From NCBI GenBank assembly GCA_016198745.1, contig JACQHZ010000407.1, positions 1-55,099 of the forward strand: a stretch of 55,099 nucleotides of DNA. The letters are read 5' to 3'. A program made the translations under genes and the position numbers. The notes below the pieces were generated by a model. The model was not told where the DNA came from and did not search any database. It saw only the letters and a program-made list of their open reading frames with translations. This stretch comes from Verrucomicrobiota bacterium (GTDB lineage: Bacteria > Verrucomicrobiota > Verrucomicrobiia > JABWAM01). Below are positions 1 through 55,099 of the stretch, piece after piece (position 1 is the stretch's first letter; every line of letters begins with the position of its first letter).

Positions 1-14
1 AAAGCGGGGAGCGG

Positions 15-34
15 CCCCCAGTCCGGACTGGGGG
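15..34. repeat. perfect 20-bp palindrome (hairpin) downstream of the amidohydrolase gene; possible terminator stem or REP-like element
   Basis: CCCCCAGTCCGGACTGGGGG is its own reverse complement. It lies about 100 nt past the minus-strand stop at 131. A second small hairpin TCCCGC-TTTC-GCGGGA sits at 71..86. There is no adjacent T-run, so the function is a guess. Confidence 0.3.
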
Positions 35-130
35 CAGTTTGCTCGATTCACCCCCGCACGAACTCTGGATTCCCGCTTTCGCGGGAAAGACGGCGAGCGA
101 AGGGATGATCTGAAGTTACCATTTTCCGCC

Positions 131-1024
131 TTACAGACCGAGAAGTTTCACTGCGTTTTCTCTGGCAACCTTGTTGAAGACCCCCGCGCTGATTTTCTTC
201 GTATCGCGCCATTCCAAGAGCAGATCCCTCAAGGGGAACTGCTGCTCAAAGTGGCAGATGTCCGTGCCGAAAAACAGGCGATCCTGAAACTCCGTGACGA
301 ACTTCGGCCCGTATTCGGAGTCGCGCGACAACGCAAAGTAGGCGTCGGACAGTTCGCCATACAAAGTGGGATACCTGCGCAAAAGCTTGGGCACGACACC
401 CTCCTCCTTGATCGGTCCACGCTGGGATACAAACCCGACCTGCTCGCCGGTCGGGCGAAACGTTGTCTTGCGCTGGGCCGGCGTCTCCAACCGGCCGATT
501 TCCGCCCAGAACACCGGGCCGTGACCGAGCACCACCAAGTCCGGAAACCTTTGCAGCGTGTGCTCCAGTTGCGGCAAACCGGGATCATCGTACAGGCCGA
601 AATCGCCGCCGACCTGGTCGGAGCCGTCGAACGTCACCGGCAACCCCACCGCCGCGGCGTGCTTGAACAGGTTCTGAACCATCGGATCGCGCACCGGCAC
701 GTTGAGCATGATTTCACCCACGCCCTTGCAACCCTTATCGCGATAGTAGCGCAGCAGCCGGTCCAACGGCGCGTCCACGGAGTTCGTCAGGGCGCGCGGA
801 TCGATGTTGCACCACGGAATGAACCGGTCGGGGTGCTGCTCCGCCATCTCGAGGATGTCCTCGTTGGCCTGGGGAAGATAAATCTCGGGACTGACAATCG
901 GGAGCAGCACGCCGCGTTCGATCCCCATCCGGTCATAGAGCGCGATCACCTGCTCCGCCGTGCAGAACTGAACCGGGAAGGGGATGGGCTTTCGATACGC
1001 ATGAGTGTGAATATCTATAAACAT
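131..1024 (-). CDS. amidohydrolase-family (TIM-barrel, metal-dependent) hydrolase
   Basis: ORF 131..1345 trimmed to the internal ATG at 1024 (MFIDIHTHAY...). This is the HxH metal-binding start motif of amidohydrolase_2-type proteins. The trimmed start lies 2 nt after the stop of the upstream fucosidase gene (1027). The discarded 107 codons are an Arg/Gly/Pro-rich shadow that overlaps that gene. Confidence 0.75.
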   Translation of the reverse strand: MFIDIHTHAYRKPIPFPVQFCTAEQVIALYDRMGIERGVLLPIVSPEIYLPQANEDILEMAEQHPDRFIPWCNIDPRALTNSVDAPLDRLLRYYRDKGCKGVGEIMLNVPVRDPMVQNLFKHAAAVGLPVTFDGSDQVGGDFGLYDDPGLPQLEHTLQRFPDLVVLGHGPVFWAEIGRLETPAQRKTTFRPTGEQVGFVSQRGPIKEEGVVPKLLRRYPTLYGELSDAYFALSRDSEYGPKFVTEFQDRLFFGTDICHFEQQFPLRDLLLEWRDTKKISAGVFNKVARENAVKLLGL

Positions 1025-1026
1025 AT

Positions 1027-2739
1027 TTAATTTCGCAATACCACGCACTGGATATGGGCGAAGAAATATCCGAGGGCCAGTTCGATTGGCGCAAGCGCCA
1101 GTTTGCTCCTGCCCTTCGGCAGGCGGATGGTTCCCAACGGAACATCCTGAAAGTCTTGATGATGTTTTGTCTCCGGCACGACGCCGTGCAGAACCTGGCG
1201 GCCGACCTTGACCACAAACCGCGCCCCACCGTGGAGTGGAAGCGACGCCATCCTTACCGTCACCCGTCGCCGCATCGGCTGCTTGCAACACAAGTACCAT
1301 GTCACCTTCTGGCAGGGATGGGTCCAAGGGCTTAGGTAGTGGCAAGGCGCCCCGGCCTGATCGCTCTTGTGCAGTTCGATCACCGAGCCTTTCAGTCCGA
1401 ATCCTGTTCGCGTGGCCGTCGTGACATCCAATACTGTGGGACCCCGTAATGCGACGTGGTGCTGGGTGGGCGGAGGCGGCTTGGGCGCCGGTTTAACGGA
1501 ATCCGCGCGGGCAAAGGTCATCTCAATGACCTGCGGACAGGGATGCCGCGGCCGAGAGGGCAGTCCGGTTAAGCGGACACAACCATTCTTCCCATCGATA
1601 CCCAAGGCACTGGGGGAACCCATGAGTTTAGCGCTTACGGGATGGGTCTTCAGCCGGGACAGGGAAATGGCGTTCGCAACCGGCCGCCGCAGCAAATGCA
1701 GATAAACTTTCCTGCCGTTCGCCGTGTAAAGCATGTCCTCCGATTCGGCCCGTAGCGGAAGGCCGCGGACGCCGTAAATTGCCGGGGCGTGTTGCTTGAG
1801 CCAGCGGCCAATATCCAAGAGCCGTTGCACCTGGTCTTCCGGAAGGCTGCCGTCGGGTTTGGGACCGATGTTCAACAGGTAATTCCCGTCATTCGCAATC
1901 ATGCGCACGAGACTGTCGAGCAGGGACGGGCTTGAGAACAGGTTGCCCTTGCGGCGGTATCCCCACGATTCCCGGCAGATGGATTGGCAGGCCTCCACCA
2001 TGTAACCCGCCGCGGCAGGCAGATTGGAAAGGGACCGCTCGGGCGTGAAATAGTCCCCGTAGCCGGCGCGATCATTGATGACCGCCGCCGGTTGATGTTT
2101 TTTGATCAGCCGGTACAGTTCGCGGCCGCGCCACATCCGTTCGGTCCGTTGACAGCCATCGAACCAGATCCCGTCGATGCGCCCGTATTTCGTGCACAGT
2201 TCCTCGACCTGACCAAACACGTACGCCATGTATTTGTCCCAATCCGGCTGGTCGTCGGGCAGATCATATTGCAGGTCCTTGAACGCGCCCTTCCGATGGA
2301 CATAATTCGGATGCCGCCAGTCGGGCTGCGAATAGTAAAGGATGATCCGCAGGCCCGTTTTCTGGCAGGCGTGAATGAGTTCCCCGATGAGATCCCGTCC
2401 AAAGGGCGTGTTGGTGATCTTGAAATCCGTCAGAGCCGAGTCAAAGAGGCAGAAGCCATCATGATGTTTGGCCGTGATCGTGAGGTAGCGCGCTCCGGCG
2501 GCCCGCGCCACGCCGACCCACTCCTCGGCCTTGAAACGCCGCGGGTTGAAGCGGCGCGTGAGTTTCGCATACTCCGCCCGTGGAATCTTATCATTATACA
2601 TGATCCATTCATTTCGGCCCGACAAGGCGTAGAGGCCAAAGTGAACGAACATCCCGAAGCGGGCTTCACGAAACCATTCCAGTTCGCGCGGCAATCCCCG
2701 GATGGCAGTTGGCGCTCCAAAAACTTTCAGGGGACTCAT
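1027..2739 (-). CDS. alpha-L-fucosidase (GH29-like) with an extra C-terminal ~170-aa domain
   Basis: GH29 hallmarks: FGMFVHFGLYALSGRNEW, KHHDGFCLFDS, YYSQPDW, IWFDG. I set the start at ATG 2739 (MSPLKVFG...) because the 72 nt upstream (to 2811) belong to a non-coding cassette also found at 40853..41036. Confidence 0.85.
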   Translation of the reverse strand: MSPLKVFGAPTAIRGLPRELEWFREARFGMFVHFGLYALSGRNEWIMYNDKIPRAEYAKLTRRFNPRRFKAEEWVGVARAAGARYLTITAKHHDGFCLFDSALTDFKITNTPFGRDLIGELIHACQKTGLRIILYYSQPDWRHPNYVHRKGAFKDLQYDLPDDQPDWDKYMAYVFGQVEELCTKYGRIDGIWFDGCQRTERMWRGRELYRLIKKHQPAAVINDRAGYGDYFTPERSLSNLPAAAGYMVEACQSICRESWGYRRKGNLFSSPSLLDSLVRMIANDGNYLLNIGPKPDGSLPEDQVQRLLDIGRWLKQHAPAIYGVRGLPLRAESEDMLYTANGRKVYLHLLRRPVANAISLSRLKTHPVSAKLMGSPSALGIDGKNGCVRLTGLPSRPRHPCPQVIEMTFARADSVKPAPKPPPPTQHHVALRGPTVLDVTTATRTGFGLKGSVIELHKSDQAGAPCHYLSPWTHPCQKVTWYLCCKQPMRRRVTVRMASLPLHGGARFVVKVGRQVLHGVVPETKHHQDFQDVPLGTIRLPKGRSKLALAPIELALGYFFAHIQCVVLRN

Positions 2740-2905
2740 GCGTCCGTCCTCGCGGAAGCGGGGAAGGCCAACCGTTGAACCGTGAACCTGAGTAGTTACC
2801 ATTCCTGTCACTATACGCGCTTTCCGGACCAGAACAACAAACGGCCGCGGGGCATTCTCGAAAGTGAATGAGTCACTTTTCGGAGGGCCACCAGGTCATT
2901 TCTTG
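2737..2905 (-). promoter_or_regulatory. conserved promoter/5' leader cassette, copy A (paralogous to 40853..41036)
   Basis: Near base-for-base alignment with 40853..41036. It ends exactly on the fucosidase ATG. It contains the 13-bp palindrome GTGAATGAGTCAC (2864..2876) and TGAACC-type repeats (2769..2788). Confidence 0.5.
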
Positions 2906-3128
2906 CGGGACAGCCCCAGCACATCGCTCCCCCCTTGTCAATGGTTCTTCATTTTCGGACTGCGAGTGACGTGGGTCATGTCGTTGATGGCAGACGCAGC
3001 TGTCTTGCTGCGTGCTCTCGCCCTGCTTCAGAAATCCGCCACCTGTCTGCCGATGTTTGAGTTGACTCCAAATTAAATGGCCTTCGATTTTGAATCAAAA
3101 AAAACTTCATAGAATTTCCTAACACCCT

Positions 3129-5297
3129 CTAATAGGGCATTTCGCCTTTCTTGTAGTGGATGAAATGTTCTGCTCCAAAGCCGGTCGCGAAGAATTCCTC
3201 GCGCGATCGATCGACGTTGTTTCCGATTCCTATCACCTTGCGTTCGCGTGGTTCACAAGAACATTTCACCCCGTTCATCATGAGTATCTGATGACTATTT
3301 CCAACGTTGTGCACTTCTATGCTTTGTTTCCGCACATTGAAGAATCCGACGTCATGTCGGTTCTTGCGGGTCTTCCACGCAGCAAGGTCAACGCGTCGAT
3401 CTTCCGGAATGAGCGCCAAGTTACCGAAGCAGTACGCGATGCGAAGATCGTTGGCGGGGATTTCAAAGGGTTTTGTGGTGCGTCCGTTCAGCCAGAGTCT
3501 GGTCGCTGCCGGGCAATCCGGATCGGTATTGAGGAGATACACCACGCTGTATTTCCGCCTTGAGCCGGGCAAGGCGCCATCATAAACCGCATAACGAACC
3601 CGATCGCTGGAAAGCAAACGGATATGGCCCTGTTCACCAGCGAGGATCGTCCTCAGTAGATCTTCTGTGAACAGGCGGATTCCTTCATCTCCTGGGTACT
3701 GCCAAACAGTCACGAGAAATGCCTTACCCTTACCGAGTGAGTTTTCAACAAGGATGGGCCGCCTCGCCAGTTTCTCGGTTGTAGTATGATAGTAATCGTC
3801 GTAGCCGCTGAGAATCCGTGCGCTGGTCGCCTTTACTCTGGCAGGTGTAATCTCGCCGATGAATCTAGGGTCTGTGTTGAAACGCCAGCGCGGAAACCGG
3901 TAGGCCGACAGGGAGGAATCTGCAAAGCATTTTACGCCCATCACATTGGGCTTCCCTTTACCGAGCACCTTCACACCGAACAGATCGCTGAAGTCGCCAT
4001 TGCGGAAGAGCTTGAGATCGCGTGCTCGATCCGTGTGAGTGCTGAGGTGGGGGACGTACATGACCAGATGGCCGCCTGCCTGCACATATTTCTTTAGCGT
4101 CTCGTAAATCTCTGCAGTCATCGTGTTCCAGCCTAGAAAGAGCAGGCATCGGTAAGACTTGAGAACACCGAGCGGGGCTTCAATGGGAACCACGTCATAT
4201 TGTCCATAAGGCGGATTGCCGGAGAAATCTGTCTCGCCCTGAACATAACTGTTGGACCATTCTTCCTTGCGATGGAACTTGTTGACGAGTTCCCATCCCT
4301 TTTCGGCCGGGCCAGCGAGCCATTTCTTCCCTTTGAACTGGCCCCAGACGTATTTGTTCCACAATCCTGGCGCGCCATCGAGGTTGCCATGAACCACGCC
4401 GAGAGCGACCTTGGGGGCGCCGTTAGGCCTCGTGTGAATGCAAGCGAATTGATATATTTCGCGCAACGTTCTACGCACACGTTTCATCTCCTTGCTGTGA
4501 AAGGCGAATATCTGTCCTCTGTTTTGATCATAGGTATAGTGCCCGGATTCAGGCCACATGAATTTGGCGCCGCTAATGTAAGAATAATAAAGCGCCGTCT
4601 TCCACCGTTTCTGCCATAGTTCATCGAAGTAAACGCCGCCGTAACACATCATGGCGATGTGCGCGCCCCAAGATTTGTTGTACGCGCGAGCAGCGCCTCG
4701 AATGGCAGCGTGCATCAAGTGCGGATCTCCCGGCATGACCTCCAAGCCTAGAACGTCGATGCCGGCTTGCACGAGATATTTGAAGACCAAGCTGGAATCC
4801 ACGTTCAACAACGGGCCTTTGCCCATTTCTTTGAGCTCAAATTCAATGAACCGCTTCAGGTAGGCAACGTAGGCGTCCCTGGCCTCGGACATCGTCTTGA
4901 CCGGCGGCAGGTTCACATATTCCCCAACCCGCCGTCGGATGAGATAGCTCTTCAGCCAATAAAGCACCCCGCCTGCTTCCCCTATCGCCGTGCGCCCCCC
5001 GTAAAACTCGCCCGCCGCGTCGATGATTTGACCTATCTCAGCCTTGCTATAGAACTGATCGCGCGGGAGCGGCGTCCCCGCCATCCAGTGCCCCAAATCG
5101 GTTGAGCCACGGATGAGGATCTCGTTGAAAAAAAGCATGATCTTGCGTTCCTTGCAGTATTCAACCACGGCCAGCGCTTCGGCCTTTTCCTTTGGGAGTC
5201 CGGTAAGCACACAATTCCCCAACTTCAACTTTGTGAAATCCTTTAGGTGCGCAATGCCGCAAGGCACGCTTGCGCCGATCATTATTGGATTATGCAT
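3129..5297 (-). CDS. hypothetical protein, GH42-like architecture (TIM-barrel-like N-terminus plus glutamine-amidotransferase-like middle domain)
   Basis: 722-aa ORF whose start overlaps the upstream alpha-oxoamine synthase stop by 16 nt, so it is an operon member. The segment CLLFLGWNTMTAEIYETLKKYVQAGGHLVMYVP resembles the domain that follows the barrel in GH42-type enzymes. The same signature occurs in 13530..16013. I cannot name a family with certainty. Confidence 0.55.
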   Translation of the reverse strand: MHNPIMIGASVPCGIAHLKDFTKLKLGNCVLTGLPKEKAEALAVVEYCKERKIMLFFNEILIRGSTDLGHWMAGTPLPRDQFYSKAEIGQIIDAAGEFYGGRTAIGEAGGVLYWLKSYLIRRRVGEYVNLPPVKTMSEARDAYVAYLKRFIEFELKEMGKGPLLNVDSSLVFKYLVQAGIDVLGLEVMPGDPHLMHAAIRGAARAYNKSWGAHIAMMCYGGVYFDELWQKRWKTALYYSYISGAKFMWPESGHYTYDQNRGQIFAFHSKEMKRVRRTLREIYQFACIHTRPNGAPKVALGVVHGNLDGAPGLWNKYVWGQFKGKKWLAGPAEKGWELVNKFHRKEEWSNSYVQGETDFSGNPPYGQYDVVPIEAPLGVLKSYRCLLFLGWNTMTAEIYETLKKYVQAGGHLVMYVPHLSTHTDRARDLKLFRNGDFSDLFGVKVLGKGKPNVMGVKCFADSSLSAYRFPRWRFNTDPRFIGEITPARVKATSARILSGYDDYYHTTTEKLARRPILVENSLGKGKAFLVTVWQYPGDEGIRLFTEDLLRTILAGEQGHIRLLSSDRVRYAVYDGALPGSRRKYSVVYLLNTDPDCPAATRLWLNGRTTKPFEIPANDLRIAYCFGNLALIPEDRRVDLAAWKTRKNRHDVGFFNVRKQSIEVHNVGNSHQILMMNGVKCSCEPRERKVIGIGNNVDRSREEFFATGFGAEHFIHYKKGEMPY

Positions 5298-6535
5298 GAT
5301 TTTGCTCTCCTGAGGTTGCGTCGCGTTTTGAAATGGGAAATCGTTCTCCGCGCAGCGGGCGTGGATGAAATCAGTCCCAACTGGCGGCTGACTCTCTCGA
5401 ACGCATCAATTGTTTTCTTCAAATCCTCCTCGCGGTGCGCGGCGGTGATGATTGTGCGAAGGCGGGATGTCTTCGGCGGCACGTAGGGTGGGCCGATCTT
5501 ACTTACATAGACGCCCGCTCGGAACAGCCGCTCCGCGAAACGCCTTGCGATCTCATCGTCGCCAACCAGGATCGGGACGATTGGCGTCTGGCTTCCCATC
5601 GTATCGAAGCCGAGCCTGGTCAGCCCGCTCTTGAAAAATGTTACGTTGTCCCAAAGCTTTTGTCTGATCCCTGAATCTTTGCGCAGAAGCCGCACGGCTG
5701 CGAGCGACGCAGCCGCGCAGGAAGCGGGCAGACTCGTCGTGAAAAGAAAGGTCCTGGCGACTCGGGCGAGATAAGCGATCAGATCGTTGCTGCCGGCAAT
5801 GTAGCCGCCGACTGATCCGAGCGCTTTGCCCAACGTACCCATCAATACATCGACTTTTCCATCCAGGCCGAAGTGTTCGACTCCTCCGCCCCCGTGCGCG
5901 CCGAGAACGCCCGTGGCGTGGGCCTCATCGACCATCAGAAACGCGTCGTATTTTTCGCACAAGGCCACGATCTCCGGCAACTGCGCAATATGCCCATCCA
6001 TGCTGAAAACCGTATCCGTCACAATCATGCGCTTGCGGAAGCCCCTGCCCGCCGCGAGCCGTTCCTCCAGATGCGCCAGGTCGTTGTGGCGGTAGATTTT
6101 CTTTTCGGCGCGTGACAGGCGGCAACCATCCACAATGCTGCCGTGGTTCAACTCGTCGCTGAAGACAGCGTCTCCGTCCACCGCCACCGCCGGGATCACC
6201 CCCCCATTCGCCGCATTCCCAGAGTTAAAAACCAGCGCCGCCTCCGCGCCCTTTAAATCGGCCAACTCTTCTTCCAATTCCTCGTGGATCGGAGTGCTCC
6301 CAGACAAGGATCGTGCCGCGGCTGTTCCCACTCCATACTTTTCAATGGCCTTTATGGCGGCCTCTTTGAGGACGGGGTGATTCGCGAGACCGAGATAGTT
6401 GTTTGAACACAGCGATATTTTGCATCCGCCGTCGATGCGCACGCGTCCGCCTTGGGGACTCTCCAGGACACGCCAAGAAGGGGCGCCGAGGCGCGCGTTC
6501 TCTTCTCGCACGAAGTGATTCAGTGCGCGGCTCAT
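5282..6535 (-). CDS. PLP-dependent alpha-oxoamine synthase (2-amino-3-ketobutyrate CoA ligase / 8-amino-7-oxononanoate synthase family)
   Basis: Motifs NNYLGLANHP, SDELNHGSI, FSMDGHIAQL, VDEAHATGVLG and the PLP-lysine context GTLGKALGSVGGY. ATGA overlap with the upstream aminotransferase at 6532..6535. Confidence 0.85.
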   Translation of the reverse strand: MSRALNHFVREENARLGAPSWRVLESPQGGRVRIDGGCKISLCSNNYLGLANHPVLKEAAIKAIEKYGVGTAAARSLSGSTPIHEELEEELADLKGAEAALVFNSGNAANGGVIPAVAVDGDAVFSDELNHGSIVDGCRLSRAEKKIYRHNDLAHLEERLAAGRGFRKRMIVTDTVFSMDGHIAQLPEIVALCEKYDAFLMVDEAHATGVLGAHGGGGVEHFGLDGKVDVLMGTLGKALGSVGGYIAGSNDLIAYLARVARTFLFTTSLPASCAAASLAAVRLLRKDSGIRQKLWDNVTFFKSGLTRLGFDTMGSQTPIVPILVGDDEIARRFAERLFRAGVYVSKIGPPYVPPKTSRLRTIITAAHREEDLKKTIDAFERVSRQLGLISSTPAARRTISHFKTRRNLRRAKSCIIQ

Positions 6536-7704
6536 GTTCTGCGTATGCTGTCCACCACTGCCGCCATTTTTTTGACTACGAGGCGCAGATCTTCCAATTC
6601 ACCCCCGAACGGCACGCGCAAATGCCCGGTTGATTGAAACCAGTGCGCGGGCGTCGTTTCGATCCCGGCTTCCCGCATCAGCAATCGGCTCAATTTCTCC
6701 GGATCCACCATGCCGAGCTCGCTGACGTTCAGCCAAAGGTAGGGTCCGCCTTGGGGCTTGACGGCGCTCAGGCCATCGATGGAGTTGAGTCCCTCCCAGA
6801 TTGTGTCGCGCATGCGTTGAAAATTTTTCGGGATATCGTGAAGCCATTCCTGCGGCCCTTCGATCGCGGCCAGCGCCGCGCGCTGACAGACGTTGGAGGG
6901 ATAGAAGGTAATCCATTCATGAACGCGTTTGATGTGTCTGCAAATATCGGCGTTCGCCACCACGTAGCCGGTGCGATACATCGGCAGCGCGTAGCTCTTG
7001 GTGCAACTGAAGACGCTGATCGCGCGGTCCGCCACGCCCGGCAGCGAGGCGAAGCTGACGTGTTTCCGGCCGTCGTACATGAAGCGGTCGTAGGATTCAT
7101 CGCACAGAACGAACAGATCGTGTCTCCGCGCGAATTCGGCGACGGCCTCCAGGTCCTCGCGCGTGGCGACATAGCCGGTCGGGTTCTGCGGCGTGTTGAT
7201 GATCAGCAACTTGGTCCACTTCGTGATGGCCTTTTCCAACGCCCGCACGTTCCATCGGAAGCCTTCCGACTCGTCCAGATGCGCATAAATCGCCTTCCCG
7301 CCAGCCAGGTGGATGTGTCCGTAGAAGAAAAATATCGGGCTGAAACTCAGGACTTCGTCCCCCGGGTCGATCGTCGCTTGCAAGGCGCAAAACAGACTTT
7401 CCATCGCTCCATAAGTGACAACGATTTCGGTCTCAGGATCTGCCGTGATGCCATTTTCCCGTTGCAGCTTTTTTGCGAGCGCCTCACGAAGCGGATTCAA
7501 ACCCTCCGCCCGGCCAAACTGAATCTCCTCGACGGCTTTTAGCGCGGCTTCTTTGACATGCTTGGCCGGTTGGCAATTCGGAGTGCCCCACAACGGAATG
7601 AAGCGTTGTCCGGTTGCCTCCAAGTCCATGGCCTGGCGCGCCGTGTAGTTTGCGCCGATGGTTTCAAGCTCGGCAACGCGTTTTGAGATGGTTGGTCGTT
7701 TCAT
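6532..7704 (-). CDS. class I/II PLP-dependent aminotransferase
   Basis: LIINTPQNPTGYV and the SCTKSYALPMYRTGY lysine motif. 390 aa, typical for aspartate/aromatic aminotransferase-like enzymes. Confidence 0.85.
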   Translation of the reverse strand: MKRPTISKRVAELETIGANYTARQAMDLEATGQRFIPLWGTPNCQPAKHVKEAALKAVEEIQFGRAEGLNPLREALAKKLQRENGITADPETEIVVTYGAMESLFCALQATIDPGDEVLSFSPIFFFYGHIHLAGGKAIYAHLDESEGFRWNVRALEKAITKWTKLLIINTPQNPTGYVATREDLEAVAEFARRHDLFVLCDESYDRFMYDGRKHVSFASLPGVADRAISVFSCTKSYALPMYRTGYVVANADICRHIKRVHEWITFYPSNVCQRAALAAIEGPQEWLHDIPKNFQRMRDTIWEGLNSIDGLSAVKPQGGPYLWLNVSELGMVDPEKLSRLLMREAGIETTPAHWFQSTGHLRVPFGGELEDLRLVVKKMAAVVDSIRRT

Positions 7705-7731
7705 GCCTTTATTCTTCCTTCTCGTGTAGTG

Positions 7732-9204
7732 TCAATTGCACCACGGATTTGGCTCGCGCGATAGGTTCACCCAGACGTCTTTCGCCTGAGTGTAAATCCC
7801 GATGGCCTCAAGCCCCATCTCGCGCCCGAAGCCGCTCTCCTTGTATCCTCCGTATGGCGTCGCCCAGCTAAAGTGGGTGGTGACATTGATCCAGAGCACG
7901 CCCGCCTTGAGCCTCCTGGCCATTATGTGCGCCCGTGAAATATCCCGAGTCCACACGGCAGCAGCAAGTCCGTAGGTCGTGTCGTTGGCCAGACTAACCG
8001 CCTCGTCTTCGTCCTTGAAGGTCATGACACAAGAGACCGGACCGAAAATTTCTTCTCTGGCAATTCGCATATCGCGCTTCACGCGGGTGAATACGGTTGG
8101 AGTAAAGAAACATCCTTTGTCCAACTTGGAATCCTTCGGCCTGGCGCCGCCAATCTCCAGCTTCGCCCCCTCCGCTTTGCCCGATTCAACGTAATCGCCA
8201 ACTCGCTTGAGCTGCTTCGCTGAAACCAGCGCCCCGAGCTGGGTCTTTTCGTCCATGGGATTGCCAACGCGGAGGGACTTGGCCTTTGCCAAGAGCTTCT
8301 CCATGAACTTGTCGTAAATCGTTTCGTGCAGAAAAAGACGCGAGCCGGCACAGCAAACTTGGCCCTGATTCAGAAAGATTCCGAAGAGCGCGCCCGCTAC
8401 CGCCGCATCCAGGTCGGCGTCGGGGAAAACGATGTTGGGGGATTTCCCGCCCAGTTCGAGCGTCACGTGTTTGACCGTGTCCGCTGCTACGCGCATGATG
8501 TGCTTGCCAATCTCCGTGCTGCCGGTGAACGCGATCTTGTCCACGCCGGGATGCCGCACCAGCGCCTCGCCAGCAGTTGGGCCGTATCCGGGCACGATGT
8601 TAACGACGCCGTCCGGTAGGCCCGCCTCTTGCGATAGCCGCCCCAACTCAAGCGCGGAAAGAGGGGTGTCCTCGGCGGGTTTGAGCACCAGCGTGTTGCC
8701 GCACGCCAGCGCGGGCGCGAGCTTGATGGCGGCGTTCAGGATCGGGAAGTTCCAGGCGGTGATCTGGCCGACGACACCCACTGGCTCGCGGAGCGTGTAA
8801 TTCAGGAAACCGTCGCCAACGGGGACGGTGCTCCCGCAAATCTTGTCGGGCAGCCCGGCGAAATAGTCGAAGAACTCGGCCGCCACCGGCACGTCTACGG
8901 TGCGCGTGTCGGTGATCGGCTTGCCGCAATCGCGCGTGTCGAGGAGGGCGAGTTCCTCCGCATTCTTGCGGATCAGATCGGCCATCCTTCTCAGATATTT
9001 TCCTCGTTCGGATGGATCGGTCCGTCCCCAAGGACCATCCAGGGCTTTTCTGGCTGCGGCAACGGCTCGATCGATGTCGGTCGCATCCCCTTCGGCCACT
9101 TCCGCGATCACTTCTCCCGTGGCCGGATTTCTGGTCTGGAACCGCTTTCCAGAAACCGCCGTCTGCCACTTGCCGCCGATCAAGAGTTCATGCTGGGTTT
9201 TCAT
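7732..9204 (-). CDS. NAD(P)+-dependent aldehyde dehydrogenase
   Basis: FTGSTEIGKHIM, catalytic Glu context ELGGKSPNIVF and catalytic Cys context NQGQVCCAGSRLF. Start trimmed to MKTQHELLIGGKW (ATG 9204), which gives an ATGA overlap (9201..9204) with the upstream gene's stop. Confidence 0.9.
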   Translation of the reverse strand: MKTQHELLIGGKWQTAVSGKRFQTRNPATGEVIAEVAEGDATDIDRAVAAARKALDGPWGRTDPSERGKYLRRMADLIRKNAEELALLDTRDCGKPITDTRTVDVPVAAEFFDYFAGLPDKICGSTVPVGDGFLNYTLREPVGVVGQITAWNFPILNAAIKLAPALACGNTLVLKPAEDTPLSALELGRLSQEAGLPDGVVNIVPGYGPTAGEALVRHPGVDKIAFTGSTEIGKHIMRVAADTVKHVTLELGGKSPNIVFPDADLDAAVAGALFGIFLNQGQVCCAGSRLFLHETIYDKFMEKLLAKAKSLRVGNPMDEKTQLGALVSAKQLKRVGDYVESGKAEGAKLEIGGARPKDSKLDKGCFFTPTVFTRVKRDMRIAREEIFGPVSCVMTFKDEDEAVSLANDTTYGLAAAVWTRDISRAHIMARRLKAGVLWINVTTHFSWATPYGGYKESGFGREMGLEAIGIYTQAKDVWVNLSREPNPWCN

Positions 9205-10505
9205 CGTTCTTTTCCTTTCATTGATTCGTTGGTTAATCCACACCAGCCGAGGATGGTCAAAGCCATAACCTGGGCTGTGATGACGAGTTCCTCCACCGAG
9301 ACATTTTCATTCGGTTGGTGGATCTGACGCTGTGTCGGGCCGAAATTGACCGTGGCAGTGTTCGCCGTAAGTTGCAGGCGCGAGGCATCGGTCGCGCCCA
9401 TAAACCCGCCCAACTCCGGTTCGCGGCTCATCACCTGACGCCACGCCCCGCTAATCACCGCCGTAAAATCGTGTCTTTCGGGTACAGCGCATGGGTCGAT
9501 CCACTTGCAACGCGGTTCAATGTCGGGCATGTGGTTCGCAAGCCAGGGATCGTTCTGAGCGAGCTTCTTGAAAAGAGACTTCACCTCGCCGATCACTTGC
9601 GCTTCGGTCTCACCCGGTAGAGCCTGATGCCACACCTCGATCCAACATTTGTCGGCCACGCCGCCGACCTGGATGTCACCTCCTTGAATGCCGATCACAC
9701 AAATCGGCGCGGGTATCGGATAACGACCAAAATACTTCGCGTTCCTGAAACGAGCGCAGCGCGCCTTCTCCAACTCGTCGAGGCCCTGCACGACCCTCGT
9801 CATCCTGAGGATGGCGCATTCCCCCTCCTCTTTCCGAGTCTCGAAAGCGCTCTTGCCCTGCGCATGAATGCGATACTGCAACCCGCCTCCCGTGGCAGGA
9901 AGGATCTCGAGACCGGTCGGCTCGGCGAGGATGGCGGCTTCCGCGTGGTATCCGCGCCGCACCACCGCCAGCGTCCCGTTCATCCCGCCGAACTCCTCGT
10001 CCACCACACAAGCAAAGATCAAGTCGCCCCGGAGTTCACCCCATTCAAGAAAGGCTTCAATCGCGATCAACTCCGCTGCGAGTCCCCCTTTCATGTCACT
10101 CGCGCCCCGGCCATGGATGAAACCATCCTTCAGCGCACCGCTCCATGGGTCATTATTCCAGAGGGAGGGATTGCCAATGCCTACGACATCGGCGTGGCCG
10201 GTGAGCATAAGCGACCGACCGCCGCCGGTTCCCTTCCAGACGCCAACCAAGTCCGGACGACCAACGGCATCCCTGCCGGGATTGTAAAAGGGGTCATCCC
10301 GCAGCCCCGGTATTTCATCAAGCGTGAACAGGTCCGTTTGCGCGCCCATGGCTTGCAGACGCTTCCGCAAGAACTCCTGGCATGGTTTCTCATTTCCGTT
10401 GGGCGGCTCATTTACGCTGGGAATTTTCACCAGAGCTTGCGTCAGCTCGATCAACCGATCTTTCTTCTGCCTGACGATCTGCATCAACTGGTCGGCGGGA
10501 TTCAT
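9201..10505 (-). CDS. M20-family metallopeptidase / deacylase (ArgE/DapE/ACY1-like)
   Basis: LMLTGHADVV, GRGASDMKGG, VVDEEFGG. Start trimmed to MNPADQLMQIV (ATG 10505), which gives an ATGA overlap (10502..10505) with the upstream gene's stop. Confidence 0.85.
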   Translation of the reverse strand: MNPADQLMQIVRQKKDRLIELTQALVKIPSVNEPPNGNEKPCQEFLRKRLQAMGAQTDLFTLDEIPGLRDDPFYNPGRDAVGRPDLVGVWKGTGGGRSLMLTGHADVVGIGNPSLWNNDPWSGALKDGFIHGRGASDMKGGLAAELIAIEAFLEWGELRGDLIFACVVDEEFGGMNGTLAVVRRGYHAEAAILAEPTGLEILPATGGGLQYRIHAQGKSAFETRKEEGECAILRMTRVVQGLDELEKARCARFRNAKYFGRYPIPAPICVIGIQGGDIQVGGVADKCWIEVWHQALPGETEAQVIGEVKSLFKKLAQNDPWLANHMPDIEPRCKWIDPCAVPERHDFTAVISGAWRQVMSREPELGGFMGATDASRLQLTANTATVNFGPTQRQIHQPNENVSVEELVITAQVMALTILGWCGLTNESMKGKER

Positions 10506-11575
10506 AGCGCATTTCTCTCCACCGCTGCCGAACCGCCTGAAACATCCACCCTTTTCCCACTTGCGGCTGAATCTCTCGCTGCCAACGCTAATTCCAACGC
10601 GCGCCGGGCATCTTGAGCGGTGATCAGTGGCTCTCTCTCCTTCAAGATACACTCGGAGAAGTGAGGCACTTCCGCAGCTGAACCAGACTCCCCCAGAGAC
10701 GTGGCTTGCGACTCTTCCACCAGAACAAATCCTTTCCGGTCGCCAAAAACAGGATGGTTGGGACTGTAGATTCGGACGAGATGGTCATGGGTTACCAGGA
10801 CTTGCCCCTCGGTGCAGACAACCGACGCTTCCGTCATGTTCATGAGCGCTTGCGGGGCGATCGAGGCGTAACTGTACGTGCTTTCACCCATGGCGCCGCT
10901 TTTGAAATCATAGACAATCATGGTGCAATCTTCCCGTCCGCTCTTCTTGTACTCCGGCCGAACTTGAATGGCGTGTCCCGTCACCGCCCGCACCTCACCC
11001 ATCCACCAACGCATCAAGTCCGTGTGGTGCACCGCGCCAGAAACGAAAACCCCGCCCTCGTCATGGTTTGCCAGCCAGGCCTGAAACTCGCCCAGTTTGG
11101 GGTAGTGCTCATTGTGATAGCGCGCAAAGACGGGCGCGCCCAAAATCCCTTCATCCAAAATTCGCTTCACGAGTTGCAGCGATTTGCGAAAGCGGAGCAC
11201 GTGCGCCACAAAAAGGAGGCGATGACCACGACGGGAGGCTTGAATCATCTGATCCGATTCTTTCAGTGTACATGCGATGGGCTTCTCGACCATCACATGT
11301 TTCCCCGCCGCAAACGCTTGGAGCGCCAGAGGACAGTGGAGGCTATGCGGAACCGCCAACACGACCGCATCCACATCCTTCCGCGTCAGACACGCTTCGT
11401 AGTTGGTTGAAGGTTTTCCGCCAAATCTTCCGGCGAGCGTTTCGGTTCTCTTTTTTTTGGGATCAATGCACAGGACCAGCTCGCCATTGGGATCTTGTGA
11501 AACCGCAAAACCGTGCGCGTGGCCCATAAGGCCACAGCCCACAATCGCGTACCGAATTTTCTGGGTTGCTACCAT
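10502..11575 (-). CDS. Gfo/Idh/MocA-family NAD(P)-dependent oxidoreductase
   Basis: N-terminal Rossmann signature IRYAIVGCGLMGHAHG, an EKP motif (VMVEKPIA), ~357 aa. Confidence 0.85.
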   Translation of the reverse strand: MVATQKIRYAIVGCGLMGHAHGFAVSQDPNGELVLCIDPKKKRTETLAGRFGGKPSTNYEACLTRKDVDAVVLAVPHSLHCPLALQAFAAGKHVMVEKPIACTLKESDQMIQASRRGHRLLFVAHVLRFRKSLQLVKRILDEGILGAPVFARYHNEHYPKLGEFQAWLANHDEGGVFVSGAVHHTDLMRWWMGEVRAVTGHAIQVRPEYKKSGREDCTMIVYDFKSGAMGESTYSYASIAPQALMNMTEASVVCTEGQVLVTHDHLVRIYSPNHPVFGDRKGFVLVEESQATSLGESGSAAEVPHFSECILKEREPLITAQDARRALELALAARDSAASGKRVDVSGGSAAVERNAL

Positions 11576-11610
11576 TGCAATTTTCCTGTGCCGACCACCA
11601 TGATCGTATT

Positions 11611-12369
11611 CTACATCATGAGATCTCCGCCGTTGATATCGATGGAAGCCCCGGTGATGTAGGCGGACTCATCGCTCGCAAGGAATAAGGCCAGTTTCGC
11701 CACTTCTTCCGGTTTGCCGAGGCGGGGGATCGGAAACGATTTTTCGAAACGCTTGATCTGGCCGGAAGAAATCGTGTGACGAACCATCTCCGTATCGATC
11801 AGGCCGGGGCACACCGCATTGACCGTAATCCCGAAAGGACCGGCCTCCTTGGCGATCGCCCGCGTAAGACCGAGCATGGCCGCCTTGGCGGCGGTGTAGT
11901 GGCAGCCGCCGAGCGTGCTTGTGCTGCGACCGGCCGAGGATGAGATGTTGACGATCCGTCCCCAACCCTGCTTCTTCATGTGAGGAATGACCTCCCGTGA
12001 GCACAGGAAACAGCCTTTCGCGCTTGCGTTCATGACAAAGTCAAATTCCTTCTCCGTGATTTTTTCCACCCGCGTCGGTTTCAGTACGCCGGCGTTATTG
12101 ACCAAAATATGGACCGTTCCGAACTCGCGCACGGCGGCTTGGACCATCGCTTTCACCGAACTTTCCGAGGCAACGCTGCCCGCCTGACGGATTACGCGCG
12201 CCCCGCCCGAGGAAATTTGACTCTTCGTGGAACCAATGCCGACTTCGTCCACATCGTTGAGGCACAGATAAAAGCCGTGCGCCGCAAACAGCCGCGCAAT
12301 GGCGGCGCCCATGCCCCGTGCCGCCCCCGTAATTATTGCCACCCGGCCTTCGCAATCGCTCGCCTTCAC
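11611..12369 (-). CDS. short-chain dehydrogenase/reductase (SDR, FabG-like)
   Basis: VAIITGAARGMGAAIA (TGxxxGxG), NNAG, catalytic YTAAKAA. GTG start at 12369. First gene of the minus-strand operon. Confidence 0.9.
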   Translation of the reverse strand: MKASDCEGRVAIITGAARGMGAAIARLFAAHGFYLCLNDVDEVGIGSTKSQISSGGARVIRQAGSVASESSVKAMVQAAVREFGTVHILVNNAGVLKPTRVEKITEKEFDFVMNASAKGCFLCSREVIPHMKKQGWGRIVNISSSAGRSTSTLGGCHYTAAKAAMLGLTRAIAKEAGPFGITVNAVCPGLIDTEMVRHTISSGQIKRFEKSFPIPRLGKPEEVAKLALFLASDESAYITGASIDINGGDLMM

Positions 12370-12462
12370 GACAATTCATCCTTCTGTTCTGGTCAAGGTT
12401 TATTCCATCAAATTTAAGGCAGTGAATGCCGCCTCTGCATTCATTACCGACATCAACGCTAG

Positions 12463-12517
12463 CCCAGTTCGCAAATAGCGTCGTTGCAAATTGCGCACTC
12501 TGAACTTGCAAATTCGG
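12463..12517 (-). promoter_or_regulatory. triple-box operator, copy 1 (TTCGCAAAT / TTGCAAAT / TTGCAAAT), oriented toward the SDR operon
   Basis: Reverse complement aligns with 13458..13511 and 21738..21790: CCA(A/G)TTC(A/G)CAAAT..TTGCAAAT.G.GCACTCTG.A.TTGCAAAT. It lies in the divergent region between the SDR operon and the AraC gene. Confidence 0.5.
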
Positions 12518-12541
12518 CAGTCAGCCGCTATTCTCGGAAAC

Positions 12542-13423
12542 ATGCAAGCCGTGGTTTTTAACCTGCACGCGCGGGCGCCCGTCCTTCCACGGTTCCCTCC
12601 TTACGGCGTCTGTATTGTGGAAAGTCATCACCACCGTGATTTTCGGATGACCGACACAAAATACGATTTTGTGGATGTTATCTATATTTTGGAAGGGAGC
12701 GCCGTCGCGATTACCGGCGGCATACGCCATCCGCTGGCAAAACATAATATCCTCATTGTGCCCGAAGGCTGTTGCTATCGGATGGAAGACTCTCCGCAAT
12801 CGCCCATGGAGTCTCTGTCCCTATGTATTCAGGCTGATCGGATGCCCAAGGGCATCTTTTCACAAATCAGCCCTCGTCAGTTTCGCGTCTTGCGTCATCC
12901 AACCTTTGCCAAGGAATGGGCGCAGGACTTGCGCCAGCTGATGTATGAGCAGGCGCAAAGCAAAATGTTCTCGCCCGCCATGATCGTGGGGATGACCCTG
13001 CAACTGTTTGCGAAGTTGCAACGTCGCCTGACTGCAACGAGCGCGTTGGGGCAGGATCCGCCGGCCGTCCATGGCCCGCTGGCGGCCCGGGTGGGTGTTT
13101 ACGTGGAAGAATTGGAGCGAACATTTTATCAGGTTGAAAGTTTGGAAATGGCGGCGGCGCGGCTCGGAATGAGTCCTCGTCATTTCACTCATCTGTTCAA
13201 AGGAATTACCGGCGCCACCTGGTTGCAATATGTGCGCAACTTGTGTTTGGTTCATGCTTGCAAACTATTGCGCGACACCAATCATTCCATTGTCTCCATC
13301 TGTTTCGAGTGCGGCTTCGAGGATCTTTCCAGTTTTTATCGCTCCTTCAAACAACGAAAAGGGATCAGCCCGCAACGGTGGCGGATGCAAAACGCGATGC
13401 CGCGCAGTCAGAAAGCCGCGTAG
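12542..13423 (+). CDS. AraC-family transcriptional regulator (cupin-type sensor plus HTH)
   Basis: C-terminal AraC HTH: HFTHLFKGITGATWLQYVRNLCLVHACKLLRDT..SIVSICFECGFEDLSSFYRSFKQRKGISPQRWR. The ORF opens at 12491, but I prefer ATG 12542 because 12491..12517 overlaps the operator repeat. Confidence 0.85.
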   Translation: MQAVVFNLHARAPVLPRFPPYGVCIVESHHHRDFRMTDTKYDFVDVIYILEGSAVAITGGIRHPLAKHNILIVPEGCCYRMEDSPQSPMESLSLCIQADRMPKGIFSQISPRQFRVLRHPTFAKEWAQDLRQLMYEQAQSKMFSPAMIVGMTLQLFAKLQRRLTATSALGQDPPAVHGPLAARVGVYVEELERTFYQVESLEMAAARLGMSPRHFTHLFKGITGATWLQYVRNLCLVHACKLLRDTNHSIVSICFECGFEDLSSFYRSFKQRKGISPQRWRMQNAMPRSQKAA

Positions 13424-13457
13424 GGTCAACCAACCTGGCGGCGCGGCCAGACGCTCA

Positions 13458-13590
13458 CGATTTGCAAATCCAGAGTGCCCGATTTGCAAAGCGGCGATTT
13501 GTGAATTGGCGTATTCTCCCGCGAACAATATGAAACGCGTCGACACAATTCCGGCGGCCCCGGGGGAATTCCCTGTGTGCCCGTTGAGCA
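13458..13590 (+). promoter_or_regulatory. triple-box operator copy 2 plus conserved leader (paralogous to 21738..21868)
   Basis: CGATTTGCAAATCCAGAGTGCCCGATTTGCAAAGCGGCGATTTGTGAATTGGCG, then ATGAAACGCGT..GACACAATTC.GGCG.CCC..GGAATT.CCTG.G.GCCCGT. This is shared with copy 3, with indels that break any common reading frame. Confidence 0.5.
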
Positions 13591-16013
13591 GAAATCGCAA
13601 AGGGATCGGGTTTCTGATTATGGTTTGTGTTGCGCTCCAAATGGAGGTCAGAGCAGAAAGGACAATTATGCACAAGTCGGTTTCGGGGGCAGACGCGCCT
13701 CTGTACGAAGAATTGATTGAAGCGAAAGGGCCGCCGTTGGTGAAGTATCCCATCTGGTCTTACGAAAGTAATGCGGCTTTCTTCCGGAATATTGCGAAAA
13801 AACATGCCTTCCGTTACTCCCTGCTTGAGGAAATCCGCAAGTACGATAATCTGAATATGATCATTCGGGATGGATGGTATTCGGAGCACCCGGAAACTAA
13901 AAACCTGCCGATAAAACATTGGGAGGTAGTTCAATGTTCTGCCAACCGAACCGCCGAAGCGCCCAAGGTGGTTGCCGTGAAAGGCGGCGAATCATACTGC
14001 CTTGACCCGGTCTGCCTGGAAAAAGCGCTCAGGGATATTGAAACTTTCAGTCCAAAAAATGTTGTGGCGTTTGTCCTGGGTGAGGAACTGGACTACCGCG
14101 CCAATTATGCGATCGCGGTGGAAGATCGTTATCCTTGGCTTCAAGAAGCCGACCGGGAGATTAAAGCGAAGTACGGATTTGGGAAGTATGGCATGCCGCT
14201 TTCCAATACAGACGATAATCCATTTCGCTGGATTGCGTTTCGGCGCTGGAGTGATGATAAATTGACTGCTCAGCTTATGAAAGTGGCCGGTCTGTTGCGC
14301 AAACGTTGGCCGGAAGCCAAACTTATGGGTTTGGATTTTGTCGGGGTTCTACCGGTGGATGTCGGGCGGCTTTGCGCGCCAATGGATGTTATTACCCCCC
14401 AGCTTCGACCGGGGATGAAGGATCTTGGCTTTGGAGTTAAGTACTTCGCCGACTTGACGGGCAAGCCCGTCTGGCCCATGTTGCAGTTGATGCCCTTTGG
14501 CGGTGACGAGATGGTCCCCACTCCGGAGACCGCCCGGGAAATGTATAATGAAGTGATCAGAAATGGAGGTCAAGGCGTTTTCCCGCTGGGAGTAGAATGG
14601 TATGCCAGGGAACTTAACCACTACAAGTTTTCCTATCCGGAGAAGTGGAACGCCATTATAAAATTGACGGCCCAAATGGGTTCCATTAAATCCATCAAGA
14701 CGCCTCAGCCGGCGGACACGGTCCTTTTCTATTCAAATGATTCCCATGGCGCCGTTCCTCATGAACAGGTGCGGTTTGGCCTAAAAGAAATCAGAATGGC
14801 TTATGAAGTATTAGGTCCGGTGTGTCGCGGCGCATTTAAGTTTGTCAATGACAGGCAGATAGAGCGGCGCGAGCGCGACCTTTCACGATATCGGCTCGTC
14901 TATGTGCCTTTTGCTACCTACCAATCCACGGGAATCGTGAATAAATTCTTGGACTTTGTAAAGCAGGGTGGAATTCTGGTGTGCGGCGACCCGCAGGCCT
15001 TTATCTGGAATACGAACGGAGAGGAAAATAGACTTCTGGCGCAGGAACTTCTGGGTGTACAAGTAGGTGAAAAGCTTCCCGGACGCCAAACCTTGAGGAT
15101 TAACGACTTCCAGGCGTTGGGATTAAAACAGCCGCGGGAATTACAAAGTGCGGGTTCGGCCTATAAAATCACGATAACAGACCTCAGTCATACCAAAGTA
15201 ATTGCGACGTTTCAAAATGGAAACCCGGCCATCTGCCTCCACCAGATAGGCAAAGGAAAGGCGCTTTATTTTGCTTCAAATCCATTTTTTCATGTCGATT
15301 TCGGGAATGACCCCCTTACCCTAGAAATGGTGGTAGAACCTGGTTGGCAGGAACTTATGCGGTCAATTCATCAGACGTTTGGCGGGAGATTGGACCAGGA
15401 CATCTGGCGGTTTAGTTTTCCCGAGTTCGATAAAACAGAGATTGCCGTTCAAACGCCGCCCGGAGTGTGTCTGACTGGAAATTACGGTTATTTTCACGCC
15501 AATAAATTCCTGGCCACCAAGAACCTTGGCACCGGCGGGACTTACCGCTACAGTTTGCCGCCGGACCGGTATCCGGATTGTGGAGAAAAAGAGATTCCTT
15601 TTGACCGGGGTAAACTTATGGATCGGCCCCGGGCAGGCAACGCTATGGACAACCAGTCGCCCGGCGGATGGGAAAAAGCCTGGCCTTATTGCAACGAATC
15701 CGACTGGTGTGTTTCCTGGGCCAGCACTGCCCCGATTGAAGTGACCTTTGACCTGAAACGCATTTATCCATTGCGCAGCTTCCACCTTTTTTATGCGGGT
15801 CAACTTCCCGCCCTGGAACTTTTCGGCAGTTTAAATGGCAAGGATTGGCAGAGCCTGGCTTCGCGCGCTGGTCAAGAACCAACCCTTGATGTTTTAGATG
15901 TTCTTTTAAGTCTTGGCGGCAAGTGGCGTTATCTTAAACTCTCGATGGCAAAGCGTGCCGCAAAAGAATCTCTAACGTTGGTAGAGACGGAAATATGGGG
16001 CGGAACTGATTAA
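13530..16013 (+). CDS. GH-like protein with glutamine-amidotransferase-like middle domain and C-terminal F5/8-type-C (discoidin) domain
   Basis: Long ORF 13230..16013. The part upstream of 13530 overlaps the AraC gene and the operator. The C-terminus (WCVSWASTAPIEVTFDLKRIYPLRSFHLFY...GKDWQSL...WRYLKLSM...LVETEIWG) looks discoidin-like. The start is uncertain: ATG 13530 lies inside the conserved non-coding leader, and ATG 13668 (MHKSVSG...) is an alternative. Confidence 0.6.
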   Translation: MKRVDTIPAAPGEFPVCPLSRNRKGIGFLIMVCVALQMEVRAERTIMHKSVSGADAPLYEELIEAKGPPLVKYPIWSYESNAAFFRNIAKKHAFRYSLLEEIRKYDNLNMIIRDGWYSEHPETKNLPIKHWEVVQCSANRTAEAPKVVAVKGGESYCLDPVCLEKALRDIETFSPKNVVAFVLGEELDYRANYAIAVEDRYPWLQEADREIKAKYGFGKYGMPLSNTDDNPFRWIAFRRWSDDKLTAQLMKVAGLLRKRWPEAKLMGLDFVGVLPVDVGRLCAPMDVITPQLRPGMKDLGFGVKYFADLTGKPVWPMLQLMPFGGDEMVPTPETAREMYNEVIRNGGQGVFPLGVEWYARELNHYKFSYPEKWNAIIKLTAQMGSIKSIKTPQPADTVLFYSNDSHGAVPHEQVRFGLKEIRMAYEVLGPVCRGAFKFVNDRQIERRERDLSRYRLVYVPFATYQSTGIVNKFLDFVKQGGILVCGDPQAFIWNTNGEENRLLAQELLGVQVGEKLPGRQTLRINDFQALGLKQPRELQSAGSAYKITITDLSHTKVIATFQNGNPAICLHQIGKGKALYFASNPFFHVDFGNDPLTLEMVVEPGWQELMRSIHQTFGGRLDQDIWRFSFPEFDKTEIAVQTPPGVCLTGNYGYFHANKFLATKNLGTGGTYRYSLPPDRYPDCGEKEIPFDRGKLMDRPRAGNAMDNQSPGGWEKAWPYCNESDWCVSWASTAPIEVTFDLKRIYPLRSFHLFYAGQLPALELFGSLNGKDWQSLASRAGQEPTLDVLDVLLSLGGKWRYLKLSMAKRAAKESLTLVETEIWGGTD

Positions 16014-16019
16014 CCCCAA

Positions 16020-17096
16020 ATGAGTTTGAACCGGAGAATTCAAATTGGCTTGATCGGCTGCGGCACCGTGGCCCAATACGGCCACCTGCCCGCCATTGCG
16101 AAAACTCCGACGCTCAAGCTCGTGGCGGTGGCGGAACTCGATGCCGCAACCCGCGAGAAAGTTGCGGCGCAGTACGGTGTCGCGGCCTGTGCCGATTATC
16201 GCGACCTCCTGGCAAGGCGCGACATCCAGGCGGTCTCGGTCTGCACGCGCGTCGCGACGCACTACGAAATCGGCGCGGCGGCGCTGCGAGCGGGCCAGCA
16301 CGTCTTTTGCGAGAAACCGATGGCCGATACTCCGCGCCGGTGCCGTCAACTGGTTGCGCTCGCGCGAAAATGCAAGCGCTTGTTTGCTGTGAACTTCGAG
16401 TACCGGTTCGATGACGACGTGTGCGCCATGCAGCAGTGCATCGCTTCGGGCGAACTTGGAAGGCTTCAAGTCATGCGGTTTGTCTATAACTGGAGCGCCC
16501 ACGGCGCGCGCGGTCCGACCGCGGCCCGCCGGGCCGCTTTCATGCAGAACGGCGGCGGCAGCATGGACTGCGGAGTGCATTACCTTGATCTTGCCCGTTT
16601 TCTCTCCGGCAGCGAATTTGAGGCGGTTTCCGCCATGGGCCAGTGGGTGGAGCCGCAGTTCCGTTATCCCGGACATATCTTGATTCAGGCACGAATGAGG
16701 AGCGGCGCCCTCGCGCACATCGAGGCGAGTTTCGTCTATACGCATCACAGCCGGGCCAAGACGTTTTTCATGCGCCACGAGATCATCGGCGAACGCGGCA
16801 TCGTGTCGTGGATGGCCCGGCCGCCCAATCCCGAACGGCGCACGGTTCCCAGTCTGCCGCATATTTCCGGCGAGTTGCAAATCATCACCGCGCGTCGCGC
16901 GCAGGTGAAATCCGTTCCGTTTACCAAACATTTTGACGCGACCTATGCCGAGTGGGCGCAATGCCTGCGTCGCGGGACCATGAAGGGGGCGCGTTTGGCT
17001 GCGGGCGAGGACGGGGCGCGCGCCGCGGCCTTCATGTGGCGCGTGCTCGCGCTCGCAAGCCGCGAACGGCGTCGCTTTCAAAAAGGGGCTTCCTGA
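16020..17096 (+). CDS. Gfo/Idh/MocA-family oxidoreductase
   Basis: IQIGLIGCGTVAQYGHLPAI Rossmann start and CEKPMA motif. It starts 6 nt after the stop of 13530..16013, so it is probably co-transcribed. Confidence 0.85.
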   Translation: MSLNRRIQIGLIGCGTVAQYGHLPAIAKTPTLKLVAVAELDAATREKVAAQYGVAACADYRDLLARRDIQAVSVCTRVATHYEIGAAALRAGQHVFCEKPMADTPRRCRQLVALARKCKRLFAVNFEYRFDDDVCAMQQCIASGELGRLQVMRFVYNWSAHGARGPTAARRAAFMQNGGGSMDCGVHYLDLARFLSGSEFEAVSAMGQWVEPQFRYPGHILIQARMRSGALAHIEASFVYTHHSRAKTFFMRHEIIGERGIVSWMARPPNPERRTVPSLPHISGELQIITARRAQVKSVPFTKHFDATYAEWAQCLRRGTMKGARLAAGEDGARAAAFMWRVLALASRERRRFQKGAS

Positions 17097-17299
17097 ACGC
17101 AATGTCATCATTGCCCTTGCCACATGGCGGCGCCCTGTAGTGGTCCACCGATTGAAAGGGTCAGCCTGCATCTCAAAATGCATCCGGAAATCTTTGTGGC
17201 GACCTTTTTATTGAAGCGTCCGGCCTCCATCGGCCAGGAGGACGCTTCCGGTCACGTAGGAGGCGAGATCACTTGCCAGAAACAAAGTTCAGGATTTTA

Positions 17300-18973
17300 T
17301 CAAGGCAGCGGCTGGGCCTTCCCTTCCTGCGATGCTTTTTCCCCGGCTTCGAGGATGGCGATGACTTTCCGGGCTTCTTCCGCCGTGATTTCCAAGGGTT
17401 CGCCCACCGAAAGATGGCTGGTCACGTTCGAGTAAAATGGGTTGAAGAGCGGATCATTCCAACTGACGGCAAAGGGGACCCTTGCTTCGCGTCGCACCAG
17501 ATCGTCGCCGAATGAGATCACTTTGAGGTAACGCCCTTCGGCAGCCCCGTGAACGTTAACCGCCGTCTCGATTCCTCCGCGGCTGCCGAGAATGCGCCAG
17601 GGGGACTTGGGAATCGCGGCCAGGAAGGAAAGCTCGAAGGACGCCGATTTGCCGCCTTCGTAACGCACCAGGATCAGGCCGTGGTCCTCGTTGGTCACAT
17701 GATGCCAGCGGCGTTTGTGGAGGAAGCCGTCCACGGAAAGGATGGGATGGGGCATGAGCCGGCCAATCCAGAAAAAGAAATGCGCGCCCCAGTCGAGCAT
17801 GAAGCCCCCGCTGATCGCCTTGTCATCCCGCCACCATTTGCCGTGGGGTCGGCTGTAACTGCCCATGCAGGCCTCGATTTGAAAAATTTCGCCGATCCGC
17901 CCGCTCCGAACAATCTCCTCGATGCGCAGGAAATCGCCGTCCCACCGCCGGTTATGATAGACGGTAAGCATCGAACCGCTCTGTTTGGCGGCGGCGATGA
18001 GCGCGTCCGCTTCGGCAACCTTTGTCACGAACGGTTTTTCCATCACCAGATGTTTGCCGGCCCGGGCGACTTGCAGACCGAGGGGGCCATGCACGTTATG
18101 CGGCACGATGGCGGTCACGCCGTCCACTTCCGGGTCGCGCAGCAAATCCTCGACCTTTGGATAGGTGCGAATTCCAGGGAAATCCTTGCGGGCGACTTCG
18201 AGCCGTTCCGGATTCAATTCACAAACGGCGACGGGTTGCAGGCCGGCCAGCGCGGCGCACTTGAGGTGGTGTTGTCCCATGTTGAAGCTTCCGCCGTAAC
18301 CGATGGTGGCCCAACGCAGGGGCCGGATGGTTTTGGGCCAGTTGCCGGCGGCCCAGCGCGCGCCGCGAATGATCAGTTGGGAAATCGCGGGATGCTCGAA
18401 CGCGCGCGAGTCATGTCCGATGGCCTGATAACAAACGCGCCCTTTTTTGTGCGCCTTCGTGTAGGCCAGCGGAATGGTTTGTCCCTGCCAAAGGCCGGTC
18501 AAAAAAACATCCAGACCGGTGTCGAATTCGCAGCGGTAAAATTCGTCCACCACCTGAAATTCCTGGACGCCCGCCACCAGCGGATGATCCTTTTTTGAAA
18601 TCGTGACCGGATAAAGATGCGGTTCGGGAGCGTGAGTCACAAAATGACTGCCGATCATGGCGCGGTAGCCCGCATTTTCGCGAAAGGAATCATTCGCGCA
18701 GTGAATCCCCATAAAACCTCTGCCGGAGGCCACGAAACGGGTGAGGGACTGTTCCTGTTCCGCGGAAAGCTTGCCGCCCTGGGTGTAAAAAACGACCGCA
18801 TCAAAACGATCCAGGGATTTCAAGGCGTCGCGATCTTCCGTGGATTCGACCTCGAACCACCCGGAATTTTGAAAGAGCTGGGGAAGGAAGGCCGCGGCAT
18901 ATTTGAAATCGTGAAAGCCGCCGCCCGTCAGAAGCAGAAGTCGTGTTTTTTTCATGGTGGAGGAGTTTTTCAT
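17300..18973 (-). CDS. fusion protein: ThuA-like (class I glutamine-amidotransferase-like) domain plus Gfo/Idh/MocA oxidoreductase
   Basis: N-terminus LLLLTGGGFHDFKYAA...FDAVVFYTQGG...GRGFMGIHCA is ThuA-like. From LRWATIGYGGSFNMGQHH onward there is a Rossmann/EKP (VMEKPF) oxidoreductase. Alternative start ATG at 18955. Confidence 0.75.
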   Translation of the reverse strand: MKNSSTMKKTRLLLLTGGGFHDFKYAAAFLPQLFQNSGWFEVESTEDRDALKSLDRFDAVVFYTQGGKLSAEQEQSLTRFVASGRGFMGIHCANDSFRENAGYRAMIGSHFVTHAPEPHLYPVTISKKDHPLVAGVQEFQVVDEFYRCEFDTGLDVFLTGLWQGQTIPLAYTKAHKKGRVCYQAIGHDSRAFEHPAISQLIIRGARWAAGNWPKTIRPLRWATIGYGGSFNMGQHHLKCAALAGLQPVAVCELNPERLEVARKDFPGIRTYPKVEDLLRDPEVDGVTAIVPHNVHGPLGLQVARAGKHLVMEKPFVTKVAEADALIAAAKQSGSMLTVYHNRRWDGDFLRIEEIVRSGRIGEIFQIEACMGSYSRPHGKWWRDDKAISGGFMLDWGAHFFFWIGRLMPHPILSVDGFLHKRRWHHVTNEDHGLILVRYEGGKSASFELSFLAAIPKSPWRILGSRGGIETAVNVHGAAEGRYLKVISFGDDLVRREARVPFAVSWNDPLFNPFYSNVTSHLSVGEPLEITAEEARKVIAILEAGEKASQEGKAQPLP

Positions 18974-19054
18974 AAGCAGAGGTTATTGCAAATCAATTTG
19001 TTCATGACTGTCTGTTAAAAAAAATTGAAATATTTCCGGATACATGCTTGCTGG

Positions 19055-19083
19055 TTGACAGCGCCTCGCGCCGCGGGTAGAGT
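19055..19083 (+). promoter_or_regulatory. sigma70-like promoter implying a leaderless Uma2 mRNA
   Basis: TTGACA (19055..19060), 17-nt spacer, TAGAGT (19078..19083), then ATG at 19090, only 6 nt after the -10 box. Confidence 0.4.
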
Positions 19084-19089
19084 GTCATC

Positions 19090-19644
19090 ATGCAACAGGC
19101 CGTTTATCGTCCGCTCACGGTCCATGATTTCCGCGAACTACCCGAAGGACCGCCTCACTATCAATTGATCCAAGGCGCGATTGTCATGTCCCCCGCGCCC
19201 ACACGACGGCATCAACAAATTGCTGGAAACATTTTCGTTTTGATTCGGAATTTTCTGGAGAAACAAAAGATCGGCAAGGTTTATTTTGCTCCGTCCGATG
19301 TTGAGTTGACGGATGTCAACGTTTATCAACCCGACATCTACTACGTCTCCAATGCCAACCGCGGGATTTTAAGCGAGCAAGGGACGGAAGGAGCGCCTGA
19401 TTTGGTGGTGGAAATCGCCTCTCCCAAAACCGCGAAGATGGATCGAGGAATCAAACGGGAGATCTATGCTCGAACCGGTGTTCAAGAATTGTGGCTGGTG
19501 GATCCGGACCTCAACAAATTTCAAGTTTATCACCTCCGCAAGGACGCCGAAAATCCTGCCGCCACCTATGGCGCCGACGATGTTTTGGAGTCACCCCTCT
19601 TTCCCGGCCTCAAGCTCCATACGGCGCAGGTCTTCCAAGAATAA
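19090..19644 (+). CDS. Uma2-family (DUF820) PD-(D/E)xK endonuclease-like protein
   Basis: Family-typical pattern: YQLIQGAIVMSPAP..RH..I..NI, YFAPSDVEL, VYQPDIYYVS, APDLVVEIASPKT, RE.YARTGVQELWLVDP. Confidence 0.8.
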   Translation: MQQAVYRPLTVHDFRELPEGPPHYQLIQGAIVMSPAPTRRHQQIAGNIFVLIRNFLEKQKIGKVYFAPSDVELTDVNVYQPDIYYVSNANRGILSEQGTEGAPDLVVEIASPKTAKMDRGIKREIYARTGVQELWLVDPDLNKFQVYHLRKDAENPAATYGADDVLESPLFPGLKLHTAQVFQE

Positions 19645-20229
19645 GGTTGATCTCAACCAGACCAGAGCTCTGACTGTGAAAGTCGTCCCGTCGGACATAA
19701 CGTCGGCGTTTGGCGGAAAGAAAAGCAAGCGGATAGTCCGGTCGCACGCCGGGAGTCACGGCCAAAAGGCGCCAGGATAAGACCAGTAGCTTTCCGCACC
19801 GGTCGTCACGAGGATGATGGGACCCATTCGGTATTTGGCCTTGGCGCCCGGATAGGCGATGTATTCTCCATGGCCATCAACCAAAACAATGTTAATGCCC
19901 CTGGCCGGGCCGATGCGCGCCGCCCGGTCATGACCGTAGCCGGTGATCCCAGTAAACTGGGAGGCGGGCATGATGGATTGCCAGTAACCCGCGGTCATGG
20001 TCTGGGAATTTGCGGAATCCCAGACCATGAGAATATTTCCGGGTTGGGCATTATCGGCCTGGTTTCCTCGGTCCGCCTGCGTCAGACCGCCAGATTTGTT
20101 TCCATACCAGGCCCAGTCTCCCTGGCCAAAAGGGTTCGGGACGGGTCCCACCAAGCGGACACTGGATAAAAAGATGTTGAATTGATAATGGCAATTGTAA
20201 TCGTGGTACGGTTCGATGAAGCCATAATC

Positions 20230-20249
20230 AGGGATGACTAGGGATGACT
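20230..20249. repeat. exact 10-bp tandem duplication (AGGGATGACT x2) causing a +1 frameshift
   Basis: Read directly: 20230..20239 is identical to 20240..20249. Confidence 0.95.
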
Positions 20250-20611
20250 GAAGGACACTGGAATACGGTTCCTCGGGGTGGTATTCCAGAGGTCTTCATG
20301 CCGATGTAGGGAAGGAGGGTGCGCGCCCATTTCGCCGTATTGTACATGCCCGGTTCCTCAAACAGCTCACCCTTGTTATCATCCGCGTACATTCGCATGG
20401 CCAACGCAATTTGCTTGAGGTTGGACAGGCAGGCGACTTTTCTTCCGCTTTCCCGGGCATTCCTCAAAACCGGCATAAGCAACGCGGCGAGAATGCTGAT
20501 GATGGCGATGACCACGAGGAGTTCTATTAAGGTGAAGGCCGAGGGCCGAATGCCGACTTGTCCGCCGTAGCCTTGGCGGAGGAGGAATGCAGCCAGAGAG
20601 TGGATTAAAGA

Positions 20612-20703
20612 TGTGGCACAGCCGCCCCCGGCTGTGGTTCGGAAGAGACACAGCCGGGGGCGGAGGGGGTAGGGAAGAAGGGAGCCGGGGCGGCTGTGCC
20701 ACA
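20612..20703. repeat. nested / alternative inverted repeats (REP-like structured element)
   Basis: TGTGGCACAGCCGCCCC (20612..20628) is the perfect reverse complement of 20687..20703. An inner arm CCCCCGGCTGTG (20625..20636) pairs with CACAGCCGGGGG (20649..20660). The direct repeat AGCCGGGG(G)CGG occurs at 20652 and 20683. Confidence 0.7.
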
Positions 20704-20732
20704 CGTTTTCCTGGAAACATTCCGGTTTCAGC

Positions 20733-21392
20733 GTGGATGCCAGCGTTCATATCGAAGCCGGCCAGACCGACGCCCTCCAGCGGTTGGTCCGCTACATGGT
20801 CCGCTGTCCCTTCAGTTTGGAGCGAATACTGAAGATCGGAGAAAACGGACAGGTCATTTACCATGCCGAGCACGCGGACGCGCGGGCTTTTCCACTGCCG
20901 GGCCGACTCGATGGTCAGGGCGCCTTCCAACGCAATTTCCAGATTTTCGACCCCCTGGATTTTCTGGCGGAAGTCACGCAACACATCCCCGATCCTGGCC
21001 AGCATCTGATCCTTTGCTACGGTGAGTATTCCCACAAAAAACGAGGGCTGCGCGCCAAGGTCAAGGGCGACGAGGCGCAAGCCCCGCCCGTCCCCGTTCC
21101 AGAACCTGACGGTGACTTTCGCAAGCAATGCCGCCAGCGTTGGGCGGCGTTCATCAAGCAGGTCTATGAAACGGACCCTTTAATCTGTCCCCAGTGTGGT
21201 GGGACCATGCGGATCATCGCCTTCATCGAGCGACGGCAGGAAGAGGTCATCCGAAAGATTCTCGAACATTGCGGCCTATGGGAGGAGAACCGGGGGCCTC
21301 CGGAAACCGCTCCTCCGATCCGTCCGGGTGACTGGACCTACGAACCCGACCCGGAATTTAATCCTGTCGTAGAAGCGTTCGCTGACTTTTGA
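20733..21392 (+). mobile_element. IS91/ISCR-family (Y2 rolling-circle) transposase, C-terminal fragment only
   Basis: LQRLVRYMVRCPFSLERIL...VIYHAEH...PLDFLAEVTQHIPDPGQHLILCYGEYSHKKRG...RWAAFIKQVYETDPLICPQCGGTMRIIAFI is the conserved C-terminal half of IS91-type transposases. The N-terminal zinc-binding and HUH/Y2 catalytic region is missing. The fragment starts at the structured repeat 20612..20703. Confidence 0.7.
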
Positions 21393-21737
21393 ACCTTCAC
21401 CCCTCCAACCAGGGGCGGAACGAAGGGGCTTGCATCAGAAGGCTTGATTTCAAGGCTTGGCTATGCCTTGTTGTCCCTATGCAACCCTTGGCGCAAGCGG
21501 AAACATGCCCTTCACACCTCCAAGACGGGCAACGCGCCATGATCAAGCGGTTTCAAGGCCCTCGGACCGCGCCAGCGCAGGGATTCCGCCTCCGCTCCGG
21601 GCAAGCCCCAAAATCAAAATTCCTATCCTTTGTTCTGGCATATGCATCACGCACCTGCGCTGAATTTGCCAAAGAGTGTCACAGGAATCCCCCCGAAACG
21701 GAAGATGGGTTCACCGAACGGTTGCGTTTGCGTGCTG

Positions 21738-21868
21738 GATTTGCAATTTCAGAGTGCGCGATTTGCAAAGACGCGATTCGTGAATTGGCGTATCGATACA
21801 GGTTATGAAACGCGTTTGGCCGACACAATTCTGGCGACCCACGACGGAATTTCCTGCGCGCCCGTGCG
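21738..21868 (+). promoter_or_regulatory. triple-box operator copy 3 plus conserved leader
   Basis: GGATTTGCAATTTCAGAGTGCGCGATTTGCAAAGACGCGATTCGTGAATTGGCG, then ATGAAACGCGTTTGGCCGACACAATTCTGGCGACCC...GGAATTTCCTGCGCGCCCGT. It aligns with 13458..13590 and lies ~330-460 nt upstream of the 22197 gene. Confidence 0.5.
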
Positions 21869-22196
21869 CCTCAGGAAACCCCTTCTTTCGAACAAAAACA
21901 AAACATCATTCACTCTGAAAAATTCATTTATGAAGACCCCAAAAACGCAGTTTCCGGAGGCGCCCTTATGAAAGCGTTTAATATCAAGGGACTCCCCTTG
22001 GTTCTCCAGAGGGGAAAACGCCCCGGTGTGAGGTCGGAGAGCAGCAACGGCTGGGAATGTGGTGGGCTGCTGAACATGCGCATCTTTGATATTTTTGCGA
22101 TTATGATGTCGGCAAGAAGCGATCCCCGCCCCCTCTGAACCCACTCAAAGTAAGGTAGAGCCAAATTTAATCAGAAAAACAAAAACGGAGAAAGCT

Positions 22197-25100
22197 ATGC
22201 CCCCAAAACCCTCAACTCAAACTCCGGAAGTGATTTCCGGAGGTTCCCTATTGATGATTCAAAAACAACAAGTTATCTTCAGTTGTTTAGCCATAATTAT
22301 GGTTATCTCAAGTCTTTCGTGTTTCGGCTCCGACAAGAATGTAGATAAGCCGCTTGCGCTACAAATGCAGTTTGAAGAGATATGGAAAAGCGCGGAAACG
22401 ATTAAGGTGACATCAGAAAAAAGCATTGAATGTTCCCTTCCTGCGTTGCCGTCCCAACCTGGTAAAATTGCCGTCATACGTTATCAAGCCCGCGTCAATG
22501 GGTTTACCGGCTGGAACATATTCCTCGGCCTTCATCTGAACGGACAACCACTTGAAGAAACGGATAGGAACGGCATAGGGCGCTTAATCAACCGTGCTTC
22601 CATATTCAGTTCCTCCATTTGGGAAACCCAAATTATGGCATCCGACAATCACTATCTCATTTTCTTCACACAAGATTTCAACAAGATCGATCCGTCCATA
22701 ACCGATATAGCGCAACAAATTGAGGCAACATGGTTTATGCTCCGCATTGATGACCTTTCAAAAAAAGATTCCAGAAACCTGCTTCGTCTGAGCAATTCAT
22801 ATCCCAAAGCTGAAGTTGAGGTTGCTTCGCTTGCGGTCGGTTATATTCCCGCTAAAGAGGCGAAGGAACAGAAACCGCTTGCCCTCCGCCTTCCATTCGA
22901 AAGAATATGGCGCCACGAAAAACCGATCAGGATTGGAGCGGAACAGTCGGCCAAAATTTCCATTCCACCCATCCCGCAAGCGGTAGGTCAAACAATAGCG
23001 ATTCGATTCCAAACCCGGCTTGTATATCCGGAGTTCGAAGGATGGAACACATTCCTCAAGCTCAATTTCAATGATGAAGCCGTTACCGAACTGGATAAAT
23101 GTGCAAATGATCGCTTGTTGAACCGTTCCACAATTTTTTCATCAACAAGATGGGGCACCTCGGCAATGGTTGCCGGAAACAACTACATCACGTTTTTCAC
23201 GCCCGACATAAATGCCATAAACAAAGAGTGGGTAAATGATCCCGCGCAACTCAAGGAAGCCACCTGGTATGTGTTGCGGATTGAAGACCTTGCCAAAACT
23301 GACGGAACGAATATCCTGAAGTTTACAAGCGCCGTAAACCCAAATACGTTTAAAAAAGATGCTTCGGGGAACGTTCCGGTTGTAGAAGTCGCGTCGCTCG
23401 AAATAGGATACATCAAGGCGAAATCGTCCATTGAAACCGATGAGAAAATAACAGTTGATTTTTCTCCGACCGGAACATTAAAGACATCCAATTATTCTGT
23501 CAGTGTCTCCAGTAATGGCGGGTTCTGCGTGGCTGCCGAAAGCGGGAAGAGCTATTTTGACGCTTCGTTCTCATACCCGTTTGCGGGAAAGAATTGGAAC
23601 GCCGTTTCGGCCGACAAAAAAAACATTGCCGGAGAAGCCGCCTGGAAACCTGTTACCCATCTTGACAGACGGAACGTCACGGTTGAAGCCAAAGGAAAAT
23701 ATTACACATTCAAGCGCCAGGTCATTTGCCACGAGAGATTCCTTGAAATCCATGATGTTTTCATGAATAAAACCGACTATATCCTGGGCATCATTGTGCG
23801 CAACCGGTTTGTGAGCGAGGAGAATCCATTGAAATTGAAAATCGGCGGATATAACGCAAATCCTGAATTACCTACCGAGCCGGTGCATTCGCCAAGTAAT
23901 CCAACGCTTTTTTTCGGAATGAACCGGGGCGGACTTGGTATTTTTGCGCAGGATACTGCTTTCCGCAATCAGCTTATGATGGAGACCAAAAGGAACGTGG
24001 CCGTGTTCGGGTCAAACGAACTGGGATTGGCCCCTAAAGAAACATACACTCTCCGCTGGCGGATCTACCCCATGGAGGATAACGATTATTTTTCATTTAT
24101 AAACCGACTCCGTTCAGATATCGGCGCAAATTACACAATCCTTGGGCCTGGAAAATTCTTTGGGGATATCCGTGACAAACACAGGACCATTACCCCCGAA
24201 GAATTCAATAAGTCTATGGAGCGCCAGTATGCGCCTGTTGGCATGTTTAGCCCGTGGTTCTGTTATTATGATGGCGGGGACCTGTCATTAGAGGCATGGA
24301 TTGGTGGCATACGCCGGGGAGTCGCCAACTTTAAAAAGGGACTTCCGCCGGAAGTCCGTCTCCTTCCATGTTTTGAAACATCTATTCAGCCTGTTCCTGA
24401 TGAGATAGAAATCAAGCTCTGGCCCGAGGACTTGGAAGAATGGCCTACTAGTGATGGATTTATTGTCACAAAAGACAATAAGTTTAGCTCTTCAAAACAA
24501 TATACACTCGGCAAACCGGTTACCAATTTCCGTTCCTACATCAAATTGGACACCAAATATTACAAAAAGTTCATGGCAGGAATTGATGGGGCAATGGACG
24601 CCGGATTCAGGGGCATTTATTTCGATCTTTTCGTCTGCCCTAATCTTAGAACATACGACCAATGGGATGGCAGAACAGTAGAGATGGATGCTGATAGTTT
24701 TACAGTCGCACGAGAAACCGCTCTGCTTCCAATCCTGGAAGGACCGGCCAAGAAGGCAATAGTCGAACATATTATCCAGCGCGGCGGCATTGTAGTCTGC
24801 AATGATTATCCGGTATGGGAAGAACTTCAATCAACGCCTCTTTTTTCATTTTCTGAAGCCAGTGACATCAACGGAGGGCACCTTGGCGCTCCCATTGGTC
24901 TTTCGGCAGGCTGGGATGCAGCAGAAGGACACAGCGGAGCGGATCTGGTTGCCGCTGTTATCGCACGGCTTAAAAAAGGTGGTCTTTTCTATTACTACGC
25001 CACCATAATCAAGGAAACAGATAACGAAGCTTATGAGCTAGTTAAAAACATGTATCCAATCACTATTGAAGAATTACATGCCGGATGGATCAAGGGCAAA

Positions 25101-25298
25101 GAAAGAACTATCACTTGTGTCCCCGGAAAATATACTGTGGGAGGTTCCAAACCGCCCAAAGTAATCCTGTTTACTAAAGAAGGGAAGAAATCATCCAGCC
25201 CGCCGGAAGCCCTGCGGCCGGAAGGGAAAACGGAATGGCTCATCGACCTGACCCAATTACCCGCAGGTAGCGCTGTCATCATTGAAAACATCTTATGA
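22197..25298 (+). CDS. orphan 1033-aa secreted/membrane-anchored protein with two tandem ~180-aa N-terminal domain repeats
   Basis: GGAG 7 nt upstream of the ATG. Hydrophobic N-terminus VIFSCLAIIMVISSLSCFG. Repeat 1 (nt 22347..22871) and repeat 2 (22872..23426) share KPLAL..FE.IW....I......S....P..P...G..IAIR.Q.R.....GWN.FL.L..N........R.GRL.NR..IFSS..W.......N.Y..FFT.D....W....RI.DL.K.D..N.L........EVASL..GYI.AK. AT-rich codon usage. Confidence 0.7.
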   Translation: MPPKPSTQTPEVISGGSLLMIQKQQVIFSCLAIIMVISSLSCFGSDKNVDKPLALQMQFEEIWKSAETIKVTSEKSIECSLPALPSQPGKIAVIRYQARVNGFTGWNIFLGLHLNGQPLEETDRNGIGRLINRASIFSSSIWETQIMASDNHYLIFFTQDFNKIDPSITDIAQQIEATWFMLRIDDLSKKDSRNLLRLSNSYPKAEVEVASLAVGYIPAKEAKEQKPLALRLPFERIWRHEKPIRIGAEQSAKISIPPIPQAVGQTIAIRFQTRLVYPEFEGWNTFLKLNFNDEAVTELDKCANDRLLNRSTIFSSTRWGTSAMVAGNNYITFFTPDINAINKEWVNDPAQLKEATWYVLRIEDLAKTDGTNILKFTSAVNPNTFKKDASGNVPVVEVASLEIGYIKAKSSIETDEKITVDFSPTGTLKTSNYSVSVSSNGGFCVAAESGKSYFDASFSYPFAGKNWNAVSADKKNIAGEAAWKPVTHLDRRNVTVEAKGKYYTFKRQVICHERFLEIHDVFMNKTDYILGIIVRNRFVSEENPLKLKIGGYNANPELPTEPVHSPSNPTLFFGMNRGGLGIFAQDTAFRNQLMMETKRNVAVFGSNELGLAPKETYTLRWRIYPMEDNDYFSFINRLRSDIGANYTILGPGKFFGDIRDKHRTITPEEFNKSMERQYAPVGMFSPWFCYYDGGDLSLEAWIGGIRRGVANFKKGLPPEVRLLPCFETSIQPVPDEIEIKLWPEDLEEWPTSDGFIVTKDNKFSSSKQYTLGKPVTNFRSYIKLDTKYYKKFMAGIDGAMDAGFRGIYFDLFVCPNLRTYDQWDGRTVEMDADSFTVARETALLPILEGPAKKAIVEHIIQRGGIVVCNDYPVWEELQSTPLFSFSEASDINGGHLGAPIGLSAGWDAAEGHSGADLVAAVIARLKKGGLFYYYATIIKETDNEAYELVKNMYPITIEELHAGWIKGKERTITCVPGKYTVGGSKPPKVILFTKEGKKSSSPPEALRPEGKTEWLIDLTQLPAGSAVIIENIL

Positions 25299-25427
25299 AC
25301 AGGAGGAGTTCAAGCACATGAAAGCCATAGGATCGTCCGGTAATCACTCAGCATCTCTTGTTAAGGCGCTCGACCACCGCGTTGGCGACCGGCCTGTGGT
25401 CTTGAACTAACTGAAGAGGAGTTGCTC

Positions 25428-26174
25428 ATGGTCTCGAAATGTTCGGGCGAGTATGTAAGCCAAGACTATCCGACGTTTGCCGCAGGCCAACGGCATCCAC
25501 TCGGTCAGCACTCCATGCTCAGTAGGAGCGCTTTCACACTTATTGAGTTACTGGTCGTTATCGCCATCATCGCGCTTCTGGCGGCGCTGCTGCAACCGGC
25601 GTTGAGCCAGGCACGGGAAAAAGCCAGACAGGTAAAGTGCATGAACAATCTAAAACAGTTCGCAACTGCCTTTGAGATGTATCTCGATGATCACGAAGAT
25701 GTTTACCCACCGTATTGGGATGGTAGGTGGGTAGCTTCAATCTCTCCCTATCTGGGTAATCCTCTCAGCCCGACTTTCGACTGGAATAGCAACGATAGAT
25801 GGGAACTGATGAAAAGACCGGTTTGGCATTGTCCCAGTGAGAAAGAGTATCAGGACTGGGGTTCGTACGGTTATAATCTAAATTTTATTGGTGGATACCT
25901 AGGAAACCAGGTGACTGCGAGTGCACGCAGGAGTGAACTTATACAAATCAGTGAAACAGTGTTGCTTATTGATAACAGCCCCCCATTTAATCCATTTGCT
26001 ACCGCCTATGCTTATGGGATAGGAATAGAGGGCTATGGAACTAGACATAACCGTGGTACCATGGTACTGTGGTGTGACGGTCATGTTAGTTGGCATCAAA
26101 CAACGGAAGTCTTCACTCATACTGGCTGGGCAAATCCTGATAGTTGGTTCGACCGAAATGGACAAGGGTTTTAA
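25428..26174 (+). CDS. DUF1559-like prepilin-type N-terminal cleavage/methylation-domain protein
   Basis: [26 protein letters not shown] and C-terminal [11 protein letters not shown] motif. GAGGAG lies 6 nt upstream of ATG 25428. The ORF caller starts at TTG 25422. Confidence 0.8.
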
Positions 26175-26181
26175 TGATAGT

Positions 26182-26607
26182 GGTGCCAACGTGCTCTTCC
26201 TGTATGGTCAGGTGAAATACCGCAAGCGGGACGATGGGGCTTTTTCAAACCGTGGTTTATTGCCGAAGTGGCTGCAGGTGGACAACTTGCGCGACCGTAA
26301 ATTCGGATACGCCGGCATCGTCCTCGGTGGTCAGCGACTCGAAACGGGCGAAGTGCAACTGCCCGCGGGCTGCCGCGAAGTGCAGTTTCATTTTCAGGTT
26401 GAGAAATTGAAGCCGCTCTATTTTGACGAGACCGATACGGCAAAAAAGCTGTCCCTCCGCCGACAGATTGACGATCTGATTCGCGAATTAACGAATGGCA
26501 AAGAGATTTTCGACTTCGAAATCTATTTCTCGGAAGTCTTCCACGGAAAAGAAGGTTTTGACGTTGTCATCCAAAATCCACCCTACGTTCAGATCAAGGG
26601 AAATTAG
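26182..26607 (+). pseudogene. gene-fragment tract: degenerate DUF1559 C-terminal remnant plus truncated N6-adenine DNA methyltransferase fragment
   Basis: 26182..26220 encodes GANVLFLYGQVKY, a decayed version of the GANVLF.DG.V motif. 26443..26607 encodes ..IFDFEIYFSEVFHGKEGFDVVIQNPPYVQIKGN*, the FxGxG-to-NPPY (motif IV) region of Eco57I/PglX-like methyltransferases. That fragment ends abruptly 3 nt before the next gene. Confidence 0.55.
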
Positions 26608-26609
26608 CC

Positions 26610-27503
26610 ATGAAAGTGCCAATCAAAAAGCTGGGCACCATCGATTGCGATATGGTTGAGACCACCCCTATCGTCTTTCACGATCGACTCTATCGTTTTG
26701 AATACGTGCGCGCCAATTATAAGCCGAATAAAACTGGCGACTCCTACTTTCGCTTCATTGATGTCGAGTCAGGCAAAGCCACGCCCGCCTTTGCTTTAGG
26801 CTACCACCTTGGCGGCGCTTATGTCGAAGCCGACACTGTCTACGTCTATGGCGTCAATATCTGGGGCGGTTTGAAGATCCAAGTCTTCTGGTCTAAAGAT
26901 AAAGACCTGGAAACCTGGTCATCCAAAACCGCCTTAGACTTGCCGGGATGGGGAATCTATAATAATTCTGTCTGCAAAGGACCAAGAGGCTATACCATGG
27001 CTTTCGAAATCAATAAGCCTCCTCTCGAAGCTGGCGTTCCATTCACCATCCGCTTTGCTGAATCCAACGATCTAGTCAACTGGAAACTCACTCCCTCCCA
27101 CTGCGTCTATTCTAAGGACCGATATACCGCCTGCCCAGCCCTGCGATTCTACCATAGCTTTTACTATATGATCTATCTTGAAGCCAAACCTGGTCCAACT
27201 TACGAGACCCACATCGTTCGTTCCAAAGATCTTGTTGACTGGCAGAGCAGTCCTTTCAATCCGATGATGCAATTTGACCCCCAAGACAAAATTATCGGAA
27301 TTCCCAACCTCACAACGGAGCAGAGAGAGCGCATCGCCAAGGCCGTCAATAGGAACAACTCGGACGTTGATCTGTGTGAATTCAACGGGAAGGTTATCAT
27401 CTATTACTCATGGGGGGACCAACAAGGCACTGAGTTTCTGGCTCACGCCGTCTATAACGGTTCTCTGGAAAGCTTCCTTACTGGCTTCTTCCCAGAAGAT
27501 TAA
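26610..27503 (+). CDS. putative glycoside hydrolase, beta-propeller fold (arabinanase/levansucrase/invertase-like superfamily); family uncertain
   Basis: 297-aa ORF with no signal peptide. Repeated W/Y-rich blade-like segments (VYVYGVNIWGG, ETWSS, LVNWKL, LVDWQSSPFNP, NNSDVDLCEFNGKVIIYYSWGDQQG). The fold call is pattern-based only. Confidence 0.4.
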   Translation: MKVPIKKLGTIDCDMVETTPIVFHDRLYRFEYVRANYKPNKTGDSYFRFIDVESGKATPAFALGYHLGGAYVEADTVYVYGVNIWGGLKIQVFWSKDKDLETWSSKTALDLPGWGIYNNSVCKGPRGYTMAFEINKPPLEAGVPFTIRFAESNDLVNWKLTPSHCVYSKDRYTACPALRFYHSFYYMIYLEAKPGPTYETHIVRSKDLVDWQSSPFNPMMQFDPQDKIIGIPNLTTEQRERIAKAVNRNNSDVDLCEFNGKVIIYYSWGDQQGTEFLAHAVYNGSLESFLTGFFPED

Positions 27504-27845
27504 AATTATTTGCCTGCGCGAGCGGCTTTTGGCCCTTGAAAACCAAAATGAGGTTTTCCGCGGCCATCCTGGCCTGCCGGGCTACGCGCTCGTAAGTGCG
27601 CGAACCGATGTGCGGCGTGATCACGGCGGTGGGGCACCCAAAAAGCGGATGATCGGCAGGCGGCGGCTCATCCTCCAGCACGTCGGCGCCATAGCCGAGC
27701 AACTGACCGCTTTTGAGCGCGGCCGCCACCGCGCGGCTGTCCACCAATTCGCCGCGCGCGCAATTCAGAAGGACCGTTCTTTTTTCATGCGCGCAAAGCG
27801 TTGGGCGTTGATCAGGTTGCGCGTCTGATCGGTCAGGTCAACGCT
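27478..27845 (-). pseudogene. C-terminal fragment of a D-isomer-specific 2-hydroxyacid dehydrogenase, frameshifted and 5'-truncated
   Basis: The minus strand reads VDLTDQTRNLINAQRFARMKKERSF* then, shifted by one base, LLNCARGELVDSRAVAAALKSGQLLGYGADVLEDEPPPADHPLF..VITPHIGSRT. This is the catalytic-domain C-terminus of the PGDH/GHPR family. The N-terminal ~200 aa are absent. Confidence 0.75.
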
Positions 27846-27898
27846 GCCTGTGTCCTTCCTGCCATAAAAAGCGAACGCTCATCCTCTCCGAACGTCTT

Positions 27899-29061
27899 GT
27901 GGCAGGACCCCTGACTGGCGCCTGGTTCAAATTTGTCAGCGACCGGCAGATAGAGCGAAAAACAAAGAATCTGAATGATTTCAAACTTCTTTACATACCG
28001 TTCTGCCGGTATGAACGCGCGGCAATTATTGATAAATTCATGGATTTTGTGAACCAGGGCGGAACCCTCGTAATGACGGACCCGCAGGGTTTCATGACAG
28101 ATATAAACGGGGATGACATCACCGGATACCGCGAAAAGATTTTTGGCGTAAAGGTTGGCGCCGAAAAAGGAATGAGCGGCATCCTGCCTGCGGTTTCCTG
28201 GCATGATGCCGCCCCGCTTCCGGGCATGATGCCGCCCCGCTTCCGGGCAAGGGCGCGGCGTTTAAGATTGTAGCCGGCCCGGATGTTGAGGCGTTGGCCA
28301 GGTTTTCTGATGACAACTCGCCGGCCATTACGCAAAAAAAGCATGGGAAAGGCCGGGCGATATTGTTTGCCTACAACCCGTTTGAGAAAGAACGCAACAT
28401 CTATCCGGGCGCGCCGTGGGTAAAGTTTTTCACCGCCCTTCAGAAGGATATCGGGATAAAGATGAACCGTGAGATATGGAAGTTTAAGTTTCCGGCGCCA
28501 AATCCAACCCCGGTTCCTCAGGGCTTCTGTCTTACCGGCAACAACGTTGCATTTGATGCGAACTGTCCGCTTAATAAGCATAATCTGAAATCCGATGGGA
28601 CCTATAGTTATGCCCATCCGCCATCCGGAACCCCTGATGTTTCTGCATCCGGTGAAATGCCATTTGGCAAGGGGCATTTAACCGACCGACCCAGCGCGGC
28701 CAATAACCGTATATTGGGACGCTGGATATCGGAATCCAAATCCGAGGTTCCCAGATGGACCGTAAGCTGGACCGACAATAAGGAGACCGCAATCACATTT
28801 GATTTAAAGAAGAGTTTTAAGGTGAATTCTTTGCGGCTGTTTTACTCGGACCAGCTGCCCGATGTGGTAATTGAAGGCAGCGTAGATATTCAGAAGTGGG
28901 ATAAATTGGGATCTTCGGAGAAACAGGATGCAACGCAAGATGTGTTGGATAAAGGTTACCCGCTGAAGGGGACCTACCGATACCTGCGGGTGAACTTAAA
29001 GGAGCGCGATCCCGGCAAGCCCATGACGTTGGTGGAAGCAGAGGTATGGGGTAATGAATGA
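27899..29061 (+). pseudogene. 5'-truncated, frameshifted paralog of the discoidin-domain GH-like gene 13530..16013
   Basis: ORF 27899..28273 (FKFVSDRQIERKTKNLNDFKLLYIPF..FMDFVNQGGTLVMTDPQGF) and ORF 28294..29061 (..[63 protein letters not shown]) align colinearly with aa ~500-927 of the 13230..16013 ORF. They are in frames 2 and 1, separated by a 23-bp tandem duplication. Confidence 0.85.
28201..28246. repeat. exact 23-bp tandem duplication (GCATGATGCCGCCCCGCTTCCGG x2) causing a +2 frameshift
   Basis: 28201..28223 is identical to 28224..28246. Removing one copy gives ..SWHDAAPLPGKGAAFKIVAGPDVEALARFSDDNSPAITQKKHGKG.., which is continuous with the downstream ORF and colinear with the intact paralog. 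Confidence 0.95.
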
Positions 29062-29893
29062 CTTTAAATCTCAAGAGGAAAGCCGGGTAAGTCCCGCCAA
29101 GGCGGGATTCACGCCCGGTTTGGTCGTTGGGGTAAAGCCGACGACGCCGCGCAGCGGCGGGGGAGGCTTCACTTTAATAGAACTGCTGGTGGTGATCGCG
29201 ATTACCTCCATCCTTGCGGCGCTGTTGTTGCCCGCGCTCAAGAAGGCGAAGGAATCCGCCAAGGCCATCGTCTGCATGAACAACCTCAAACAAATAGGAT
29301 TGAAGATGATCTTCTTCACGGAAGACCATGATTTATACTTTCCACCTTATTATCGCGCAGCAGCCACCGACAGGTGGGGAGGCGGACAATTTGATCGCAG
29401 TGAGTGTATGGGTGGCGCATGGTGGGGCTGGTTGACCGAGTATAGCGAGTGGCCTCCTCCAGACGCCGAGAAACTTCTGGCTTCCAACCTTATCTTTAAG
29501 TGTCCAAGTAATCCAACTGTGATTGTTGCTCATGCTCCATGGTGTCAGTATGCTTACAATCAGTATCTGAACGGGATAGAGAATGGCAACAAGGAGTGGA
29601 AATATGGTCAAACAATCAGAGGAACAAGCGCACTGGTGATGGTGGCTGATGCTTCTTTTCTTGGCTCTTACCAGATCCCGTTTACCCAGCCTGCGCAATA
29701 CACTGATCCAGGTGATCCTAATTATGCCATAGGTTATTGGCACTCTGGTGGGGCTAATCTTTTGTATGAAGATGGGCATGTGGAACGGCACAGTGAGAAG
29801 GAAATCGGCGGAGCAATTCGGTCGGTTGCCTGGCCGCCAGACGGAACGGGGCAAGGGACAGGTCATCCCTGGTGGGACCCTTGGGAACCTTAG
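29054..29893 (+). CDS. DUF1559-like prepilin-type protein
   Basis: [33 protein letters not shown] and C-terminal [14 protein letters not shown]. The ATG overlaps the end of the preceding pseudogene (29054..29061). Confidence 0.8.
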
Positions 29894-29925
29894 CAAACCA
29901 AAGGTGTAGGAAAAACCGCCCGTCC

Positions 29926-30936
29926 ATGACCGCGCATCAATCCATTCTTAGCCCGCATATCTCACAAGTTCTGACTTGTGAAATATGCGCCTTGTCTTTT
30001 TGCCCCGAAAGCTTTCGGGGCAAAAAGCAAGGCCGAGTTTTCCCCAACCCCGAAGGCTTTCGGGGTTGGGGCGGGGCTAACCCCGAAAAGCCCCGATTTT
30101 CGGGGCGATTTCGGCCTTGGGTGGATATTTCACACACGGAGTGTGAAAATATCCAGGTTAGACTCTTCCCGCCACGTCGGCCAGTCGTATCAGTCAGTGG
30201 CGAAAGTTCAAGGCGACCTGCTTTCACGCTCGTTGAATTGCTGGTGGTGGTGGCGATTATTGCTCTTCTGGCGGCGATGCTATTGCCAGCCCTAAAAAAT
30301 GCCAGGGAGGCGGCCAAAAAGACAGGCTGTGTCCACAACCTCAAGCAAATCGGGCAACTCATCCATCTCTATGCGAATGACAATAACGGACAGGCGCCGA
30401 CGGGGGTTCTCGAGTATGGGTATCGAGGCGGAAATCGTCTCAATACTGTATATAATGGGGCAAGTATGCCGATGATGAAACTGAATCTGGGTGTATTATG
30501 CTGGGATTACATCCCCAGGAGTAATGCGGCAAAGGTTCTTTTCTGTCCCAGTCGCGTTCAAGGTTTTAATGCGGGCGGAACGCCCATGTATCTGGGAGGA
30601 TTTGCCCAAGAGGACTCAAATAGCTTCTTTGACGCTTGGGACAACGGGAATGCCTGTATTGGTTACGCCTATCGCACACCGGATGCGGTTGGACCCAGCT
30701 ATAATTTTACTTATCAAAGCTATAGTATCAGCGGAGACGCTTATCTGTGTATCGCAGCGGATATCTATTATTATAACCGGCAGTGGGACGTGCACGGCGG
30801 TTATTTAAATCTCCTTTTCATGGATGGACATGTAAAAGGAACAAAAACGGTGGTCCCGTATGTTAGCGATGCGAGCTTCGACATAGATCACCTGGCGACA
30901 GCAAACTTTACAACATATTTTGACCCGCTGTACTAA
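29926..30936 (+). CDS. DUF1559-like prepilin-type protein (tandem copy A) carrying an in-frame 210-bp insertion in its leader
   Basis: [33 protein letters not shown] and C-terminal [12 protein letters not shown]. The ATG at 29926 (MTAHQSIL..) is conserved with copy B (30998). The reading frame stays open through the insertion 29952..30161, so the real start may lie downstream. Confidence 0.65.
29952..30161. mobile_element. 210-bp hairpin-rich non-autonomous insertion (MITE/PATE/REP-cluster-like) bounded by TTAG
   Basis: Absent from the otherwise colinear copy B (..CCATTCTTAG|ACTCTTCCC.. at 31013..31031). TTAG is present at both junctions (29948..29951, 30158..30161). It contains at least five stem-loops, including related sub-terminal hairpins GCATATCTCACAAGT/ACTTGTGAAATATGC and GGATATTTCACAC/GTGTGAAAATATCC, and the perfect palindrome CCCCGAAAGCTTTCGGGG. 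Confidence 0.7.
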
Positions 30937-30997
30937 TACCCTGGTGGGACCCATGGGAACCTTAGCAGACCAAAGATGTAGGAAAAACCGTCTGTCC

Positions 30998-31803
30998 ATG
31001 ACCGCGCATCAATCCATTCTTAGACTCTTCCCACCACGGCGGCCAGTCCTGTCGGTCCGTGGCAAAAGTTCATGCCAACATGCTTTTACGCTCGTTGAAT
31101 TGCTGGTGGTGGTGGCGATTATTGCGATTCTGGCGGCGCTGTTGCTTCCAGCCCTTAAAAATGCCAGGGAGGCGGCCAAAAAAGCGGGCTGTGTCAACAA
31201 CCTCAAGCAAATCGGGCAACTCATCCATCTCTATGCGAATGACAATAACGGACAGGCGCCGCCGGGGGTTCTCGAATGGGGGTATAGAGGAGGAAATAGT
31301 GTCAATACGGCCTATAATGGGGCAGCAATGCCGATGATGAAACTAAATCTGGGGGTATTATGCTGGGATTACATCCCCAGGAGTAATGCGGCAAAGGTTC
31401 TTTTCTGTCCCAGTCGCGTTCAGGGTTTTGATGCGTCGGGAGGGCTGCCTTTTTATCTGGGAGGATATGCTCAAGATGACGGAGAGAGCTTCTTAGACGC
31501 AGGGATCCCCCTGGTGCTGACGCGAGGACTGGCTACGGATATCGCACACCGGATGCAGTTGGACCTGCCTATAATTTTATCTATCAAAACTATAGTATCA
31601 GCGATGGTAATCTATGTATCGTAGCGGATGTCTACTGGTGTAACCGGCAGTGGGACGTGCACGGCGGTTATTTACATCTCCTTTTCATGGATGGACATGT
31701 TAAGGGAACAAAAACGGTGGTCCCGTATATTAGCGATGCGAGCGCCGCCATGGATCACTTGGCGACAACAAACTTTAAAACATATTTTGACCCGCTCTAC
31801 TAG
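30998..31803 (+). pseudogene. DUF1559-like prepilin-type gene (tandem copy B) with a 1-nt frameshift
   Basis: Colinear with copy A up to ..ESFLDA (about 31500). There GCAGGG replaces the GCTTGG of copy A, so one base is missing. The remaining sequence is open in the -1 frame to TAG 31801..31803 ([25 protein letters not shown]...[20 protein letters not shown]...TYFDPLY*). This could also be a sequencing error. Confidence 0.7.
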
Positions 31804-31884
31804 TGTCCCTTAAATAACTAGACGTCAATCGGAACACTGTGCGCAACCGAATGGATTTGTCCGGCGGACCCGCTTTGGCGTAGC

Positions 31885-32050
31885 CTCAGACTTCCTGATC
31901 CTTGGGAATCTGAAGTGAGACCATTCCTGCGACCCCAGAGGTACCAGAATCTTCGTAAACCGTTGGAAATCAGCCCTGGAATACATGGATTGGTCTCAGG
32001 ACCTTATCCTTATATTGCCGAATTCGCGGGGTGAGATCAGGAAGTCTGAG
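31885..32050. repeat. 16-bp perfect inverted repeats 134 nt apart with an inner imperfect pair (long hairpin or MITE-like)
   Basis: CTCAGACTTCCTGATC (31885..31900) versus GATCAGGAAGTCTGAG (32035..32050). Inner pair TGAGACCATTCC (31916..31927) versus GGATTGGTCTCA (31988..31999), with 1 mismatch. The region is intergenic. Confidence 0.6.
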
Positions 32051-32235
32051 CCTGGGCAATCAAAGTGATTGGCCATCAGTTTGGGGATGCCCCGCCAGCG
32101 CAGACCGCCTGGGGTGGTGCGCTGGCCGTTCTATGTCATTCTGGGGTATGTGGCATGAGGTGGCGGGGTGACTTTCGACGATCTCGTGGTGCGGGTGATT
32201 TCGCCAAAACTCTACGCGGATGGTCCGATCCCCTG

Positions 32236-33285
32236 CTATCGCACCACCGCCACCGAATCGCCCTTGACCAGTTCCACCGGACAGATCCGCTGGACGGGGC
32301 CTTTGAGGCGGCCCTCCAGCCGCTCGATCAGCGTGGCAACCGCCAGATGTCCCAGGGTGAGCGGATGCTGTTCGATGCTGGTGATTTTCAAGAGACCGTC
32401 AGGCGATGACACATTACCGAAGCCAGCCACGGAAATATCGAACGGCACCCGCTTGCGCAGGCGGCGCAGGATTTGAATGCCTTGCCGGGCCACGTGGTCC
32501 GAGTCGAACGCAATGCCCGTGATGCGATGGTCGGCGCCGAGCAGTTGGTTGATGACGGCCAGCAGATTGTGCCGGGCCTTCGAGAAACAATGCAGGCGTT
32601 CCGCCGATTCGCCCAGACCCCGCTTGCGAAACTCGTCCAGAAAACCACGGGCGCGGTCCATCAGGTCTCCGCGCGCGGCATCCTGGGAAATAAAGGCCAC
32701 GTGCCGATGGCCGCATTCGAGGAAATGCCGGGCCAACAAACGGCCGCCCCCCGCGTTGTCGGTCTGCACCTGGTCCGCCTGCGCCCGTTGGACGGCGGTA
32801 TCCAGGAACACCACCGGCAAGTTGCGGACGCCGGGTTGGAACGGGCGGTTGATGATCAAGCCGTTGAGTCCGGTGGCGCGCACGTATTTCCAGAAACGGT
32901 CAACATCGATTTCGGTTTCGTTGGCCGGCGACTGGAAGAACAGCAGGCCGTAGGAACGGGACTGCGCCTCCTCCTGAGCGCCAACCAGGAGGTGCGAAAA
33001 ATAGGTGCCGGGCCGCAGGTTGAGATAAATGCCAATCAGGGGCAGGTTTCGGGCAAAGGGATCGGCGACAAAGGTGCCCGCCCCATGCCTCCGTTCCAGG
33101 AAACCATCCGAAACCAAGATGGCCACCGCTTTGTTCGCCGTGGTCTTGTTCACTCCGAATTGGGACGCCAACGCGTACTCGGATGGAATCTTTTGCCCCG
33201 CACCCCAACGGCCGCTCCGGATCAGGCGGACGAGGTGTTCCTTGATCTGGAGATGTTTCGTGGAGCGACGTTTGGACTTTGGCAT
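32236..33285 (-). CDS. transcriptional regulator: GntR-type winged HTH fused to a LacI/PBP1-type sugar-binding domain
   Basis: N-terminus IKEHLVRLIRSGRWGAGQKIPSEYALASQFGVNKTTANKAVAILVSDGFLERRHGAGTFV is a GntR HTH. The rest resembles a periplasmic-binding-protein type 1 effector domain (GLIINRP, VVFLD, HVAFIS). Start set at MPKSKRR (ATG 33285). Confidence 0.8.
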   Translation of the reverse strand: MPKSKRRSTKHLQIKEHLVRLIRSGRWGAGQKIPSEYALASQFGVNKTTANKAVAILVSDGFLERRHGAGTFVADPFARNLPLIGIYLNLRPGTYFSHLLVGAQEEAQSRSYGLLFFQSPANETEIDVDRFWKYVRATGLNGLIINRPFQPGVRNLPVVFLDTAVQRAQADQVQTDNAGGGRLLARHFLECGHRHVAFISQDAARGDLMDRARGFLDEFRKRGLGESAERLHCFSKARHNLLAVINQLLGADHRITGIAFDSDHVARQGIQILRRLRKRVPFDISVAGFGNVSSPDGLLKITSIEQHPLTLGHLAVATLIERLEGRLKGPVQRICPVELVKGDSVAVVR

Positions 33286-33560
33286 GGGGCAACGAAGACT
33301 ACTTCGTCTCAAAACCTCTTGTCCATCCTGATCAATTCCACGAGATGAGGCGCGATGCGCTCAACCAGGCTCGCGGCGATGCCGCCGCGACCCTTCCACC
33401 ACCAGGGAGTCCAACGTCCGTTGGCGGCGGCGGCGTTCAATTTCAAGGAATGCTGCCAAGCAAGACCAAGTTGCTGGCCGCACTCAAAGGCGGTTCCTTC
33501 AAAGCTCAGGAGCGGGACGTTCCCTTCCGGTGCGCAACGATGGAATTTCGTTTTCAGAAG

Positions 33561-36500
33561 TTAGAGTACGGTCGTTCCAAGCAGGCCAACCAGCACTTCA
33601 TTGGAAAGGCAATCCAAGCGCACCCAGGCGATCTCTTGCAGCGCGCCCAGGTCCATGTTCAGAATCACCGCGTGAGTCTTCTCGCCCAGATATTGCGTGA
33701 AACCGCTTTGATGATAAGGCGTGCAAAGCCAGTCATCAAGATTGTCGGGATTGATCAGAGGCAGTTCTCGCACGCCTCCGTCGGCGAGCGTGACCGAAAC
33801 CCGCGCGTTCTCGATCCGGCTTTGCATGGGGTTGGTGGACGCGACGAGAAGGAGGAAAACCTCGCGCCCTCTCTTGTGAATGGGCAACTCGACGCTCCGG
33901 GGAAAATTCCGCCACTGGGAAGTGAAAACGACGTTGCGACCGTCTTCGGGGACCGCAAACGGGACCCCAAGGTCCGACCAAAAGGTCCCGCCCGTGCCTT
34001 TGAGTCTTTCGACGCACGGGTTGACCACACAACGGCCGCTGGCGTTGTGATCCCAGATCGAACGCCCGTCCTTCTTGACCGTGATCGAGTAGGTCATGGG
34101 ACGCGGATCGAGGTATTCGCGCTTGTGCAAGAGCACAAGGTCTTCGTTTACGTGGTCAGCCAACGAAACCATCTGCCAGGGCAGGTTCCGCCGCGCGCTT
34201 GCGTCAGTCGGAAGATTGTCAAATGGTCGCGTCACATTCCCAGCCGGCGCGCGCACCTCGAAGTCCACGGGCAGCCACGCCGCGCAGTCGTTCTGGCGCG
34301 TTAGCACGAAACAGATATGCCAACCGGCTTCCGCTCCAACTTTGGCGGTGAGTTCGGTCCTCGACCGCTTCGCGTCCGTCAGCGCGCCCTGCGGATCGCG
34401 CCACTCGAGCAACTCGCCATGTTTTGCTTTCACGACAAACGACGCGTCACGTTGGGCGCGGTTGGCAAATTCGACGGCGGGCAGTTCCGACGGCGCATAC
34501 GTGATTTCGATTTCGGCGGCCTTCGTGGCTGTTGTCGCGATGGCGACCCAGGTTCGTCCGATGCCCGGTTCCAAACGAAACGAAACACGCGCTCCGTTCA
34601 GCTTGACCTCGGTCACCTTCGATGTGCGCGCCATCAGCCGGACTTGATACCGCAACTTGCGCGGCGTGGAGATGCGAATGCTCTCCACCGCCCCGTCCCA
34701 GGTGTAGCGGCAGGCGATGTCTTTCGCTTCAATCGAGGCGTGTTTCCAATCGCGCGGAAAACATGGCTGAACCGTCACCTGGTCATTCGGCGCATCCATC
34801 TGCACGCCGAACAGCCCTTCCACAATCGTTCGTAGAAACATCGAGGTGGCATCGGTGAAGTCGGTCGATCCTTTTTGACGGCCATCCGGGAACACCCAAT
34901 GCGTGAACGCCCCCGGACAGGGGCCCGCGAGGAAGCTGGCCATGATGCCGTCGAGCAACGCCTCCGCTTGCGCGGCCAGGCCGAGACGATAGTAACACAG
35001 CAAGAGATGAATCATCTCTTGCGGAAAAAGCCCGTGACTCGAATACAGCGGCGGCAACCAGTTGCTCGACCACACCAGCCGTCCGCCGCCGGAAACGGTG
35101 TCGGTCTCGTTGGGAATGGCGTGTTCGCTGTAGCGCAACATCTGGTAGCTCTCGAAATCATCGCAGAATCTCGCGTCGATGGGGAGATAGATGCTGGCCA
35201 GTTCCGGGGCCTCGTGTCGGCGCATCAAGCCGAGGGCATCTTTGTATTCGGCGTATATTCCCTTGTCGGAAACCCAGAGTTGCGCGCGACAGGCCGCCTT
35301 GATTTTCGCGGCGCGCGCATCGAAGACGCCGGCGTCCCGGCCAAGGCGGTACGCGATCGCGGCCATCAGTTTGTTCGCGCGCCAGTTATAGACGCTGGCC
35401 TGGATGCAACCGCCGCCGTTATACCAATGCGCGTCCGAACCCCATGTGTTCAGAAAATTTTCATAAAGCCCGTCGCCGTCCGCGTCCAGACAGCGCTCTT
35501 CCCACAACAACTTGTCGGCGATGAAATCGAACATGCCCGCCATGAAATCGAGGTCGCCCGTCCATTCCCAGTCGTAGAGCGCGTGATCCACCAACACCTC
35601 GCCCATGTTATAAACGCCAAAGTTGAACACGCCCTTGGATGTTCGAGCGACAGGCAGGATGAAACCGCGACATTCCGCGCCGCCGGGATAGTTCCCATAG
35701 ACGGGCCAATGGATATTCGGAAATTCCGGTTCGCGAAGCTGGCTCGCGCGAAATTCAGCCGTGGAAGATTGGACGCGGTCGTGCCAGCCGAGCACGGTTG
35801 CGCCATAGCAAATCCGCCAGCCCGCGTAAGGGGTCGTCCATGACCACGGGCCGTGAGTGAAGGTCGGATCATGCCACGCGGCGTCCTGCGCCAGCACTTG
35901 GGCCGCGAAACCCAGATCGAGGCGCTTGTCGGGCGTTTCGATGCGCGTTGTCTGAGAGAGATTCCAGTAATGCCGGCAGCACGCTTCAAAGACCGGTGAC
36001 GGGTTCTGCAGACAAGCCCGGATCGAGGACGAGGAAAGGTTCTCCGTCGTGAGCGCCAGGTAGAGTTGCATGCCCGGCGTTGCTTCACAGGCCGCGACCA
36101 CGAGCGGCTGATTGCCGGGTTGCGAAGCGAGTGCCGCACCCGGGCCGCCGCCGAAAGCGGAGGCATCGCCGATGCGCCAATGCATGGCACGATTGGCGGC
36201 GGCGAAGAGCGTCCTTTGATGTTCCTTTTGCGGTCGGCGCAAACCGAAACCGTTTTGAAGCAACGAGATTTCGTTGCCTTCGCAGTCCGCCGGCTTGAAA
36301 TCCCTGGCACTGCCCCGCCCCAATTGGTAGTCGAGCGTCCCGATCTTGAAAAGCGTCGCGCCGCCAAAGGCGCACACCAGTTTGCCCGCTGGAAAGATTT
36401 TGGGCAACACCAGTTTGATCAACAGTCCCTCAAATTCCACGGGCGAAACGCAGAAAATTCGGATCGGTTCAGCGAGACCATCCGTGCGCAATTCATATTC

Positions 36501-36842
36501 CTGATGCCCTCGCACGTAGCGGGCCTTGATGAAGTCGAAATCATCGAGCCATGCGTCCACGTTCCCCGCGCGAACGCCGGGCAGGAAATGCCCCAGCTTC
36601 ACGTCGCCCATGTAATCTTCTTTGTGCGCGACGCGCCAGTTGATCAGCGTGATCAGGGCGTTCGGGCTGTCGCCGACGATTGAAAGCAAACGCTCCTCGA
36701 AATGATCGCGGTCGCGGCAATGCGGACCGGGCAGGTAGCGATTGTAAATGCCGGGACCGTTGACGATCTCGAAACCGTCGTTCACCACGTCATACGCGGG
36801 CGATTGTGGTTTCAGCGTCATGGAATGGTTGCGGGATTTCAC
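33561..36842 (-). CDS. large (alpha/alpha)6 six-hairpin glycosidase-like protein (family unassigned)
   Basis: 1093-aa ORF. The central region DADGDGLYENFLNTWGSDAHWYNGGGCIQASVYNWRANKLMAAIAYRLGRD...LLCYYRLGLAAQAEALLDGI is typical of six-hairpin barrels (GH78/GH95/GH65-like fold). No signal peptide seen. Confidence 0.6.
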   Translation of the reverse strand: MKSRNHSMTLKPQSPAYDVVNDGFEIVNGPGIYNRYLPGPHCRDRDHFEERLLSIVGDSPNALITLINWRVAHKEDYMGDVKLGHFLPGVRAGNVDAWLDDFDFIKARYVRGHQEYELRTDGLAEPIRIFCVSPVEFEGLLIKLVLPKIFPAGKLVCAFGGATLFKIGTLDYQLGRGSARDFKPADCEGNEISLLQNGFGLRRPQKEHQRTLFAAANRAMHWRIGDASAFGGGPGAALASQPGNQPLVVAACEATPGMQLYLALTTENLSSSSIRACLQNPSPVFEACCRHYWNLSQTTRIETPDKRLDLGFAAQVLAQDAAWHDPTFTHGPWSWTTPYAGWRICYGATVLGWHDRVQSSTAEFRASQLREPEFPNIHWPVYGNYPGGAECRGFILPVARTSKGVFNFGVYNMGEVLVDHALYDWEWTGDLDFMAGMFDFIADKLLWEERCLDADGDGLYENFLNTWGSDAHWYNGGGCIQASVYNWRANKLMAAIAYRLGRDAGVFDARAAKIKAACRAQLWVSDKGIYAEYKDALGLMRRHEAPELASIYLPIDARFCDDFESYQMLRYSEHAIPNETDTVSGGGRLVWSSNWLPPLYSSHGLFPQEMIHLLLCYYRLGLAAQAEALLDGIMASFLAGPCPGAFTHWVFPDGRQKGSTDFTDATSMFLRTIVEGLFGVQMDAPNDQVTVQPCFPRDWKHASIEAKDIACRYTWDGAVESIRISTPRKLRYQVRLMARTSKVTEVKLNGARVSFRLEPGIGRTWVAIATTATKAAEIEITYAPSELPAVEFANRAQRDASFVVKAKHGELLEWRDPQGALTDAKRSRTELTAKVGAEAGWHICFVLTRQNDCAAWLPVDFEVRAPAGNVTRPFDNLPTDASARRNLPWQMVSLADHVNEDLVLLHKREYLDPRPMTYSITVKKDGRSIWDHNASGRCVVNPCVERLKGTGGTFWSDLGVPFAVPEDGRNVVFTSQWRNFPRSVELPIHKRGREVFLLLVASTNPMQSRIENARVSVTLADGGVRELPLINPDNLDDWLCTPYHQSGFTQYLGEKTHAVILNMDLGALQEIAWVRLDCLSNEVLVGLLGTTVL

Positions 36843-36884
36843 CGCGAGGCTTTATGTTTGCGCGTAGATTGGGTGAGGACGCGC

Positions 36885-37604
36885 CTACTTCCACTTTCGC
36901 GCAATGTTGGATATGCGCACTTCGTCAATCGCGCCCTCAAAATCACCGTCGTGCGCGCGATCGCCGATGCGGAGGGTGAGGTTCGGGTTTGTCAAATCAA
37001 TCAATCCCTTCATCGAAACGGCTTCTCCCGCGACACCGTCCACATACAACCCCGCGTTCGCCTTTCGCTCGGCGATCAGCGCGAGGTGATGCCACTCTCC
37101 GTCGTTCACTTTCGCCTCATGTTTCAATTCAATCCGCCGCACGCCGTCGGCGATGAGCGCGTTGACGTTGCCGCCGCGAAGGTAAACCATGAAGCCCGGA
37201 TGCGTGGGAGCCGGATTGCATTTCTTGTTGATGAGATGACTGTAGGCGTTCGTCGTCGTGGTTTTGATCCAGAGTTCGACGGTGAAATCGGTCGAGTCGC
37301 CAAAATCGAAATCGGGCGGTTTGCCTCGTTCGCCTCCGCAATCCACGTAATCATCGTCGCCGTCAAACTCAAGCGCCTTGCCAAATTTGCCTTCCGTCAT
37401 CTTGGCGCCGTTGATCTTGCCGTGGTTGCCGCGCTCGCTGCCATCCTGGGCAATGCCGCTCTTGGCGTCGTCGAGGTGGAGGAGCAGGAGGGTATGCGCG
37501 TCGGCGACGGGCGGTTTGGTGAGGTCAATCAGGTCGTCCGCCGCAAACGCAGTGAACGAGCAAGACGCGATCAAACAAAACACAAACGTGATTTCTCTCT
37601 TCAT
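36885..37604 (-). CDS. secreted LamG (concanavalin A-like lectin/glucanase, Laminin_G_3) domain protein
   Basis: Signal peptide MKREITFVFCLIASCSFTAFA. Motifs LLLLHLDD..G..A.D.S..GNHGKI.G....EGKFGKALEFDG.DDYVDCG, DFTVELWIK, NDGEWHHLALI, LYVDGV, FEGAIDEVRISN. Paralog at 51224..51958. Confidence 0.85.
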   Translation of the reverse strand: MKREITFVFCLIASCSFTAFAADDLIDLTKPPVADAHTLLLLHLDDAKSGIAQDGSERGNHGKINGAKMTEGKFGKALEFDGDDDYVDCGGERGKPPDFDFGDSTDFTVELWIKTTTTNAYSHLINKKCNPAPTHPGFMVYLRGGNVNALIADGVRRIELKHEAKVNDGEWHHLALIAERKANAGLYVDGVAGEAVSMKGLIDLTNPNLTLRIGDRAHDGDFEGAIDEVRISNIARKWK

Positions 37605-37628
37605 TGTGCATTCTTCCTTTCCATGAGG

Positions 37629-40064
37629 TTATTTTCCGAATTTCCATTCCCCGAAATGGTTCGGTTCGGCGAAGCGTTCTTCGACGCCGTTCCAGGTTGA
37701 GTTTTCCTTGCTGGGTTGTTCTTCGCGGGCCAGATTGGCCCGCCAAACCGTGCTCACGGAAGGCGCTGGCGCGCCGAGCGACGCAAACGGAATCTGGATT
37801 TCAACTGTCCATGCGTTCCCGTCCGCTTTCGTGGCGCAGGACCAATCAAGATTGTAAGCGACCTTGTCGTTCAGGCCATCCCATTGCGCGCCTGCGGGGT
37901 TGACAGTAAGATGCCACCAATGGCTCGGATCGTTTGTTTCGCTGAAAAACACTTCGATCAAGTCGTCATCGTGGTAAATCTTGCCGTCGTCACGCGGCCA
38001 GCGATTCGCTTTAATTTCATCGGATTTCAATTCCGCGCAGCGAAACGCGATGTAGAGGTTGGCGTCGTCATAGATCAATCGGGCGGTCGTGACGCGGCTG
38101 GCGGAGACACGCATTCCCGCCAGGCGGAACTCATCCGCCACCGCCACCTTGGCCCAGGCCGCGTCGGAAAGATCGCCGTCAAGGATGGGCGCGGCGGTTC
38201 CGGCCGGCAGACGCGGGATGACAAGCTTGCGCTGCTCCGGCGCCCAGATCGCCTTCGGATCGGCCGTCAACGCCAAGGCTAACTCCTGGCCGCGCTCCCC
38301 ATCGGAGCAATGGAAGACGGATTGGGCCGGGTTCTTGAGCAGACCCGCCCGGCGCAGGTTGTCGTGGAGTTGAACCAAGTTGTCGCCGAACATTTGCAAT
38401 CGCCGCCGCTGCGGCTCGGTCTGCGCCTGGCGCAGGGCTTCACCGTACAATCGCTTGATCTGCTCGAAGCGGGGGAGATAAACATCCACGATGACGTCGT
38501 AGGTGACGTCGTAATTTCGCTTCGTTTCTTTCCGTTTGTGCTCCTTCAGCGCTGAATCAAGCAGCGCGAACAACTCCTGCATGGTTCGCCAACCAGGACC
38601 GTAGGCGCGTTCCAGCCATTCCCGATAGGTTTTCTCGACGTCAATGTTCGCGTCCCATGCTTGCCTGGCAAACAGATAGTTCAACGGAGCGCCGTATCCC
38701 CAGGCGTTGAGGCCAACCAGGTAAACGCCTTTCGCCCCAACGCTTTTGATCGTGGGGATTTCCAGCTTGAGAAGCTCGATGCTTGGCGGAATCGGTGCGC
38801 CAGACTGCGACCGCATCCACATGGTGTAACTGGTGAGCGAAAAGTGTTTCGTCAACACCGACCAAGCTCGCGCGACATCCTTGAACTCAGCGAGATGCTT
38901 GGGCTTGTAGAGGCCGAAGCCGTAGTATTCGAGGGCCGCCCATTCCAGCGCCACATTAGGCTCCATCGAGATCGCGCGTTGAGGCGGGTACATGTAGTTG
39001 TAATAAACCAGCCCGCAGAGCAGCTTGTCGGGATATTTCGCTCCGACGATTTTGGCGATGTCATTGTAGAACTTGAGGATCAGATAGCTGTACGACGGAT
39101 CGCCGTGCGGGTTCTTCTCGACAAAGGAGAGGCATGTCGGGCACTTGCAAAAGCCGCCGCCATCCGTTGGTGAAATGCAAGCAAACGGCATTTCTGGATG
39201 TTTCTCGATCCAATGAATCACACCCTGGGCGAACTCTCGCACCACCGCCTCCTTGCTCGTACAGTACTTGTCTTTATCACCGTCAACCGCCAGGTATTCA
39301 GGATGTTTTTTCAACGTCTCTTTCGAAATGTATTCGTCCCAAGCATGTCCGGCGCTGGTGAGAAGGGTGCCGCCGAGTTTTTGACGGCGAATCCACTCGT
39401 TCACTTCGGGCCGGCCTTTTCGTCCGCCGGCGCTCTCCTGGACGTAAGCAAGAATGCGCTTGGGAAAGGCAGGCGACTCAGTCAGATTGATCCGCGGGAT
39501 GCGCAATTTGGCGCGCTTCGGGATATCCTCGCCCCACTCGCCGGGGAGCAACCAACGAACATCCAGAAACTTTTCGAGGAAGGCATACGTCCCGATCAGC
39601 GTGCCATGACTCACCCGGATATCGCCTGCCGCGCCGCCGGGTTGGGAGGTGATCTTCGCGTCAGGATCGTCCTTTCCCGCAATGAAGAGGTTTTGTTCGC
39701 GCGACTGAATAACAAACGCGTCGTCGGGAAGACCTTTCAGGGAAATGCCGGCGGCGCGAGACGCCGCTGTATCGCCGAGTGCGATCATCGGCCTAGCCGG
39801 CCCATGCACAATGGGAAGCTTCACGCCCGCTGCGATTTCGATGCCGCGCTGCAATTCTTGCGCGGCAAGTTTGATGGAGCTGGGCGCGTTCGTCTCAAAA
39901 TAAATTCGATACTGGGATTGTCCGTTTTGAGCAATCCGGAATGAGGGATCGCCGCACGAGGCGCAAAGGACCGCCCCCACCAGCAAGGCAAGTGGAAGAA
40001 GACAGCGGCCTTTGCCCACTGATGACTGCTCACTGATCACTGATAACTGATCACTGGTTCTCAT
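37629..40064 (-). CDS. DUF4838-like secreted protein with C-terminal CBM9-like carbohydrate-binding domain (copy 1)
   Basis: Lipoprotein-like signal [18 protein letters not shown]. Central CxCxxC ([10 protein letters not shown]). C-terminus [18 protein letters not shown]...ANLYIAFRC...DDLIEVFF...WTVEIQIPF...WRANLAREE is CBM9/DOMON-like. ATGA overlap with the DUF1559 stop (40061..40064). The DUF4838 call is from memory, not searched. Confidence 0.7.
40015..40056. repeat. six tandem imperfect heptamers (minus strand CAGTGAT/CAGTTAT...) at the DUF1559/DUF4838 junction, copy 1
   Basis: Plus strand: CCCACTG ATGACTG CTCACTG ATCACTG ATAACTG ATCACTG. On the minus strand these are translated in frame as ..[15 protein letters not shown].. 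at the N-terminus of 37629..40064. Confidence 0.8.
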
Positions 40065-40822
40065 GGCGTCCATTGCTGGCTGTCGTTGACAAACTTTTCA
40101 ACGGCTTGCTTCTCGGCGTGACCATTCACGAAGACGACGTTGATGATCTTGCCGTGGCGGCCATTCAGCGAATCCTTGGTGAAGTCGGCATTATACATTG
40201 CCGTGCCCGCTGGGTTGTAGCCGGGGATGTACCAGTAGGCGTAGCCCGGATCCAACGCGGTGCTTTGTCGGATCATGTATCCGCCGGCGTCGAAAACGAA
40301 AATGATTCGCGCGGATTCTGCGACCGATGACAACTTTCGCGGCGGATAACACAGGTCTCTGAGAAGACCGTAGTTGCCGAATTCAATTTGCCCAGCAGAC
40401 TGAACGCCGGAGGGGCACTGTTCCCATTCAACGACTTCCGTGTAAGGGACATTTCTTCCGGTGATGACTTTCGCAACTTGTTGCTGCCAGAAAACGTCTG
40501 TGCCTCCCGCAAATTCATAGCCGGTCGGGCAATAATCATTCTCATCGTTGGCGTACATCAAGAGTCCGTGATACAGGTTCTTGAGATTGGACAGGCATTT
40601 CACCCCCTTTGCCTGTTCCCGGGCGTTTCGCAGGGCGGGCGCCAGCAGCGCCGCCAGAATCGAAATGATTGCAATGACGACCAAGAGCTCAATGAGCGTA
40701 AATGCTGATTGCTCCCGCTTTGCGGGACCGAATGCCGATTGCCGATTGAATGACGACACGTGAAGCGTGAGCGGTGAGCCGCAACGAAGCATCTCCTGAT
40801 TCGCGGATCGTTTATCATTCAC
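40061..40822 (-). CDS. DUF1559-like prepilin-type protein (first gene of operon)
   Basis: [33 protein letters not shown] and C-terminal [16 protein letters not shown] start at 40822 (alternative ATG at 40792). Close paralog of 54563..55099. Confidence 0.8.
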
Positions 40823-40852
40823 GATACACTACCGTAGTTGACGTTCGATCTT

Positions 40853-41036
40853 CATGCGTCCGTCCTCGCGGAAGCGGGGATCGCCAACCGTTGAACCGTG
40901 AACCTCTGAACCGTGAGCCTGAGTGGTTGCCATTCCTGTCACTATACGCGCTTCCCGAACCAGAACAACGAACGGCCGCGGGGAACCTCGGGATGTGAAT
41001 GAGTCACTTTTCGGAGGGCCGCCAAGTCATTCCTTG
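40853..41036 (-). promoter_or_regulatory. conserved promoter/5' leader cassette, copy B
   Basis: Aligns with 2737..2905. It carries GTGAATGAGTCAC at 40995..41007 and an expanded TGAACC-repeat block at 40885..40919. The cassette's terminal ATG (40855..40853) opens only an 8-codon mini-ORF (MKIERQLR*), which stops 6 nt before the in-frame GTG of the DUF1559 gene. Confidence 0.5.
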
Positions 41037-41073
41037 TCATTTGCCGCCGCGTTTTTCATATTCCGTACTCCCT

Positions 41074-41108
41074 CAACCGTTGAACCGTGAACCCTTGAAC
41101 CCTGAACC
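41074..41108. repeat. TGAACC-type 7-8-nt tandem repeat block (third locus)
   Basis: CAACCGTTGAACCGTGAACCCTTGAACCCTGAACCC. The 20-mer CAACCGTTGAACCGTGAACC is also found at 2769 and 40885. It is followed by the hairpin CCCCCGC-TTTT-GCGGGGG. Confidence 0.7.
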
Positions 41109-41150
41109 CCCGCTTTTGCGGGGGCAGGCTCTGAGTAATTACGAAAACAA

Positions 41151-41996
41151 ATGCATCCCCGACTTCATAAGCTGCTGGATTATCTGGAAAGCGCGGTCCG
41201 GCTTGATCGTCGGGCGGAAATGGACGACCTGTATCGGCGGGCGCTTCGCTGGGAAGCGGTCGAGCGCCTGCCGATCAGCCTGACGTATCCGCTGCCAAGT
41301 TCGAGTCCTTTCAAGCTCTTTCCCCACCACGAGGTGTTCGATGATCCCGAGAAGATGCTCTTCAATGAACTGGTCCATGCATTCGAGACGAGCATCGTCT
41401 GCCACAACGAAGTCGGGGACGATTTGCCGTGGACGATCCGCGCAAACTTCGGCACAGGTGTGATCGCTTCTGTATTCGACGCGAAAATCGAACAGGTCGA
41501 AGACAACCCGCCCTGGACGCGTCCCTACGAGAGCCTGGACGCGTTCCAGCAAGTCTTCGATTGCGACCCGCTCGATTTCAGCCGCGGCTGGTGTCCGCGC
41601 GTCATCGACCGCTATCAATTCTACCACGCGGCGCTCGCCGGCTATCCGCGACTCCGCCAAGCCGTGCGGCGGGTTATCCCCGACTTACAAGGGCCGATGG
41701 ACACGGCGGAACTGCTGCGCGGCAGCGAGATCTATGCGGACTTGATCGAAATGAACGATCTCGATTGTCTCTATGCCATCGCCAGGGAACGGAAGATCGC
41801 GTTGATCCGTGTGGATGTGCCTGAGAACGAACTGCTGTCAGGGCGGGTCATGCAACGCTTTCCCTCAGGGGGCGTGTTGCGGCACAAGGCGGCGTCCGTT
41901 GAAGACGCAGCGCGAATCATGGCGAGCTACCGGAAATCGTGCGCGATGAAAACGGTTGCCCAGGCCCGCCTGCCGCGGCGGCGCAAGCCGGCATGA
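41151..41996 (+). CDS. hypothetical protein, N-terminal half resembles the uroporphyrinogen-decarboxylase (URO-D) family; possibly internally truncated
   Basis: 281 aa. Segments TIRANFGTGVIASVFDAKIEQVEDNPPW and IPDLQGPMDTAELLRGSEIY resemble URO-D-like proteins, but the length is ~100 aa short of that family. ATGA-type overlap with the next gene at 41993..41996. Confidence 0.4.
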   Translation: MHPRLHKLLDYLESAVRLDRRAEMDDLYRRALRWEAVERLPISLTYPLPSSSPFKLFPHHEVFDDPEKMLFNELVHAFETSIVCHNEVGDDLPWTIRANFGTGVIASVFDAKIEQVEDNPPWTRPYESLDAFQQVFDCDPLDFSRGWCPRVIDRYQFYHAALAGYPRLRQAVRRVIPDLQGPMDTAELLRGSEIYADLIEMNDLDCLYAIARERKIALIRVDVPENELLSGRVMQRFPSGGVLRHKAASVEDAARIMASYRKSCAMKTVAQARLPRRRKPA

Positions 41997-43006
41997 TGAC
42001 TTCACGAGAACTGGCCTTCGAGGCGCTCGCGCATCGCAACCCGCGGCGCATTCCCTGGACGCTCCACGTGGCCAAGCCGCTCGCGAAAAAATTGGAAAAG
42101 CTCTGGGGCGCGCGCGACCACTGGCCGTGTCCCGGCGACGACCTCGTGCGCATCCTCTGGGACGTCGAAGTCAGCGACGTGAGTGCGTCGGGATTCAAGG
42201 ATCGCTTCGGCTGCGAATGGCGGCGCGAGCACGGGGGCTATGTGTTCGTCAACCCGCCGCTGGCGGAGACGGATGCAGCGTTGATCCCACGCGTCGAACT
42301 GATCACCGATGCGGATTTGCAGCTCATTCTGGACACGCGCCGCCGGCATCCCGACCAATTCATCTTCTACCAATTCACCGCGACGCTGGGCGAACGGCTC
42401 TGGAACTTGCGCGGCATGGAGAACACGATGATGGACTATCTGGCCGAGCCTGGGTTTGTCCACGCTGCACTTGATCTTTTGCTGGAGATGCATTTCCGCG
42501 CGCTCGACAAAATCCTGCCGCTGCCGATTGACGGCGTCACGTTCGGCGACGACTATGGTTCGCAGCGCGGCCTCATGATCAGCCGCGAAGTGTTTCGGAA
42601 ATTCTACAAGCCGCGCCTGGCAAAGCTGTACGCGCGCGTACGCGCGGCGGGCAAGGCGGCGGGTCATCATTCGTGCGGCGACAACACGCCGATCATGAGC
42701 GATCTTGTGGACATCGGGTTGCAGGTGTTCCATCCGCTCCAGCCCGAGGCGATGGACATTCGGCGGGTTAAACGCGAGTTCGGCAGACATCTCACCTTCC
42801 GCGGCGGCATCGGCACGCAACGGGCAATCGTGTTTGGCACGCCCGCGCAAGCGCGGGCCGAAGTGCTCGATGCCGTGAAGATTCTCGCGAAGAGCGGCGG
42901 CTACTTTCTGGAAACGGCCAAACCCTTGCCGGAGGAAACGCCGATCCAAAATGCCGTTGCCGTGGTCGCGGCCATGTGCGAGGCGATGAATTACCGGTTT
43001 GGATGA
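41993..43006 (+). CDS. uroporphyrinogen decarboxylase (URO-D/MtaA-like) family protein
   Basis: FGDDYGSQRGLMISREVFRKFYKP, HHSCGDNTPIMSDLVDIGLQVFHPLQPEAMD, TFRGGIGTQRAIVFGTP. Start set at MMTSRELAF (41993). Confidence 0.75.
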   Translation: MMTSRELAFEALAHRNPRRIPWTLHVAKPLAKKLEKLWGARDHWPCPGDDLVRILWDVEVSDVSASGFKDRFGCEWRREHGGYVFVNPPLAETDAALIPRVELITDADLQLILDTRRRHPDQFIFYQFTATLGERLWNLRGMENTMMDYLAEPGFVHAALDLLLEMHFRALDKILPLPIDGVTFGDDYGSQRGLMISREVFRKFYKPRLAKLYARVRAAGKAAGHHSCGDNTPIMSDLVDIGLQVFHPLQPEAMDIRRVKREFGRHLTFRGGIGTQRAIVFGTPAQARAEVLDAVKILAKSGGYFLETAKPLPEETPIQNAVAVVAAMCEAMNYRFG

Positions 43007-43024
43007 GGTTCACCTTTGCGTGAA
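42807..43024. repeat. 218-bp direct repeat, copy 1 (3' end of the URO-D-like gene plus 18 nt)
   Basis: Aligns without gaps to 43830..44047, with roughly 15-20 mismatches by eye. The first ~95 and last ~45 nt are almost identical. Confidence 0.9.
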
Positions 43025-43033
43025 GAACGGTTT

Positions 43034-43417
43034 TCATCCCAGGCCGAGGCCGATCCGCAAGGCGTCGCGGACGGTGCGACAATCTTCAACGGCCTCGCGC
43101 GCCAGTTCTTCGGTGGAGGATACGCCGGGGTAGCGGTATCCCACCGCGAACTCGGTGAGGCGAGCCAGAGGGGCGCGGAGCGCCTCAAGGTCGGAGCGCT
43201 TCGACAGCAATAATTCGAGGAGAGCGGCCAGGTCATGGGATTTGGGGAAGGTGATTCCGTCTTCAATCAATCGGGCCTTGAGATATTTTTCAGCACACTG
43301 CTGGCAGTGGAAGCAGACAGCATCATGATTCGGGTTATCCGTGATTGCAGCCTCACGGCCCGCCGTGGCCCAATCACCTTCGGCCTTGACGATCCATTCA
43401 GTTGTCTCCGTTTTCAT
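43034..43417 (-). CDS. HEPN-domain protein (toxin partner of an MNT/HEPN pair)
   Basis: AVCFHCQQCAEKYLKARLIEDGITFPKSHDLAALLELL...FAVGYRYPG is the classic HEPN pattern. It overlaps the upstream nucleotidyltransferase gene. The ORF extends to 43432. Confidence 0.8.
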   Translation of the reverse strand: MKTETTEWIVKAEGDWATAGREAAITDNPNHDAVCFHCQQCAEKYLKARLIEDGITFPKSHDLAALLELLLSKRSDLEALRAPLARLTEFAVGYRYPGVSSTEELAREAVEDCRTVRDALRIGLGLG

Positions 43418-43718
43418 AAAGCACCAGGCCATGCGCGATGATTTCTTGGAGCACGCTGTCTCCCTGCTGTAAACGCTGTTGAATCTGCTCAGCGCTTCGC
43501 ACCAGGAGGTCGGTGGGAAATTTCGGACGAACTTTCAGACGAATCGCGACAGCTTCTCGGGCTGGATGATCTCGCAACGGCATCTGGATCAGGAAATCCA
43601 CGTCGGAATCCTCGGATGGCGTTCCGTAGGCATACGAGCCAAACAGGATGATGCGCTCCGGCTTGAACTCCCGCGCGATGTCGCGGGCCAGTTTTTCGAT
43701 GTCGATGCGACAAACCAT
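43398..43718 (-). CDS. minimal nucleotidyltransferase (MNT) antitoxin-type protein
   Basis: ERIILFGSYAYGTPSEDSDVDFLI (GS-X10-DxD pol-beta NTase motif). 106 aa. It immediately precedes the HEPN gene. Confidence 0.85.
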   Translation of the reverse strand: MVCRIDIEKLARDIAREFKPERIILFGSYAYGTPSEDSDVDFLIQMPLRDHPAREAVAIRLKVRPKFPTDLLVRSAEQIQQRLQQGDSVLQEIIAHGLVLYENGDN

Positions 43719-43829
43719 GCGTGTACTCTATCGGATCCGGTCCCGTAGTTCAATGAAAAATCAAACACGCTGTAGGTCGAACGCATAGACGCCTTCGGTG
43801 CCGTCGCCAATCGCCAGTGGCCAAGATCA

Positions 43830-44047
43830 GCATCGGCACGCCACGGGCGATCGTGTTTGGCACGCCCGCGCAAGCGCGGGCCGAAGTGCTCGATGCCGTG
43901 AAGATTCTCGCGAAGAGCGGCGGCTATTTCCTGGAAACCGCCAAGCCCTTGCCGGAAGAAACGCCCATCGCGAATGCCGTCGCCGTGATCGAGGCCATGT
44001 GCGGCGCGATGAATTACCGGTTTGGATGAGGTTCACCTTTGCGTGAA
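43830..44047 (+). pseudogene. orphan duplicate of the URO-D-like gene 3' end (direct repeat copy 2)
   Basis: Encodes ..GTPRAIVFGTPAQARAEVLDAVKILAKSGGYFLETAKPLPEETPIANAVAVIEAMCGAMNYRFG*. This matches the last ~66 aa of 41993..43006. There is no upstream coding body. Confidence 0.85.
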
Positions 44048-44146
44048 CGTCATTGCATAGGCATATGAAAAGACAACAAGAAAAGATCCAAACATTGCTT
44101 GATTTAAGAGATGTCGGTTCATACGTTTCCTTGGCAAGGCGCTGTC

Positions 44147-44821
44147 TTACGGACTCGGACTCCAGAAGATGTCGCCCCCGGGCCGATTATCGATCCACGC
44201 CTTGCTTTTCCATTCGGCATGGCCGTCAACAAAAAGGGCATTGAACCCGTTGGCATGCAGGGCCGGACAGGTATTCCCGCCCCCCGGTATCCCATAATCC
44301 GATCCAAAATAGTCGTTGATGTCCGCGGCGGTCAACCCGGTTCCGTCAACCACTACGGCTTCCTCCGCCGGGCGCCGGAATTGCGACAGACGTCGCAGAT
44401 TGTACACCCAGGTTCCTGCGTTCCAGAATCCGAAATATAAATTATAAGAGTAGGTGCCAGACCAAGTGTGCCAGTACCCCTTGGACTTCCAGGTGAGGCA
44501 CGGCAGTTTCTGGATGCCGCCCTGGTAAGGCTCCAGCAGGGTCGCCCAGCACCACGCCGTCCCGGGATTCCGAGCGCCGGGCAGGTAGTCGTCATTCTCC
44601 TGCGCATACATTACCAGCGCATAACCAATCTGCTTGAGATTACTCAGGCACGCCGCCTGGCGTCCCTTTTCCCGGGCCTGGCTGATCGCGGGCGAGAGCA
44701 GCGCCGCCAGGATGGAAATGATCGCGATGACCACCAGCAATTCAATGAGGGTGAACCCTCGTTGAATTGACCGGTTCGGGCTTCCGATCCGCCGGCGGCT
44801 ATCAGCAGGAATAAGGGGCAT
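44147..44821 (-). CDS. DUF1559-like prepilin-type protein
   Basis: [33 protein letters not shown] and C-terminal [14 protein letters not shown] prefer ATG 44821 (MPLIPADS..) over the TTG at 44848. Confidence 0.8.
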
Positions 44822-44901
44822 GAGGCAGCGCTCCCAGTTAATGACCAAACATACTGCGCATCACCGCCGATTCCTATTCGAAATCCCCCCTTCCTTCCCA
44901 A

Positions 44902-44914
44902 GTGAATGAGTCAC
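44902..44914. promoter_or_regulatory. 13-bp near-palindrome GTGAATGAGTCAC, third copy (candidate operator)
   Basis: Identical 13-mer at 2864..2876 and 40995..41007. All three lie 60-180 nt upstream of minus-strand gene starts. This copy sits between the FAD-oxidoreductase stop (44925) and the DUF1559 start. Confidence 0.5.
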
Positions 44915-44924
44915 CCGCAGTTCG

Positions 44925-46445
44925 TCAGGAAAGTTTCTTGGCGCGCTCGAAACCGTCGTCGGCATCATGCCGCGGGATGCCCGGCAGGTCCGGCTGGTGA
45001 ATCTTGAAATTTTCACGGACCGGTCCGCGCGGCTGGAGGAGCACCCCGTGCTTTTCAAGGGCGGCCCGTCTTTCCGCCAGGTCCAGGCGCATGGGCGTAA
45101 GCCCCTTTTTCGCCGCCAGCGCCGCCAAAATGCCGCAGGAATATCCCGCCGCCATGCACTGCACACTGGCCCGGACGGCGTAGCCCTGGTCGGCGCACCG
45201 TCCCGCCACCAGCAGGTTGGGCACTCCTCTGGGCGCGAACATTCCCAACGGCAAGCCGAGCATGTCCCGGGTGGCCAGGCAAATGGCGTCTTCGCGAATA
45301 GCCGGCCGCGAACGATCTTCCGCCTGGAGCCGGTCTTCGCCGACAATTTCGCGTCCGCCGCGGGCCACCGTTTGCGCCCCCATGGTGCGGATCACCGCTT
45401 TTTCGAAACCGGGCAGGTACTTTCGACAAAACTGGAGAAATTCGAAGGCGTATTTGCGCGCCGCGGCTTCCGCAATGGATACATGGCGGACGTCATGGGG
45501 ATCCAGACCGGTAACCATGCAAACATTCGCGGTTACGGTGTCGGCGCCATGCCAGGGTTCCGGCCAGAAGCCGTCCCAGCCGTAGCGAATCATGCCGCCT
45601 TCCGGCAGTTGGCGGACCAGATCGAAATCGCCAGCGGCCACCGCTTTCATGATCTGAGGACGAAACGGCCACGCGCGATTTTTGCCATCCACCCACTCGC
45701 CCCAATAGAGATCCTTGGTCATTTCTGCCACGGTCATGCCCAGGTGCTTCGCCAACCAGGGCGTCCATTCCGGACAACTCCGGGGACAGGCGGCGAGGAA
45801 TGCCTGATAACGTTCCAGGTCCACCCAACCCATTTCGAAAAGCAAACCCCAGGAATACTTCCGGGTTTTCTCATCCTGCATCGGCGCCCCCAGGCTGCAA
45901 GCCACGTCGGCTTCGCCCGAGCAATCCACCACCTGGCGGGCGCGCAGCGCCTGGCGGCCGCCCTTGCATTCGAACAGGAGATCATATCCCCCGCCGTTGA
46001 CGGGCAAAGCCCGGCTGAAGCAGGCGTGCAGCCATATTTCCACGCGGGCTTCCTCCAGCAAGCGCAGGCATTCCCGTCCGGCATGTTCATGGCGGTAGAA
46101 AATACAATCGCCGGCCGCAAGAGCCTCCTCCAGGGAAGCATACGGCGTGGCGCCCGATGCAATCACCCGCCGCAGCAGTTCGACCGGAGGCCCTCCCATG
46201 ATGAACTGTCCCTGGCTGTTAAAAAATCGATTGCCAAAATGTCCCATCAACCCCATGTTGATCATTCCGCCCACGTTGCCAAAACGCTCCATGACGGCGG
46301 TTCGCGCACCCTCCCGGCTGGCGCCCACCGCGGCCATCACCCCGGCGGTGCCACCGCCCACTACGGCCACATCCACTTCGCTGACAATCGGAATTTCTCT
46401 GGCCAGTTCGGTCACCGACAATTTTGTATTCATGGGCAAGTTCAA
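44925..46445 (-). CDS. FAD-dependent oxidoreductase (FAD_oxidored/GIDA-like fold)
   Basis: N-terminal dinucleotide-binding motif DVAVVGGGTAGVMAAVGASREGARTAVMERFGNVGGM. 506 aa. Confidence 0.8.
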   Translation of the reverse strand: MNLPMNTKLSVTELAREIPIVSEVDVAVVGGGTAGVMAAVGASREGARTAVMERFGNVGGMINMGLMGHFGNRFFNSQGQFIMGGPPVELLRRVIASGATPYASLEEALAAGDCIFYRHEHAGRECLRLLEEARVEIWLHACFSRALPVNGGGYDLLFECKGGRQALRARQVVDCSGEADVACSLGAPMQDEKTRKYSWGLLFEMGWVDLERYQAFLAACPRSCPEWTPWLAKHLGMTVAEMTKDLYWGEWVDGKNRAWPFRPQIMKAVAAGDFDLVRQLPEGGMIRYGWDGFWPEPWHGADTVTANVCMVTGLDPHDVRHVSIAEAAARKYAFEFLQFCRKYLPGFEKAVIRTMGAQTVARGGREIVGEDRLQAEDRSRPAIREDAICLATRDMLGLPLGMFAPRGVPNLLVAGRCADQGYAVRASVQCMAAGYSCGILAALAAKKGLTPMRLDLAERRAALEKHGVLLQPRGPVRENFKIHQPDLPGIPRHDADDGFERAKKLS

Positions 46446-46455
46446 TCAACCTCCC

Positions 46456-48993
46456 TCACTCGGTTTTGGTTGGTTTTCCTTCTTCAAAGCGCAATTCACC
46501 AAATCCCCGCGGATCCTCCAACCGTTCTTCCACGCGATTCCACGTGCTGCATTCAATGGGTGGTCCCACGCGACGACGCGCGAAATTGCCCCGCCAGGTT
46601 GCACCCGCAGGTGGTCCTGCCAACCCCAGGTTCTCGAAGGGAATCGCCATCTCCACCACCCAGGACGTATCCCCCACCCGCGTGCCGCTGGTCAGATTGA
46701 CCTTGCCGCAAACCTTCGTCGTATTCGCGGCGTTCACGGATATTTCCACCGGGTTCCCGCGCACGGGTTGAAAGCACAACTCCACCACATCATCCTTGAT
46801 CAGGCTGTCCGAGTCTTTCGTTTTGCATTCCCGCCTGATTTTTTGCACTTCATCTTCCCGGCAGGTAAACGCGACATAGAGCGTCTCCGGATCGCACATC
46901 AATTTCACGCTGGTTTGCCGGTGGGCGGCTTCCCGCCGACACTCATTCTGACGAAACCCGTCGGCGACCGCCGCCGGTTGCCACGCCGGATCACCCAGGT
47001 CGCCATCGATCCGCGGCGCCGCCACCCCGGCGGGCAAGGAACGAATCGCGATGGATCGGTTCTCCGGATTCCAGAGCGCGGTCTGCCACCGCCACTTCTC
47101 GTAAAACGCCAAATCCACGATTGCCATGGATCCTTTGCGGTCGGACAGAAAACGGTCGTAGGCCTCATCCGTCCGGAAAAACGGGGATTTTTCATCCGGT
47201 TTAATCAAGCCCGCCCGACGCAGATTCCAATTCAGCATGACCAGATTGTCGCCGAACATTTCCAGCCGTTTTTTCTGGTTTTCCGTCTGCGCCTCGGCGC
47301 GCGCCTTCAGGCACAATTGTTCGATCTGAGCGTGGATGGGCGCGTAAACCTCCTGGGCCGTGTCGTACCAGATCTCGTGGTCCGGATAGGGCTTTTGGAT
47401 GATGTACTTCCGCAGACTTTCTTCCACCAAATCGTGGAGGCGTTCCATGGTGGAAGCGGCCGGGCCATAGGCCCGTTTGAGAAACTCACAATAAATCGCA
47501 CCCGCATCCGCCTGCGGATTCCAGATCATCTTCGCCACCACGTAGTTATGCGCCGCCCCATAACCCCAAGCCTCCTGAGCTTGATAATTGATGGCTTTGA
47601 GCGATTTCCCGAAAGCCGCGAAGGTCGTTTTGATGATCGGAATTCCCGGCGGCAAGGGCGCCCCCGCTGGGTTGCGCATCCAGGTCGAAACATCGTACCA
47701 ACCGAGGTTCCTGACCAGTCCCGCCCACCCCGAGATGATCTTCTGGACCCTTGCCGCCGTCTCAGGTTTATAGAACTTGAAACCATACCCGGCGTTGATG
47801 GCGATGGAAATGAAAACATTCGGGTCGATCTTCACCTTTTCATAGGGCGGGTACACATAATCAGTGTAGGCCAGCCCTCCAACCCAACGATCCGGGTATT
47901 TCTTTCCGACAATCCGTGCCACCCCGTTGTAAAAGTGCAGAACCAGCGGGGTTTGCGAGTAACCATAGGGGGGGAAATCCCCCCAGGAACCGTTCGTATC
48001 CGTGAGTTTGAACTTCCGGCATTCCGGGCAGACACACCCGCCGGTGCCATCCGACGGGGCCATGCTTTCGCCAAACCGTCGCGGGTTCTTGTCCAAGCTG
48101 GCGATCAAACTGTTTGCAAACGCCTCAATCAGCCCCGGATTGCTCAAGCAAAACTTATGTTCATAGGATCCCCACGCGCGGTCGCCGATCGGCTTCTCGC
48201 GCGTCCCATCGGCATGTAGGGGCATGTACTCGGGATGCGCCAAGAGCACGGGTGTGGACGGGTGGTCGGCCCAATTGTGTCCGTAAGCAGGCTCGATGCT
48301 CTTACCAAGGCGATGGCGGCGTTGCCAAACCCGGACATCCGGATGATCTCGGGGTGAACACTCAAGAACGCGAGAGAGCACGGGCGGCGCCTCGGCCAAG
48401 TCCAGCGCCGGAACCCGCAGGCTTTCCCGGTGCTGAGGGATGTCCTCACCCAAAGGCCCGGGCATGAGCCACCGCACGCCTACTACGCGTTCGAGAAAGT
48501 CATAGACGCCCCAAAGCGTCCCCGTGCTGTCACATCGATCCCACTTCTTGTTGTCATCCGGCCAGTCCTTGCCCACGATGTAAAGGTTGCCGGCCTTGGT
48601 AACCATCCGGAACCCTTCATCCGACAATGCGTCGGAAGCGAATCCGGCCCGGCGCGATTCCTCGTTGTCACCGAGACAGATCATCGGCGACCGGGTCTCG
48701 TTCAGAATCGGCAACTTCACACCCGTGGACTTTTCGAGATGCGCCTGCAATTCCTCGGCCGCAAGCTTGACCGAAGCGGGCGCGGTTGGGGCAAGATAGA
48801 TCGCGTAAGGGGAAGCGCCATTTTTCACCAGTTCCAACGCGACGGCCGGCGGCTCGCGTTTTTCTGTTCGACCCGGTGCGCGATCGCCCTGCCCACGGGT
48901 ACAACCATTCTGCAGGAACATGACGGTTACCAGGACAGGGAAAAGCACCCAAAAGACGTAATCAAAGAATTTTCTAAAACGCACTCGGTTCAT
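46456..48993 (-). CDS. DUF4838-like protein with C-terminal CBM9-like domain (copy 3)
   Basis: Signal anchor FWVLFPVLVTVMFLQNGC. CVCPECRKF motif. C-terminus DGDLGDPAWQPAAVADGF..ETLYVAFTC..DDVVELCF..WVVEMAIPF..WRGNFARR. ATGA overlap (48990..48993) with the upstream gene's stop. Paralog of 37629..40064 and 52006..54387. Confidence 0.7.
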   Translation of the reverse strand: MNRVRFRKFFDYVFWVLFPVLVTVMFLQNGCTRGQGDRAPGRTEKREPPAVALELVKNGASPYAIYLAPTAPASVKLAAEELQAHLEKSTGVKLPILNETRSPMICLGDNEESRRAGFASDALSDEGFRMVTKAGNLYIVGKDWPDDNKKWDRCDSTGTLWGVYDFLERVVGVRWLMPGPLGEDIPQHRESLRVPALDLAEAPPVLSRVLECSPRDHPDVRVWQRRHRLGKSIEPAYGHNWADHPSTPVLLAHPEYMPLHADGTREKPIGDRAWGSYEHKFCLSNPGLIEAFANSLIASLDKNPRRFGESMAPSDGTGGCVCPECRKFKLTDTNGSWGDFPPYGYSQTPLVLHFYNGVARIVGKKYPDRWVGGLAYTDYVYPPYEKVKIDPNVFISIAINAGYGFKFYKPETAARVQKIISGWAGLVRNLGWYDVSTWMRNPAGAPLPPGIPIIKTTFAAFGKSLKAINYQAQEAWGYGAAHNYVVAKMIWNPQADAGAIYCEFLKRAYGPAASTMERLHDLVEESLRKYIIQKPYPDHEIWYDTAQEVYAPIHAQIEQLCLKARAEAQTENQKKRLEMFGDNLVMLNWNLRRAGLIKPDEKSPFFRTDEAYDRFLSDRKGSMAIVDLAFYEKWRWQTALWNPENRSIAIRSLPAGVAAPRIDGDLGDPAWQPAAVADGFRQNECRREAAHRQTSVKLMCDPETLYVAFTCREDEVQKIRRECKTKDSDSLIKDDVVELCFQPVRGNPVEISVNAANTTKVCGKVNLTSGTRVGDTSWVVEMAIPFENLGLAGPPAGATWRGNFARRRVGPPIECSTWNRVEERLEDPRGFGELRFEEGKPTKTE

Positions 48994-51206
48994 GGATGAT
49001 TTCCTTTCTGGATTTCTTTCAGCGCCAAAAGCAACCCTTCCCGCCGACTCTCGATATCCATGGTTTCCCCCTCGACTTTCAGCCCGTGCAATGTTCCAAA
49101 GACGCCCCGGTCCCTCTTGGGATCGAACAGCTTGAGGGGCTGAGTGGGCACAGGCGCAAAGCCGAAGACGCTGCGCACAATGATCTCCGCAAAAGAACCG
49201 CCGGAAAAGCTTTCGCGCATGCAGCCCACCCGGCTGGCAACCCTGACCTCAGCCTCAAAACCGGCCCGCTGCGGGCCGACGAGTTCATGCGCCTGGCCGT
49301 AGGGACCTTCGCGGGTCGTGGCCACCGTGCTGAGCAGAAAACCAATGCTGCCGGGGTCGCCGAGGAGGAACAGCGCTTCGGCCGTTATCGCCGGCCATGC
49401 GGCAAAAGCGCCGTAAGGTCCGTGATCTGGCCGATCGGAATTAGTGGCGCCCACATCCTGGAGCGACTGCGCGCGCATCCAGTTTTTGGTGAGCAGTTCC
49501 TTGTGCACAAAGCGGATCATCTCCTGGCGAGTGATCGGGCTGAGATCGTCGCGCAGACAATAGCCCACGATGGCGAAATCGTAGCAATGGCGTTGGATGA
49601 CGCGCTTGCCGTTTTTATGGATGCAGGTCCAGACGCCTTCCCCGGGCACATAACATTCCAGGACGGCGGTCTTGATGCGCTCCGCTTCGTCAAGAAGTTC
49701 CTGGGCGCGCTGCGATTCACCCCGGCTGACAAGCAGTTGCGCCAGCTTGCGGTGCATCCACACGTTGGCGGCGTTGAACGAGGGAACCCGGTGAATATAG
49801 TTGGCCACGCATTCGAGAAGGTTCTGGATGCCGCCATAATCGCCCAGCCAGGGATGGTCGTCGTGAGCCAGTTGTTTCCAGTTGGTGGCCAGGCGTTCCA
49901 GATGCTGCAACACAGTCAGCCCGGCAATGGATTCATCCAAAAACGGCGTGTCGCCGGTGACCGCAAGGTAGGTGTAAAGCAAACGGAAGAGGCTGAAATC
50001 ATTGGCCGCATACCACTGACCGTCCTGCACGCCGGTATGGATGTTGAAGACACAGCCGCCGTGGGGATCGCAACGCAGCAAGTGGCGCAACAATTCCTTT
50101 GTGCCAACAGGCTCCAACAGGCTGACGATGGTCGCGCATTCGGAGACATCCCAGAGGAAAACCCGCCCCGGATCGCGTTCCCCGGAGGTGATGAAGAAGC
50201 GTTTGCAAAGCTTCATATTGGTCCGGAACAGGATGACCATGGTCAAGATGCTCATGTAATAGATGCGGCGCAGCGCCTCGTTGTCCGTTTCCAATACCGG
50301 TACGCATCCGGAAAAATGGCTGGGGTCATCCTCAAAAGCATTCGCCCAACGGGCTTCCCATTTCGATTTGGACTCAGCGTAGCCCCGGTCAAAATTCGCC
50401 AGCCAGGCAAGCGCCTTTTGCCGGGCCGTGGCGGCATCGGCGGCATCCGCCAGAACGATATCGACGTTCCGGGTTTCACCGGGCTGAAGGACGATCGTGT
50501 CGTTGAACATGGTCCGGTTGAGGTCGGGATCGTAGGTCGCATTGTGTTTCCGATCCCCGCCATACAACGTGGGACTATCGGCGTCCCCTTGCCCGCCCGA
50601 AACGATCGCGCTGGACGGCGAACCTTCGCTGCCCGAGGAAGGACGGGGTTGACCGCGGGCGGGGTCGGACGCATGAGAACGGCTGGAGAACGTCGTGCGC
50701 ACGGCATACGCGATAGCATCCGGGCGGCGGTCGTGCTGTGTCGCGCAGGTGACCACCCCCTTTTCGTGGCTTTGCGCCTCGCCGGGCAGGCTGAACCCGA
50801 TGAGGTGCTGGCAGGGAACATTGCCGTCATTGCGCAAGGTCAACCGCCGCAGAACGCCATTTTCCTCAAAAACCATGCGGGTGGCGGTTTCCATAAGCAA
50901 GTGACCGCGTTGCGCCCGGCGGCGACCCTCGTAGGCGCATGCCTGATGCGCTTCGGCCAGGATGATCTTCCGATCAATGGTCAGCTTGGCCTCGTCAACC
51001 GTCCGGTATTGAAATTCCGGGTTCCACGTCCGGTACAGCGCCTGCCCCGGCCAGTAATTGACGCGAAACAGGTCCTCGGTGAGCAGAAGCATTTCGTGGA
51101 AATTATGGACCGCGGGATAATGCGCGGCTGTTTGGGTGGGGATCCACTCGCTGGCGAGTTCGTCGAGCGAGAGCGGTGGCGCCGAGGTTGGGGTGGTAGA
51201 GGTCAA
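48990..51206 (-). CDS. (alpha/alpha)6 six-hairpin glycosidase-like protein (family unassigned)
   Basis: 738-aa ORF. Helical-repeat region ..RRIYYMSILTMVILFRT..WYAANDFSLFRLLYTYLAVTGD..VWMHRKLAQLLVSRGESQRAQELLDEAERIK..AWPAITAEALFLLGD is six-hairpin-like. The start is uncertain: TTG at 51206, and the first ATG is ~38 codons in. Confidence 0.55.
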   Translation of the reverse strand: MTSTTPTSAPPLSLDELASEWIPTQTAAHYPAVHNFHEMLLLTEDLFRVNYWPGQALYRTWNPEFQYRTVDEAKLTIDRKIILAEAHQACAYEGRRRAQRGHLLMETATRMVFEENGVLRRLTLRNDGNVPCQHLIGFSLPGEAQSHEKGVVTCATQHDRRPDAIAYAVRTTFSSRSHASDPARGQPRPSSGSEGSPSSAIVSGGQGDADSPTLYGGDRKHNATYDPDLNRTMFNDTIVLQPGETRNVDIVLADAADAATARQKALAWLANFDRGYAESKSKWEARWANAFEDDPSHFSGCVPVLETDNEALRRIYYMSILTMVILFRTNMKLCKRFFITSGERDPGRVFLWDVSECATIVSLLEPVGTKELLRHLLRCDPHGGCVFNIHTGVQDGQWYAANDFSLFRLLYTYLAVTGDTPFLDESIAGLTVLQHLERLATNWKQLAHDDHPWLGDYGGIQNLLECVANYIHRVPSFNAANVWMHRKLAQLLVSRGESQRAQELLDEAERIKTAVLECYVPGEGVWTCIHKNGKRVIQRHCYDFAIVGYCLRDDLSPITRQEMIRFVHKELLTKNWMRAQSLQDVGATNSDRPDHGPYGAFAAWPAITAEALFLLGDPGSIGFLLSTVATTREGPYGQAHELVGPQRAGFEAEVRVASRVGCMRESFSGGSFAEIIVRSVFGFAPVPTQPLKLFDPKRDRGVFGTLHGLKVEGETMDIESRREGLLLALKEIQKGNHP

Positions 51207-51223
51207 GGGTAAAGGCGGCGCGC

Positions 51224-51958
51224 TCAGTTCTTCACTTTTCGGGCGACGGTCGAGATGCGGACCTCGTCCATCATTCCGTCGAGCGGGTCGTCGTGCCCGC
51301 GATCGCCGATCCGCAGGGTGCGGCGCGTGTTCGTAATGTCGAGGAGGCCCTTCATCGGAATCGGCTCGCCCGGCGCGCCGTCCACGTGGAGCGTTGCGTC
51401 ACCCTTGCGTTCGGCGACCAGAACGATGTGGCGCCACTGGCCGTCGGCGACCGGCGCGGGATTCTCGACCACGATGGAATTCTGTCCATCCGCGAAGATC
51501 GCCTTGGCCTTCCCGAGGTGAAGAAAGATCATGAAGCCGGGTTCCTCGGCCGCCGGGTTGCATTTCTTGTTCACGAGGTGCGCGTAACGGTTCTTCGTGG
51601 AGGTGTTCACCCAGAACTCGATCGTGAAATCCGTCGACTCGCCGAGGTCGAAATCGGGCGGCTGCTTTCGCTCGCCCCCGCAATCCACGTACTGGTCCTT
51701 TCCGTTGAAGCGGAGCGCCTTGCCGAACACGCCGGGAACCCACTCGGCCTTGCCGCCGATCTTCCCGTGGTTGTTCTGTTGACTGTCATCCTTCGCGATC
51801 TCCCCGCTGCTCTCGTTGAAGTGGAGGAGGAGCACAGTGGTTGAATCGGCGCCCGGTGCTTTGGAGGGGTCCACAGGTTCCACCTGGGCCGCCCACGCGG
51901 GCATGGCGAGAAAGTCCAGCGCGAGCGCGCCGGCGAAAAGGAGGGGGATGGTTTTCAT
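51224..51958 (-). CDS. secreted LamG domain protein (paralog of 36885..37604)
   Basis: Signal peptide MKTIPLLFAGALALDFLAMPAWA (ATG 51958). Motifs VLLLHFNE..G.IAKD.S..NNHGKI.G, FGKALRFNGKDQYVDCG, DFTIEFWV, DGQWRHIVLV, LHVDGA, LDGMMDEVRIS. Confidence 0.85.
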   Translation of the reverse strand: MKTIPLLFAGALALDFLAMPAWAAQVEPVDPSKAPGADSTTVLLLHFNESSGEIAKDDSQQNNHGKIGGKAEWVPGVFGKALRFNGKDQYVDCGGERKQPPDFDLGESTDFTIEFWVNTSTKNRYAHLVNKKCNPAAEEPGFMIFLHLGKAKAIFADGQNSIVVENPAPVADGQWRHIVLVAERKGDATLHVDGAPGEPIPMKGLLDITNTRRTLRIGDRGHDDPLDGMMDEVRISTVARKVKN

Positions 51959-52005
51959 GTTGAAAGGATGTTGGGAAAAGGATGCTTGCGTGACCACGCG
52001 GTTTT

Positions 52006-54387
52006 TCAAGGTTCAAAGAGCCATTCGCCGAACTGGTCGGGCTTGGCCAGGTGTTCCTCGACGCCGTTCCAAGAGGTTACCTCGCGGGGATCGGCAGCCT
52101 CCTCGCGCGCGAGGTTGGCGCGCCACGCCTCGCCGGATGGCGCGCCCGCCCGCTTGAGCGACTCGAACGGGATCATCATCTCGACGGTCCAGCCCTTGTC
52201 GTTCTTCCGGACCGCCGCCTTCCACTCGAGGTCGTAAGCGGGCTTGTCGTTGAGGCCATCCCACTGGACCCCGTTGGGATTCACGGAAAGGTGCCACCAG
52301 CGCTGCGGCTCGGGCGCGTCGCAGAAGAAGACCTCGACGACGTCCCCGTGGTAAACCTTGTCATCGTCGCGGGCCGCCCCCTCCGAAATCACGTCCGCCC
52401 CCTTTGCCTCGGCGCAGTCGAAGGCGATCAAGAGCGCGTCGTCGGTGTAGAACAGGCGTGCGGTTGTTGCGCGGATGCCGGGGTTGCGGGTGCCGGCGCG
52501 GCGGAAGTCGTCGGCCACGGCAGCCTTCTTCCACGCGGGGTCGGAGAGATCCCCGTCGAGCTTCGGGACAGCGCCCGCGAGTCGCGGGATGCGCAGTGTT
52601 CGTTTCTCGGGAGTCCAAACCTGCGAGGGCGCACCGGCGAGCGCGAAGTTGTTCGGGGCGTCGGCGAGCATCTTCTCCACCTCCGCGTCGGGGCGGTAGA
52701 ACGGAGACTTCTCATTGGACGGGATGAGGCTGACGCGCCGCAGGTTGTAGTGAAGCTGGGCCATGTTGTCGCCGAGCAGGGTGAGGCGCTTCCGCTGCGG
52801 CTCGGTCGCGGCCTTCGCAAGCGCCTCCGTGTAGAGGGTCTCAAGCTTCGACAGGAGTGGCACGTGCACATCGGCGATCACGGCGTAGGTGACGTCGTAG
52901 TTGCGCTTCTCCTTCTCCTTGAGCTTGTTCTGGCGGAAGCCGTCGTCAAGAAGCTGGTAGAAGCGTGCGATGGATTCCCACCCGGGCCCGTACGCACGCG
53001 CCAGATATTCCCGGTAAAGGGCATCCACGTCCTGCGACGAATCCCACATGAGCCGGGCGAGCAGGTAGTTGAGCACGCCGCCGTAGCCCCAGGCCTCCGC
53101 GCCGGCCTGGTTCATCGTCTGGTAGCCGAGCTTCTTGAGCGTCGGCATCTCCAGCTTGAGGATTTCGAGGGCCGGCGGCACGGGCGCGCCGGATGTGGAG
53201 CGGAAGAAGTGCGAGTAGCTGCTGTAGCTCAAGTTGGGGGTGAGGCGGCGCCAGTTCTCCGCAATGCGCGTGAACTCGTCGCGGTACTTCGGTTTGTAGA
53301 GCCCCATGCCGTAGTATTCGAGCGCGGCCCAGTTCAGATAGACGTTGGAGTTCACCTCCACCGGCTTTGAGGGCGGGTACATGTAGTTGTAGTAAACAAT
53401 CCCGGCCAGCTTCTTGTCGGGACACTTCGGGATGACGAGTCGCGCCACGTCATTGTAAAACTTGAGGACGACTACGCTGTAGGAGGGATCGCCGTGCGGG
53501 TCGTTTTCGACGAGCGCGAGGCACTTCGGGCATGTGCAGAAGCCGCCGCCGTCCTCAGGAGAGATCGAGTGGAAGCGGTTGCCCGAGCGCTTCCCGATGA
53601 TCTGGACCACTCCGTCGGAAAAGGCTTTTACCAGTTCCTTGTTGCTGGTGCAGAACTTGCCCTTGTCGCCGTTCACTGCCATCCATTCAGGGTGCTTCTT
53701 GAGGGTCTCCGCATCAATCGGCTCGTCCCACGCGTGCCCCGCCCCCAGGTGCCAAGCACCCCCCGTGCGCTGGCGGCGAAGCCAGATGTCCACCTCCGAC
53801 AACCCGTTGCGGGTGCCCGGACCGGTCTGGCGGACGGCGTAGAGGGCGCGCATCTTGAAGGCCGGCTTCCCCGCCATCGTCTCGCCCGGGAAAACCCACT
53901 CCGAACGCTTCGGGATGTCCTCGCCCACGTCGCCCGGCATAAGCCACCGCGCGTCGAGGGTCTTTTCGAGTAGGTCATACGTCCCGCAGAGCGTGCCCTG
54001 GCTCGTGCCATGTCCATCCGCCGCGCCCCAGGCGAGGCGGCCGGCGGGCGTGTCGTGGCCGACGATGAAGAGGTCCCGCCCTTTCACGATAACACGGTAT
54101 TCCTCTTCTTCCATCTTCATCCCGTCGAGGCCGGCGGCCTTCGCAGCGTCGCTGTCGCCAAGCGCGATCATGGGTGTCGCCGGGGCGTTCACGATGGGGA
54201 GCTTGACCCCCGTGGCGATCTCCACGGCGCGCTGGATTTCCTGCGCGGCGATTTTCACCGGGTTCGGGGCGGCCTCGGAGTAGTAAATGCTGTGGTCGGA
54301 TTTGCCTTCGCGGACGAGGACGAGCGGCTCGGCCGGGGCCGGTGCGGCGAGGACAGCGATCAGGACGAGGAGAAGGGATTTTATCAT
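52006..54387 (-). CDS. DUF4838-like protein with C-terminal CBM9-like domain (copy 2)
   Basis: Start set at MIKSLLLVLIAVLAAPAPA (ATG 54387). FCTCPKCLAL motif. C-terminus [53 protein letters not shown]. The 42 upstream codons of the ORF (to 54513) cross a decayed leader. Confidence 0.7.
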   Translation of the reverse strand: MIKSLLLVLIAVLAAPAPAEPLVLVREGKSDHSIYYSEAAPNPVKIAAQEIQRAVEIATGVKLPIVNAPATPMIALGDSDAAKAAGLDGMKMEEEEYRVIVKGRDLFIVGHDTPAGRLAWGAADGHGTSQGTLCGTYDLLEKTLDARWLMPGDVGEDIPKRSEWVFPGETMAGKPAFKMRALYAVRQTGPGTRNGLSEVDIWLRRQRTGGAWHLGAGHAWDEPIDAETLKKHPEWMAVNGDKGKFCTSNKELVKAFSDGVVQIIGKRSGNRFHSISPEDGGGFCTCPKCLALVENDPHGDPSYSVVVLKFYNDVARLVIPKCPDKKLAGIVYYNYMYPPSKPVEVNSNVYLNWAALEYYGMGLYKPKYRDEFTRIAENWRRLTPNLSYSSYSHFFRSTSGAPVPPALEILKLEMPTLKKLGYQTMNQAGAEAWGYGGVLNYLLARLMWDSSQDVDALYREYLARAYGPGWESIARFYQLLDDGFRQNKLKEKEKRNYDVTYAVIADVHVPLLSKLETLYTEALAKAATEPQRKRLTLLGDNMAQLHYNLRRVSLIPSNEKSPFYRPDAEVEKMLADAPNNFALAGAPSQVWTPEKRTLRIPRLAGAVPKLDGDLSDPAWKKAAVADDFRRAGTRNPGIRATTARLFYTDDALLIAFDCAEAKGADVISEGAARDDDKVYHGDVVEVFFCDAPEPQRWWHLSVNPNGVQWDGLNDKPAYDLEWKAAVRKNDKGWTVEMMIPFESLKRAGAPSGEAWRANLAREEAADPREVTSWNGVEEHLAKPDQFGEWLFEP

Positions 54388-54516
54388 GGGAGCGGCACCG
54401 AGGTTGGGGTGGTAGAGGTCATTGTAAGCAGCGCGCGCGTCACCCGGTAGTGCCAGGTGAGCGCGCAAAGGTACGCCCCCACCAGCAAGGCGAGCGGAAG
54501 AAGACGGCGACATTTG

Positions 54517-54558
54517 CCCACTGATAACTGATCACTCATAACTGATCACTGGTCACTG
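54517..54558. repeat. six tandem imperfect heptamers at the DUF1559/DUF4838 junction, copy 2
   Basis: Plus strand: CCCACTG ATAACTG ATCACTC ATAACTG ATCACTG GTCACTG. On the minus strand, the ATG that overlaps the DUF1559 stop (54566..54564) hits TGA after 6 codons inside this tract. Confidence 0.8.
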
Positions 54559-54562
54559 ATCC

Positions 54563-55099
54563 TCATGGCGTCCATTGATAACTGTCGTTCACAAACTTCT
54601 CAACCGGTTGCTTCTCGGCGTGCCCGTCCACCATGACCACGTTGATTGTCTTGTTGTGACGGCCGACGATGGCGTCCTTGGTGAAATCGGCATTCCACAT
54701 GGCCGTGCCCGCCGGGTTGCAGCCAGGGATGTACCAAAAGGCGTAGGACGGACTCAACGCGGTGCTTTGTCGGATCATAAATCCGCCGGAATCGAAAACG
54801 AAAATGATTCGCCCGGGTTCTGCGACCGATGACAATTTTCGCGGAGGATCACACAGGTCTCTGAGAAGCCCGTAGTTACCGTTTAACATATTCCCAGCGG
54901 CCAGAGTGCCAGATGGGCAACGCTCCCATTCGATGATTTCCACGGCAGAGACATTTCTTCCAGTTACAGTTTTCGCAACCCGATGCTGCCAGTAGACATC
55001 TGTTGTTCCATCGGACCACCAACCGGTCGGGCAATAATCATTTTCATCGTTGGCGTACATCAAGAGTCCGTGATACAGGTTCTTGAGATTGGACAGGCA
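54563..55099 (-). CDS. DUF1559-like prepilin-type protein, 5'-partial (runs off the window)
   Basis: C-terminal [27 protein letters not shown]. Strongly similar to 40061..40822 at protein level and, for the last ~60 nt of the window, at DNA level (40541..40600). Confidence 0.8.
   Translation of the reverse strand, partial: CLSNLKNLYHGLLMYANDENDYCPTGWWSDGTTDVYWQHRVAKTVTGRNVSAVEIIEWERCPSGTLAAGNMLNGNYGLLRDLCDPPRKLSSVAEPGRIIFVFDSGGFMIRQSTALSPSYAFWYIPGCNPAGTAMWNADFTKDAIVGRHNKTINVVMVDGHAEKQPVEKFVNDSYQWTP

What the first reader, a model, noticed from the sequence alone, without database searches (positions are those of the whole stretch)
36885..40822. Duplicated, translationally coupled core of DUF1559 pseudopilin, DUF4838/CBM9 and LamG, each followed by a different six-hairpin enzyme
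The triplet 40822->36885 (DUF1559, DUF4838 with CBM9-like tail, LamG) recurs at 55099->51224. All three proteins are clearly paralogous between the copies, and the gene junctions are conserved, including a heptamer tract. In copy 1 the pseudopilin stop and the DUF4838 start overlap (ATGA, 40061..40064). Each triplet is followed by a large but apparently unrelated (alpha/alpha)6-type protein (33561..36842; 48990..51206). The second operon continues with a third DUF4838/CBM9 gene, an FAD oxidoreductase and another DUF1559 gene. No pilus or T2SS assembly genes are present in the window. The repeated physical coupling of a type IV pilin/T2SS-pseudopilin-like protein to carbohydrate-binding secreted proteins suggests an undescribed module. 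One possibility is a pseudopilin-anchored or pseudopilin-exported glycan capture and processing unit of PVC bacteria, with interchangeable catalytic partners.
Basis: inference. Interest (0 to 1): 0.7.

Follow-up and report, generated by a model that had tools for sequence, protein, structure and literature searches.

The report
Pilin-led glycan-degrading operons, duplicated
Two related sugar-chain-degrading operons in a PVC-type bacterium each begin with a small pilin-like gene, and the same pilin / glycosidase / lectin-like gene set recurs in other uncultured bacteria, which suggests the huge unexplained "DUF1559" pilin-like family supplies a dedicated partner to individual glycan-degrading operons.

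Summary
The gene map is real. On the minus strand, pilin-like, DUF4838(+CBM9-like) and small LamG genes occur twice, each followed by a signal-peptide-less six-hairpin enzyme.

Three details need correcting:
- DUF4838 is the catalytic domain of CAZy GH163/GH185 glycosidases, not merely a binding protein.
- A and B are remote homologues. B is a confident GH94-phosphorylase-like fold.
- The repeat is a mosaic. The DUF4838-LamG pairs are old paralogues (52-55% aa), each with its own orthologues elsewhere. The pilin plus about 110 nt of leader is a recent intragenomic copy (about 80% nt). In copy 2 that leader is a dead relic.

The linkage holds outside the window.
- The pilins next to DUF4838-LamG in three other contigs are pil1's closest relatives.
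- Lentisphaerae carry pilin->LamG->DUF4838.
- Four pilin homologues chosen only for contig length all sit in "regulator -> pilin -> large GH/CBM/unknown protein" cassettes.
- The broad DUF4838 family is not pilin-linked: 71 of 78 contigs have no pilin-like ORF.

Best reading: the pilin is an operon-specific minor (pseudo)pilin that works with the LamG protein and the secreted glycosidase at the envelope, and the cytoplasmic six-hairpin enzymes finish the job. The linkage is shown; the mechanism is inferred. Interest is moderate to high.

The parts
40061..40792 (-). pil1: short DUF1559-related type-IV-pilin-like protein (243 aa). It has a class III signal peptide (...QSA|FTLIELLVV), a long alpha-1 helix, an alpha/beta head and a C-terminal H-X9-NG-H motif.
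   Evidence: Pfam N_methyl 2e-8 and TIGR02532. SBP_bac_10 reaches only 14 bits. AF2 model pLDDT 88 with helix 33-83; Foldseek gives only weak pilin hits. 2350 homologues at E<=1e-10.
40017..40056 (-). Imperfect heptamer tract (CAGTGAT x about 6) between the pil1 stop and the hydrophobic signal sequence of DUF4838-1. It is in frame with the ATGA-overlapping start.
   Evidence: The tract is absent from all 173 fetched loci and from the L163 junction.
37629..40064 (-). DUF4838-1: secreted, possibly lipid-anchored, putative glycosidase. GH20/GH67-type N-domain, DUF4838 TIM-barrel catalytic domain and CBM9-like C-terminal domain. An alternative start is GTG 40019.
   Evidence: PF16126 1.7e-35, CBM9_1 7e-10, GH67N 5e-4. 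Family role taken from PMC10570127. Orthologues in L001 and L162 at 59-62%.
36885..37604 (-). LamG1: small secreted concanavalin-A-like/LamG protein (signal peptide ...AFA|AD).
   Evidence: Laminin_G_3 2e-20. Belongs to a defined subfamily of about 240 aa (alignment A2). Directly follows DUF4838 in L002, L162, L163 and L164.
33561..36842 (-). A: 1093-aa protein without a signal peptide. It has an N-terminal DUF4450 domain and a probable (alpha/alpha)6 domain at residues about 323-699.
   Evidence: DUF4450 4.7e-11. hhalign to the B-family profile: probability 88%, E 3e-6. No PDB sequence hit.
32236..33312 (-). GntR-HTH plus periplasmic-binding-fold sugar-sensing regulator, downstream of A on the same strand. 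The same kind of regulator flanks the related loci.
   Evidence: GntR 2.6e-18 and Peripla_BP_3 3e-23. The same family occurs in L001, L002, L162, L163 and L167.
40885..41093 (-). 5' region of the pil1 operon. It holds two exact copies of the 20-mer GGTTCACGGTTCAACGGTTG (40885-40904 and 41074-41093). A third copy lies 5' of the GH29 fucosidase gene (2769-2788).
   Evidence: 4 hits against 0.01 expected; family D18.
54563..55099 (-). pil2: a paralogue of pil1 whose 5' end is cut by the window edge. It carries H-X9-DG-H.
   Evidence: 76% aa identity to pil1. The first 77 nt visible are 99% identical to pil1. Only 43% identity to the pilin of the orthologous locus L163.
54388..54562 (-). Relic leader. 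It contains the heptamer tract (54519-54561), a decayed copy of the first ~36 codons of a DUF4838-1-type gene with an in-frame stop, and then a copy of the first 28 nt of gene B (54394-54421).
   Evidence: (D1, D19).
52006..54387 (-). DUF4838-2: 793 aa, with its own Sec signal peptide (MIKSLLLVLIAVLAAPAPA|EP) and a CBM9-like tail.
   Evidence: PF16126 1e-34; CBM9_1 22 bits, just under the cut-off. Gene call of 793 aa. 74% identity to L163's DUF4838.
51224..51958 (-). LamG2: small secreted LamG protein (244 aa).
   Evidence: Laminin_G_3 1.8e-18. 69% identity to L163's LamG.
48990..51206 (-). B: cytoplasmic GH94-like protein made of an N-terminal beta-sandwich, an (alpha/alpha)6 barrel and a C-terminal beta domain. 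Its first 28 nt (51178-51205) are repeated at 54394-54421, so the DUF4838-2/LamG2 pair is bracketed exactly by a 27/28 direct repeat.
   Evidence: AF2 pLDDT 87, pTM 0.89. Foldseek top hits are cellobiose/chitobiose phosphorylases, E 6e-24, TM 0.65. The family profile hits GH94 chains in the PDB at 8e-5. 9 of 40 family members hit MGH1-like_GH. Homologue in L001 between DUF4838 and LamG. Repeat: family D19; chance expectation 3e-7.
46456..48993 (-). DUF4838-3: third, more divergent DUF4838/CBM9-like paralogue.
   Evidence: PF16126 7.5e-36. 36-37% identity to D1 and D2; 45% to the upstream DUF4838 of L163.
44925..46445 (-). PF12831 FAD-dependent oxidoreductase without a signal peptide. The pairing with DUF4838 is conserved elsewhere.
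   Evidence: FAD_oxidored 1.8e-49. Homologues directly follow DUF4838 in L013 and L017 (729 and 721 bits).
44147..44848 (-). pil3: third short DUF1559/H-X9-DG pilin-like gene, last in cluster 2.
   Evidence: N_methyl 9e-10, SBP_bac_10 32 bits (passes), TIGR04294 20.3 bits (passes). 34% identity to pil1.

Best explanation
These are two paralogous glycan-utilisation operons of a PVC-type bacterium.

COMPONENTS
- A short type-IV-pilin-like protein of the DUF1559/H-X9-DG family.
- A secreted DUF4838 glycosidase: the GH163/GH185-type TIM barrel, probably a beta-N-acetylhexosaminidase-like enzyme using substrate-assisted catalysis, with a CBM9-like tail.
- A small secreted LamG lectin-like protein.
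- A cytoplasmic six-hairpin enzyme. B is GH94-phosphorylase-like. A is a larger remote relative.

PROPOSED MECHANISM
1. The sugar-sensing regulator switches the operon on.
2. The pilin-like protein is processed by a prepilin peptidase encoded elsewhere. It then enters a shared type-4-filament or T2SS-like machine as an operon-specific minor (pseudo)pilin.
3. Together with the LamG protein it holds, presents or helps export the DUF4838 enzyme at the envelope or cell surface, where the enzyme clips oligo- or disaccharides from a fucosylated, HexNAc-containing glycan.
4. The fragments are imported and cleaved by A and B in the cytoplasm.

SHOWN VERSUS INFERRED
- Shown: gene content, folds and domain families, presence or absence of signal peptides, and conserved gene linkage across organisms.
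- Inferred: co-transcription, filament incorporation, physical pilin-LamG-DUF4838 contact, substrates, and the enzyme activities.
For: FAMILIES AND FOLDS
- Domain assignments.
- DUF4838 is the catalytic domain of GH163 (BT1035) and GH185 (Sp_0475): PMC10570127.
- B has a GH94-like fold. A is remotely related to B.
- pil1 is predicted as a pilin-type alpha-1 helix plus head, and its only structural matches are pilins.

LOCALISATION SIGNALS
- The DUF4838 and LamG proteins have Sec-type signal peptides. A, B and the FAD enzyme have none (sequences).

LINKAGE BY DESCENT
- pil1's best homologue in 5.8 billion proteins is the pilin of L163 (50%, 5e-67; next best 36-37%). That gene overlaps DUF4838->LamG by ATGA.
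- The pilins of L163, L162 and L002 are the best matches to pil1 among all pilin-like ORFs in hand (alignment scores 605, 481 and 248, comparable to the best unlinked pilins at 287-288 for L002). All three sit in DUF4838-LamG loci.

INDEPENDENT RECURRENCE
- pilin->LamG->DUF4838 occurs in Victivallis and Lentisphaeria contigs.
- LacI->pilin->DUF4838->DUF4838 occurs with a DUF4838 subfamily only 77 bits from the window's.
- GntR->DUF1559->GH95-like->LamG->...->DUF4838 occurs in L167.
- AraC->pilin->960 aa and AraC->pilin->1093 aa occur in L172.

ENRICHMENT
- In the unbiased DUF4838 genome scan, both small-LamG-positive contigs have an adjacent pilin, against 5 of 76 LamG-negative contigs (Fisher p=0.007).
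- Over all independent loci the counts are 7/10 against 5/76 (p=1.5e-5).

ROSETTA-STONE FUSION AND PRECEDENT
- P0207 is a prepilin N-terminus fused to a related LamG domain.
- Precedent: S. sanguinis PilC, a modular minor pilin with a concanavalin-A-like lectin module that binds glycans (PMC9934059).

CONTEXT
- GH29 and GH95 fucosidases, GntR-PBP regulators and sugar oxidoreductases surround these genes in the window and in the related loci.
Against: - No T2SS/T4P assembly genes or prepilin peptidase are in the window, and no expression or localisation data exist.
- The pilin head has no significant structural relative (best Foldseek E 0.07), so nothing says it binds sugar or protein.
- The broad DUF4838 family is mostly pilin-free (71 of 78 contigs). 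L164 and L168 have LamG without any pilin. The pilin is therefore not obligatory for these enzymes.
- The window holds 8 pilin-like genes in 55 kb, so local density is high.
- pil2 is a recent copy or conversion of pil1, so the two window copies count as one observation.
- Lineage confounding is possible: LamG-positive loci may come from pilin-rich genomes. Whole-genome backgrounds could not be computed.
- Membership of the DUF4838 proteins in GH163 or GH185, and their catalytic residues, were not tested.
Confidence: 0.42

Rival explanations
1. Membrane-tethered periplasmic partner, not a filament subunit. The pilin-like protein stays in the inner membrane through its alpha-1 helix. It acts in the periplasm as an operon-specific scaffold, chaperone or binding protein for the LamG/DUF4838 proteins or their oligosaccharide products, for example handing products to a transporter. 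This is the 'solute-binding protein' idea behind the Pfam name SBP_bac_10.
For: - The linkage data are the same as for the main explanation.
- No filament machinery lies nearby.
- Hundreds of paralogues per genome are easier to picture as individual periplasmic adaptors than as filament subunits (68 paralogues in P. limnophila, PMC10632474; 74 in R. baltica, described there as a new solute-binding family, PMC2754498).
- The regulator -> binding protein -> enzyme order resembles sugar-uptake operons.
Against: - The predicted fold is pilin-like and shows no similarity to periplasmic binding proteins.
- F1, E5 and the hydrophobic helix are invariant in 61 sequences. These are the features needed for prepilin-peptidase processing and filament packing (established knowledge of type 4 pilins).
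- No ABC or other transporter genes lie next to the pilin genes in the cassettes seen.
Confidence: 0.25
2. No functional coupling. The DUF1559/H-X9-DG family is so numerous and so prone to local duplication and gene conversion that pilin genes simply accumulate in accessory, frequently rearranged glycan-utilisation islands. The triplet is hitch-hiking plus one segmental copy.
For: - There are 8 pilin-like genes in this 55-kb window, including three in tandem.
- pil2 plus its leader is a recent intragenomic copy with a decayed 5' stub.
- 71 of 78 DUF4838 contigs lack any pilin-like ORF.
- Pilin position varies: upstream, downstream, divergent, or one to two genes away.
- pil3 sits at the end of an operon rather than the start.
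Against: - The pilins of four DUF4838-LamG loci from different samples form one clade that tracks the enzymes' divergence.
- Start/stop overlaps occur between the pilin gene and the next gene in L163, L011, L169 and L172.
- In contigs with a single pilin-like ORF in 16-19 kb, that ORF is next to LamG or DUF4838 (L011, L029, L162, L163).
- The stereotyped regulator->pilin->large-protein order was seen in every one of four unbiased samples.
- A pilin-LamG fusion protein exists.
Confidence: 0.15
3. Cargo-specific secretion adaptor only. The pilin-like protein is a pseudopilin variant that lets one general T2SS recognise and push out the operon's own secreted proteins (DUF4838, LamG). It plays no role in glycan capture or display after export.
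For: - The N-terminal 60 residues match GspG best (TIGR01710, 1e-9; PDB 5wda GspG).
- The partners carry Sec signal peptides and must cross an outer membrane to reach polymeric glycans (inference from sequences).
- Each cassette pairs one pilin with one or two large secreted proteins.
Against: - The GspG equivalog score is far below its cut-off (38 against 89 bits).
- The existence of pilin-LamG fusions and of glycan-binding modular pilins (PMC9934059) points to the lectin being carried by the pilin rather than merely exported.
- Several downstream proteins in such cassettes were not checked for signal peptides.
Confidence: 0.13

Closest known systems
Polysaccharide utilisation loci (Bacteroidota PULs) and PUL-like operons of PVC bacteria
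   Same: A sugar-sensing regulator, secreted endo- or exo-glycosidases with CBMs, accessory glycan-binding proteins and downstream cytoplasmic enzymes are clustered and duplicated as paralogous loci. The context is fucosidases (GH29, GH95) and sugar oxidoreductases.
   Different: There is no SusC/SusD pair or TonB-dependent transporter. A type-IV-pilin-like gene occupies the leading position instead.
CAZy GH163 (BT1035 endo-beta-N-acetylglucosaminidase) and GH185 (Sp_0475 6-sulfo-GlcNAcase), the two characterised DUF4838 families (PMC10570127)
   Same: The Pfam PF16126 catalytic TIM-barrel domain is present at E about 1e-35 in all three window proteins, preceded by a GH20/GH67-type N-domain. 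BT1035 also carries a C-terminal putative CBM.
   Different: The window proteins have a CBM9-like tail, whereas BT1035 has F5/F8 and Sp_0475 is cytoplasmic. Their assignment to either CAZy family, their catalytic residues and their substrates were not tested. The paper's sequence-similarity network shows many uncharacterised DUF4838 clusters.
Modular minor type 4 pilins with a lectin module (Streptococcus sanguinis PilC in the PilA-PilB-PilC tip complex; PMC9934059)
   Same: A pilin moiety is associated with a concanavalin-A-like/LamG-type glycan-binding module. A fused version related to LamG1 exists in metagenomes (P0207).
   Different: Here the pilin and the LamG protein are separate polypeptides. 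LamG has its own Sec signal peptide, and a glycosidase is part of the set. No pil locus is adjacent, and the family has many paralogues per genome.
T2SS pseudopilins (GspG and the GspH-I-J-K tip complex)
   Same: Class III signal peptide, conserved E5, a long alpha-1 helix and a small alpha/beta head. The best N-terminal sequence matches are GspG and T4 pilins.
   Different: Scores are far below the equivalog cut-offs. The head domain has no significant structural match. The genes sit in catabolic operons rather than a gsp operon. The C-terminal H-X9-DG motif is foreign to Gsp pseudopilins.
DUF1559 / H-X9-DG 'prepilin-type processing-associated' proteins of Planctomycetota, Verrucomicrobiota and Lentisphaerota (PF07596, TIGR04294)
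   Same: The architecture is the same: prepilin N-terminus, the conserved region after the helix, and the H-X9-DG tail. The copy number is very high.
   Different: The window's proteins are a short subgroup of about 210 aa mature, against 300-450 aa for typical members. pil1 and pil2 fall below both curated cut-offs. No function is published for the family, so this comparison cannot explain mechanism.
GH94 glycoside phosphorylases (cellobiose / chitobiose phosphorylase)
   Same: B shares the three-part architecture of N-terminal beta-sandwich, (alpha/alpha)6 barrel and C-terminal beta domain (Foldseek E 6e-24, TM about 0.65). Like them it lacks a signal peptide.
   Different: Sequence identity is 11-14%. 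There is only a weak profile hit (8e-5) and no Pfam GH94 hit for B itself. Catalytic and phosphate-binding residues were not checked, so B could be a hydrolase of a new family.

Membership tests
Type IV pilin-like / type 4 filament subunit | Class III signal peptide: short basic leader, Gly or Ala at -1, Phe at +1, Glu at +5, then about 20 hydrophobic residues | tested here: met
   pil1 reads ...REQSA|[20 protein letters not shown]; pil3 reads ...IQRG|FTLIELLVV. Pfam N_methyl 2e-8 and 9e-10; TIGR02532 above cut-off. F, T, L, I, E, L, L, V, V are invariant in 61 homologues. The pil2 N-terminus lies outside the window.
Type IV pilin-like / type 4 filament subunit | Lollipop fold: an extended alpha-1 helix of about 50 residues packed on a globular alpha/beta head | tested here: met
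   AF2 model pLDDT 88, with helix 33-83 followed by strands and helices. The only Foldseek matches with probability above 0.4 are T4 pilins, and these are weak (E 0.07-0.5).
Type IV pilin-like / type 4 filament subunit | Processing by a prepilin peptidase and assembly by an ATPase/platform machine | not testable with these tools
   No such genes were found among about 40 ORFs of the window. The rest of the genome is not available.
DUF1559 (PF07596) / H-X9-DG (TIGR04294) | Score above the curated cut-offs of PF07596 (23.3 bits) and TIGR04294 (19 bits) | tested here: inconclusive
   pil3 passes both (32.1 and 20.3 bits). pil1 scores 14.1 bits with no TIGR04294 hit and has H-X9-NG. pil2 scores 13.6 and 16.5 bits. 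Their homologues, including P0242, carry precomputed PF07596 hits.
T2SS major pseudopilin GspG (TIGR01710) | Equivalog score of at least 88.85 bits over the whole protein | tested here: not met
   38.4 bits for pil1 and 40.9 bits for pil3, over the N-terminal 60 residues only.
DUF4838 glycosidases (CAZy GH163 / GH185) | Presence of the PF16126 catalytic domain | tested here: met
   E-values of 1.7e-35, 1.1e-34 and 7.5e-36, covering about 310 of 325 profile positions.
DUF4838 glycosidases (CAZy GH163 / GH185) | Sequence clustering with BT1035 (GH163) or Sp_0475 (GH185), and conservation of the active-site residues mapped in Sp_0475 | not tested
Only the paper's text was read.
CBM9 | Pfam CBM9_1 above the gathering score (23.4 bits) | tested here: inconclusive
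   D1 scores 39.5 bits (passes). D2 scores 22.3 and D3 20.1 bits, both just below. The best PDB sequence hit is the T. maritima xylanase 10A CBM9 at E 0.59.
LamG / concanavalin-A-like lectin fold | Pfam Laminin_G_3 above cut-off (27.6 bits) | tested here: met
   73.8 and 67.5 bits. Sugar binding itself was not tested.
Six-hairpin (alpha/alpha)6 glycosidase/phosphorylase (GH94-like) | (alpha/alpha)6 barrel flanked by an N-terminal beta-sandwich, with significant structural similarity to GH94/GH65/GH63 enzymes | tested here: met
   This holds for B: the AF2 model (pTM 0.89) against GH94 chains gives E 6e-24 to 1e-18 and TM 0.62-0.68. For A there is only the hhalign link to B's family (probability 88%).
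Six-hairpin (alpha/alpha)6 glycosidase/phosphorylase (GH94-like) | GH94 catalytic Asp and phosphate-binding residues | not tested
   No residue-level superposition was made.

The most novel reading that the evidence does not exclude
Short DUF1559/H-X9-DG proteins are a large repertoire of interchangeable, operon-encoded minor pilins. Each is co-regulated with its own secreted glycosidase, CBM or LamG cargo and plugs it into one shared type-4-filament machine. This would be a pilus-based functional counterpart of the SusC/D-type surface glycan capture and processing system in PVC bacteria. It would also give a molecular basis for the glycan-binding fibres seen on Planctomycetes (PMC5394234).
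Probability: 0.2. Interest if true: 0.85.

Novelty: new variant of a known kind. Interest (0 to 1): 0.6.

Why it matters
DUF1559/H-X9-DG proteins are among the largest paralogous families in Planctomycetota, Verrucomicrobiota and Lentisphaerota. Examples are 68 copies in P. limnophila, two of them essential (PMC10632474), and 74 copies in R. baltica (PMC2754498). They have no assigned function.

The evidence here ties a subgroup of them, gene by gene, to separately regulated operons for secreted glycan-active proteins. The order is stereotyped (regulator -> pilin -> enzyme), the pilin co-inherits with a DUF4838 glycosidase / LamG pair, and a natural pilin-LamG fusion exists. That turns an open question, what these pilin-like proteins do, into a set of directly testable predictions.

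It also identifies three things:
- A widespread DUF4838->LamG gene pair.
- A family of 818 representative sequences (50%-identity clusters, E <= 0.001) of GH94-like proteins that no Pfam model covers for B itself.
- Candidate enzymes for fucosylated, HexNAc-containing glycans.

If the pilin role holds, it would describe how bacteria without SusC/D organise glycan capture and secretion.

Tried and rejected
- The metagenome scan with the LamG alignment returned only distant LamG proteins (27-37% identity) from other lineages. They hold no prepilin motif in 543 kb.
- PDB sequence searches for DUF4838-1, A and B found nothing significant.
- Rfam found no known RNA in the window, so the conserved leader is not a known riboswitch or leader.
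- The heptamer tract as a phase-variation switch: rejected as unlikely. The units are imperfect. Both copies are exactly 45 nt from ATGA to GTGGGC. Copy 2 is closed by a substitution-type stop rather than by a change in unit number. The tract occurs in no other locus.
- The tract and the 20-mer as conserved regulatory elements of the module: not supported outside this genome. Within the window, however, the 20-mer links the pil1 operon with the GH29 gene.
- 'SBP_bac_10 means periplasmic solute-binding fold': the model shows no similarity to PBP folds.
- The promoter/terminator scan gave counts at or below shuffled expectation and was not used.
- A was compared with all ORFs of the fetched loci and no homologue was found. 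Its family remains undefined apart from DUF4450, and no paper mentions that domain.
- The literature was searched for DUF1559, H-X9-DG, and pseudopilin with Planctomycetes and glycoside hydrolase. No paper describing this linkage was found in the held library. That is not proof that none exists.

Full report
1. WHAT IS IN THE SEQUENCE

All genes of interest lie on the minus strand.

Cluster 1:
- pil1 (40792..40061)
- DUF4838-1 (40064..37629)
- LamG1 (37604..36885)
- A (36842..33561)
- a GntR/periplasmic-binding-fold regulator (33312..32236)

Cluster 2:
- pil2 (cut by the window end, ..54563)
- DUF4838-2 (54387..52006)
- LamG2 (51958..51224)
- B (51206..48990)
- DUF4838-3 (48993..46456)
- a PF12831 FAD oxidoreductase (46445..44925)
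- pil3 (44848..44147)

Between the clusters lie a HEPN/nucleotidyltransferase pair and, on the plus strand, a URO-D-like gene with a partner.

Pfam and NCBIfam support the labels:
- PF16126 at about 1e-35 for all three DUF4838 proteins.
- CBM9_1 clearly for D1 and just under threshold for D2 and D3.
- Laminin_G_3 for both LamG proteins.
- N_methyl/TIGR02532 for the pilins.

The Pfam DUF1559 model itself passes only for pil3. pil1 and pil2 score 14 bits, and pil1 carries H-X9-NG rather than H-X9-DG. These are therefore short relatives of DUF1559, about 210 aa when mature.

The rest of the window is a sugar-catabolism neighbourhood: a GH29 fucosidase, GH42-like proteins, ThuA and GFO/IDH/MocA oxidoreductases, an aldehyde dehydrogenase and aminotransferases. 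It contains five more short DUF1559 genes. No type-4-filament assembly gene was found.

2. THE REPEAT IS REAL BUT MOSAIC

Protein identities are pil1/pil2 76%, D1/D2 51-52%, LamG1/LamG2 55% and D3 about 37% to both D1 and D2.

Along the DNA, identity is about 80% over the pilin gene and the following ~110 nt. The first 77 nt visible of pil2 are 99% identical to pil1. Identity then falls abruptly to 52-73% over DUF4838 and LamG.

Comparison with related loci explains the break:
- D2 and LamG2 are orthologues of the L163 genes (74% and 69%).
- D1 and LamG1 are orthologues of the L001 and L162 genes (59-63%).
- pil2 is 76% identical to pil1 but only 43% to L163's pilin.

So the two DUF4838-LamG pairs are old paralogous lineages. 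The pilin plus leader was recently copied or converted between the two loci.

Copy 2 still shows the scar. After the pil2 stop comes the same 45-nt heptamer tract. Next is a decayed copy of the first ~36 codons of a DUF4838-1-type gene, in the same frame but with a stop after six codons. Then comes a copy of the first 28 nt of gene B. Only after that does the DUF4838-2 start appear, with a different signal peptide.

That 28-mer (54394-54421) and the true start of B (51178-51205) match at 27 of 28 positions and bracket the DUF4838-2/LamG2 pair exactly. The chance expectation is 3e-7. This suggests the pair moved as a two-gene cassette.

The ATGA overlap in copy 1 is real. The tract may nevertheless be untranslated spacer if the GTG at 40019 is the true start. 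In the orthologous locus L163 the pilin stop and the DUF4838 start overlap cleanly by ATGA with no heptamer tract. The tract occurs in no other fetched locus.

3. WHAT THE PROTEINS ARE

DUF4838. This is no longer a domain of unknown function. It is the catalytic domain of two CAZy families, both distantly related to GH20 and using substrate-assisted catalysis (PMC10570127):
- GH163: BT1035, an endo-beta-N-acetylglucosaminidase that releases LacNAc units from complex N-glycans.
- GH185: Sp_0475, a 6-sulfo-GlcNAcase.

The window proteins have signal peptides and a CBM9-like tail. They are therefore probably secreted or surface glycosidases, not only binding proteins. Which CAZy family they belong to was not tested.

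B. It belongs to an uncharacterised family with 818 representatives at E <= 0.001. The profile hits GH94 phosphorylases weakly (8e-5). The AlphaFold model (pLDDT 87, pTM 0.89) is a beta-sandwich plus an (alpha/alpha)6 barrel plus a beta domain. Its best structural matches are cellobiose and chitobiose phosphorylases (E 6e-24, TM about 0.65).

A. It has an N-terminal DUF4450 domain, and residues 323-699 align to the B-family profile (hhalign 88%, E 3e-6). A and B are thus remote six-hairpin relatives.

Localisation. Neither A, B nor the FAD enzyme has a signal peptide. They should act in the cytoplasm on imported fragments.

pil1. It is modelled confidently (pLDDT 88) as a 50-residue alpha-1 helix on a small alpha/beta head. 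Its only structural neighbours are type 4 pilins, and these matches are weak. There is no resemblance to periplasmic binding proteins. In 61 homologues the F-T-L-I-E-L-L-V-V motif, two cysteines and the H...DG-H tail are invariant.

4. IS THE PILIN LINKAGE MORE THAN COPY NUMBER?

Evidence for the copy-number view:
- A genome scan with a DUF4838 alignment gave 79 loci on 78 contigs (1.1 Mb). Of these contigs, 71 have no pilin-like ORF at all.
- The window itself is unusually pilin-dense.

Evidence against it:

(a) The really conserved core is DUF4838->LamG. The two are adjacent or overlapping in L002, L162, L163 and L164, and they share an operon in L001.

(b) pil1's nearest homologue in the 5.8-billion-protein collection is the L163 pilin (50%, 5e-67), while all other hits are at most 37% identical. 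Among all pilin-like ORFs in hand, the pilins of L163 and L162 score highest against pil1, with L002's pilin (248) in the range of unlinked pilins (287-288). All three lie in DUF4838-LamG loci. The pilin subfamily therefore co-inherits with the enzyme pair over a depth at which the enzymes have diverged to 46-62% identity.

(c) A different pilin subfamily precedes LamG->DUF4838 in Victivallis and Lentisphaeria contigs. In each case it is the only pilin-like ORF in 16-19 kb.

(d) Four pil1 homologues (33-37% identity) were chosen only because they sit on long contigs. All are in the same kind of cassette:
- LamG(1117 aa)->pilin->CBM4_9 protein (L169).
- LacI->pilin->DUF4838->DUF4838 (L170 and L171, with a DUF4838 subfamily only about 77 bits from the window's).
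- LacI->pilin->909 aa (L171).
- AraC->pilin->960 aa and AraC->pilin->1093 aa (L172).
L167 adds GntR->DUF1559->GH95-like->LamG->...->DUF4838 and GntR->DUF1559->708 aa.

(e) In the unbiased scan both small-LamG-positive contigs are pilin-adjacent, against 5 of 76 LamG-negative contigs (p=0.007). Over all independent loci the counts are 7/10 against 5/76 (p=1.5e-5).

(f) A fusion protein with a prepilin N-terminus and a LamG domain related to LamG1 exists (P0207).

Caveats:
- The numbers are small.
- The loci were reached through homologues of the window's own genes.
- LamG-positive loci may come from pilin-rich lineages.

5. MECHANISM

I commit to the following, with confidence of about 0.4. The pilin-like protein is an operon-specific minor (pseudo)pilin. 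Once processed and inserted into a shared T2SS/T4P-type filament encoded elsewhere, it works with the LamG lectin-like protein to export, hold or present the DUF4838 glycosidase at the envelope. The enzyme clips HexNAc-containing oligosaccharides from a fucosylated glycan. The products are then imported and cleaved by the GH94-like six-hairpin enzymes, with the FAD oxidoreductase and URO-D-like proteins as further cytoplasmic steps.

The closest mechanistic precedent is the S. sanguinis PilA-PilB-PilC tip complex. There the minor pilin PilC carries a concanavalin-A-like lectin module that binds host glycans (PMC9934059). Glycan-binding fibres have been observed on Planctomycetes (PMC5394234), but nothing connects them to DUF1559 so far.

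The rivals are:
- a non-filament periplasmic tether or scaffold (0.25);
- pure hitch-hiking (0.15);
- a secretion-only adaptor (0.13).

Gene linkage, folds and signal peptides are shown. Co-transcription, processing, complex formation, substrates and activities are all inferred.

6. NOVELTY AND VERDICT

The individual families are known, and the operons are PUL-like. What appears undescribed in the literature I could search is threefold:
- the stereotyped regulator -> short DUF1559 pilin -> secreted enzyme cassette;
- the conserved pilin / DUF4838 / LamG set;
- the DUF4838->LamG pair.

I class it as a new variant of a known kind (glycan utilisation loci; modular or minor pilins), with interest 0.6.

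Noticed in passing
window 42807-44047: A HEPN (43034-43432, -) / nucleotidyltransferase (43398-43718, -) toxin-antitoxin-type pair lies between two 218-nt direct repeats (42807-43024 and 43830-44047, 93% identical). The first repeat is the 3' end of the URO-D-like gene 41939-43006 (+). It looks like an insertion that duplicated the gene end.
   Followed up: partly
window 22000-32000: This is a low-GC stretch (0.46-0.52 against 0.58-0.62 elsewhere). It holds a 1033-aa ORF without any Pfam hit (22197-25298, +) followed by a short DUF1559 pilin-like gene (25422-26174), and three tandem short DUF1559 genes (29054-31624, +). A further, truncated-looking one is at 20231-20746 (-). That makes eight pilin-like genes in 55 kb.
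   Followed up: partly
window 2769-2788, 40885-40904, 41074-41093: The exact 20-mer GGTTCACGGTTCAACGGTTG (heptamer-like direct repeats) occurs three times, all on the minus strand. One copy lies 5' of the GH29 fucosidase gene and two lie 5' of pil1. The expected number is 0.01, and it is absent from all 173 fetched loci. It may be a shared operator or promoter element, or a genome-specific dispersed repeat.
   Followed up: partly
window 51178-51205 and 54394-54421: A 28-nt direct repeat (27/28 identical) brackets the DUF4838-2/LamG2 pair exactly. The downstream copy is the start of gene B. This suggests the two-gene pair was inserted as a cassette.
   Followed up: yes
window 44925-48993; L013 3424-7459; L017 546-4584: A DUF4838(+CBM9) gene directly followed by a PF12831 FAD-dependent oxidoreductase is conserved in two other contigs, from Lentisphaerae and Verrucomicrobia MAGs (about 720 bits). 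This second conserved pairing of DUF4838 is unexplained.
   Followed up: no
window 41151-43006 (+); L001 8150-10269; L162 11835-13951; L165 313-1128: A URO-D-like gene, usually with an upstream partner of about 370 aa that has no Pfam hit, recurs beside the DUF4838/LamG loci in several contigs. PhyH and DHDPS-like genes recur there too. Their role in this pathway is unknown.
   Followed up: no
protein P0207 (JGI metagenome, 299 aa): This is a natural fusion of a prepilin-type N-terminus (MRTEKA|FTLIELLVV...) to a LamG domain related to LamG1 (33% identity, E 2e-12).
   Followed up: partly
window 19090-19644 (+): An Uma2-family putative restriction endonuclease gene (3e-35) stands alone between the sugar-oxidoreductase genes and the low-GC stretch.
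   Followed up: no
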